DNA of 44,761 nucleotides from Xanthobacter autotrophicus (GCA_017849325.1 JAFIHR010000458.1:1-44761), one strand, 5' to 3'. Positions 1 through 44,761 are shown, numbered from the stretch's first letter. Program-made: numbers and translations. Notes: a model not told the origin generated them from the sequence alone.

Positions 1-345
1 GGCTTCATCGAAGGCCTCGCCAAGCGCGGCATTGACGGCCTGCTCGACCAGACAGCCGGGCGCCTCCGTGCGGTTGCCCATGGCCAGCAGCTCCGGCCTT
101 CCGAGCGCGTCGTAAATGTCCCGAAGCGTGACCGTGGCGAGGTCGCAGCCGATCGTCCATCCGCCGCCATGGCCCTTTTCGGACCGGACGTAACCCCGGT
201 CGCGCAGCCCCGCCATGATCCTGCGGATGACCACGGGATTGGTGCTCATGGCGCGGGCCAGCGCTTCGGATGTGATCGGAGCGGAGTGATCCGCCATGTG
301 CAGCAGGACGTGAAGCACGCCCGACAGTCGGCTATCTCTTTTCAT
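1..345 (-). CDS. Rrf2 family transcriptional regulator (3' end runs off the window)
   Basis: Manual translation from ATG at 345: [63 protein letters not shown]...PGCLVEQAV. This is a typical Rrf2 winged HTH. It is absent from the ORF track because no stop lies in the window. Confidence 0.88.
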
Positions 346-362
346 GTAACTTAATATGTTTC
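346..362. promoter_or_regulatory. Imperfect palindrome GTAAC-N7-GTTTC abutting the Rrf2 start codon; possible autoregulatory operator
   Basis: gtaacttaatatgtttc is AT-rich and directly upstream of the ATG at 345. The role is inferred. Confidence 0.4.
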
Positions 363-873
363 GTAAGCTTCCGGGTATCAAGGCCCAAAGCGAAAATTTT
401 GCGCAGCCAGGGCGCAAACGCCGGCGGCTCTGGAACGGCCGGCGCCAAGCCTCAGATCCCGGTCTGCTCCGACCCTTGCCCCGTCTCCGACCGGCCGGGA
501 CACCGATGATGGCAGCGGGACGACGTCACCGTCGCGCCACGAGCAGAAAATGGCTTGTGCCCGATAGCCGCCCTTCAGCTTCGCGCCCCGATCTCGGTCA
601 CTGATCTGGCAACGGCTGCGTCGCAAAAGCGGACATCAGCGAGTTGGGGCACGTCGGCACCGTGCCAAGAACGGACATCGGGTTCTGGCAGGGAAGCTGA
701 CATTCAGCGGATGTCGAGTTGATTGAACGCTTCGAACTACGCGAGACGCACCTCGCCAGCGGATGCCCGGTTCCGACATTAGGATTTGCGTATGACGAGC
801 AGCCAATGATTGCCGTCAGCGCATAGACAGTGCACCTGCAACCACCGTCTCCGGCGCGTAGCGCTGGATGAGA

Positions 874-1293
874 TCACATTTCCATGGCGGCTGCGATCGT
901 ATCGAAGTCCGCCTGCGTGATTTCGAAGAAGCCTTGGCGCATCAGCCATCCCCAATTCGGGTTCTCCCGTGAGAAGGAAAGCTGGCCGAGCAAGGGAGCG
1001 ATTGGCACTTCACTTGCGGGTCGGTAGTCGACATCTCGGCGCCAGGGATGGAACCCCGCCGACTGTGCAGCATGATAGGCTGTCCCCGGCCGCACCCGTC
1101 CGATTGCCGTGAAGGCGCGAATGCGCGCGCCTTCACCCATGCGTTCGCGTGGCGAATAATAAACCACGCCATCTCCAGCCGACAGCTTCCGGACCCGCGC
1201 TTCCCGGCCGTGACAGAACTGGCAAAACCCACCAGTCTCGGCAGCTTTGACATGCTCGCGGCTCGCGACACCGATCCAGTAGCGTGTCGTCAT
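874..1293 (-). CDS. EVE domain protein
   Basis: YWIGVASREHV...GGFCQFCHG...GDGVVYYSP...FTAIG...PWRRDV...GFFEI..DF is the EVE (PUA-like) pattern. ATGA overlap with the upstream VOC gene. Confidence 0.88.
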   Translation of the reverse strand: MTTRYWIGVASREHVKAAETGGFCQFCHGREARVRKLSAGDGVVYYSPRERMGEGARIRAFTAIGRVRPGTAYHAAQSAGFHPWRRDVDYRPASEVPIAPLLGQLSFSRENPNWGWLMRQGFFEITQADFDTIAAAMEM

Positions 1294-1652
1294 GCGGTAT
1301 GAACCGTGATCGTGTAGCCAAACGGATCGCGGAACGCAAAATATCGCCCGAACGGGCCGTCTTTCGGCGGGAAGGCGATGGCTAATCCTGCCGCCTTCAA
1401 CTCCTCATGCAGCGCATCGGCGTCATCGCAGCCGAACCACAGGGCAACGCCCCAGCCCAGCTTTCCTTGAGCCGATTCCAGATCCACCAGCGGCTTTCTG
1501 ACCGCGAAGGGAGCGGGCTTGCTGTCGAAGACCACCGCATCGGGCGTCTGCTGCAGCACAGGCAGGCCCAGCCTGTCGCCATAGAAGGCTCTGGCTGTTT
1601 GAAGGTCTTCGGCCTGGATGCCGATGAAATCGGGACCGGTCAGTCGGGGCAT
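1290..1652 (-). CDS. VOC (glyoxalase/bleomycin-resistance) family protein
   Basis: MPRLTGPDFIGIQAEDLQTARAFYGDRLGL...DGPFGRYFAFRDPFGYTITVH. RBS aaggag precedes the ATG at 1652. Confidence 0.87.
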   Translation of the reverse strand: MPRLTGPDFIGIQAEDLQTARAFYGDRLGLPVLQQTPDAVVFDSKPAPFAVRKPLVDLESAQGKLGWGVALWFGCDDADALHEELKAAGLAIAFPPKDGPFGRYFAFRDPFGYTITVHTA

Positions 1653-1680
1653 GGTTGTCTCCTTGACATGGACTGATAAC

Positions 1681-1694
1681 ATCAGGCGCCTGAT
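1681..1694. promoter_or_regulatory. Perfect 14-bp palindrome ATCAGGCGCCTGAT, likely MarR operator
   Basis: Lies in the short divergent intergenic region between the VOC and MarR genes, overlapping or adjacent to a TATAAT hexamer. Confidence 0.7.
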
Positions 1695-1719
1695 ATAATG
1701 TAAGGTGGCTGACACTGCA

Positions 1720-2148
1720 ATGACCAAGGACATGACCCCGCTGCTGGGATACCGGCTGAAGCTGGCACAGCACGCCCTGCACCGCCGCCTGGAGGCGGCG
1801 CTGAAACCGCTGGGGCTCAATCCTGCCCAATATGCGGTGCTGGCCGAGCTGAATGCGAGGCCGGACCAGACCAATGCCGACCTTGCCGAGCGGGCATTCA
1901 TCACCCCGCAATCGATGCAGGGCGTTCTGGCGAAACTGGAAGACTCAAGGCTGGTGGAGCGGCGGCAGGATGTTCGTCACGGTCGTCGCCAGCTCGCACG
2001 TTTGACGCCCGAGGGGCATGTGAAGGCCGAAGCCGCGAATGCCGAAGTGATGCGGGTCGAGGAGGTTCTGGAGGCTGCGGTCCGACCGGACGCAATTCAA
2101 GATGCCCTTGATCTGATGGAGCGGCTCCACAGCGCCATGTGCAGATAG
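1720..2148 (+). CDS. MarR family transcriptional regulator
   Basis: LGYRLKLAQHALHRRLEAALKPLGLNPAQYAVL...NADLAERAFITPQSMQGVL..LE...LVER...LTPEG. An alternative GTG start is at 1705. Confidence 0.9.
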   Translation: MTKDMTPLLGYRLKLAQHALHRRLEAALKPLGLNPAQYAVLAELNARPDQTNADLAERAFITPQSMQGVLAKLEDSRLVERRQDVRHGRRQLARLTPEGHVKAEAANAEVMRVEEVLEAAVRPDAIQDALDLMERLHSAMCR

Positions 2149-2319
2149 CGCCGGGAGCTGAACCAGACGATGCCTTCCCGCATCGAGTATTGTCGGTCAT
2201 CCGATCAATGGCGTGACGCGACAGAGGGAACATCCGTGACGTTGCCCCGAACTTTTGCGTAGTCCATTCGCGATCTTTCGACGTCGTCGAATTCGCGACA
2301 CTCACCGGGGGCGGCTGGT

Positions 2320-3033
2320 TCAACCATCGCCGGCAATGTTGGAGCCCGTCGGCAACATCGCGTCGGCCGAAGCCGAGGAACCGGGAACCGCCTGCCAGCG
2401 GATCAGTGCCTCGCGCCCCGCGGGCGTCAGGTCGTAGATGCCGCGATCCGCACGGGCGAACCAGCCATAGACATTGTCCAGGAGGATTTTTCCGGCGTTG
2501 GGCGCGAACGCACGAAGGTCGCGCGGGCGTTTGGGGGCCTCCACCATGGCCAGGGCACAGGCGAGCGCCTGCTGCCGATATGCGGTCATGATGGGGGTCC
2601 GAGACCCGCCCCCCACCGCCGGATCGCCCAGCCGGCGCCTGTGCTCATCCACGAGCCGCGACCTGCGGCGCGGATCCTTGCGCGGCATCGGAGCGGTGGG
2701 GCTGACGATGATCGTTACCTCGCCCGCGGGCGAGACGCCAAGCATCCCGAAGCCCAGGCGCCGACACAGGTTGCGGAAACGCGCGTCGCTTTCCCGTCCG
2801 TTTCCGCGCGCCGATGTGCGTGCTGCGAGCCAGACCTCGTCGCAGGCGGTGGCGCGGTCGACGGCCTGGAGGACGAGTTCCAGATTGAAGCTGAGCTTCA
2901 ATTCCCCGATGACCACGATCGGCGGTCCGTCTCCTGCAAGCGCAACCAGGTCGCAGCCGCCGACCTCGCCTTTGACGGCAAAGCCGAGGCCTTCCAGAAA
3001 CGCTTTCACGGGTGGGTAAAGGGATGTCTCCAG
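2320..3033 (-). CDS. DUF2161 family putative PD-(D/E)xK-fold protein
   Basis: ETSLYPPVKAFLEGLGFAVKGEVGGCDLVA...ELKLSFNLELVLQAVDR...IMTAYRQQAL...NVYGWF. The start is probably CTG at 3033 behind a ggag RBS (start uncertain). Confidence 0.78.
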   Translation of the reverse strand: METSLYPPVKAFLEGLGFAVKGEVGGCDLVALAGDGPPIVVIGELKLSFNLELVLQAVDRATACDEVWLAARTSARGNGRESDARFRNLCRRLGFGMLGVSPAGEVTIIVSPTAPMPRKDPRRRSRLVDEHRRRLGDPAVGGGSRTPIMTAYRQQALACALAMVEAPKRPRDLRAFAPNAGKILLDNVYGWFARADRGIYDLTPAGREALIRWQAVPGSSASADAMLPTGSNIAGDG

Positions 3034-3049
3034 GATACGCTCTCCGTCA

Positions 3050-3760
3050 TCAGGCCGGCCTGTGCCGGGCGGGGCCGGGAAGGCGGACCTCCGGATTGGT
3101 GGCGATCCAGATGATATGGCGTGCCCCCCGCCCTCCATTGGCCCGTACCCGAGCCTCTTCGACGCCAAACCCCGTCTTGCGAAGCCGCTGGGTGAAATCC
3201 CGGTCTGGTCTCGATGACCAGACGGCCAGCAGGCCGCCGGGCCTCAGCGCTGCCCTGGCCGCGCTGAGGCCGGCACTGTCATAAAGCCGGTCGTTGGCCG
3301 CGCGTGTCAGCCCTTCGGGGCCGTTGTCGACATCAAGCAGGATCGCGTCGAACGTCGTCTGGCCGGCATGGATCGGGGCGCCCACATCCTCCTCGCGGAT
3401 GCTGACGCGCGGATCGCTCAGGCAACCCGCGAAGATCTCCGCCATGGGGCCGCGTGCCCACGCGACCACCGCCGGCACCAGTTCCGCCACGACGACACGG
3501 GCATCGGGCCCGAGTTCGGCGAGCGCCGCGCGAAGGGTAAAACCCATGCCTAGCCCCCCGATGAGCACATTTGGCTTGGGGTGGTCCCGAAGCCTGGCGC
3601 AGACCATCGTGGCGAGCGCCTCTTCCGACCCGCTGAGGCGGCTGTTCATCAGCTCGATGGAGCCTGCCATGATCGAGAATTCCGCGCCGCGCTGCATCAG
3701 GCGGAACTGGCCGCCGCCATCAGGCACTTGCGCGGTGTCGAGCTGCGACCAGGGGATCAC
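3050..3760 (-). CDS. Spermidine synthase-like SAM-dependent methyltransferase-fold protein
   Basis: VLIGGLGMGFTL (SAM-binding motif I), FDAILLDVDNGP, LRPGGLLAVWS. GTG start. Confidence 0.83.
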   Translation of the reverse strand: MIPWSQLDTAQVPDGGGQFRLMQRGAEFSIMAGSIELMNSRLSGSEEALATMVCARLRDHPKPNVLIGGLGMGFTLRAALAELGPDARVVVAELVPAVVAWARGPMAEIFAGCLSDPRVSIREEDVGAPIHAGQTTFDAILLDVDNGPEGLTRAANDRLYDSAGLSAARAALRPGGLLAVWSSRPDRDFTQRLRKTGFGVEEARVRANGGRGARHIIWIATNPEVRLPGPARHRPA

Positions 3761-4081
3761 GGGTCACTCTTCGGTTGAGGATCACGTTTTACGAGCCGCC
3801 GTATATAGGCCAAACCTCCGTCCCACCGCCACCGGCCAGCAGACGGCTACGTGCCGCCGCTCGCTGAGCAGGCTGGTGCCCCAATTTGAGGGTCAAGGCG
3901 AGTCAGAGGTCCGCCACGGACCGCTTTCGCCGTGCCCGACCGCGCCAAAAGCGGACGCCGTGCAGCCGCCACAAGGCGGACATTCTCGGCGAGCATTCCC
4001 GGTTTCGGAAACCAGGTCTCGGCCATGCGAAATATCCGATTTGAGATCGCCCCTATGCGCGCCAGGCTTTCATCCGCCACG

Positions 4082-4979
4082 CTACTTCTTCGCGCGAAAT
4101 TCGCGCGGCGCAAGGCCAGTCGCCTTTCGAAAAGCACGAGCGAAATTGGCGGAAGAGGAATATCCCAACTCTGCCGAAATATCGGTCACCGACCCGCTCG
4201 TGTGGTGCAACAGCTCGGTGGCGCGCTGAACTCTGACCGCAGTCGTGAGGCGACGAAAGTCAGTTCCAGCATTGTGCAACTCTCGCTGCAATGTTCGAAC
4301 GCTGGTGTCTATCGATCGGGCGATATCGTCGATCGCCACGTCGCCGGCGAGAACCTGGGTACGGATCTGCTCGACCGCGACGCCGAGCAGGCTCTGCGGA
4401 GCGCCACCAGGCCGGTCCCGCGCCACATCCTCCAAGGTCACGATTGGCCGCGATGTGCGCTTCGAGCCCGCCATCAGGTAGCGTTGTTCGGCAACGACCG
4501 TCACCGCGGGCGCGTTGAAAAGCACCGGGCACTGAAACACGTCCTCGAAAAGAGCAGCCTGGCGCGGCGTTTCGATGTCGAGCTCAATGCGCAAGGGACG
4601 CCAGCTCTCGGGCAAATATGCCCTGAAGAGACTGAGCAACTCGCCGGCTGCGGCGCTGGCGACAGCGGCGTATTCTTTGGCGCCGGCCAGGGAAGATGCG
4701 TAACTATATCGGACTTCGCCGGCTACGGCCGTACTTGGCGGCATCCATGACGGGCGCAATCAGGAGTCCGAGATTGGGCTCGCCGGCTGTTTTTCCAATC
4801 GCATCGACGAAATCAACCACCCCCTGTTGCGGAATGAAGCAATTGCGGCCTTCGATCAGCTCGAAATCGAACCCGGCGGCACGATTGGCCCGCTGCAGCG
4901 CCTTTTCCCCGATTTCGTTTCGCACGAATGCGGGCAGGCCCTGCAGGACGTGACTGGAGATCACCGGGACTGCGGCCAT
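4082..4979 (-). pseudogene. AraC family regulator (ligand-binding N-terminal domain plus HTH) broken by a frameshift and probable internal deletion near 4725-4735
   Basis: The N-terminal part MAAVPVISSHVLQGLP...GEPNLGLLIAPVMDAAKYG (from 4979) and the C-terminal part VAGEVRYSY...SVRTLQREL...ISAELGYSSSANFARAFRKATGLAPREFR are in different frames. Confidence 0.75.
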
Positions 4980-5149
4980 GTGACGAGGATCCCTGAACAT
5001 GCCGATGTGGCGCAGAATGAGTGGTTTCGGTATCGGCTGCCGCTTAGCGTGGCAACAGGGTGCTGCGGACTGGTCGTGAGAGATTTGCCCCCATACGCAG
5101 GGGGTGGTGTCCGTACATGGCGAATAAGCCCGCAAAGGGGACGCGAACG

Positions 5150-6760
5150 ATGATCCGGCCAACCTTGATCGGCAGCCTTGCCTTGATTCTTGCGGCAGGC
5201 CCTGCCTTCTCTGAAGTTTCCACCGAAGCCGTCACATCGCTGGCGGCGCCCGGCACGATCGACACCCGTGCCGGAAAACTCGAATTTCGTGATGGGGTGC
5301 CGACGCAGGAAACCGCGCAGAAGGTCTACGACACACTGGACTTCACCCGTGCGCTCAACGTTTACAACAACAGTTTCCGAGGGGCGTCGGCGCTGGCCAT
5401 TGTCAAGGGTTTCCAGGGGATCGGCGCCAATCCAGGCGACGTCGTCATCTTCTCCGGGCTGATGGATTCGAATTCGCTGTTCCTGACCGCGAATGCCGAC
5501 ACGGTCTACTACCTCACCGGTCTCGACCTCAGCAAAGGCCCCATGGTGATCGAGCAGCCGTCGGGCGGCATCGGTACGATCAATGACATGTGGTTCTCCT
5601 GGATCATCGACATCGGCGCGCCGGGACCGGATCGCGGGCTCGGCGGAAAGTACCTGATCGTCGGACCCGACTATAAGGGACCGCTGCCGGAGGGCGGTTA
5701 CTTCGTCGCCCATTCGAAGACGAACTTCGCGCTCTATGCCGCGCGCGCCAATCTGGTCGGCAATGATCCGAAGCCGGCTGTCGAGAACATCAAGCACAGC
5801 ATGAAGGTCTATCCCTATCGGCCGGGCGCGTTCGGTTCCAGCATTGCCCAGGCCCTCGACGGGTCGGTGCGGATCGCAGGCGAGCCGAAGATTCCCGAGA
5901 CGAAGTTCATCGAGGGCACGGGGCGTTCGTTCAACACCATCCCACCCAGTGACGACCGCTTTTTCGAGCTGATCAACGAGAACGTCCAGAACCAGCCCGC
6001 CACGAGCTACGACGTGGAGCTGGCCGGCCAGCTCGCCGCGATCGGGATCGTGCATGGCAAGGCATTCAAGCCCGACGAGCGGATGAAGAAGATACTCACC
6101 GATGCCGCCGCGGTCGGGCAGGCGACGGGCCGGGCGCTCAACTGGCGCTTCGCGATGAAGCATCCGGAATGGGCCTATTACGAGGGCTCGCACTGGGGCA
6201 ACATGCTGTGGGAAGGCGGTGCCTTCTTCGAGACGCCGCCGCCGGTGTTCGAAGCCGGCATGTTCAAGCCGCTGCCACCGACCGGGGCCCGAACCCTCGA
6301 TTCACGCGCGGCCTTCTACTACGGCTATACGCTGGACTCGCCGGGCATGATCATGCGCATCCCCGGTGTCGGCTCGCAATATCTGATGGGCTTCCTTGAT
6401 TCCGAAGGAAAGCTCTTCGACGGCGCGAGGACCTACAAGGTAATCTTGCCTAAGAATATTCCGGCGGCGGCGTTCTGGTCTTTCACGCTCTACGACAACC
6501 AGACGCGCTCGATGCTGCAAACCCCGCAGAAATACCCGCGCGCCGGCAGCCAGAGCTACCCCTCGCCGGCGGCCGAAGCGGCCAGAGATGGGTCCACCAC
6601 AGTCTATTTCGGCCCCACCCAGCCGAAGGGGGTCGCGCGCGGCAACTGGATCCAGACCGATCCCAAGAAAGGCTGGTTCACGATCCTTCGCCTCTACAGC
6701 CCGCTCCCGTCGTTCTTCGACAAGAGCTGGCGCCCGAGCGAGATAGAACCGGTCGAGTGA
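5150..6760 (+). CDS. Exported DUF1254/DUF1214 domain protein
   Basis: Signal peptide MIRPTLIGSLALILAAGPAFS; LTANADTVYY, GPDRGLGGKYLIVGPDY, FWSFTLYD, NWIQT...LRLYSP. Confidence 0.88.
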   Translation: MIRPTLIGSLALILAAGPAFSEVSTEAVTSLAAPGTIDTRAGKLEFRDGVPTQETAQKVYDTLDFTRALNVYNNSFRGASALAIVKGFQGIGANPGDVVIFSGLMDSNSLFLTANADTVYYLTGLDLSKGPMVIEQPSGGIGTINDMWFSWIIDIGAPGPDRGLGGKYLIVGPDYKGPLPEGGYFVAHSKTNFALYAARANLVGNDPKPAVENIKHSMKVYPYRPGAFGSSIAQALDGSVRIAGEPKIPETKFIEGTGRSFNTIPPSDDRFFELINENVQNQPATSYDVELAGQLAAIGIVHGKAFKPDERMKKILTDAAAVGQATGRALNWRFAMKHPEWAYYEGSHWGNMLWEGGAFFETPPPVFEAGMFKPLPPTGARTLDSRAAFYYGYTLDSPGMIMRIPGVGSQYLMGFLDSEGKLFDGARTYKVILPKNIPAAAFWSFTLYDNQTRSMLQTPQKYPRAGSQSYPSPAAEAARDGSTTVYFGPTQPKGVARGNWIQTDPKKGWFTILRLYSPLPSFFDKSWRPSEIEPVE

Positions 6761-6813
6761 TCTGGCGGGCGGTGGCATGCATCTACGAGAGAACCTTCAT
6801 GCCGCTCCGCGAA

Positions 6814-6837
6814 GACGGGGGCATTCTTGCCCCCGTC
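6814..6837. terminator. Hairpin between convergent genes (probable terminator)
   Basis: gacgggggca-ttct-tgcccccgtc, a 10-bp perfect stem. The U-tract is short. Confidence 0.6.
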
Positions 6838-6841
6838 GTGA

Positions 6842-7047
6842 TTATACGACTTTCTTGATGAGCGGCGGCTGCCATGTGCCGTCGAGAATGCCCTGCTTGC
6901 CCCAGTAGGCACGGATGTAGAGCGAGAAGTGCCCATCTGGCGCCGGAAGCCAGTTGGCCTCCTTATCCGCGCCCGGGATTTCGCACCCGCGTAGAGCGTG
7001 AGCGAGCCGTCGGCGTTGCGCTTCAGCGTCTTGTTTTTGGTGCCCAT
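6842..7047 (-). pseudogene. C-terminal remnant of a second DUF1214 protein, 5'-truncated and frameshifted
   Basis: [23 protein letters not shown], frameshift near 6975, then [38 protein letters not shown]. This parallels the C-terminus of the 5150-6760 protein. Confidence 0.75.
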
Positions 7048-7102
7048 GTCCGGACGAACTGGCACGCGCGTTTCGACAGTGTCCAAGGCCCAATGCGGGT
7101 CA

Positions 7103-7147
7103 TCAGATCTCGGTCTGTTCTGCCAGGGTCAAGGCGTCGTCGACCTC
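7103..7147 (-). pseudogene. C-terminal remnant of a small tyrosine recombinase/integrase
   Basis: Encodes EVDDALTLAEQTEI*. This resembles the C-terminus (...VRYLGIEVDDALxxAEQxxI*) I recall for a widespread family of ~200-aa proteobacterial tyrosine recombinases. Only 15 codons remain. Confidence 0.55.
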
Positions 7148-7151
7148 AAAG

Positions 7152-8390
7152 CTATCCCCTTGCGTCCGATCCGACGGAAGGCGCAAACGCCAGCACGAGC
7201 AGCGCCGACAGGAGAGCGAGCCCGGCGCCTGTGATGAACGTCGCGGGCGCGCCGAGGCTTTCCCAAAGTGCGCCAGCCAAGAGGCTCGCGACCAGCACCG
7301 CGACGCCGGTGGCAAGATTGAACAGGCCGAAGGCGGACCCGCGCAGATGCTTAGGGGCGTGTTGCGCCACGAGCTTGGCGAGAAGCCCTTGGGTGAGCGC
7401 CATGTGCGCGCCCCACAGGGCGATACCAAACAGCGCGGCGCCAAGGCCAGGGACGAAGGCAAGCACCATGTCTGCGCTGAACAGGAAGCTCAGGCCCGCG
7501 AGGAACAGCCATGTCGCCGGCGCGCGGTCGGCCCAGACGCCCGCAGGATAGGCGCCGATGGAATAGACGATATTCATGGTCACCAGCACCAAAGGCGCCA
7601 GCGCCAAAGGCAGGCCCGCATCATGAGCTTTCAGCACGAGAAAGGCTTCGCTGAAGCGCGCCAGAGTGAAAACGACACCGATGATCACCACGGCCCAGAA
7701 GCCGCGGCCCAATTGGGAGAGGTCGGAAAGCTGCAACACCGGGCGCGTTGCGGGGTGCTCCGCGCGCCCCGCCTGGTCTTCCACCCCGAAGACCACCAGC
7801 AGAACCGCCAAAGCGCCGGGCACGAGCGCAAACCAGAAAACGGTGCGCATGTCGTCGGCGAACACAGCCATCAGCGCCATTGCGATGAGTGGCCCGGCGA
7901 AGGCTCCCACCGTGTCGAGGGCCTGCCTCAGGCCATAGGCCCGGCCGCGCAGGAAAGGCGGAGTCACATCGGCCACCAGCGCATCGCGCGGCGCCCCGCG
8001 CAGGCCCTTGCCGACCCGGTCGGCAAAGCGGGCCGCCAGCACCACGCCCGGCGCTCCCGCAATGGCAAAGACCGGCTTTGACAGGGTTCCCAGACCATAG
8101 CCAAGAAGAATCAGAGGCTTGCGCCGGCCAATTCGATCCGAGATAACGCCGGAGAATACCTTTGCGATGGCGGCTGTGGCCTCGCCGACTCCTTCGACGA
8201 TGCCGACCATCACGACGCTGGCGCCCAGGGTGCTGGTCAGGAAGAGCGGAAGGAGCCCATGGATCATCTCGGAAGAGATGTCCATGAACAGGCTCACGAA
8301 GCCGAGGGCCCAAACGGTCCTTGGGATCACAGGGCGCGGACTTGCCGAATCCGGATCACGTTCCAGCTGCGTCCTCTCCACGTCCGGCAT
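7152..8390 (-). CDS. MFS transporter
   Basis: VWALGFVSLFMDISSEMIHGLLPLFL, SDRIGRRKPL (motif A), DRVGKGLRGAPRDALVAD; about 12 hydrophobic segments. RBS ggagg precedes the ATG at 8390. Confidence 0.9.
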   Translation of the reverse strand: MPDVERTQLERDPDSASPRPVIPRTVWALGFVSLFMDISSEMIHGLLPLFLTSTLGASVVMVGIVEGVGEATAAIAKVFSGVISDRIGRRKPLILLGYGLGTLSKPVFAIAGAPGVVLAARFADRVGKGLRGAPRDALVADVTPPFLRGRAYGLRQALDTVGAFAGPLIAMALMAVFADDMRTVFWFALVPGALAVLLVVFGVEDQAGRAEHPATRPVLQLSDLSQLGRGFWAVVIIGVVFTLARFSEAFLVLKAHDAGLPLALAPLVLVTMNIVYSIGAYPAGVWADRAPATWLFLAGLSFLFSADMVLAFVPGLGAALFGIALWGAHMALTQGLLAKLVAQHAPKHLRGSAFGLFNLATGVAVLVASLLAGALWESLGAPATFITGAGLALLSALLVLAFAPSVGSDARG

Positions 8391-8682
8391 CACCCTCCGC
8401 GTGCATCCTCGCTGTGTCTTTTGGTCTGGGGCCGATTGGATCAGGCCCTCGCCGCGGCAGCAACGATCACTTTCAAACAAAATGCGCGAAGCGCGGACGG
8501 CGGAAGTCCATAAGCCTCGTCATACCGCAACCGACGTGAAGCGGCGGGTCTGTCGCATGCGGCACAGGTTGGCGCGCCTTTGAAGGCCATAGCCAACGCA
8601 GCCGAGACGGAGCTCCGCCGACCGACCTCCCTGCTCCTGAGGGCAGGGCCCTTCCCTCCAGGCTGTCGGCTTCGCGGGGCGA

Positions 8683-8700
8683 GCTTACGGATTTGTAAGC
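8683..8700. promoter_or_regulatory. Palindrome GCTTAC-N6-GTAAGC resembling a CopR/CusR-family (cop box) site
   Basis: gcttacggatttgtaagc lies about 150 bp upstream of the COG4705 genes and their OmpR-family response regulator. Confidence 0.55.
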
Positions 8701-8849
8701 CACCGGACAGCTGGCCGCGAGGTTTCCCAGCCAAAAGCAAGCGCGAGCCCGACGTCGCGGGTGCGAAGCCGGATCCTGGCGCTCCGTGGGAAGCGCGGGT
8801 CTTGTCAATTCGAGAAAGGCGGGTGGGAGACGCCACCCGAAGCACCGCC

Positions 8850-9665
8850 ATGGATACACTTGCGCTCGATGCGGCGCCCCCAGTCGCAGACCGCCGATCC
8901 CCGCACCCCAACCGGGTCCCCGAGGTGACGGCCGATTTCTGGCTCGTGAAGCTGCTGGCCGTGACCGTGGGCGAGACGGCAGCCGATTATCTGAACATGA
9001 ATCTCGGCCTGGGCCTGTCCGCGACCTCGGTCATCATGGGCGGGTTCCTCATCGCCGCTCTGGTTCTCCAGTTCGCGCAGCGCAAATACGTGCCGTGGGT
9101 CTATTGGCTCACCGTGGTGCTCGTCAGCGTCGTCGGCACGCTGATCACCGATAATCTCGTGGACAATCTCGGCGTCAGCCTGGAGGCAGCCACGATCGGA
9201 TTTGCCGTCGCGCTCGCCGTGACATTCTCCCTCTGGTCCCTCGTCGAGGGAACGCTCTCGATTCACACGATCTGTACGTTCCGCCGCGAGGCATTCTACT
9301 GGCTAGCGATTCTGTTCACCTTCGCTCTCGGCACGGCGGCCGGAGATCTCGCGGCGGAAGGGCTGGGGCTCGGCTACCTGTCGGCGGGATTGGCCTACAC
9401 GGCGGTGATCGGCGTCATCGCGTTCGCCTATTTCGTCTTCAAGGCCAATGGCATCCTCGCCTTCTGGCTGGCCTACATCTTCACCCGGCCCATGGGTGCC
9501 TCCTTCGGTGACCTCGTCTCCCAGCCGGCCGATGCCGGAGGACTGGGCCTCGGCACGACCCTGACGAGCCTCGTCTTCCTCGCCTGCATCGCCGCGGTGA
9601 TCGCCTTCATGACGCTGACCCGGAAGGGCGAGGAGGCCGGCGGCCTCCAGGATGCGGATCGCTGA
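8850..9665 (+). CDS. COG4705/DUF347 repeat membrane protein
   Basis: NRVPEVTADFWLVKLLAVTVGETAAD...YWLAILFTFALGTAAGD...FWLAYIFTRPMGASFGD...GGLGLGT. Confidence 0.85.
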   Translation: MDTLALDAAPPVADRRSPHPNRVPEVTADFWLVKLLAVTVGETAADYLNMNLGLGLSATSVIMGGFLIAALVLQFAQRKYVPWVYWLTVVLVSVVGTLITDNLVDNLGVSLEAATIGFAVALAVTFSLWSLVEGTLSIHTICTFRREAFYWLAILFTFALGTAAGDLAAEGLGLGYLSAGLAYTAVIGVIAFAYFVFKANGILAFWLAYIFTRPMGASFGDLVSQPADAGGLGLGTTLTSLVFLACIAAVIAFMTLTRKGEEAGGLQDADR

Positions 9666-9722
9666 AGCCGCTCGCCCACCACGCCCGACAATGCCTCCCC
9701 CTCAACCCGATCGGATCATCCC

Positions 9723-10556
9723 ATGCGACCCTGTCTGCCCCCGGAAACCGCTGCCACCGGTGAGACCGGGACCCTCGCGCCGGCCGTCAACAAGATCGCG
9801 GAAGTCACCGCCGCCTTCTGGCTCATGAAAATCATCGCCACTACCTTGGGGGAGACGGCGGGCGACTTCATCGCCCAAACCCTCGATCTCGGCTATGTCG
9901 TGGGTCTCGGCATCACCGGCGCCCTGCTGGTGGCGGTCATCTTCTTCCAGGTGCGGGCGAGATCCTTTCATCCCGCATTGTTCTGGGCGGCCATCGTCGC
10001 CACCACGACCGCGGGCACCGAAATCTCCGACATGATGGACCGCACCCTGGGCCTCGGCTATGCCAGCGGCTCCCTGGTCCTGACCGCCGGCCTGCTGGCG
10101 ACCCTCGCGGTCTGGTACAAGCGTGACGGCAATCTCAGCGTCGATCCGATCACCCGCACGGACGCGGAGATCACCTTCTGGATTGCCGTGGTCTTCTCCA
10201 ACAGCCTGGGCACCGCCTTCGGTGATTTCCTGGTGGACAATCTCGGCCTTGGATACATGATCGCCAGCGCGATCTGCACCGCCATCATCGGCGCGGTTCT
10301 GATCCTGCACTACACGCGGGCCATGAACGAGATTGCTCTGTTCTGGATCGCCTTCATCTTCACTCGGCCGTTCGGCGCCACCTTCGGCGACTTCCTGACC
10401 AAGCCCCACGCCAATGGAGGCCTCGATCTCGGCACCTACAATGCCGCCCTCGTGTGCGTTCTGCTGATGGCGGGCATCGTCGGCGCGACGCTGTGGCGAG
10501 AGAAGCGCCAGCGCGCCGCCGCGATCAGGCGGGACCCGGCGAGGGAGCGGGCCTGA
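9723..10556 (+). CDS. COG4705/DUF347 repeat membrane protein (paralog)
   Basis: NKIAEVTAAFWLMKIIATTLGETAGD...FSNSLGTAFGD...FWIAFIFTRPFGATFGDFLTKP..GGLDLGT. Confidence 0.85.
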   Translation: MRPCLPPETAATGETGTLAPAVNKIAEVTAAFWLMKIIATTLGETAGDFIAQTLDLGYVVGLGITGALLVAVIFFQVRARSFHPALFWAAIVATTTAGTEISDMMDRTLGLGYASGSLVLTAGLLATLAVWYKRDGNLSVDPITRTDAEITFWIAVVFSNSLGTAFGDFLVDNLGLGYMIASAICTAIIGAVLILHYTRAMNEIALFWIAFIFTRPFGATFGDFLTKPHANGGLDLGTYNAALVCVLLMAGIVGATLWREKRQRAAAIRRDPARERA

Positions 10557-10627
10557 GGGGTGCCGAGCCAGGTCTCGGCAGCATCCTTCGATCGGCATAG
10601 GATGCGCGACTGCATCGGAGACGGCCA

Positions 10628-11305
10628 TTGCGCATTCTGCTCGTGGAGGACGATCTCAAGACCGCCGATTACGTGCGGCAGGGCTTCGAGGAGGCCGGCC
10701 ATGTCTGCGACGTGATCGAGAACGGCGCGGACGGCCTCTTTCAGGCCACCTGCGAAACCTATGACGTGATCGTTGCCGATCGCATGCTGCCGAAGCTCGA
10801 CGGCCTCGCCATGGTCAAGGCGCTGCGGGCCGCCGGCAACCGCACGCCGGTGATCTTCCTCACCTCCGTCGGCGGCGTCGACGATCGCGTGGAAGGCCTG
10901 GAATCGGGGGGCGACGATTACCTGCTCAAGCCTTTTGCCTTTTCCGAGCTGGCCGCGCGGGTTGCCGCCCTCGCGCGCCGCCCCGCCCTGCAAGCGGAAC
11001 AAACGCGCCTCAAGGTCCATGATCTCGAACTGGATCTCATCAGGCGCCGGGTAACCCGCGCGGGCCAAGAGATCAGCCTCCAGCCGCGGGAGTTTGCGCT
11101 CTTGGAGACGCTGATGCGCGCGCAGGGGCGGGTGCTCACCCGCACAATGCTTCTGGAGAAGGTCTGGAACTTCCAGTTCGACCCCGAGACGAGCGTCATC
11201 GAGACCCATATCAGCCGCTTGCGGGCCAAGATCGACAAGCCGTTCGACATTCAGCTCCTGCGCACCGTGCGCAACACCGGCTATCTCATCGATGGCCCGC
11301 GTTGA
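10628..11305 (+). CDS. OmpR-family response regulator, CusR/CopR-like
   Basis: RILLVEDD...DRMLPKLDG...GGDDYLLKPFAFSEL...LQPREFALLE...VIETHISRLRAKID...TVRNTGY. TTG start. Confidence 0.92.
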   Translation: MRILLVEDDLKTADYVRQGFEEAGHVCDVIENGADGLFQATCETYDVIVADRMLPKLDGLAMVKALRAAGNRTPVIFLTSVGGVDDRVEGLESGGDDYLLKPFAFSELAARVAALARRPALQAEQTRLKVHDLELDLIRRRVTRAGQEISLQPREFALLETLMRAQGRVLTRTMLLEKVWNFQFDPETSVIETHISRLRAKIDKPFDIQLLRTVRNTGYLIDGPR

Positions 11306-12665
11306 ACTGTTCAGAAGCAGCGGCTTCCGGACCGCCGTGTTCTTCCTGCTCTTGTTCTTGGGGGCGGCGGCCGTAGCCGGAACGGCAGCCTACGTGATCA
11401 TCCGCCAGGAACTCGTCCATCGCCACTGGCGCGCGGTAGACCAGGACTTCGCCTTCTTCGCGGATCTCTATCAGGCGAGCGGTGAAGAAGATCTCGTCCA
11501 TACCCTTGAGACCCATGCCCGATCGGTGCGCGCGAAGGACCGGATCTACGTCCTGCGCGGGCCGGACGGCAAACTGCTCGCCGGCAACGTGGCCTTCGAG
11601 GGGGCCCTGCCGCTGCGTGGCGAAATGAGCGGCAAGGCCTTCGGCATTTCCGTGGACTACGACTATTTCGTCCGCACCGGAAAGCTGGGCGAGCTGAGCC
11701 TGCTGGTGGGCCGCAGCGCCGAGGATCTGAGCGAGATCGAGGAGGTCTTCCTCAAAGGGGCATTGTGGGCGGGGCTCGTGCTGGCCGCCATCTCGCTGGC
11801 GGGCGGCGTCGCGCTTTCCCACCGCATGAACTTGCGTATTGCGCAGATCGAGCACGCTTTGGAGAAGATCGCCCAAGGCCGCTTCGACGTGCCCATACCC
11901 AAGAGCGGCAGGGGCGACGACATCGATCGCATCGCGCGGCTCATTGATGGCGCAGTGAAGCGGCTCGGCGATACGGTGGAGGCCAACCGGCAGATCTCCT
12001 CGGATATCGCCCACGACCTCAGGACGCCCATGAGCCGACTTCGGATCAGCGTGGAGAAGGCATTGGATCTCGACACGACGGGCGCTTCCGCGAGGGCCGA
12101 GCTGGAGGAGATCGACACGGAGAGCCGCACTATCCTGGCAACCTTCGACGCCCTTCTGCGGATCGCGCAGATCGAAGCGGGCGCCCGCAAGGCGCGGTTC
12201 TCGCAGGTGGACGTGGCCGGCGCCCTTTCCGACCTGGCCGAATTCTACGCGACCCATGCGGAGGAGATGGGCGGATCCCTCAAGATGACTATCGACCCGG
12301 ACGTCCCGGCCATCCACGGCGACCGAGAGCTCCTGATCCAGTTGTTCGCCAACCTGATCGAGAACACCCTCAAGCACGCGGGTCCGCGGCCGCGGATCGA
12401 TTGCAAGGTCACGTCCGAGGGCGGCGCTGTGATTGTGCGCGTGTGCGACGATGGATCCGGCATTCCAGCCGAAGAGCGCGACAAGGTCCTGCGGCGCCTC
12501 TATCGGCTAGAGAGGAGCCGGACCACCCCGGGAACGGGCCTCGGCCTGAGCATGGTGAAGGCTATTGCCGATCTCCACGGCGCGCACCTGGCGCTGAGCG
12601 ACAACCAGCCTGGGCTCCGCGTGCAGGTGAGCTTTCCGACCCGTGAGGTAGCGCCAGGCGAATAG
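11292..12665 (+). CDS. Sensor histidine kinase (2 TM, HAMP, HisKA, HATPase)
   Basis: IAHDLRTPM (H box), NLIENTLKH (N box), DDGSGI and GTGLGLSMV (G boxes). Overlaps the response regulator. Confidence 0.92.
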   Translation: MARVELFRSSGFRTAVFFLLLFLGAAAVAGTAAYVIIRQELVHRHWRAVDQDFAFFADLYQASGEEDLVHTLETHARSVRAKDRIYVLRGPDGKLLAGNVAFEGALPLRGEMSGKAFGISVDYDYFVRTGKLGELSLLVGRSAEDLSEIEEVFLKGALWAGLVLAAISLAGGVALSHRMNLRIAQIEHALEKIAQGRFDVPIPKSGRGDDIDRIARLIDGAVKRLGDTVEANRQISSDIAHDLRTPMSRLRISVEKALDLDTTGASARAELEEIDTESRTILATFDALLRIAQIEAGARKARFSQVDVAGALSDLAEFYATHAEEMGGSLKMTIDPDVPAIHGDRELLIQLFANLIENTLKHAGPRPRIDCKVTSEGGAVIVRVCDDGSGIPAEERDKVLRRLYRLERSRTTPGTGLGLSMVKAIADLHGAHLALSDNQPGLRVQVSFPTREVAPGE

Positions 12666-13027
12666 GAGAATATTTCTGCTGGTCTTCGAGCCTTGTGCCG
12701 GCCGGGATGATCTCATCGCCACAGCGCAAGCCCCCGCACTGGCAGGAGAGCGCATTACTAACGGGCCAGGAGCGGACGGGTGCGTGCTCTCATTGCCCTG
12801 TCCGTCTCCGAACGGCGGACGGCGTCGTGCTCGTCCGCCAAACGAGCGGGTGACGTGATCCGGATCGCGCCCAGCCGAGTTCTGACGCCAGTCCGGAGAG
12901 GCGCAGATACCTGAGGTCGAGCCCATTGGTGCCCTGCTGTCTCGCCACTCCGTTGCCGAGGTGATCCATTGCACGTGAGAAAGGATCGAGCGTGTCCCGT
13001 GCCGATACTACGGAGCGCCTACCGGAC

Positions 13028-13510
13028 TCATGAATTGGCCCGCTTGAGGCGCTCGCCGGGCGCCAGCACTTCGCCGCGGAAACTCGCCACGCCAAATTCC
13101 AGGCTTTGCGCGATCATCTGCGCCTTGCTGATGAACAGGTCGGCGGCCGCAGGCGGACAGACCTCCCGCGCCGTCTCCTCGAACAGTGCGAGCCAACGGT
13201 CGAAATGGTCACCATCGACGGGCAGGCTCGCATGCGCCGGCATCGGGCGGCCGTGATAGCGTCCGCTCATCAGCGCGACCGACGACCAAAAGGCGCGCAT
13301 GCGCTTAATGTGTGAGTCCCAGTCGGAGATGCGCGCGACAAAGATGGGCCCCAGAACCACATCCATCCGGATACGGTCATAGAAGGCGTGGACAAGTCGC
13401 CCGATCATCGCCTCGTCGAGGCCAGTGCGGGCGCCGACATCCGCGGCAAAGGCCTGCCGCCGTTCGGATCCCGTTAGCCCAGGCACCTCGACTGCTCTGT
13501 CGTTCCGCAT
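13028..13510 (-). CDS. Group III (trHbP-like) truncated haemoglobin
   Basis: LVHAFYDRIRMDVVLGPIF..WDSHIKRMRAFWSSVALMSGRYHGRPMPAH..L....FDRWLALFEETA is the 2/2 globin group III pattern. Confidence 0.88.
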   Translation of the reverse strand: MRNDRAVEVPGLTGSERRQAFAADVGARTGLDEAMIGRLVHAFYDRIRMDVVLGPIFVARISDWDSHIKRMRAFWSSVALMSGRYHGRPMPAHASLPVDGDHFDRWLALFEETAREVCPPAAADLFISKAQMIAQSLEFGVASFRGEVLAPGERLKRANS

Positions 13511-13527
13511 TGGATAGCCCACCGACG

Positions 13528-13585
13528 AATTGGTATTTACATTGCTATTTCATTGCATCGATAATTGGTATTTACAATGCTGATT
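13528..13585. promoter_or_regulatory. Two NsrR-like boxes forming a direct repeat AATTGGTATTTACA(T/A)TGCT
   Basis: Copies at 13528 and 13563 (35-bp period) in the AT-rich divergent region between trHb and the Rrf2 gene. Each loosely fits the 11-1-11 NsrR format. Confidence 0.6.
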
Positions 13586-13714
13586 GCCGCAACCCTTCGC
13601 CGCACGGCGCGCGCTGAAGGCCAAGACGCGACGGCGAGGGACGAGGCGTCATAGCCACCACTGTTCGATCTCGCTTCGAGGCCTAGGCTTGTTTGACGAG
13701 GACCACAGCCCTCC

Positions 13715-14179
13715 ATGCGACTGACAGCCTTCACCGATTATGGCCTCAGAGCCCTGATGTGGCTGGCCGCCCAGCCCGACCGACTGGTGACCACCGACGA
13801 GATCGCCCAAGGGCATGGCATCTCACGCCATCACCTCGTGAAGGTCGTCCGGGAACTGGCCGAGGCAGGCCTCGTTCTCACCCAACGCGGTGGGGGCGGC
13901 GGCATGAGGCTGGCGCGCCCAGCCCATGAGATCACGATCGGCGAGGTGGTGCGCCGCCTGGAGGCGCGCCATGCGCTCGTCGAGTGCTTCCAGGCCGATG
14001 GCGGCGAATGCATCCTTGACCCCGGCTGCCGACTGAAGAGCCGGCTGAAGCGTGCCAGTGAGGCTTTCCTCTCAGATCTAGACCGCTCGACGCTCGCAGA
14101 CTGTGCTGGCCCGCTGGTGCCTGGGCTCGCGCATGCGGCGATGCGACCACAGGACACCAATGTTACGGAGAATTCCTGA
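13715..14179 (+). CDS. NsrR-like Rrf2 regulator (3 Cys)
   Basis: MRLTAFTDYGLRALMWLA...ISRHHLVKVV..L...RGGGGGMRLAR...LVECFQADGGECILDPGCRLK. Confidence 0.85.
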   Translation: MRLTAFTDYGLRALMWLAAQPDRLVTTDEIAQGHGISRHHLVKVVRELAEAGLVLTQRGGGGGMRLARPAHEITIGEVVRRLEARHALVECFQADGGECILDPGCRLKSRLKRASEAFLSDLDRSTLADCAGPLVPGLAHAAMRPQDTNVTENS

Positions 14180-14544
14180 TGCGCACTCGCCCAGATGTCA
14201 TAACGGACCTGAGAGTTGGAAAGCGTGTCGTCCATCTCGACGAGCACGGCTTCCTGATCGATCCCGAGGAATGGGATACTGACATCGCCGAGGCCCTTGC
14301 AACCCGCCAGGACATCAGGCTCACCGACGATCATTGGGACGTCATCTCGTTCATGCGCGAATTCCTCACGGAGCATGGCGTGGCGGCCGACGCGCGCTTT
14401 GTCATGCGCTTCCTCAATGATCGCGCGGCCGCACGCGGCAAGTCGGGTCGGGGTCTCTTGTTCGAACTCTTTCCCTACGGCTATGTCGGGCAGGCATGCC
14501 GGATCAGCGGCATGCGCCAGCCCCGCGCGTGGAGCACAGGCTGA
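14179..14544 (+). CDS. TusE/DsrC-family protein lacking the C-terminal catalytic Cys
   Basis: LDEHGFLIDPEEW..DIAEALA...IRLTDDHWDVISFMREF...LFELFPYGYVGQACRISGMRQPRAWSTG. TGATG coupling to the Rrf2 gene. Confidence 0.8.
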   Translation: MRTRPDVITDLRVGKRVVHLDEHGFLIDPEEWDTDIAEALATRQDIRLTDDHWDVISFMREFLTEHGVAADARFVMRFLNDRAAARGKSGRGLLFELFPYGYVGQACRISGMRQPRAWSTG

Positions 14545-14735
14545 AGCCGGAGGCGATTTACGGCCCCATTCTTGGCCATTTCCCCGACCGCCAGTGCGCA
14601 GAGCTTTCATGCCCGCCAAGAGCCGAGCTTGTTGCAAGCCGCCCGAGGCCACGTCCTTCGTGATCGCGAGCCCCTTGACCTGCGGACGCGGCGCGCTCGA
14701 TGTTAACCGCGGCTACCCCGCGAACCTGCCCTACC

Positions 14736-15656
14736 ATGCAAGACATACTGAGCGATATCTTCGACACGATCCGGCTGCGCGGCACGCTCTATTTCCGCAC
14801 GGACTATGCGCCGCCATGGGCCGTGACCGTGCCAGCTAACGACGAGACCGCGCGCTTCCATCTCATCGTGCAGGGCCGCTGCCACGTCGCGCTCACCGAC
14901 GGGCCGAGCGCCGATCTCGGGCCCGGCGATCTTGTCCTCATCACCCGCGGGCGCGAGCATACCCTCTCCGACGAGGCCGGCCGCCAGCCCGCGCCCCTTG
15001 AGGAGATCGTCAGGATCACAGGCTATGACGGCAAGGGCGTGTTTGCGGTCGGGACCGCTGCGCCCGGCGCAGCCACGCAGATGGTGTGCGGTCACTTGAG
15101 CTTCACGCGCGGCGCAGACCACCCTCTCCTGCGAGCATTGCCGCCCTTGATGGTGCTGCGGCCGGCCGACCGCACGCGCCATCCCTTGCTCGACGAGACG
15201 TTGCGGCTTGTCGCACGGCGCGCTTTTACCGATACCCTGGGAGCTGCCGCATCGATCTCCCGCCTGTCGGAGGTGTTCTTTATCGAGGCCGTGCGTGTGG
15301 CCATTGGCGAAAGTCCCGAACTGGCGGGCGTGATCACAGCCATGACGGACACTCAGATCGGCAAGGTTCTCGGCCGCATTCATGAGGCGCCGGCGGAGCT
15401 CTGGACCGTCGAGACGTTGGCGCAGGTGGCGGGTATGTCGCGCAGCCGGTTCGCTGAGCGCTTCACCGGCCTCCTGGGGATCGCACCTATGGCCTATGTG
15501 GTCGAATGGCGGCTTCAGAAAGCCCTGGCACGCCTGTCGGAAAGCGATGCCAATGTGAAGAGCGTCGCCGCCGAGGTCGGCTACAAATCGGCGGCCGCCT
15601 TCACCCGCGCCTTTGCCAGCCGGTTCGGCATGACCCCGAGCGAAGTCAGCGCATAA
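14736..15656 (+). CDS. AraC family regulator with cupin-like N-terminal domain (RclR-like)
   Basis: DILSDIFDTIRLRG...PWAV...FHLIVQGRC...MVCG...WTVETLAQVAGMSRSRFAERF...VGYKSAAAFTRAF. Confidence 0.88.
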   Translation: MQDILSDIFDTIRLRGTLYFRTDYAPPWAVTVPANDETARFHLIVQGRCHVALTDGPSADLGPGDLVLITRGREHTLSDEAGRQPAPLEEIVRITGYDGKGVFAVGTAAPGAATQMVCGHLSFTRGADHPLLRALPPLMVLRPADRTRHPLLDETLRLVARRAFTDTLGAAASISRLSEVFFIEAVRVAIGESPELAGVITAMTDTQIGKVLGRIHEAPAELWTVETLAQVAGMSRSRFAERFTGLLGIAPMAYVVEWRLQKALARLSESDANVKSVAAEVGYKSAAAFTRAFASRFGMTPSEVSA

Positions 15657-16013
15657 GAACGGCTCCGTTCCCGTTGGGTCGCCGAGGCGGTTTGATTGGG
15701 GCCATCAGGCCGTCCGCGTTCGACAAGCCAGGATTCGTGCCCGAGCATATTCTGCCGAGGCGACGCCCAGCCTCATCCCGATGGCAGCCCACGCCCCAAT
15801 CAAATGAGCTGGAGGGGCTGACCACGTGTGAGGCGAAGCGTTTCTTTGCCCGCGGGCCTGCCAGGACCGGGTTGCGGCGCGCCTATTCGGCCATTTATTT
15901 GCGGATCGTCCCAAACATTATGCCAAAAACCCGCCTCTCATTGGCGTGAATTGATACATCATCCCATATCAGGCGACATCTCTCCGTCAGCAACCGCCAA
16001 TGGAGACATCAAA

Positions 16014-16559
16014 ATGCAGCGCATTCCAGCCATTGATCCCGGCAAGGCGACGGGAGAGGTCAGGGCCACCTTGGACGTGGTCAAGTCCAAACTCGGTGGC
16101 GTTCCGAACCTCTTCACCACCATGGCCGTGGCTCCCTCGGTCCTCAACGCCTACCTCGCCTTCTCCGATGCCGTCGGCAAGGGATGTCTGTCGGTCAAGG
16201 TGCGCGAGCAGATCGCCCTCGTCACGGCCAATACCAACGGCTGCGATTATTGCGCGTCGGCCCATCAGGCCCTCGGCAAGATGGCCGGACTTTCGGCCGA
16301 GGAGATCGAAAAGGCGCTCGACGGGCAAGCTGGCGATGCCAAGACCGCGGCCGCGCTTTCTTTCGCCCAGACTGTGCTGGCCGAGCGCGGCCACGTTTCC
16401 GACACCGTGCTCGCGTCTGCGCGCGAAGTCGGCTTCTCCGACACGGAGATCCTCGAGGTCGTCGCCAATGTGGTGCTCAACATCTTCACCAATTACTTCA
16501 ACAACGTCGCCGGCACCGAGGTCGACTTCCCGCGCGTGACGACGCGCCGGGCGGCCTGA
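16014..16559 (+). CDS. AhpD/carboxymuconolactone decarboxylase family peroxidase-like protein
   Basis: REQIALVTANTNGCDYCASAH (CxxC-x3-H) and NIFTNYFNNVAGTEVDFP. RBS ggag precedes the ATG at 16014. Confidence 0.88.
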   Translation: MQRIPAIDPGKATGEVRATLDVVKSKLGGVPNLFTTMAVAPSVLNAYLAFSDAVGKGCLSVKVREQIALVTANTNGCDYCASAHQALGKMAGLSAEEIEKALDGQAGDAKTAAALSFAQTVLAERGHVSDTVLASAREVGFSDTEILEVVANVVLNIFTNYFNNVAGTEVDFPRVTTRRAA

Positions 16560-16996
16560 CCGGGTCCCTCTGATATCCGGGGACGACGGGCCATGGCCAG
16601 ACCTGCATAGTGGCTGGCCATGGTGGCCCTTCTCCTGTTTCAGGTGGTGGCCGTCGAAGCCGAAGTTGCCGCGAGTCCGTCGATGGACACCGAGCCGCCA
16701 TCAAAGGTGCCGAGCCCCAATCGCCGCAGGATTGGGCTAGCATCCGGAATTTCGCCGCGCTCAGCGAAAATCCTCGCCGAGTCAGCGTGTAAGGAGGGCG
16801 CTCTAGGGTAGGCATTTCCTATACGCTTAGATCTGCGTCGAAAATAATCCAACTGAGATACATCACGTCGGAATGGGTCTGTCCTCTGCCTCATGCGGCC
16901 TGGTGGCGATAAACTGCAGACCGCTTCACCGAGCCACGGCGACAGAGACCCGTGCGCGGCCCGATCGACAGCCTGAAGGGCTGGAGGCAGGCGGCC

Positions 16997-18310
16997 TCAA
17001 TCGTGTGCGACGTCTTTCATCACCTGCTTCCGCAAGGCCTTCAGCTCCTCAAAGCGTGCGGTGATGTCGCGGATCGTCGCCACCATGCCAGCCACGCGCC
17101 CCTCGGGATTTTTGAGGAGCACGATGGTGAACTCGAGCGAGATGCGCTTGCCGTCCTTGCGCAGGCCGGGCACGGCGAGCATGTCCCCGGCGCCATAGCG
17201 GCTTTGCCCCGATGCCACGGTCTCGCGATATCCCTGCCAATGCCGCGCGCGGAAGGGCTCGGGAATGATGATGTCCAGCGACTGGCCGAGCGCCTCCTGC
17301 TCGGTGAAGCCGAAGATGCGCTCTGCTCCGGCGCCCCACGCCACGATCGCGCCATCCGCATCGCTGGCGACTACCGCGTCTGCTGCGCTGTCGAGCAACG
17401 CCCCGCCCATCTGGTTCCGTGTCAGGGTCCCGATCACGCGCGTATGCCGCTCCGCCACCGGCTGCGCGGCGGGCGCGGCGGGCGCATATGGTGCCTCGAC
17501 GCTCTCCTCTTCGCCAAGAACGTCGGTGATCGGCCCGAAGAACTCATAGTGGAGACGTCCCACAGGAACGCCGCGCCGATGAAGGCCCTGCACCATGTCC
17601 CGGATAAAGCCGAGGGGACCGCAGACGAAATATTCGGCGTGCCCCACGGGCGCGTACGTCGCCAGCCAGTCCACTGTCAGGCGGCCGCGGAAATCGTAGT
17701 CCCGTCCCGCCTCATCCTGATCGCGCGGCCGGGAATAGAAGGTTGTCGTCGTCACCTCTCCGGCCTGTTGGGCGAGTTCGCGCACGTGATCTCGGAAGGC
17801 GTGGGTGGCGCCATTCCGCGTGCAGTGGACGTAGCGAACCTGTGCTCGGACATCGCTGCGGACGATTTCCTCCAGCAGGGCCACCATGGGTGTCAGGCCG
17901 ACGCCAGCGCTCACCAGCACGATGGGCCGATCCGCCTGCTCGGGCAGGACGAACGCGCCGCTGGGCGGCGCCACATCCAACGACATCCCCGCGACAGCTT
18001 CGTCGTGGAGCCATCGGGAGACGATGCCGTTCGCCTCACGCTTGACGGAGATACGATAGGTTTCGCCGTTAGGCGCCGTGGACACCGTATAGTTCCGCTT
18101 CTGCCGCCCCCGCGCAGGGATGTCCGCGAACAGCGTGAGGTGTTGGCCCGCCCTGTAGCGGGGCAACGGCGCGCCATCCAACGGACGCAGAATGAACGAC
18201 GTGATGATGTCGCTCTCGCGGCGACGGTCCTCGACCACGAACGGCCGTGGCCCGCGAGGGGCAGCATGCCCTGGCTCCGCGTCTCCTGCGGTGACAGTGC
18301 TTCTCATCAT
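16997..18310 (-). CDS. Flavohaemoglobin-type FAD/NAD(P)H reductase (no globin) fused to a C-terminal FixL-like PAS domain
   Basis: Reductase motifs RESDIITSF, GQHL, RNYTVS, GIVSRWLH, SAGVGLTP, CGP and HYEFFGP. A Pro/Ala linker is followed by the PAS segment DAVVASDADG..W..GAERIFGF...GQSLDIIIPEPFRARHWQGY...RKDG...IRDIT. Confidence 0.85.
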   Translation of the reverse strand: MMRSTVTAGDAEPGHAAPRGPRPFVVEDRRRESDIITSFILRPLDGAPLPRYRAGQHLTLFADIPARGRQKRNYTVSTAPNGETYRISVKREANGIVSRWLHDEAVAGMSLDVAPPSGAFVLPEQADRPIVLVSAGVGLTPMVALLEEIVRSDVRAQVRYVHCTRNGATHAFRDHVRELAQQAGEVTTTTFYSRPRDQDEAGRDYDFRGRLTVDWLATYAPVGHAEYFVCGPLGFIRDMVQGLHRRGVPVGRLHYEFFGPITDVLGEEESVEAPYAPAAPAAQPVAERHTRVIGTLTRNQMGGALLDSAADAVVASDADGAIVAWGAGAERIFGFTEQEALGQSLDIIIPEPFRARHWQGYRETVASGQSRYGAGDMLAVPGLRKDGKRISLEFTIVLLKNPEGRVAGMVATIRDITARFEELKALRKQVMKDVAHD

Positions 18311-18327
18311 GATGGACTCCCGACATA

Positions 18328-18350
18328 ATCATGCATATAATATACATGTT
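18328..18350. promoter_or_regulatory. NsrR-type operator ATCATGCATAT-A-ATATACATGTT
   Basis: 11-1-11 inverted repeat with 9/11 arm symmetry, close to the AANATGCATTT NsrR half-site, 17 bp upstream of the reductase-PAS start. Confidence 0.78.
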
Positions 18351-18469
18351 TTATGAAAGGGAAAGGCGCCGCTTTGATGTATCTGATTTTGCGGCTCATG
18401 TGACGGCTTCTGTGCGGGGGAGCCGACACCGAACCAAATATCCGCTCAACACATCGTTTGGACCCGCAG

Positions 18470-18790
18470 ATGAGCGCCTCACAATCATTGGCACTCGTGG
18501 CCATTTTACTCGCGACAATCATGCTGTCGGCAGCGAGTATAACCGTTGTTACCCAATGGACCCCGGGCACAGGCACGGAAACACTGGTGGAGGCAAACTT
18601 GGGCATGGGCGTCCTGTGCGCAGCCACCGCCTTCGCCACGACACGGCACAGCTTGCTCGTGGGTGTTGCGGCCCTGGTGGTCGGGTTTCTGGGACACGCC
18701 ACGTTCGGCGGTGCGTTCGCGCACAAGCGAGCAGTTATCTGGCTCTCCGCTCCGCTTTTCTTTGTCTATCTCGCATACGCCCGCTTCTGA
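18470..18790 (+). CDS. Small hypothetical membrane protein
   Basis: 106-aa ORF with 3-4 hydrophobic segments that fills the gap before the HPP gene. No family recognised. Confidence 0.45.
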   Translation: MSASQSLALVAILLATIMLSAASITVVTQWTPGTGTETLVEANLGMGVLCAATAFATTRHSLLVGVAALVVGFLGHATFGGAFAHKRAVIWLSAPLFFVYLAYARF

Positions 18791-18822
18791 CCATCCTCGA
18801 CGCGAAGCCATCGGAGCTGCTC

Positions 18823-19860
18823 TTGCCAGTCTTTGCGCGCCTGCGACTGTTTCGACCGATCCTCGCCGGGGCGACGGCTCAGGACCGCGGGCTTGCCTGC
18901 CTCGGAGCCCTGCTGGGCATCGGCCTGTCTGCTCTGATCGGGGGGCTGGCCGCAGCCGATATGAGCCATCTGATGTGGATCGTGCCACCCATGGGCGCTT
19001 CCGCCGTGCTGCTTTTCGCGGTGCCCGCAAGCCCCATGGCGCAACCGTGGGCCACCATCGGTGGCAACGTGGTGTCGAGCTTGATCGGCGTGTTGGTCGC
19101 CCACAACATGCCCCTCTCAGCTTGGTCCGCGGGCATAGTCGTCGCATCCGCCATTGGCGCGATGTCGCTGCTGCGTTGCCTGCACCCACCGGGAGGCGCT
19201 GCGGCACTGGTCGGCTTGTTCGCGGGGCATTCGTCGAGCCTGCTCTTCCCAATCTTTCCGGTGGGCCTTAACGCCGTCGTGCTCGTCGCCAGTGCCTGGC
19301 TCTACCACCGGCTGTCAGGCCACACCTATCCGCACGTTGCCAATCCGGCGGCGGACAGGCGGGACACCCCCTGGACCTTCAACAGGACGGACATGGCTGT
19401 GGCATTGGAGGAGATCGGCGAGACGTTCGACATCGATGCAGGGGACCTAGAGAATTTGGTTCGGAAAATTGAGGAGCGCGCGCTCGCGCGGACCTATCAT
19501 GAGTTGAGCTGCACCGACCTGATGACAGTGGGGATCATCTCGGTCAAGGATACCTCCTTTCCCAACGAGGCAAGGGAATTGCTGGTGGCGCACGACGTCC
19601 GGCGCCTGGCGGTGGTCGATCGAAACGGGTGCATCGCGGGAGTGGTTGGCCTGCGCGAACTCGTGCGGCACGCCGCACATGTTGCGGAGATCATGTCGGA
19701 AGCCTCGACCGCGTCGCCCAACTTGCCGGCCATCGAGCTCTTGGAGAGGTTCGCACGGGATCGCGTTCACGCCGTTTTCGTGGTCGACGAGATGCAGCGA
19801 CCCGTCGGCGTGGTGACCGAAGCCGATTGGCTCGCCGTGCTCACCCGCGGCCTGAATTAG
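18823..19860 (+). CDS. HPP family membrane protein with C-terminal CBS domains
   Basis: PPMGASAVLLFAVPASPMAQPW..IGGN, CLHPPGGAAAL, then CBS pairs (LAVVDRNGCIAGVV; VFVVDEMQRPVGVVTEAD). TTG start at 18823 behind ggag. Confidence 0.85.
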   Translation: MPVFARLRLFRPILAGATAQDRGLACLGALLGIGLSALIGGLAAADMSHLMWIVPPMGASAVLLFAVPASPMAQPWATIGGNVVSSLIGVLVAHNMPLSAWSAGIVVASAIGAMSLLRCLHPPGGAAALVGLFAGHSSSLLFPIFPVGLNAVVLVASAWLYHRLSGHTYPHVANPAADRRDTPWTFNRTDMAVALEEIGETFDIDAGDLENLVRKIEERALARTYHELSCTDLMTVGIISVKDTSFPNEARELLVAHDVRRLAVVDRNGCIAGVVGLRELVRHAAHVAEIMSEASTASPNLPAIELLERFARDRVHAVFVVDEMQRPVGVVTEADWLAVLTRGLN

Positions 19861-19980
19861 TCCGTGTCGGGAACAACGAGAATCCAAACTGAGCCCCCTT
19901 TTAAAAGGCCCGCGCAAGATGCATCTGGAGGGTGGCGCCAAAAAGAGCGACCTTGGCGGATTGACTGACGGAAACCCCAC

Positions 19981-20400
19981 ATGCGCCTCACGCGCTACAC
20001 AGACTATGCAATGCGCGTACTGCTGTTCCTCGGCTCGCGCCCCGACCAATTGTGCTCCATCGCTGAGATCGCGCGGTCCTACGGCATCTCGCAAAACCAC
20101 CTGATGAAGGTCGTAAACGATCTCGTGAATGCCGGCTATCTTCATAGCGTACGTGGGCGTTCGGGGGGTATCCGGCTCTCGCGGCCACCGGGCGAGATTA
20201 ATATCGGCGCGCTCGTTCGCCATACCGAAGATGATTTCGATCTGGTGGGCTGCGGCTCCTGCATCATCGCCCCGGCGTGCGGGCTGACCTGCGTTTTCGA
20301 CGAGGCTCTTCACTCGTTCCTGTCCGTGCTTGATCGTTATTCGCTGGCGGACGTACTGAACAAGCGCGGAGATTTGAGGCCCCTGCTCAAGGCATCCTAG
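19981..20400 (+). CDS. nsrR: NsrR-like NO-sensing Rrf2 regulator
   Basis: MRLTRYTDYAMRVLLFL...SIAEIARSYGISQNHLMKVV..L...SVRGRSGGIRL...LVGCGSCIIAPACGL. An NsrR half-site AAGATGCATCT lies at 19916-19926. Confidence 0.82.
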   Translation: MRLTRYTDYAMRVLLFLGSRPDQLCSIAEIARSYGISQNHLMKVVNDLVNAGYLHSVRGRSGGIRLSRPPGEINIGALVRHTEDDFDLVGCGSCIIAPACGLTCVFDEALHSFLSVLDRYSLADVLNKRGDLRPLLKAS

Positions 20401-20913
20401 GTGTTTAGTCCCGCACCCTGACAGCGTAGGTCGATCGCCATCTGAAAGGGACGCGTTAGGGGCCCGCGGGAGGGCCGCGACCACGCATGTTCTGCAAGCA
20501 GGGCTATGGTGATCGAAGGCTCCGGCCGGGGAGTTCGTGCGGCTCTACGGGATCAACAATAGGGCCACAAAGGAAGCGGCGCTCTCGCCCTAGAATCATT
20601 GATGAGCCGATAGGCCCGAAGGGGAGGCGAAGGTACATGTTATCGGCCGTTGCAGGCTCTGTAGTTGTTTGCGCACCGGCTCTAAGTCCGCCGACCGCTC
20701 GATGATGTCTTCCTCTGCCTGAAGAACGTTACCACTCCCGACCCGGCAGGTGGGCAAGATTGGAGTGCCCGGAGACGCTCCTGCTCCGCCGAACATGCCG
20801 TCCAACATAGCTCAGTCCTATCCCTGCTCCCCTGACCGAAGCGATCTTCGCGACGGCGAATCGCCGTCGCCCCGTGCGCCGCCGGCTCTGCGCGAGCCCG
20901 TGCGACAAAGGAG

Positions 20914-22092
20914 CTAGAGGCGAGGTCTGATCAAGGCCGGACCATAGATAGCTGCGAAGCCGAGGAAAGCCACAAGCCAAGCGCTGGCGGCCACGAGCAG
21001 CAGGACGAGGCTCCACTGCGGCACGAGGGCTGCACCGATCCGCGTCATGACCGCGAGGAGCAGCGCCGCATAGAGGATCTGTGTCCCCCACCCGGCATAC
21101 AACGCCCGTCCGGTATGGCCGAGGCTAGCGCGGGTCATCACGGCCAAGGTCATTCCGCCGATGGCGCCTACGGCCCACGCATGTAGGCCCGCGCTGAGCG
21201 GAATCGTCGGAACGAATGCCGCAAGGCCGCTCAGCAAGAAACCGATGGGAACAAAGGCGTAGGCAACATGCAGGATTGCCACCAGCACTTCGCCCGACGC
21301 CCGATCGCCGGCCCAGCGGCTAAGCCGCGCAAAATTCATCCCGCTCGCCGCGATCAGGGCCAGCCCTACCATCTGGTCCTCCGGAGCGATGATCCAGCCC
21401 ACCATCGCGCCGCAGGACACGGCCATTGAGATCCCGTCGAAACGGTCAAAGGTCCGCGGCAACCGGACAGCGCCCTGCCGCAGCAGAAATGTGTGCGTGA
21501 AGCTCGGCACGATCCGCCCGCCGATCAGCATGACGAGCACGACGATGACCGCAAGGGCGAAGCGACGGGCATAGGCAGCATCGCCGGTCAGATGCGCCTC
21601 CAGGTGAAAAAGGACGTTCGCCGCGAGGAGCAGCACGACGGCGCCCCATATCCGCAGGTTGCGCCAGTTGCGGCCCGCCACGATCTCCCGTGCGATGGCT
21701 GCGCAGAGCAGCGCCAGGAAGGCGCAGTCGACGGCTGCTGCCGCCGCCCACCCGATGGTGCCGGAACAGGCGACCGCGACTCGGCCGGCGAGCCAGACCA
21801 GGACCAGGAGCAGCAGCGGGCGTCCCTGCAGGGGCAGGCGGCCGGTCCAGTTCGGCACGGCCGTCAGGAGAAAGCCCGCGATGACCGCGCCGCCATAGCC
21901 GAACAACGCCTCATGGGCGTGCCAGTCCATTGGCTGGAACGCGTCGGAAATAATGATCTCGCCAAAATAGACCGGTAGCCAAGCCATGACTGCCACGCCG
22001 GCCCACAGCGCGCCCGCCAGAAAGAACGGCCGGAACCCCCAGCTCAGCACCGCCGGGCCATTGTAAGAGCGGCGGCCTATTGGATCGGACAT
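20914..22092 (-). CDS. nnrS: NnrS family protein
   Basis: GFRPFFLAG, WHAHEALFGY..AVIAGFLLTAVPNWTG, IGGRIVPSFT, LHAWAVGAIGGMTLAVMTRASLGHTGR. Confidence 0.93.
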   Translation of the reverse strand: MSDPIGRRSYNGPAVLSWGFRPFFLAGALWAGVAVMAWLPVYFGEIIISDAFQPMDWHAHEALFGYGGAVIAGFLLTAVPNWTGRLPLQGRPLLLLVLVWLAGRVAVACSGTIGWAAAAAVDCAFLALLCAAIAREIVAGRNWRNLRIWGAVVLLLAANVLFHLEAHLTGDAAYARRFALAVIVVLVMLIGGRIVPSFTHTFLLRQGAVRLPRTFDRFDGISMAVSCGAMVGWIIAPEDQMVGLALIAASGMNFARLSRWAGDRASGEVLVAILHVAYAFVPIGFLLSGLAAFVPTIPLSAGLHAWAVGAIGGMTLAVMTRASLGHTGRALYAGWGTQILYAALLLAVMTRIGAALVPQWSLVLLLVAASAWLVAFLGFAAIYGPALIRPRL

Positions 22093-22148
22093 GACGGCTC
22101 CTTGGTCAGCGTGGCGTGCTCCAGTAGACTTTGGGCAATGTCCCGTCG

Positions 22149-22162
22149 TTGCGCGCGAGCAA
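22149..22162. promoter_or_regulatory. NnrR/Fnr-type box TTGCG-N4-AGCAA
   Basis: ttgcgcgcgagcaa lies in the divergent nnrS/nnrR intergenic region. Confidence 0.6.
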
Positions 22163-22190
22163 TCTCGCTCGCGAATAGAAAGACCATGCC

Positions 22191-22883
22191 GTGAGTCGCC
22201 TCCATCCTTCGCTGATCATCGGCGCGCCGGTCTTCGCCGGCCTCGACGCAGGGGCCCTGGACGATATTCTCTCCCGCGCGCAGACTGTGCGGCTGTCCAA
22301 AGGTGACTTGGCCTTCCGTCAGGATCAACGGGCCGATCGCTTCTTTCTGCTGCTCCACGGCCGCTTGCGGGTCACCCGGCTCAACGCGGAGGGAGGGCAG
22401 GTGGTCGTCCGCTTCATAGCGCCCAACGACTTGTTCGGCGTCGGCATGGCGATCGGCGCTGCGACCTATCCCGGCACCGCGACGGCGGTCGTGGACTCTT
22501 TGGCCTTGGTCTGGCCGAACTCAGCCTGGACCGATCTCGTCGCGGCCTATCCGAGCGTCGCGGTCGAAGCCCTGCAGTCGCTCGGCGCCCGCCTTCAGGA
22601 TACCCAGGAGCGCGTGCTCGACCTCTCGACGCTGAACGTGGAACAACGCATCGCCGGCGCCGTCCTGAGCCTCGCAGCCCAGGCGGGACGGGCGACCGAA
22701 GACGGAACTCTGATCGATTTTCCGCTCTCCCGCCAGGATCTGGCAGAGCTGACCGGGACGACCTTGCACACCGTGAGCCGCACGCTCAGCGCATGGGAAG
22801 CCAAAGGGCTGGTCGTCAGCGGCCGCCGTCGCATCACCGTGCGCGACGGCCCCGGCCTGGAGGTGATCGCGGGGAAGAATTAG
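22191..22883 (+). CDS. nnrR: Crp/Fnr family regulator, NnrR-like
   Basis: FFLLLHGRLRV...YPGTATAVVDS..LVWP...VEQRIA...IDFPLSRQDLAELTGTTLHTVSRTLSAWE. Divergent from nnrS. Confidence 0.85.
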   Translation: MSRLHPSLIIGAPVFAGLDAGALDDILSRAQTVRLSKGDLAFRQDQRADRFFLLLHGRLRVTRLNAEGGQVVVRFIAPNDLFGVGMAIGAATYPGTATAVVDSLALVWPNSAWTDLVAAYPSVAVEALQSLGARLQDTQERVLDLSTLNVEQRIAGAVLSLAAQAGRATEDGTLIDFPLSRQDLAELTGTTLHTVSRTLSAWEAKGLVVSGRRRITVRDGPGLEVIAGKN

Positions 22884-23041
22884 GGCGCGGTCGATCTTGA
22901 GGCCTTTGTTGATCGCCTGCTGGACTGGATTTGCGGCGCAGCGGCGCTGAGCCGGCAACGCGCGCCCCGAAGCTGGCCACGTGCGGAGCCCGAGGTGGAG
23001 CGCATGCCGGATCGCGTCGCCTGTCGCCTCGCCTGCGCGCT

Positions 23042-23509
23042 TCAAAGCAGGAAATACCCGTGAGCCCCGGCCGTGCCCCCCAGCACTGTGAGGGCGGAGA
23101 CAAGAAGCAGCACGAGATGGAGGCGCAGCGCCCGAGACAGCACCGCTTCAGGTGCCCATCGGGCGGCTCGGGCAATCCTGTGGCCGAGGAGCGGCTCCAC
23201 CACGAACACCACGGTCATGAAGAGCACCCAGAGCGCCACCATGGCCGTCATCCACCAGAAGGCAGGGTCCGCGAAACGATCCCACAGATCAAGGCGCCAT
23301 GTTATCCAGAAGCCGGTGAGGCCGGCCAACGGGATGGACAAGCGCACCTGCGTCGCGAAGCGGTGCTCGATGCGCTCGAACAGCGCGACGCCCTCGGGGC
23401 CTACGGCCCGAGCCAGGGGCAAGATCACCAAGGTCACCAAGGAGACGCCGCCGATCCAGTGCACGATCGCGAGTACGTGAAGCGCACGGGCCAGCGTCAC
23501 GTCATCCAT
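23042..23509 (-). CDS. Hypothetical 4-TM membrane protein with His residues (possible haem b or metal ligands)
   Basis: MDDVTLARALHVLAIVHWIGGV...LH..LL...GTAGAHG. RBS aggaaaagga. Last gene of the nar operon. Confidence 0.7.
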   Translation of the reverse strand: MDDVTLARALHVLAIVHWIGGVSLVTLVILPLARAVGPEGVALFERIEHRFATQVRLSIPLAGLTGFWITWRLDLWDRFADPAFWWMTAMVALWVLFMTVVFVVEPLLGHRIARAARWAPEAVLSRALRLHLVLLLVSALTVLGGTAGAHGYFLL

Positions 23510-23520
23510 ATTCCTTTTCC

Positions 23521-24546
23521 TCAACCGCCCAGGGCGGACATATGTCGCGCGAGGGCGGGGGTGCCATTGCGGGCGATGACGAAATCATGGCCGCGCGGCT
23601 TGGCACGAACGGCCTCAGCGATGGCCGCGCGCAGCGCCTCCTCGCCGCCTTCGGCGCGCAGCGGTGCGCGTAGGTCCGCCGCATCTTCCTGGCCGAGGCA
23701 GGTGTGGAGCACTCCGGTGGCGCTCACCCGCACGCGATTGCAACTCTCGCAGAAGGAATGGCTCATGGGCGTGATAAAGCCGATGCGCCGGCCGGTCTCG
23801 ACGACGCGCGCATAGCGGGCGGGTCCGCCGGTGCGTTCGCCCGTTTCGATGAGGGTGAGGCGCGTCCCGATCAGCTGGCGCAACTCGTCGAGGGGCAGAT
23901 ACTGGTCGATGCGGTCCACCCCCACGTCGCCCAGGGGCATGGTCTCGATGAAGGTGATGTCCATGCCACGGGTGTGGGCGAAATGGATGAGGTCGAATAC
24001 CTCGCGCTCCGTGGTGCCGGCCAGGGCGACTGCATTGAGCTTCACCTTCAGCCCCGCCTCCGAGGCGGCGCGGATGCCGTCCATCACCGCACCCAGGACA
24101 CCGCGTCGCGTGAGCATCCGGAAGCGCGCGGCATCAAGCGTGTCGAGGGAAACGTTCACGCGCCGCACGCCAAGGCGGGCGAGCGCGTCCGCATGCCGGG
24201 CAAGCTGGGTGCCGTTGGTGGTCAGCGTCAGCTCCCTCAGGCCGCCGCCGAGATGGCGCGACAAGGACGCGAAGAGATCCATCACGCCCTTGCGCACCAG
24301 GGGCTCGCCGCCCGTGAGGCGCAGCTTGGTGACGCCCAAGGCGATGAAGGCAGAGGCGAGCCGGTCCAGTTCTTCGATGGAGAGAATCTCATTGCGCGGC
24401 AGGAAGGTCATGTCCTCCGCCATACAATAGACGCAGCGCAGGTCGCATCGGTCGGTCACCGACAGGCGCAGATAGGAGATGCGTCGGCCGAACAGGTCCA
24501 CCATGACGCAAGGTCTGGCGGCATCGACCACCCCGGTTGATGTCAT
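23521..24546 (-). CDS. moaA: GTP 3',8-cyclase MoaA
   Basis: [18 protein letters not shown] (CxxxCxxC), [16 protein letters not shown]...LHTCL, C-terminal MSALGG. Confidence 0.95.
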
Positions 24547-25373
24547 TCCATTTCCTCCCGCTCGGCTCCGAACGGGCCGTTGTCCCAGGCGCCGCACGTG
24601 CAGGCGCTGCCGAAGGGGGCGATCGCTCCCATGTCTGCCAGCTCCATCTCGAGGAATGCGGCGACGGCGTGAAGGCGCGCGGCGCTCATGGGCTCGTGCG
24701 GCGTGGCGAGCAGATCGTCGAGGGGCGGAAGAGCCGCGAGCTCTTCCGACGAGGAAAGCGTCGTTCCAAGGTCGCGCAACAGGCCGTCGCCGATGCCGTA
24801 GATCCAGCCATGAACCGTGACATCCAGCCCGCGAGCCCAGGCCGTCTTCAGCACCGGCGTGGCGGCAAGGCGGCGCATCTGGAGGCTTACATTCAGCTCG
24901 CACAGCTTGTCGAGAGGCGTGGCAGGCGCTGCCGTCCGATCGATGGCGGCGCGGTGGCGGATGCAGAGATCGACAACGGGGGCGAGCCAGTGGTCGACCA
25001 GCGTGTGGCCCTCGCCAAGGCGGCCTTCCGCATTCTCGACGGCGCGCTTCACCCCGCCGCAGCCATAGTGTCCGCACACGATGACGTGGCGCACGCGGAG
25101 CACCTCGACTGCGAATTCCAGGACCGCCAGGAGATTCATGTCGCTGGAATGGACCACGTTGGCGATGTTGCGGTGGACGAAGAGCTCGCCCGGATCCAGA
25201 CCCACCACGTCGTTGGCCGGCACGCGGCTGTCGGAGCAGCCCACCCACAGGAAGCGGGGCGCTTGCTGCTCCGCGAGGCGACGGAAGAAAGTGGGGTCCT
25301 TCTCGTTCTTGGCGTTGGCCCAGGCGAGGTTCTTGTCAAACAATTCGTCGAGGACGGTGTCAGGCGGGGCCAC
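24543..25373 (-). CDS. Beta-class carbonic anhydrase with C-terminal extension
   Basis: [44 protein letters not shown] start at 25373; ATGA overlap with moaA. Confidence 0.9.
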
Positions 25374-25719
25374 GGTCCGATCCTTCGCAGGCGTTCCCCT
25401 GTCCGCCGCAGCTGCACCCCGCGGCGTTCGCCGCGGACGCGGCATCGTGCTTCAGAGACCATTCGATCATGGCGCGCAGGCAGGTCAGGGCCGGGTCCGC
25501 GCCGCGCTCCAACGCCGACGTCAGGGCAAGCCAGTCCTCGTCGCCGGCGCCCTCCCCGAAGCGCGCGCAGGCGCCGGCGGCGTACTCCGCCGCCGTCTCG
25601 CCGAAGCGGGCGGCGGCTTTTTCCACGCGCATGGCGAGGGTCACGTCACCCAAGGCCATGAGCATCTGCGAGGCGAGGCGCTCATCCTCCAATTGACGCA
25701 AGAGCGCTCCCAGCAGCAT
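25360..25719 (-). CDS. Hypothetical protein in the nar operon
   Basis: RBS aggagg; MLLGALLRQLEDE...AGDEDWLAL...DP...CLRAM...GCSCGG. Sits between the PpiC and carbonic anhydrase genes. Confidence 0.72.
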   Translation of the reverse strand: MLLGALLRQLEDERLASQMLMALGDVTLAMRVEKAAARFGETAAEYAAGACARFGEGAGDEDWLALTSALERGADPALTCLRAMIEWSLKHDAASAANAAGCSCGGQGNACEGSDRGPA

Positions 25720-25728
25720 GGCCACCTC

Positions 25729-26571
25729 CTATTGCACCAGGGGGGAGGCCGCCGCATCCAAGGCGATGCCGTGGATTTCCGCACGGCCGGCGAGCAGGCT
25801 GAGATACTGGCGCACGGCGATGTGCCAAGCCGTCACCTCCAGATGGGCGGCGATGGTGGCCTCAACCGCGTCGAGCGGCAGATCGCGGCCTTCGATGCAG
25901 CGGGCGAGGCGGACGATGTGGAAGCCATAGCGGGTCTCCACCAGTTCGGGATGAGGCGCGCCCGGGCTGATCGACGCCAGCGCGGCCTCGAACTCGGGCA
26001 CCGTGTCGCCCGGCCCGATCTGGCCGAGATTGCCGCCGCTCTCCCGGGAGGGGCAGGCCGAATGCGCCCGCGCCATTTCTTCCCAAGAGGCGTCGCCCGA
26101 GAGAATGCGGTGGAGCACCGTCGCGGCCAGTTCGCGCGCCGCCGACCGCCGCACCGCATCGTCAAGCGCGGCGGGGACGAGGATGTGGGACGCCTCGAAC
26201 AGGTCCGGCGTACGGAACCGGGCGCGGTTCTGCGCGTAATAGCGCCGGCAGGCGTCCGCATCTGCGTGCGGTACCTTCACCTCCTGCTCCAGCAAAGTGC
26301 GGATGAGGGCTTCATCCTCCGTCTCCAGCCGTCCGTCCGCATCTTCCTGGGCGGCGGCGGAAAGGCCGAGGGCGGACGCCTCGGCCAGCAGCAGCTCCCG
26401 CACCACGAGGGCGCGAACGGCGGCCTCCCGCGCCGCGGCGGGTGTCTTCGCGGTGTGGTGCTGCATCTCGCGGGCGATGGCCGCGCGCGAGATCTTCACG
26501 CCGTTCACCGAGACCTCCTGCTGCGAGACGACCGCAGGGGTTACGGGGGCGTGGGCGACGGTCTCTACCAT
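25729..26571 (-). CDS. PpiC/parvulin-type peptidyl-prolyl isomerase (NifM-like), nar-associated
   Basis: ASHILV, HSACPSRESGGNLGQI, VPEFE, VETRYGFHIV. Confidence 0.9.
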   Translation of the reverse strand: MVETVAHAPVTPAVVSQQEVSVNGVKISRAAIAREMQHHTAKTPAAAREAAVRALVVRELLLAEASALGLSAAAQEDADGRLETEDEALIRTLLEQEVKVPHADADACRRYYAQNRARFRTPDLFEASHILVPAALDDAVRRSAARELAATVLHRILSGDASWEEMARAHSACPSRESGGNLGQIGPGDTVPEFEAALASISPGAPHPELVETRYGFHIVRLARCIEGRDLPLDAVEATIAAHLEVTAWHIAVRQYLSLLAGRAEIHGIALDAAASPLVQ

Positions 26572-26575
26572 GGCG

Positions 26576-27364
26576 CTACTCCGCAGGATGGCTGAAGGAG
26601 CCGGAGGAGGCAGGGCGCACCGCCACCACGGGTGCGCGCGCCGTCAGGCGCCCGGCAGACTGGCGCGGTTGCCGGCTGCGCACCACCTGGTAGCCGGTGC
26701 GGCCGAGGTACCAGACCGGCGCGCTCCAAACGTGCACCAGGCGGGTGAAGGGAAAGACGAGAAAGATCGTCATGCCTAGGAGCAGGTGCGCCTTGAAGAG
26801 GGGGCTCACGTCCGCGACATAGGCGGCCGCGGCGGGCTGGAGGGTGAGGATTCCCTGGGCCCAGTTCATGAACTTCACCATTTCGTGCCCGTCCATGTGC
26901 TGGAGCGAGATGAAGATGGTGGAGAGACCCAGGGTGAGCTGTACCCACAAGAGCAGCAGGATCGCTGTGTCCCCGAAGCTCGAATTGGCGCGGATGCGCG
27001 GATCGAACAGCCGGCGATGGGCGAGGAGCGCGATGCCGACGAAGCACATCACCCCCGCGATGCCGCCCACTGTGATGGCGAGCCCCTGCTTGAAGGAATG
27101 GGAGATGCCGAGCGCGTCGAACACCCAGATGGGGGTGAGGAGCCCGCCAGCATGGCCGATGAAGATGATGAGGATGCCCACGTGGAAGAGGTTGGAGCCC
27201 CACCTGAGCTGCCGTCGCCGCAACAACTGGGACGAGCCTGTCTTCCAAGTATACTGCTCGCGGTCGAACCGGACGATGCTGCCAACCAGGAAGACCGTGA
27301 GGCAGAGATAGGGATACCAGCCGAACAGCGCGGAATTGATGGCGTTGGACAAGGTTTCGGGCAT
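26576..27364 (-). CDS. narI: Respiratory nitrate reductase gamma subunit
   Basis: YPYLCL...RFDREQYTWKTGSSQLL...SNLFHVGIL...GH...KAH...FPFTRLVHVWSAP. Confidence 0.96.
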   Translation of the reverse strand: MPETLSNAINSALFGWYPYLCLTVFLVGSIVRFDREQYTWKTGSSQLLRRRQLRWGSNLFHVGILIIFIGHAGGLLTPIWVFDALGISHSFKQGLAITVGGIAGVMCFVGIALLAHRRLFDPRIRANSSFGDTAILLLLWVQLTLGLSTIFISLQHMDGHEMVKFMNWAQGILTLQPAAAAYVADVSPLFKAHLLLGMTIFLVFPFTRLVHVWSAPVWYLGRTGYQVVRSRQPRQSAGRLTARAPVVAVRPASSGSFSHPAE

Positions 27365-27376
27365 GGCCGTCCTCCC

Positions 27377-28093
27377 TCAGGGGTCGTGGCGCGCGTCACG
27401 CTGAGCGGCGCGCAATTGCGTGCGAAAGCGGTCCACGGAGCAGCCACCCATGGCGTCGCCGGGGCCGAACGTAACGAGGGTCTCCTCCCACTCCTTGTCG
27501 AGGGCAGCGAGGTCGTCAGCGGACCCGTTGGCAGGATCGGGCCAGGCGGGCGCGGCTGGCGAGGACGTCGCTACCGCCCCCGAAAAGTTGCGCAGTGCAC
27601 AGAACACCGCGGCATAGGTCGAGCCGCGCTCGACGAGGCGCTCCTCAAGGGCGGCGAGAATGTGGTCCACGTCCGCCAACAGGGCCTTCGCCTCCGCCAA
27701 CGGGCGCGTCGCCGCGTATTCGACGAAGAGCGGAAGGAAGTCCGGCAGTTCGCTGGTCATAAGATGCAGACCGCCAGCCTCGTAGAGCGCCGAAAGGTCG
27801 ACCATCGCCTGTCCGCGGTCGCGGCTCTCGCCGTGAACGTGCTCGAACAGATGGAGCGAGAGCCGGCGCGTGCGGTCGAACAGGCTCACATAGGTCTCTT
27901 GAAGGACATAGAGATCGTCCTGGGCGAGCGCCTCCAACAGCGGGGCAAGCGCGTCGCGCGCCGCGACACCGACGAGGTCCTCCAAGGCCAACACATCCGG
28001 GATGGCGGGGGCGGTGGCCACAAGGTCCTCCTCAGGATAGGTCAGAAGGAAGGACAGGGACTTCAGGGTGAGGAACTGGTCATGCATGGCCAT
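27377..28093 (-). CDS. narJ: Nitrate reductase molybdenum cofactor assembly chaperone
   Basis: LLTYP...YVSLFDRTRRLSLHLFEHVHGESRDRGQAMVDL...ELPDFLPLFVE. TGATG coupling with narH. Confidence 0.95.
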   Translation of the reverse strand: MAMHDQFLTLKSLSFLLTYPEEDLVATAPAIPDVLALEDLVGVAARDALAPLLEALAQDDLYVLQETYVSLFDRTRRLSLHLFEHVHGESRDRGQAMVDLSALYEAGGLHLMTSELPDFLPLFVEYAATRPLAEAKALLADVDHILAALEERLVERGSTYAAVFCALRNFSGAVATSSPAAPAWPDPANGSADDLAALDKEWEETLVTFGPGDAMGGCSVDRFRTQLRAAQRDARHDP

Positions 28094-29625
28094 CACTCCA
28101 CCTCCATGGGCGTTTTTGCTTTCTTCGGCGGCTGCACAGGGCTGCCGAAGAGGTTGAGGGAGGTCTCGCCGCCGGAGCAGCCGTTGCCGAAGGAGAAGCC
28201 GCATGAGCCGCGCAGGTCGTAGGCGTCCTCGCTCCATTCGCGGTGGGCGGTGGGGATGACGAAGCGGTCCTCGAAATTGGCGATGGCCATCACCTGGTAC
28301 ATCTCATCGATGTCCGCTCCCGTAAGACCGACCTTCGTTGCGACGGCTTCGTCAAGGCGACCATCGACCGTCTTGGCGCGCATGTAGGCGCGCATGGCGA
28401 GCATGCGCTCGAGGGCCAGGGCGACCGGCGCCTCCTCACCGGCAGTGAGCAGGTTCGCTAGATATTTCAGTGGGATGCGCAGCGAGCGCACGTCCGGCAT
28501 CTCGCCGTCGACCCCCATCTTGCCGGCCGCCGCGGCCGACTGGATGGGCGAGAGCGGCGGCACATACCAGACCATGGGCAAGGTGCGGTACTCGGGATGG
28601 AGTGGAAAGGCCACCTTCCACTCCATGGCCATCTTCCAGATGGGGGAATGGCGGGCGGCCTCGATCCAGGCGTCGGGTACTCCGTCGGCGCGGGCCTGCG
28701 CGATCACCTTCGGGTCCTTGGGATCGAGGAAGAGGTCGAGCTGAGCCTGGTAGAGCTTCGCCTCGTCCTTGACGCTGGCGGCCTCCTCGATGCGATCGGC
28801 GTCATAGAGCAGGACGCCGAGATAGCGGATGCGCCCGACGCAGGTCTCCGAGCACACGGTCGGTTGGCCCGCCTCGATGCGCGGATAGCAGAAGATACAC
28901 TTCTCCGACTTTCCAGAGGACCAGTTGTAGTAGATCTTCTTGTAGGGGCAGCCGGACACGCACATGCGCCAGCCGCGGCATTTTTCCTGGTCGATCAGGA
29001 CGATGCCGTCCTCCTCCCGTTTGTAGATGGCGCCGGATGGACAAGAGGCTGCGCACGCCGGATTGAGGCAGTGCTCGCACAGGCGCGGCAGGTACATCAT
29101 GAAGGTGTTTTCGAACTGGCCATATATTTCATTCTGGACATTCTCGAAATTTACATCCTTCTTACGCTTCTCGAATTCGCCGCCGAGGATCTCCTCCCAG
29201 TTCGGGCCCCACTCGATCTTCTCCATGCGCTCGCCCGAGACGAGGGAGCGCGGTCGCGCCGTCGGGAAGGCCTTGGATTCCTTCGCCGTTTGTAGGTGCT
29301 CGTAATCGAACGTGAAGGGCTCGTAATAGTCGTCGATCTCCGGCAGGTCCGGATTGGCGAAGATGTTGGCGAGGATGCGCCACTTGGCGCCGATCTTCGG
29401 TTCGATCTTGCCGTTGGCCTTGCGCCGCCAGCCGCCATTCCACTTCTTCTGGTTCTCCCACTCGCGGGGATAACCGACACCGGGCTTGGTCTCGACATTG
29501 TTGAACCAGGCGTATTCCACGCCCTGGCGACTGGTCCACACGTTCTTGCACGTGACGGAGCAGGTGTGGCACCCGATGCACTTGTCGAGGTTTAGCACCA
29601 TCGCGATCTGGGCACGGATCTTCAT
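28093..29625 (-). CDS. narH: Respiratory nitrate reductase beta subunit
   Basis: MKIRAQIAMVLNLDKCIGCHTCSVTCKNVW, CEHCLNPAC, CRGWRMCVSGCPYKK, CIFCYPR. Confidence 0.98.
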   Translation of the reverse strand: MKIRAQIAMVLNLDKCIGCHTCSVTCKNVWTSRQGVEYAWFNNVETKPGVGYPREWENQKKWNGGWRRKANGKIEPKIGAKWRILANIFANPDLPEIDDYYEPFTFDYEHLQTAKESKAFPTARPRSLVSGERMEKIEWGPNWEEILGGEFEKRKKDVNFENVQNEIYGQFENTFMMYLPRLCEHCLNPACAASCPSGAIYKREEDGIVLIDQEKCRGWRMCVSGCPYKKIYYNWSSGKSEKCIFCYPRIEAGQPTVCSETCVGRIRYLGVLLYDADRIEEAASVKDEAKLYQAQLDLFLDPKDPKVIAQARADGVPDAWIEAARHSPIWKMAMEWKVAFPLHPEYRTLPMVWYVPPLSPIQSAAAAGKMGVDGEMPDVRSLRIPLKYLANLLTAGEEAPVALALERMLAMRAYMRAKTVDGRLDEAVATKVGLTGADIDEMYQVMAIANFEDRFVIPTAHREWSEDAYDLRGSCGFSFGNGCSGGETSLNLFGSPVQPPKKAKTPMEVE

Positions 29626-32600
29626 TGGGCCATCTCCTTGGCGGAGGCGTTAGCCGCCTCGGAAAGCTCGTCCTCGAGCCAGTCCACCTTGTTCATCTTG
29701 CGAATGATGACGAACTCATCCCGGTTCGCGCCCACGGTGCCGTAATAGTTGAAGCCGTAGGCCTGCTGGGCGTAGCCGCCGATCATGTGGGTCGGCTTCA
29801 GCACCGTGCGGGTCACCGAGTTATGGATGCCGCCCCGGTTGCCGGTCATCTCCGAGCCGGGCGTGTTAATGATCTTCTCCTGGGCGTGATACATCATCAT
29901 CATGCCCGGCATGACGCGCTGGGAGACCACGGCCCGCGCGGTGAGCGCACCGTTGGTGTTGAACACCTCCACCCAGTCATTGTCGACGATGCCGCCGGCG
30001 CGCGCGTCATCCTCGGAGATCCAAACCACGGGCCCACCCCGGTTGAGGGTGAGCATCAAGAGGTTGTCGGTATAGGTGGAATGGATGCCCCATTTCTGGT
30101 GTGGGGTGAGGAAGTTGAGCACAACCTCCTTGTGGCCGTTGGGCTTCATGCCCTGGACGCCGGGAATGGTCTTGAGGTCCACCGGAGGCTTCCAGGTGAC
30201 GAAGCCTTCGCCGAAGGCCCGCATCCACAAATGGTCCTGGTAGAGCTGCTGGCGGCCCGTGATGGTGCGCCAGGGGATCAGCTCGTGCACGTTGGTGTAG
30301 CCGGCATTGTAGCAGACCTTCTCGCTCTCGATGCCCGACCAGGTTGGCGAGGAGATGATCTTGCGCGGCTGCGCCTGGATGTCCCGGAAGCGGATCTTCT
30401 CGTCTTCCTTGGGCACCGCGAGGTGCGAGTGGTCGCGGCCGGTATTGTGGGAGAGTGCCTCCCACGCCTTGACTGCCACCTCGCCATTGGTCTCCGGCGC
30501 GAGCATGAGGATGATCTCGGCCGCGTCGATGTCGGTCTCGATCTTCGCCAGGCCCTGGGCCGGTCCGTCGCGATGGGTGCCGTTTAGCGCCCTGAGGGCC
30601 TCCACTTCGTGTCCGGTCTTCCAGGTGATGCCCTTGCCGCCATTGCCGACCTTCTCCATCAGCGGACCGAGGGCGGTGAAGCGGGCGTGGGTGGCCGGAT
30701 AGTCGCGGGTGACGACGGTGACGGCCGGCATGGTCGTGCCGGGGATCGGCTCGACCTCGCCGCGCTTCCAATCCTTCACATCCATGGCCTGGGCGATCTC
30801 GGCGGGAGTGTCGTGCAGGATGGGGGTGAGGACGGTGTCCTCCTCCACGCCCAGGACGCCGGTGGCGGCATGGGAGAAGGCCTTCGCGATGCCCTTGTAG
30901 ATCTCCCAGTCGGAGCGCGATTCCCAGGCCGGGTCCACCGCCGCGGAGAGCGGATGGATGAAGGGATGCATGTCCGAGGTGTTGAGGTCGTTCTTCTCGT
31001 ACCAGGTGGCGGTCGGCAGCACGATGTCCGAGTAGACGCAGGTGGTGGACATGCGGAAGTCGAGCGTCACCAGGAGGTCGAGCTTGCCCGTGGGCGCCTC
31101 CTCACGCCAAGTGACCTCCTTGTTGCGCACGGCCCCCTCGGTGCCCAGGTCCTTGCCCATGACGCCGTTTTCGGTGCCGAGCAGGTGTTTGAGGAAGTAT
31201 TCGTGCCCCTTGCCCGACGAACCGAGCAGGTTGGAGCGCCAGACGAACAGGTTGCGAGGCCAGTTGTCCGGGTGATCCGGATCCTGGCAGGACAGCTCAA
31301 GCTCGCCGGATTTCAGGGCGGAAGCCAAATAGTCCTTCACCTCCTGGCCGCTCGCCTTGGCGCGCTTGGCGATCTCAAGCGGGTTCTGCTTGAGTTGCGG
31401 CGCGGAGGGCAGCCACCCCATGCGCTCGGCGCGCACGTTGTAGTCGATGAAGCTCTGGTTCCAATCACCTTCGGGCGCCGTGGGCGAGAGGATCTCGCCG
31501 GCGGTGAGCGTCTCGTAGCGCCACTGGTCCGTGTGAGCGTACCAAAAGGAGGTGGAATTCTGGTGGCGCGGGGGCCGGCCCCAGTCGAGAGCGAAGGCCA
31601 GCGGCTGCCAGCCGGTCTGCGGGCGCAGCTTCTCCTGGCCCACATAGTGGGACCAACCGCCGCCCGACTGGCCGACGCAGCCGCAGAACACCAGGAGATT
31701 GATCACTCCCCGGTAGTTCATGTCCATATTGTACCAATGGTTCATGCCCGCGCCGATGATCACCATCGACCGGCCGTTGGTCTTCTCCGCGTTGGTGGCG
31801 AACTCGCGGGCAACAGTGATGATCGCCTCGCGCTTCACGCCGGTGATCCGCTCCGCCCAAGCGGGGGTGAACGGCACGTCCTCATCATAGGAGGAGGCCA
31901 CGTTGGAGCCGTCGAAGCCGCGATCGAGGCCGTAATTGGCCATCATCAGGTCGTAGACGGTCGCCACCTTCAGCGTCGCGCCATCGGCGCCCTGGACGAG
32001 GCGTACCGGCACGTTGCGCGCGAGGATCTCTCCGTGTTCGGTGGCCACGAAATGCTCCGTGGCGCGGCCGCCAAAATAAGGGAAATCCACGGCCGCGATT
32101 GCGTCCGCCGCGCCTTCAAGGGTGAGCTTCAGGCGGATGTCGCGGCCCTGCCCGTCCTTTTCCTCCAGGTTCCATCTGGAGGTCTCGCCCCACCGGTGAC
32201 CGACGGAGCCGAGCGGCGCCACCAGATCGCCGGAGATTTCGTCGAGGGCGACGGTCTTCCAGTCCGGATTGTTTGTCTCGCCCAGCGCCCCTGGCAGGTC
32301 GGACGCGCGCAGCAGCCGCTCGGGCACGAGGCGCCCGTCGCGCTCCACGAGGCGCACCAGAAACGGCATGTCCGAATAGCGGCGAAGATAGTCGTCGAAA
32401 TAGGGAACCTGTCGGGCGAGGTGATACTCGCGCAGGATCACGTGGCCCATGGCGAGGGCCAGTGCCGCATCGGTGCCCTGCTTGGGGTTCAGCCAGATAT
32501 CGGCGAACTTGGTGGCCTCGGCATAGTCCGGGCTCACAACCGCGCTCTTCGTGCCCTTGTAGCGGACCTCGGTGTAGAAGTGGGCGTCGGGTGTGCGCGT

Positions 32601-33374
32601 TTGGGGCACATTGGAGCCCCAAACGATGATGAAGCCCGCATTGTACCAGTCGGCGCTTTCCGGCACGTCGGTCTGTTCGCCCCAGGTCTGCGGCGAGGCG
32701 GGCGGCAGGTCGCAGTACCAGTCGTAGAACGACATGCAGACCCCGCCAATGAGCGAAAGATAGCGTGAGCCGGCCGCGTACGAGACCATGGACATGGCGG
32801 GGATGGGCGAGAAGCCCACCACGCGATCAGGCCCGTGCGCCTTCACCGTGTAGGCGTTCGCAGCGCCGATCAGCTCGTTCACTTCGTCCCACGTCGAGCG
32901 CACGAAACCGCCGTGGCCGCGGATCGAGGTGTAGGAGGCGCGGGCCGCCTTGTCCTCGACGATGGACGCCCAGGCGGCCACCGGCGGGTGCTTGGCCCGG
33001 GCGGCGCGCCACAGCTTCAGGAGCCGGGAGCGGATGAGCGGGTACTTCACCCGCGCCCCGGAATAGAGATACCAGCTATAGGAGGCCCCGCGGGCGCAGC
33101 CGCGCGGCTCGTGGTTAGGCAGGTCCGGCCTTGTGCGCGGATAGTCCGTCTGCTGGGTCTCCCAGGTGACGATGCCACCCTTGACGTAGATCTTCCACGA
33201 GCACGAGCCCGTGCAGTTCACGCCGTGGGTGGAGCGCACGATCTTGTCGTGCTGCCAGCGCTTCCGGTAGCCGTCCTCCCAGGAGCGATCCTCCTGGGTG
33301 GTGACGCCGTGGCCGCCGGAAAAGGGCTCCGCCTCGCGACGGAAGAATGTGAGCCGATCGAGGAAATGAGACAT
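29622..33374 (-). CDS. narG: Respiratory nitrate reductase alpha subunit
   Basis: RSTHGVNCTGSCSWK, HEPRGCARG, SFYDWYCDLPPASP, TPHQKWGIHSTY; 1250 aa. Confidence 0.98.
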   Translation of the reverse strand: MSHFLDRLTFFRREAEPFSGGHGVTTQEDRSWEDGYRKRWQHDKIVRSTHGVNCTGSCSWKIYVKGGIVTWETQQTDYPRTRPDLPNHEPRGCARGASYSWYLYSGARVKYPLIRSRLLKLWRAARAKHPPVAAWASIVEDKAARASYTSIRGHGGFVRSTWDEVNELIGAANAYTVKAHGPDRVVGFSPIPAMSMVSYAAGSRYLSLIGGVCMSFYDWYCDLPPASPQTWGEQTDVPESADWYNAGFIIVWGSNVPQTRTPDAHFYTEVRYKGTKSAVVSPDYAEATKFADIWLNPKQGTDAALALAMGHVILREYHLARQVPYFDDYLRRYSDMPFLVRLVERDGRLVPERLLRASDLPGALGETNNPDWKTVALDEISGDLVAPLGSVGHRWGETSRWNLEEKDGQGRDIRLKLTLEGAADAIAAVDFPYFGGRATEHFVATEHGEILARNVPVRLVQGADGATLKVATVYDLMMANYGLDRGFDGSNVASSYDEDVPFTPAWAERITGVKREAIITVAREFATNAEKTNGRSMVIIGAGMNHWYNMDMNYRGVINLLVFCGCVGQSGGGWSHYVGQEKLRPQTGWQPLAFALDWGRPPRHQNSTSFWYAHTDQWRYETLTAGEILSPTAPEGDWNQSFIDYNVRAERMGWLPSAPQLKQNPLEIAKRAKASGQEVKDYLASALKSGELELSCQDPDHPDNWPRNLFVWRSNLLGSSGKGHEYFLKHLLGTENGVMGKDLGTEGAVRNKEVTWREEAPTGKLDLLVTLDFRMSTTCVYSDIVLPTATWYEKNDLNTSDMHPFIHPLSAAVDPAWESRSDWEIYKGIAKAFSHAATGVLGVEEDTVLTPILHDTPAEIAQAMDVKDWKRGEVEPIPGTTMPAVTVVTRDYPATHARFTALGPLMEKVGNGGKGITWKTGHEVEALRALNGTHRDGPAQGLAKIETDIDAAEIILMLAPETNGEVAVKAWEALSHNTGRDHSHLAVPKEDEKIRFRDIQAQPRKIISSPTWSGIESEKVCYNAGYTNVHELIPWRTITGRQQLYQDHLWMRAFGEGFVTWKPPVDLKTIPGVQGMKPNGHKEVVLNFLTPHQKWGIHSTYTDNLLMLTLNRGGPVVWISEDDARAGGIVDNDWVEVFNTNGALTARAVVSQRVMPGMMMMYHAQEKIINTPGSEMTGNRGGIHNSVTRTVLKPTHMIGGYAQQAYGFNYYGTVGANRDEFVIIRKMNKVDWLEDELSEAANASAKEMAQ

Positions 33375-33391
33375 GATGCGAAGTCCTCCGC

Positions 33392-36151
33392 TTACTCGGC
33401 CGGCGCCGGATGGGGAGTATTGCGCGCGACGGGTCCGCGCTCGATGTCGTGGAGCAGGCCGCCCTTGCGGGTGTAAACGGCCCAGGTGATCACCAGGCAG
33501 CTGAGATAGAAGACGAGGAAGGCCCAGAGCGCCGCCTCAGGTCCACCGGTCAGCGCGATGGAGGTGCCGTAGCCCTTCGGGATGAAGAAGGCTCCGTAGG
33601 CGGCGATGGCCGAGGTGAAGCCGGTAATGGCGGCCGCCTCCTTTTCCACCTGCCGGCGGCGCGTCTCCGGGTCTGCCGTGGGCATGAGGCGTTCCATTTC
33701 CCGGCCCATGATCGCGGGGATCATCTGGAAGGTGGAGGCGTTGCCGACGCCGGTGGCGAAGAAGAGCACCAGGAAGGAGCCGAAGAAGGCCCAGAACGCC
33801 CAGGGCTCCACCCGCATGCCGATGGACCACAGGACACCGCAGACCCCCGCGATCATCAACAGGAAGACGTAGATGGTGACCCGGCCACCGCCATACTTGT
33901 CCGCGAGCCAGCCGGTGCCGGAGCGCGACAGCGCGCCGACGAGTGGGCCGAGGAAGGCGAACTGGAGGACGTTGACCTCCGGAAACAGGATCTTCGTCAA
34001 AAGCGGGAAGCCCGCCGAATAGCCGATGAAGGAGCCGAAAGTCCCGGTGTAGAGCCAGCACATGATCCAGTTGTGCTTGCGCTGGAAGATCACCGCCTGC
34101 TCGCGGAAGGAGGCCTTCGCCGAAGCGATGTCGTTCATTCCGAACCAGGAGGCGAAAGCGGACAGGATGATGAATGGCACAAAGACGAAGCCGGCATTCT
34201 GCAGCCACAGTGGCGCCTGCCCTGCACCCGAGGCCACCATGGCCGGATCGCCGCCGAGCCTGCCGAAGAGTCCCATGGTGATGACGAGAGGCACCACGAA
34301 TTGCACCACGCTGACCCCCAGATTGCCGAGGCCCGCGTTCAGCGCCAGAGCGTTGCCCTTCTCCGCCTTCGGGAAGAAGAAGGAGATGTTGGCCATGGAG
34401 GAGGCGAAGTTGCCGCCGCCGAAGCCGCACAACAGCGCGAGGATGAGCAGCACCACGTAGGGCGTGTCTGGGTTCTGCACGGCATAGCCGATGCCGATGG
34501 CCGGGATGATAAGCGACCAGGTGGTGAGTGTGGTCCACAGGCGTCCACCGAAGATGGGCACCATGAAGGAGTAGAAGATGCGCAGCGTCGCGCCGGTGAG
34601 CCCCGGCAGTGCCGCGAGCCAGAACAACTGATCGGTGGTGAAGGTGAAGCCCACCAGCGGTAGTTTCGCCACCACTACCGACCACACCTGCCAGATGGCG
34701 AAGGACAGCAGCAGCGCAGGGATAGAGATCCACAGGTTTCGCCGCGCGATCGCGCGCCCCGTCTTCTCCCAGAACCCCTCGTCCTCCGGACGCCAGTCGG
34801 TGAGCACGGCACCATTGCCGGCCGCAGGGACAGCCGCCAGAGCCGGCTCCATCCCCTGCATCTCCGGCAGTTCCGGCAACTTCTCGAGCGCGCCGCCGGC
34901 TGCCTCCTTCTCCATCTGGCGGATCGCGAGATGCATCCAAACCAGCGCGACGGAGGCAAGCACGAACAGCAACATGAAGCAGCTGGTCCAAAGCCCGGTC
35001 AGATCGTTGAGCACGCCGAACAGCAGCGGGAGTACAAATCCGCCAAGACCGCCGATCATGCCCACGAGACCACCCACCGCACCCACATGCTTGGGGTAGT
35101 AGACGGGTATGTGCTTGTAGACGGCAGCTTTGCCGAGGGCCATGAAGAAGCCCAACACGAACACGGTCACCGTGAAGCCGACGACGCCCATTTCCATGTG
35201 GAAGGTGATCGGCCCGTTGATTCCGTGGACGATGTATTCGGTCGGCGGATAAGACAGAATGAATGTGGCTAGTACAGATACCAAAAGGGTCCAGTACATC
35301 ACCCGTCGTGCACCGTAAACGTCGGACAAATGCCCCCCATAAGCGCGGAAGATACTGGCCGGTATCGAGAAAAGTGCGGCAGTCATGCCCGCCGTCTCGA
35401 TATCTAGGTTATAGACCTTAACCAAATACTGAGGTAGCCACAGCGCAAGGGCGACGAAGGCGCCAAAGACGAAGAAATAATAGAGCGAGAAGCGCCAGAC
35501 CTGGATGTTCTTTAGGGGTTCGAGTTCGAGCCACGCGCTCTTCGGCTTGATGCCGAGGCGGCGACGCTCGACAAGCACCGGATCATCCTTGGTGGTGAAG
35601 TAAAAAACGATGGCGATCACCAAGAGAGCTGCCGCCCACACCTGAGCCACCATCTGCCAACCAAAGGCAACGAGAACGAAGGGAGCCAGGAATTTTGTGA
35701 CGGCTGCGCCAACATTGCCGGCGCCGAATATGCCAAGTGCCGTGCCCTGCTTCTCGCTCGGATACCAGCGCGAGACATAAGCGACACCCACGGCAAATGA
35801 GCCGCCAGCGATCCCGACGCCCAGCGCGGCGATCAGAAACTGCGGATAGGTGTGCGCGAAGGTGAGGAGGAACGTCGCGACCGCTGCCGCCAGCATCGTC
35901 AGCGTGAACACAACGCGCCCGCCATAGGCATCGGTCCACACACCGAGCGCTAGGCGGGTGAGTGAACCCGTGAGAATGGGCGTTCCGATCAGAAGACCAA
36001 ACTCGGTCGCCGATAGCCCAAGGTCCTGCCGGATGCGGATACCGATGATGGAAAAGATCGTCCACACCGCAAAGCACACGGTGAAGGCGACGGTGCTCAT
36101 GACGAGTGAGGTCCGCTGGTCGGCGACGCTCACGTCCCTTGTGGTTTGCAT
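33392..36151 (-). CDS. narK: Fused NarK1-NarK2 nitrate/nitrite transporter
   Basis: Two MFS modules (GIAGGSFAVG...GNVGA and GFGGGNFASSMANIS) joined by a linker containing WRPEDEGFW. Confidence 0.94.
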   Translation of the reverse strand: MQTTRDVSVADQRTSLVMSTVAFTVCFAVWTIFSIIGIRIRQDLGLSATEFGLLIGTPILTGSLTRLALGVWTDAYGGRVVFTLTMLAAAVATFLLTFAHTYPQFLIAALGVGIAGGSFAVGVAYVSRWYPSEKQGTALGIFGAGNVGAAVTKFLAPFVLVAFGWQMVAQVWAAALLVIAIVFYFTTKDDPVLVERRRLGIKPKSAWLELEPLKNIQVWRFSLYYFFVFGAFVALALWLPQYLVKVYNLDIETAGMTAALFSIPASIFRAYGGHLSDVYGARRVMYWTLLVSVLATFILSYPPTEYIVHGINGPITFHMEMGVVGFTVTVFVLGFFMALGKAAVYKHIPVYYPKHVGAVGGLVGMIGGLGGFVLPLLFGVLNDLTGLWTSCFMLLFVLASVALVWMHLAIRQMEKEAAGGALEKLPELPEMQGMEPALAAVPAAGNGAVLTDWRPEDEGFWEKTGRAIARRNLWISIPALLLSFAIWQVWSVVVAKLPLVGFTFTTDQLFWLAALPGLTGATLRIFYSFMVPIFGGRLWTTLTTWSLIIPAIGIGYAVQNPDTPYVVLLILALLCGFGGGNFASSMANISFFFPKAEKGNALALNAGLGNLGVSVVQFVVPLVITMGLFGRLGGDPAMVASGAGQAPLWLQNAGFVFVPFIILSAFASWFGMNDIASAKASFREQAVIFQRKHNWIMCWLYTGTFGSFIGYSAGFPLLTKILFPEVNVLQFAFLGPLVGALSRSGTGWLADKYGGGRVTIYVFLLMIAGVCGVLWSIGMRVEPWAFWAFFGSFLVLFFATGVGNASTFQMIPAIMGREMERLMPTADPETRRRQVEKEAAAITGFTSAIAAYGAFFIPKGYGTSIALTGGPEAALWAFLVFYLSCLVITWAVYTRKGGLLHDIERGPVARNTPHPAPAE

Positions 36152-36227
36152 GGCTCTGTCTCGCCCGTTGCAATCGCACACGTGGATGGTGCGAACGGCA
36201 ACCTGCGCCCGGCCTCACGGGTCATCT

Positions 36228-36241
36228 TTGATCTATATCAG
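36228..36241. promoter_or_regulatory. FNR-type box TTGAT-CTAT-ATCAG upstream of narK
   Basis: One mismatch to TTGAT-N4-ATCAA. Confidence 0.7.
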
Positions 36242-36341
36242 CCTCAAAAGACATCTCTGCCATTTTTATTCTGGATCAATGAAATTATTTTGTGAAAATA
36301 GAAAATGTATTCTTCATGTTTATTATATTTATGATAATTGC

Positions 36342-36355
36342 TTGACATTTATCAA
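36342..36355. promoter_or_regulatory. FNR-type box TTGAC-ATTT-ATCAA upstream of narR
   Basis: One mismatch to consensus; flanked by gc...gc, which extends the symmetry. Confidence 0.72.
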
Positions 36356-36400
36356 GCGTGATAGTTAAATAGAACAGAGCAAACGAGGGCGCTGCATTTC

Positions 36401-37096
36401 ATGAGGCCTGAAGACGCTGCCGCCATCCGTAACCTGCCTTTGTTCCGGAATGCGCGCGAGGAGACCTTCGGCGCGCTCGTGGGGGCGGGATTCCTGCAAC
36501 GCTTCCCGCCCGGCGTCGTGCTGATCAAAGAACGCGAGCCGGCGGATTTTCTCCACGTAGTGGTGGAGGGGCTTGTGGAAATGTTCGCCAGTTCGGCCGG
36601 GCGAGAGACCTCGCTCGACATCGTACGGCCGGTTGGTGTCTTTATCCTCGCCGCAGTGCTCAATGACGACGTCAACCTGCAATCCGCTCGCACGTTGCAA
36701 AGATCTCAGGTGCTGATGATTCCAGGTGAGAGGGTGAGAGAGGCTTTGGGCGCTGATGCGGTCTTCACGCGCGCTGTGGTCACTGAGCTTGCGCGCGGCT
36801 ATCGACGCACCATCAAGGGGCTGAAGAACCAGAAATTGCGCACTGGAGCGGAACGTCTCGGCAATTGGCTCCTCCAGGAAGCGGCTGCGCGGGGCACCAA
36901 CGGCAGGATCGAACTGGCGTTCGAGAAACGCGTCCTGTCCTCGCTTCTCGGCATGACACCTGAAAACCTCTCCCGAGCGCTGGCCACCATCAAGATGCAC
37001 GGTGTGTCGGTCCGTGGTGCCGAGATCGCGATCGAAAATCACCGGGCGCTTCTCGCTTTCGCTCAGCCCGATCCCTTGATCGATGCGCCGGAATGA
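36401..37096 (+). CDS. narR: Crp/Fnr family regulator, NarR/FtrB-like
   Basis: FLQRFPPGVVLI.E.EPADFLHVVVEG.VE...KNQKLRTGAERLGNWLL...EKRVLSSLLGMTPENLSRA. Divergent from narK, as in Paracoccus. Confidence 0.8.
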   Translation: MRPEDAAAIRNLPLFRNAREETFGALVGAGFLQRFPPGVVLIKEREPADFLHVVVEGLVEMFASSAGRETSLDIVRPVGVFILAAVLNDDVNLQSARTLQRSQVLMIPGERVREALGADAVFTRAVVTELARGYRRTIKGLKNQKLRTGAERLGNWLLQEAAARGTNGRIELAFEKRVLSSLLGMTPENLSRALATIKMHGVSVRGAEIAIENHRALLAFAQPDPLIDAPE

Positions 37097-37333
37097 GACT
37101 GCCCGGCTCCACAATATTCACAGCGGACGCGGTCGTCTGCTCTGACGGGGTTAAATTGGGAGAGGGCGCTCATGCGCCCCGGACAATCGTTCATCATGCG
37201 GACTGACACTGCTTGGCGGCCTTCGACAGGTCCGCTCAGGATCAAATCCGATCGCCGGGCAGGTTGTTCGACATTGCCTGCTTCGAAGCAGACGCTCCTG
37301 GGGTCCGCAAGGGCGCGGTCGCCGGCTTCTGGA

Positions 37334-38368
37334 TCATTTCCCGCGGTTGCCCAACTCAGTGAGGATTTCGGCGATTTCCGGCTCGCGGCCGAGGCTCGCC
37401 TCCAACCGCTTCCGCCAATTCGGGCCGCTCTCCTTGGCAGTCTCATAGGCATCCGCAAGATCGTCCGGACGGTCCTCGGCGAGAATACGGATCAGGAAGG
37501 CAGCCTGACGACGATCTTTCACGGATTTGAGGCTGTCCGGTCCGGTTTGACGCCGGTCCGCGACGATGAGTTTGTGGATCGCGAAACGCTCCGGGCGGGG
37601 AATCCGAACAAGGACGCCTGAACGATAAGGCACCGCAGCGTTGATGGGTTCGGCAACGAGGTAATTCAGAAAGTGCAGCGATTGTGCGTAGACGCCCAGA
37701 GCGGCAAGCGGCTTCAGTCCCTCCTCGGCCTCGAACGAGGGCGTGAGGAACTCGACGAGCAGGTTGCTTTTCGTTTGCCGCCAACGCCAGACCTTCTCGG
37801 GCTCCAACGCCGGAACCGGTTCGAATGAGAAGTCGGACAGTACCTGCTGGAGTGTGGGGGATACGGTGTCCGCCAACGCCAACGACAGTCGCTCGAAGCT
37901 CGCAATGTCCAGGTCATCAGTCATCGCCGCTTCTTCGAACCCGTAGGTCACACCCAACTCCCCCTCATAAAGCCTGAAGGCATGGGTGCCCACGACGGTC
38001 CCCCCGAGGCGAAACACGCCCGCGCTCTCCAGGCTCGCGAGCAGGCTTCCCGTTCCGGGATCGACGCTCATGAACCGCTCCGCACGCAGAATGCGGATCA
38101 GTCTCGACCGTTGCTTCTTGCGTTCATCAGCATCCCGGCGCAGCTCGCTCGAGCGTTCGAGACGGGCCCGCAAATCATCGCTGTCCTCGCCGATATATCT
38201 CTTCATGACCCCGGAGCCGACCCGATAGGTGTCGTACCAATAGGTCCTCGCGCCCCGCTGAACCCTGGTGGGAGTGCCGCGAACGTCCGAGACCACCTCG
38301 TCTTCGAGCGAGCGGATGAGATCGAGGTAGGCCGCGTGAGCGATGGTGGAGTGCCGAGAGATGCGCAT
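37334..38368 (-). CDS. GSU2403-family nucleotidyltransferase-fold protein
   Basis: YWYD.YRVG...RYIG.D, GVFRLGGTVVGTHAFRLYEGELG, MTDDLDIA, VEFLTP, PRPERFAIHKLIVA..R...KSVKDRRQA. Confidence 0.82.
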   Translation of the reverse strand: MRISRHSTIAHAAYLDLIRSLEDEVVSDVRGTPTRVQRGARTYWYDTYRVGSGVMKRYIGEDSDDLRARLERSSELRRDADERKKQRSRLIRILRAERFMSVDPGTGSLLASLESAGVFRLGGTVVGTHAFRLYEGELGVTYGFEEAAMTDDLDIASFERLSLALADTVSPTLQQVLSDFSFEPVPALEPEKVWRWRQTKSNLLVEFLTPSFEAEEGLKPLAALGVYAQSLHFLNYLVAEPINAAVPYRSGVLVRIPRPERFAIHKLIVADRRQTGPDSLKSVKDRRQAAFLIRILAEDRPDDLADAYETAKESGPNWRKRLEASLGREPEIAEILTELGNRGK

Positions 38369-38433
38369 GTTCAACAACGTTCATTTATGTTGAGCATACT
38401 CTATGTTCAACGACTTTCAAGGTTGTTGAACAT
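38367..38433. repeat. Two tandem 31-bp palindromes ATGTTCAAC-N13-GTTGARCAT
   Basis: Copies at 38367-38397 and 38403-38433 with identical 13-bp spacer length. The first overlaps the start codon of the nucleotidyltransferase gene. Confidence 0.85.
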
Positions 38434-38616
38434 GCAAGTCTGGAAACGGGAAAGCAGGCTAGCGAAAGGCTCCCGACGCTGCCACTTGTCCGAAGGTGGC
38501 CAATCTCGGCCAACGAATGACAGGGGCGCATCACCTGACGAACAAGATCTTCCACGAAGATTCGGAAGCCCGTCCCCGATTCATTCAGCGCTGATGGGCG
38601 GCAACTCCCACATCCA

Positions 38617-39338
38617 TCACGTCTCGGCCAGACGATAACCCACGCCCGGCTCGGTGATGATGAAGCGCGGGTTCGCGGCATCGTCTCCCAGCTTGTCGCG
38701 GATGTGGCCAATGGCGATGCGCAGATAATGGGTGTCGCCTGCATGGGCCGGTCCCGCACGGTCTCAAGGAACTGGCGGTGAGCAACCAGCCGTCCTGGAC
38801 AGCGCGCCAGCAGTGCCAGCACGTCGAACTCCTTGCGGGTGAGCTTCACCTCGTGGCCATCCACGCGCACCGTCCGGCTGGCAAAGTTCACGCTCAAGGC
38901 GCCGATCGCCTGCCCGGCGGGCTCGACGGACCGGTCGAGCCGGTTGCGCAGCAGCGCGCGCAGGCGCGCCAAAAGCTCGCCGGTGGCGAAGGGCTTGGTG
39001 ACGTAGTCGTCCGCGCCCGCGTCGAGGGCGGCGATCTTCTCGGCCTCCGCGTCGCGCACCGAGAGCACCAGGATGGGCACCCGCGACCAGCCGCGGATGG
39101 TTGAGATCACCGCCTTTCCGTCCATGTCGGCGTTCTCCAGGATGTTGGTAAGCGCCTGGCCGATCAGCACGGGGTCGACGTCGAGCATCGGCAGGTCCCG
39201 GGGGATAGCCACGACCATCTCGTGGCCCGCCATGGTGCGGGCAAGGTCGCGCACCCGCCCCACGATCTCGCCCAGCTCCACCGGAGCGCGCTTGGGGCTG
39301 AGCGCCCCGTGGCCGAGGCGGGTCATGTCGAGAAGGTT
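38617..39338 (-). pseudogene. kdpE: kdpD'-'kdpE deletion-fusion remnant
   Basis: KdpD-like NLLDMTRL...DPVLIGQALTNILENA is joined in frame near 39130 to KdpE-like DMDGKAVI...KIAALDAGADDYVTKPF...LTRKEF. After a frameshift near 38760 it continues THYLRIAIGHIRDKLGDDAANPRFIITEPGVGYRL*. Confidence 0.8.
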
Positions 39339-39506
39339 CTAAGGCGAGCCCGCCCGGGATTGTCCCTTAGCCGGATAACGAGGTGCGTCCGGCCCAATGG
39401 TAGATTTCTCTCCGCCAACCAAGCCCACAACGTCCCGGTCCAGGCTCCCGTTCAGCGATTTTGAGCCGTGTGCGTACGCTGGGGCACGCCAGAATTGCCT
39501 TTGGCG

Positions 39507-39553
39507 TGCTTACTCTGCGCTTACCGGAATGTTCATGCTGAGCATAGTAAGCA
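39507..39553. repeat. GCTTAC direct pair (11-bp period) plus inverted GTAAGC; candidate integrase arm-type sites of the left island
   Basis: tgcttac at 39507, cgcttac at 39518 and gtaagca at 39547. Confidence 0.45.
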
Positions 39554-39557
39554 GAAA

Positions 39558-39573
39558 GCGCCCTAAAGGGCGC
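39558..39573 (-). terminator. Hairpin downstream of the tRNA 3' end
   Basis: Minus strand reads gcgccc-ttta-gggcgc followed by tttct. Confidence 0.55.
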
Positions 39574-39604
39574 CTACTAACTATCTAATTTTTCTGAGAG
39601 AAAC

Positions 39605-39649
39605 TGGAGCGGGCGAAGGGATTCGAACCCTCGACCCCAACCTTGGCAA
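39605..39649 (-). repeat. att site: 3' half of tRNA-Gly(GCC) (anticodon loop to CCA), not an intact tRNA
   Basis: Minus strand reads ttgccaa-ggttggggtc-gagggttcgaatcccttc-gcccgc-tcca. The sequence 5' of the anticodon loop does not form a D-arm or acceptor strand. Confidence 0.88.
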
Positions 39650-39768
39650 CTTTGGGCGGAGCCTGCGCTGCAACACGCTGTCGCACTAAAATATACTATT
39701 TATCATATGGTTATTGATTATCACATTACGACGACGTATCCTTTTTTGGCCCACGAAACTCGCGTTTC

Positions 39769-39815
39769 TGGAGACATTTTGGAGACAAAACCTCCTTGCC
39801 GGAGCTTTGTCTCCA
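39769..39815. repeat. TGGAGACA x2 direct (11-bp period) plus inverted TGTCTCCA; integrase arm-type sites
   Basis: Copies at 39769, 39780 and 39808 (inverted), just upstream of the integrase RBS. Another TGGAGACA lies at 41131. Confidence 0.7.
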
Positions 39816-39831
39816 GAAGGAGGATGCCGGC

Positions 39832-41103
39832 ATGCCGATCATCAAGCTGACGAAGAGGGCCGTTGACGCCTTCGCGCCACCTAATGCGGCCCAGATCATT
39901 CACTGGGACAGCGAAATCCGTGGCTTCGGCGTCCGGATCCTCAGGTCAGGCCTCAAGACCTTCGTGCTGCAGTACCGCAATGCAGAGGGGATCAAGCGCC
40001 GGACCAATCTCGGTCGCTACGGCGTCATGACCGTCGAGCAGGCACGCGAGAAAGCCAAGATCCAGCTCGGCATCGTCGCGGCTGGGGAAGACCCCGCCGA
40101 CGAAGCCCGCCAGGCCCGCAAGGGTATGACGGTTGCGGAAATGTGCGACTGGTATCTCACCGAAGCGCGAGCGGGAAACATCCTTGGCCGCAAGAACCGG
40201 CCGATCAAGGCGTCTTCACTGGACATGGATGAAAGCCGGATCAGGACGCACATCAAGCCGCTGCTTGGCAAGCGCATCGTCCGCCACCTGACGATCGCTG
40301 ACGTCGAGCAGATGCAGACCGATGTCAGGAACGGGAAGACCGCCAAGCCGCGCGCCGGCGGGCGCGGAGGCAAGGCTTCGGGCGGCGCTGGGGTGGCGGG
40401 ACGGTGCGTCGGAACCCTTCAGGCGATCATCGGCCATGCCAAGCACAAAGGCCTTCTCGCCGAGCACCCGACGAAGGGCGCGAAAAAGCTCACAGGCAAC
40501 AGGAAGAACCGGCGCCTGAGCGTGGCCGAGATCGAGGCTGTCGGCACCGCCATCGCTTATGCCGAACGCAATGGTGAAAATCAGACGGCTCTCGGCGTGA
40601 TGCGCCTGCTCCTGCTGACCGGCTACAGGCGCGAAGAAGCGCAGGCCATGCATCGCGCATGGGTCCATCCGGCCGGTGGCTACGTGGCCTTTCCCGACAC
40701 CAAGGGTGACGCACAAATCCGTGCGATCGGTCCGGCGGCAATCCGGGTCGTCGAAGCGCAGCCGATCATCACAGGCAACCCGCATGTGTTTCCTTCGGAC
40801 ATCACCGACGGGCCGTTCACGGCCGTCAGCTCATGCCTGGATCGAGTCTGCAAGCTTGCCGGCGTCAGCGGAGTAACGCCGCACACCCTTCGGCACACCT
40901 TCGGCAGTGTCGCTGGCGATCTCGGCTTCTCGGAACTGACGATCAAAGCGATGCTCGGGCACGCGTCACGAAGCGTCACCCAAGACTACGTCCACATTGA
41001 CGAAGCGCTGAAGCTCGCGGTGCGCATGACGTCGGACGAGATCGAGAGATTGCTCACCAAAGGCGCCGAAAGGTGCCCCGCAGTTCTGATGGCGGCAGAA
41101 TAG
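39832..41103 (+). CDS. Tyrosine recombinase/integrase with N-terminal arm-binding domain
   Basis: KLTKRAVD...WDSEIRGFGVR...KTFVLQYR; catalytic TGYRREE, HTLRH, LGH and TQDY. RBS aggagg. Confidence 0.94.
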   Translation: MPIIKLTKRAVDAFAPPNAAQIIHWDSEIRGFGVRILRSGLKTFVLQYRNAEGIKRRTNLGRYGVMTVEQAREKAKIQLGIVAAGEDPADEARQARKGMTVAEMCDWYLTEARAGNILGRKNRPIKASSLDMDESRIRTHIKPLLGKRIVRHLTIADVEQMQTDVRNGKTAKPRAGGRGGKASGGAGVAGRCVGTLQAIIGHAKHKGLLAEHPTKGAKKLTGNRKNRRLSVAEIEAVGTAIAYAERNGENQTALGVMRLLLLTGYRREEAQAMHRAWVHPAGGYVAFPDTKGDAQIRAIGPAAIRVVEAQPIITGNPHVFPSDITDGPFTAVSSCLDRVCKLAGVSGVTPHTLRHTFGSVAGDLGFSELTIKAMLGHASRSVTQDYVHIDEALKLAVRMTSDEIERLLTKGAERCPAVLMAAE

Positions 41104-41372
41104 TCGGCCTATGGCGATCGCCGGATTTCATGGAGACAGGCCCCCGGAAGAGGCCTGCTCGCGAGCAAGGGGAATGCGGGCGTGTTTCTCCTCGGTTTGA
41201 CTATCGTGGGCACCGCACAGCTGTGCTGAGATGCAAACGAGACGGGCGAGATGTTGATCCTCGCGCGCCACTTTCAGGCTCTGGCTGAACCCCTCCGGCA
41301 ACTCGACAGTGGTTCGTTAAGGACTTATATACACGACCGTGAGAGCATTATGGCTCTCCTCATGAGACCGTA

Positions 41373-41705
41373 ATGCGATCCACCGTCGTCGACACACTGC
41401 CGCCCAAGGTGAAGCGAGCCCTGGCCAAGCTGGGCGCGGACATCGCGCTCGCCCGCAAGAAGCGCAGCCTGACAACCATCATGATGGCCGAGCGGGTCGG
41501 GATCGCCAAAAGCACGTATCTGAAGATCGAGAAGGGCGACCCGACCGTCGCCATGGGCACCTACGCCATGACCTTCTTCGTCCTTGGCTTCGACGGCGCG
41601 CTCGGCGAGATCGTCGATCCGCGGCGTGACGACCAGGGGCTGTTGCTCGATGCCGAGCGCCTGCCGAAACGGGTGCGGGCGCGCAAGACGCCGCGACCGC
41701 TATGA
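41373..41705 (+). CDS. XRE/HTH protein, putative HipB-like antitoxin
   Basis: LGADIALARKKRSLT...MAERVGIAKSTYLKIEKGDPTV. ATGA overlap with hipA. Confidence 0.85.
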   Translation: MRSTVVDTLPPKVKRALAKLGADIALARKKRSLTTIMMAERVGIAKSTYLKIEKGDPTVAMGTYAMTFFVLGFDGALGEIVDPRRDDQGLLLDAERLPKRVRARKTPRPL

Positions 41706-42988
41706 GGCGCACCATTGCGATACGTCTCGGCGCAGAGGCAAGACCTCTCGGCGTCTTGCGCTACGACCAGCAGGGCGCACGCGAAAGCGCGACCTTCGAG
41801 TACGACGCGGCCTGGCTCGCGGCCGCCGATCGCTTCGCAATTGAGCCTGGACTGCCCCTCGTGGCCGGTCCTCAGTTCCACCGCAAGGTGCGCGATGGCT
41901 CGGTTTTCCACGCTGCCATCGCCGATACCGAGCCGGACGGCTGGGGCCGACGGGTGATCCAGCGCGATCACGCCAAGCGCCGCCAGGAGGCGCGCCGGGC
42001 GGGACAGGCGGTGGAGGCGCGGCCGCTCAACGCGATGGACTATCTCCTCGCGGTGGACGACGTCAGCCGCGTGGGCGCGCTACGGCTCCAGGACGAAGAT
42101 GGCCACTACCAGCGCTCGGTCGAGGACGGCCGCCGGACCACACCGCCGCTCATCGAGCTGGCGCAGCTTCTGGCCGCAACCCGTGCTGTCGAAACCAATA
42201 CGGAGACAGAGGCCGATCTCGCCTATCTCCGCGGCCGCGGCACGTCGCTCGGTGGGCTCCGCCCGAAATGCTCCGTTATCGACGAGCACGGACGGCTCTC
42301 GATCGGCAAATTCCCGAGCGTGACGGACGAGCGGGCAGTCACGAAAGGCGAGGTGCTTGCCTTGCGGCTGGCCCGGAAGGCCGGCATCGATGCTGCAGAA
42401 GCTCGCCTCATCGAAAGTGACGGTTCCCCTGTTGCCCTTATCCGGCGCTTCGATCGGACCGGCGATGGCGCCCGCCTCATGTATGTGTCAGCCGCTACCA
42501 TGCTTGGTGCCGAGCCTGGCGATCCAGGCGAGCACAGCTACACCGAACTGGTCGATGCGCTTCGACAGCACGGAAGCGAGCCCACTGCGGACATTGAAGA
42601 GCTTTGGCGCCGCATCGCCTTCTCGATCCTGATCACCAATGTGGATGATCACCTGCTCAACCACGGCTTCCTGCATGTCGATCGTGGCCAATGGAGGCTG
42701 GCTCCGGCGTTCGATGTGAACCCTTTCCCCGAGCGGGTACGTGAGTTGAAGACCTGGGTGTCCGAAGAGGCCGGCCCCGAGGCGAGCATCGACGCCCTGA
42801 TGTCGATCACGGCCTACTTTCGGATCGGGACTGCGCGCGCGAAGGCTATCCTCACCGAAGTGGAGGCGGCAGTCGCGACATGGCGCGAAGAAGGCCGGGC
42901 ACTCGGGATGACCAGCGAAGACCTCGCGAGCTTTGCCGACGCCTTCGAGCACGGTGAACGCCAAGCCGCAAAGCGGGTGCTGCAATGA
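41702..42988 (+). CDS. hipA: HipA-family kinase toxin
   Basis: SLGGLRPK (P-loop-like), RRFDR, NVDDHLLNHGF, LAPAFDVNP, and an N-terminal couple domain (FEYDAAW...PDGWGR). Confidence 0.88.
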   Translation: MRRTIAIRLGAEARPLGVLRYDQQGARESATFEYDAAWLAAADRFAIEPGLPLVAGPQFHRKVRDGSVFHAAIADTEPDGWGRRVIQRDHAKRRQEARRAGQAVEARPLNAMDYLLAVDDVSRVGALRLQDEDGHYQRSVEDGRRTTPPLIELAQLLAATRAVETNTETEADLAYLRGRGTSLGGLRPKCSVIDEHGRLSIGKFPSVTDERAVTKGEVLALRLARKAGIDAAEARLIESDGSPVALIRRFDRTGDGARLMYVSAATMLGAEPGDPGEHSYTELVDALRQHGSEPTADIEELWRRIAFSILITNVDDHLLNHGFLHVDRGQWRLAPAFDVNPFPERVRELKTWVSEEAGPEASIDALMSITAYFRIGTARAKAILTEVEAAVATWREEGRALGMTSEDLASFADAFEHGERQAAKRVLQ

Positions 42989-43099
42989 AGGCCGGCATGA
43001 CGCGTGCCGCTTTGTGCAGCCCACACGGTGGGCTCCGTCAGGAATGTTCATATTTTGTTCTCATCGTGCTAGAGTTCGAACTCGAGAGGCGACGCCAGC

Positions 43100-43837
43100 A
43101 TGGCTGATGGAAGCGCGATCGAGTGGACGGACGCGACGTGGAATCCGGTAACGGGCTGCACGAAGATCTCGCGTGGCTGCGATAATTGCTACGCGGAGCG
43201 CTTCTCGGAACGTTTCCGAGGCGTTCCAGGGCATCCGTTTTCGACGGGGTTCGACTTGACGTTGCGGCCTGAGCGGCTCGATCATCCGCTCAAATGGCGC
43301 AGGCCGCGGATGATCTTCGTCAACTCGATGAGTGACTTGTTCCATAAGCAGGTTCCCACGTCCTTCATCGACCAGGTGTTCGAGACGATGGAGGCGGCCG
43401 ACTGGCATGTCTTTCAGGTGCTTACGAAGCGCAGTTCCCTGATGCGCGATTATCTGCGTCGCCGCTACTGCGCTACGCCAGGGCCGAAGCACATCTGGTG
43501 CGGCGTGTCGGTTGAGGACGCGCAAGCAAAGGGGCGCATCGAGCATCTACGGGCGACCCCGGCTGGCGTGCGCTTCCTATCGATTGAGCCTTTAATCGGC
43601 GCCGTCGGACCAGTCGATCTGACGGGCATCGACTGGGTGATCGCCGGTGGCGAGTCGGGACCAGGGGCGCGGCCCCTCCACCTCGAGTGGGCGCGCGAGA
43701 TCCGCGACCAGTGCGTAGAGCAGAAGGTTGCGTTCTTTTTCAAACAGTGGGGCGGCATCCGTCCGAAGTCCGGCGGGCGCGAACTGGACGGCCGCGAGTG
43801 GAGCGAGTTTCCCGACCGCAAGGCGAGCGCCCTCTGA
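43100..43837 (+). CDS. DUF5131 (phage Gp37/Gp68) family radical-SAM-like protein
   Basis: IEWTDATWNPVTGCTKISRGCDNCYA (Cx6Cx2C), IFVNSMSDLFH, QVLTKR, FLSIEPL, WVIAGGESG, FFFKQWGG. Confidence 0.92.
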   Translation: MADGSAIEWTDATWNPVTGCTKISRGCDNCYAERFSERFRGVPGHPFSTGFDLTLRPERLDHPLKWRRPRMIFVNSMSDLFHKQVPTSFIDQVFETMEAADWHVFQVLTKRSSLMRDYLRRRYCATPGPKHIWCGVSVEDAQAKGRIEHLRATPAGVRFLSIEPLIGAVGPVDLTGIDWVIAGGESGPGARPLHLEWAREIRDQCVEQKVAFFFKQWGGIRPKSGGRELDGREWSEFPDRKASAL

Positions 43838-44751
43838 TGGCGGACCTGCCGGAGGTCGGGCCTTGGGTTAAGGAGAAGCTGGACGCCTTGGCGCGCTACC
43901 TCGACTTCTACACGACGGTCCTGAAGAACCAGCCATGGAGAACGATCTACCTCGACGCCTACGCGGGCGGCGGTCGGGCTGTCGTGCGGGCCGAGGAACG
44001 TGCGACTCATGGCGGACCGGACCTCTTCGGCCAAGAGCCGCCGATCGACACCGGTGCACAGGAGTTGATCGATGGATCTCCGCGGGTGGCGCTCAGGATC
44101 CCCAACGCTTTCAACCGTTATATTTTCGTCGACCCCGACCCGAACCGCGCCGTCGAGCTCGAAGCACTGAAGGCTGAGTTCGCGGGCGCTCGCACCATCA
44201 ATGTCCTCCAGGCTACGGCCGCCGAGGGCATCGCCTGGGTGACGGCGCAGCCGATCTCGCGCCGGACGCACCGCGGCATCGCCTTTCTCGACCCCTTCGG
44301 CGCCAAGCTCGACTGGGCGAGCATCCAGAAGCTCGCGGACACCGGCCTGTTCGAAGTGGTCGTCAACTTTGCGCTCAGCATGGCCATCCAGCGCATGCTG
44401 CCGAACTCGGGTGAGGTCCCCGAAAGCTGGGCTGCGACCCTAGACAGCTACTTCGGCAGCCGTGCCTGGTTCGATGAGGTCTATCAGCGACGGCAAGGCG
44501 GGCTCTTCGCGATGAACGGCCTCGAGAAACGACCAGACTACTCGGAGCGGCTGCTAGAGCTCTATCGCACCCGGCTGCAGTCAGCTTTCGGCCATGTCTC
44601 GACACCGCGCCTGATCCGGAATACCCGCGGCGCACCGCTCTACTACCTATTGTGGGCCGGTCCCAACAAAAAGGGCTTGGAAGGCGCGGACTATATCTTG
44701 ACCATGGGCGAACGTCTCAACCGACGGCAACGAGAGCGGGCGGCCAAGTGA
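43837..44751 (+). CDS. tcmP: Three-Cys-motif partner protein (TcmP), methyltransferase-like fold
   Basis: GPWVKEKLDAL..YL..Y, YLDAYAGGG, GSPRVAL, FLDPFG, PLYYLLWA. TGATG coupling to the DUF5131 gene. Confidence 0.85.
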   Translation: MADLPEVGPWVKEKLDALARYLDFYTTVLKNQPWRTIYLDAYAGGGRAVVRAEERATHGGPDLFGQEPPIDTGAQELIDGSPRVALRIPNAFNRYIFVDPDPNRAVELEALKAEFAGARTINVLQATAAEGIAWVTAQPISRRTHRGIAFLDPFGAKLDWASIQKLADTGLFEVVVNFALSMAIQRMLPNSGEVPESWAATLDSYFGSRAWFDEVYQRRQGGLFAMNGLEKRPDYSERLLELYRTRLQSAFGHVSTPRLIRNTRGAPLYYLLWAGPNKKGLEGADYILTMGERLNRRQRERAAK

Positions 44752-44761
44752 GCAGGCACTA

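Follow-up and report, generated by a model that had tools for sequence, protein, structure and literature searches.

A conserved alphaproteobacterial family joins a flavohaemoglobin-type reductase to a FixL-like PAS domain with a predicted haem site

The fusion gene and its surroundings

The window analyzed here is a stretch of 44,761 nucleotides from Xanthobacter autotrophicus. On its minus strand, positions 16997-18310 encode a protein of 437 residues (P0001) in which ORF, Pfam and NCBIfam analysis reveal an Hmp-type reductase, a linker and a PAS domain in succession. The reductase is an FNR-type FAD/NAD module (residues 18-260, positions 17531-18259), and phmmer, a structure match and a tree all point to its derivation from flavohaemoglobin. 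The linker (residues 261-297, positions 17420-17530) is delimited by column conservation and by low pLDDT at residues 270-276. The remainder (residues 298-437, positions 17000-17419) is a PAS domain with a C-terminal helix, FixL/DosP-like in sequence as well as structure matches; within it, positions 17240-17242 encode His357, the predicted proximal haem ligand. A Shine-Dalgarno-like GGGAG (18317-18321, minus strand) is found 6 nucleotides before the ATG. Pfam places FAD_binding_6 at residues 49-120, NAD_binding_1 at 132-239 and PAS at 304-416 (among the five best families). The motifs listed in an earlier, sequence-only reading of this locus (RNYTVS, GIVSRWLH, SAGVGLTP, CGP, EFFGP and IPEPFRARH) are all present in the frame.

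That reading described an Hmp-type reductase lacking its N-terminal globin, and the description holds. Compared with the NCBIfam model for the NO-inducible flavohemoprotein (NF009805), P0001 matches profile positions 152-396 of 399 only, with 280 bits against a cut-off of 432; because the match starts only at position 152, the globin part is missing. Just 17 residues precede the reductase module, and an N-terminal globin domain, sought with Pfam, NCBIfam and phmmer, is absent. Pfam also agrees that no output domain is attached: neither P0001 nor its listed homologues carry a kinase or phosphodiesterase. The C-terminal [2Fe-2S] ferredoxin domain of the PDR type is absent as well, with the PAS domain in its place. 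P0001 has no cysteine beyond residue 230, so its PAS domain is cysteine-free. The Pro/Ala linker noted earlier is indeed Ala/Pro-rich and variable after a short conserved acidic stretch that follows EFFG; its column conservation is 0.44, against 0.80 for the PAS domain.

The interval that separates the fusion gene from the divergent genes contains a palindromic NsrR-type operator, ATGCATATAATATACAT (18331-18347), recognized by consensus match and conservation. Its 17-base core has no mismatch to the NsrR consensus gATGyAT-N5-ATrCATc given in PMC1274295. The box stands about 20 nucleotides before the fusion ATG, or 17 when its imperfect flanks are counted, which is the distance originally stated, and it overlaps a sigma70-like site on the plus strand (18313-18341). 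Taken singly the box is not beyond chance, as 14 of 100 window shuffles matched it with at most one mismatch. Its conservation across relatives is beyond chance when judged by shuffled sequences: a box with at most one mismatch occurs in the 250 nucleotides upstream of 29 of the 57 relatives (which are not independent of each other), against 2 of 1140 dinucleotide shuffles. In four out of five genomes (that of the window and those of three isolates) a perfect box occurs nowhere but at the fusion gene; the fifth, a fourth isolate, has a one-mismatch box there, among three such sites genome-wide. An Rrf2 gene is present within 2.5 kb of 31 of the 57 fusions. Box or Rrf2 accompanies 37, and 20 have neither.

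The likely binder of the box is an NsrR-like Rrf2 regulator with three cysteines (19981-20400, plus strand), assigned by NCBIfam and neighbourhood. It remains below the cut-offs for both NsrR (131.8 bits, cut-off 182) and RirA (121.8 bits, cut-off 193), and one relative's regulator scores RirA above NsrR. The same Rrf2 type flanks true hmp genes carrying the same box. In three cases (L002-L004) the fusion is divergent from an Rrf2 gene yet lacks the consensus box; at L004 another palindrome-like site is present.

Also on the plus strand, the ORF call gives a small hydrophobic ORF (18470-18790; 106 residues, no Pfam match), and Pfam and neighbourhood indicate a divergent gene for an HPP-CBS membrane protein (18823-19860, start codon estimated). 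An HPP gene recurs beside 20 of the 57 fusion relatives. Pfam further finds nnrS, a Crp/Fnr regulator, moaA, carbonic anhydrase, PPIase, respiratory nitrate reductase genes and an MFS transporter (20914-36181), a nitrate reductase region that is a likely source of NO. Such a nar island is present in the window and a few relatives, and fusions lie near nas-type genes at 13 of 57 loci. Beside the nar cluster, positions 37334-44751 hold a nucleotidyltransferase, an integrase, a pair of HTH and HipA-like genes and DUF5131, which suggests the edge of a mobile island.

On the other side of the fusion gene, a truncated haemoglobin (trHb) gene is located 3.5 kb away as claimed (13028-13522, minus strand; Pfam/NCBIfam). 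It forms a separate unit with a second Rrf2 gene (13715-14179), and four opposite-strand genes separate it from the fusion gene. A direct repeat of 14 bases, AATTGGTATTTACA (13528-13541 and 13563-13576), is found between this globin and the second Rrf2; the region 13528-13576 is possibly a variant operator. TusE/DsrC, AraC and AhpD/CMD genes come after the second Rrf2 (14179-16559), and a third Rrf2 gene is seen at the start of the window (1-333).

Spread and ancestry of the fusion family

The reductase-PAS fusion is a real, conserved alphaproteobacterial protein family. A domain-architecture search and a neighbourhood survey, the checks proposed along with the sequence-only reading, bear out the two-domain design: all 120 listed top homologues span at least 90% of the query with PAS and NAD-binding domains, and 57 full fusions from 52 genomes were surveyed among 80 genome loci, each in one open frame. 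Named hosts are Ancylobacter, Xanthobacter, Aquabacter, Azorhizobium, Terrihabitans, Flaviflagellibacter and Azospirillum. In a sample of the family, 15 of 151 genomes possess the fusion. Automatic database names of the homologues are 'PAS domain S-box protein' or 'nitric oxide dioxygenase'. Mean top-residue frequency is 0.80 for the PAS domain, 0.70 for the FAD part and 0.64 for the NAD part, making the PAS domain the most conserved portion, and all 121 fusions share His357, Trp358, Tyr361, Arg371 and Tyr372.

Both halves occur as separate genes elsewhere, and the contigs of four sequencing runs are fragmentary, none of those listed spanning the whole fusion gene, as might be expected if read-through or an assembly artefact had joined two genes. 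The frame is nonetheless intact at 57 of 57 loci, many of them from cultured isolates, and three near-identical proteins of 433-434 residues fall in the same cluster as P0001. A one-off artefact, named at the outset as the finding that would overturn the proposal, is thus contradicted, and we give this explanation practically no weight.

The closest solved relatives of the reductase are the flavohaemoglobins of Ralstonia (1cqx, E 6.9e-60) and E. coli (E 1.6e-48) in phmmer, and a VIA-align structure comparison of the module with 4eh1 yields Z 33 at rmsd 1.7. A FastTree phylogeny with midpoint root was built from 139 rows (40 fused reductases, including P0116, 84 from Hmp and 15 others). The 40 fused reductases all fall into a single clade (SH-like support 98%), which branches from among the 84 Hmp reductases. 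In a smaller FastTree phylogeny of 60 rows, 12 Hmp reductases were mixed among the fusions; we prefer the larger tree. Judged by this phylogeny, the fused reductases descend from those of Hmp, and the simplest reading would be a single origin from an hmp gene through gain of a PAS domain and loss of the globin.

One protein of 569 residues, P0116, combines globin, reductase and PAS. It passes the Hmp cut-off and is a complete Hmp with a PAS domain appended. It may represent a retained intermediate, or the globin may have been regained. P0116 is a singleton: a metagenome scan for its relatives retrieved none, and a second scan, in which 79 of 80 loci were scored (71 Hmps, 2 fusions, 6 others), contained no three-domain form. 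At residue 57 of the FAD domain, 34 of 39 fusions have His, whereas Tyr stands there in 83 of 84 Hmps and in the globin-bearing P0116, a distribution according to which the change follows globin loss.

No new fusion partners emerged from a profile search of 1.84 billion representatives, which was dominated by multi-PAS kinases. A search for longer proteins retrieved nothing beyond reductase fusions, fragments and signalling proteins with several PAS domains, and the ESM Atlas matches were generic small PAS clusters. Searches of the open-access literature uncovered neither the fusion nor the stand-alone PAS family treated below, in line with the initial impression that the architecture was not recognized as characterized.

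The PAS domain, its predicted haem site and its stand-alone relatives

The 11 best PDB matches of the PAS profile are all FixL or DosP. The best structural match of the PAS model is FixL 8js5 (Z 17.6, rmsd 2.4, 135 residues aligned), and the haem-PAS entry 10jx and DosP reach Z 16.8 and 16.1. The margin for haem-PAS is modest, since the best flavin-binding PAS or LOV domain attains Z 15.5; 3lyx, which is not described as haem-binding, attains 16.7. The segment IPEPFRARH had been placed at the haem-ligating region by eye, and sequence alignment indeed puts His357 on the haem-His position of FixL, in the F-alpha helix. Beyond the fusions, all 120 of the short homologues listed retain this His. 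According to PMC10468136, the F-alpha His is the primary determinant of haem binding in the haem-PAS cluster. It is therefore highly probable that the domain binds haem, with His357 as the predicted ligand.

In FixL, the distal Arg220 stabilizes bound O2. With its position fixed via the R220A structure entry, alternative alignments place Arg220 opposite either the invariant Leu378 or Asp376, so the usual O2-stabilizing residue is missing from the PAS domain; the invariant Arg371 and Tyr372 could act as substitutes. Motifs specific to the family are RHW.GY and RY.G..LL.VP. A six-coordinate His/Met haem involving Met409 was considered and rejected: every one of the 121 fusions has this residue, but among 61 stand-alone members only 17 do, and it aligns to a FixL strand position that does not lie over the iron. 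The PAS tree (quick method, 134 columns) is poorly resolved and no direction was drawn from it.

The AlphaFold model of P0001 has a mean pLDDT of 89.6 and a pTM of 0.84, a high value for domains joined by a loose linker, which suggests a defined packing. We superposed this model on reductases with a C-terminal [2Fe-2S] domain and read the last aligned residues. These pair P0001 residue 372 with 2pia 280, 356 with 7ylr 279, 380 with 6laa 768 and 381 with 6kbh 775, and residue 359 pairs with the final aligned residues of 9nez_C and 1ep3_B. Provided that entry numbering equals sequence position, 2pia 280 and 7ylr 279 are cluster cysteines and 6laa 768 and 6kbh 775 are situated two residues after one. 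Because the alignments end there in the [2Fe-2S] reductases, the His357 helix and the next loop would occupy the site of the one-electron acceptor. Docking of the PAS domain at the electron-exit site of the flavin is predicted in this way from one AlphaFold model without controls and from alignment end points only. Fusion-typical residues that are not typical of stand-alone members (Pro352, Phe353, Val365 and Ser367) gather on the His357 helix, a clustering that may also be attributed to kinship.

The same PAS domain is widespread as a stand-alone protein: 3747 proteins of 77-247 residues, some of them fragments, were retrieved at E up to 1e-20. Within 2.5 kb of 61 such loci (two duplicated) we counted a truncated globin 13 times, Rrf2 11 times, frc 8 times, metH 7 times and metB 6 times, and in a phylum sample most matches outside the window's family adjoin frc. 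Oxalate operons of the order oxc-frc-PAS-frc, with the His kept, recur in alpha- and betaproteobacteria (L122-L128, L178, L182, L183, L188-L200), and no description of this subfamily was found in the open-access literature. Other stand-alone genes are directly downstream of metH (L093, L099, L101, L103, L105, L111, L120), near metB in six other loci, beside a haemerythrin-domain or nitrobindin-like gene, or behind a PDR/VanB-type reductase in Azospirillum. On pPRO1 of Pelobacter propionicus (L179:1-7365), the domain is part of a same-strand run of nrfA, an Fe-S protein gene, HPP, hcp, PAS, ric and flavorubredoxin, which judged by its genes is a nitrosative-stress cluster. Pelobacter propionicus is a strict anaerobe, and O2 chemistry in this operon is unlikely. 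At L048:8001-10561 a fusion gene immediately precedes one for a formyl-CoA transferase, bringing the NO and oxalate contexts together at one locus. An SP(P/A)CFMHE motif occurs in small genes adjoining the PAS gene, fused to PAS, or N-terminally in 5-formyl-THF cyclo-ligases (L166:1029-1424, L170:1477-2049, L171:96-788, L116:2357-3064; the small gene is without Pfam match). By gene context, then, the domain is tied repeatedly to NO stress, yet confined neither to NO stress nor to oxic life. This large family in non-NO contexts was overlooked in the sequence-only reading, as were the loss of the FixL distal Arg and the retention of Hmp in many fusion genomes; its account of the architecture itself stands.

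Such contexts bear on whether the PAS domain, rather than being a redox centre, might sense a gas or a non-haem ligand and thereby turn a general flavin reductase on or off. The characterized haem-PAS domains covered by PMC10468136 are sensors, the family has the same His in oxalate and methionine contexts, and the PAS domain, if docked over the flavin, could obstruct it. However, an output domain is absent, the PAS domain is conserved above both reductase parts, its predicted haem face would fill the acceptor site, and a globin as alternative acceptor was not found in 13 genomes (see below). We consider a sensor role rather improbable.

Candidate functions and comparison with known systems

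Globins were surveyed in 50 of the 52 fusion genomes with Hmp and trHb as queries, followed by PF01152 and PF00042. A full Hmp passing the cut-off is present in 13 of the 50, and the trHb query matches 33, one of them partially. The 15 genomes with neither were searched further, PF01152 being found in none and PF00042 in 2. Some globin is thus present in 37 of 50 genomes, and in 13 of 50, all of unreported completeness and several of them MAGs, none was found by the four queries. These 13 are mostly Ancylobacter and close kin and include the isolates A. vacuolatus, A. radicis, A. polymorphus, A. rudongensis and A. dichloromethanicus; in each of the 13 an Rrf2 gene adjoins the fusion, and the box is present in 12. 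Five globin-less genomes yielded no protoglobin when searched, and NirK, Hcp, NorV and NnrS were not found in four. In the latter four, every COX1-family match scores above 380 bits, as terminal oxidases do, and the two inspected are cbb3 operons, so that no NorB was seen in this search. The window's genome (89% complete) contains several truncated globins and one single-domain globin, and no hmp was seen in it. Among the 57 fusion loci, 45 of which have at least 5 kb of flank on both sides, trHb is found in the fetched flanks of 2, and hmp is a direct neighbour in 5. Both this adjacency and the retention of Hmp in 13 of 50 genomes suggest that the jobs of the two proteins are not identical.

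We propose that NO, arising from nitrate reduction or from outside, would release the Rrf2 repressor and thereby derepress the fusion gene. NADH would then reduce the FAD of the reductase module, the FAD would reduce the predicted His357-bound PAS haem within the same protein, and the O2-bound haem would oxidize NO to nitrate. That the protein contributes to NO defence in some way appears very likely, and electron transfer from FAD to haem within the protein is probable; that NO dioxygenation is the main reaction is put forward tentatively. FixL is among the proteins for which PMC3820574 mentions a reaction of NO with bound O2, and an attached reductase would make such a PAS-haem reaction catalytic. 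The protein might stand for a second, globin-independent class of NO dioxygenase, with the PAS haem as active site, that arose once by exchange of the globin for a haem-PAS; we offer this as our best reading while recognizing that it may well prove wrong.

The thought that a PAS haem replaces the globin was already part of the sequence-only reading. Ancestry, regulation and domain geometry speak for it, and so do the 13 of 50 genomes in which the fusion could be the stand-in for Hmp, four of them also without NirK, Hcp, NorV and NnrS. Against it are the missing distal Arg, the many genomes that keep Hmp as well (13 of 50), the 20 of 57 loci without an NsrR link, and the stand-alone members in oxalate operons, after metH/metB and in Pelobacter propionicus.

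Several of these points would suit a reduced PAS haem that traps or slowly reduces NO without O2, at low oxygen during nitrate reduction. The absence of the distal Arg, the Pelobacter nrfA-HPP-hcp-PAS-ric-flavorubredoxin operon and the nas-type or nar genes near the fusions fit this explanation, and coexistence with Hmp would be a division of labour by oxygen level. A single haem, however, is a poor NO reductase, the reductase stems from a dioxygenase lineage, and the four globin-less genomes noted above have several terminal oxidases with no other aerobic NO sink seen. O2-independent NO handling is in our view unlikely, though deserving of attention.

A further option is an electron relay, in which the PAS haem, in the manner of cytochrome b5, re-reduces trHb or other globins, RIC or methionine synthase in trans. 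Stand-alone PAS genes lie within 2.5 kb of trHb at 13 of 61 loci (two duplicates) and after metH at 7, one follows the PDR/VanB reductase in Azospirillum, 37 of 50 fusion genomes have a globin, and P0116 unites all three domains. A precedent is the NsrR-controlled operon of trHb and ferredoxin-reductase mentioned in PMC3820574. The relay includes the split flavohaemoglobin formed with the nearby trHb that had been suggested for the window. As a general rule the latter does not hold: no globin gene was met in the fusion operon or conserved alongside it in the loci surveyed. An obligatory split is unlikely because just 2 of the 57 fusions have trHb nearby, and because the 13 genomes (of 50) in which no globin was detected retain the fusion beside its Rrf2 all the same; a facultative split is compatible with the survey. 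Moreover, the single-domain globins near five Ancylobacter fusions have their own NirB-like flavoprotein directly after them, as in bjgb-flp (PMC4724949). These bjgb-flp-like pairs are found some 5.5 kb downstream of the fusion gene, within clusters for nitrate assimilation (L018:14648-16368, L007, L009, L012, L022). Altogether a relay seems doubtful, and we retain NO dioxygenation at the PAS haem as the preferred proposal.

If that proposal is true, an oxygen-sensor fold serves as an enzyme active site, NO handling in genomes without detected globin, Hcp or NorV is explained, and the thousands of stand-alone PAS members would be soluble redox or gas-scavenging haem proteins instead of sensors. 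The natural domain swap would test what NO dioxygenation needs of a haem pocket without the globin TyrB10 or the FixL Arg220, and the current automatic annotations would be corrected. As a single soluble protein of 437 residues, the fusion gives a direct assay for the widespread, uncharacterized stand-alone family.

Compared with Hmp/FHP (E. coli 1gvh, Ralstonia 1cqx), P0001 shares the reductase lineage and fold, and hmp genes in these bacteria have the same NsrR-type box and Rrf2 neighbour. The differences are the C-terminal PAS domain instead of an N-terminal globin, and the His that mostly takes the place of Tyr at residue 57. Because the defining globin is absent, P0001 is not a member of Hmp, though we infer that it is Hmp-like; apparently it represents an uncharacterized modification of the flavohaemoglobin plan in which the predicted haem belongs to a PAS domain. 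In the portions of the flavohaemoglobin reviews consulted, NO dioxygenation is treated as globin chemistry, and the other NO dioxygenases named in the relevant part of PMC6950321 are globins only. The oxygen sensors FixL and DosP are the best sequence and structure matches and have the His on the F-alpha helix in common with the fusion PAS. The latter differs in lacking a kinase or phosphodiesterase, in being joined to a reductase, in its replaced distal Arg and in its own motifs. The Bradyrhizobium bjgb-flp operon of globin and flavoprotein (PMC4724949) and the operons of trHb and FNR (PMC3820574), as described in these sources, likewise place a globin-free flavoprotein in nitrate/NO gene contexts. 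There a globin is co-transcribed, whereas the fusion gene has none and brings its own predicted haem domain. Finally, the phthalate dioxygenase reductase type (2pia and the CYP116B reductase) resembles P0001 in following the FNR module with a C-terminal one-electron acceptor at the same predicted site, but its acceptor is a [2Fe-2S] ferredoxin, whereas that of P0001 would be a cysteine-free PAS domain.
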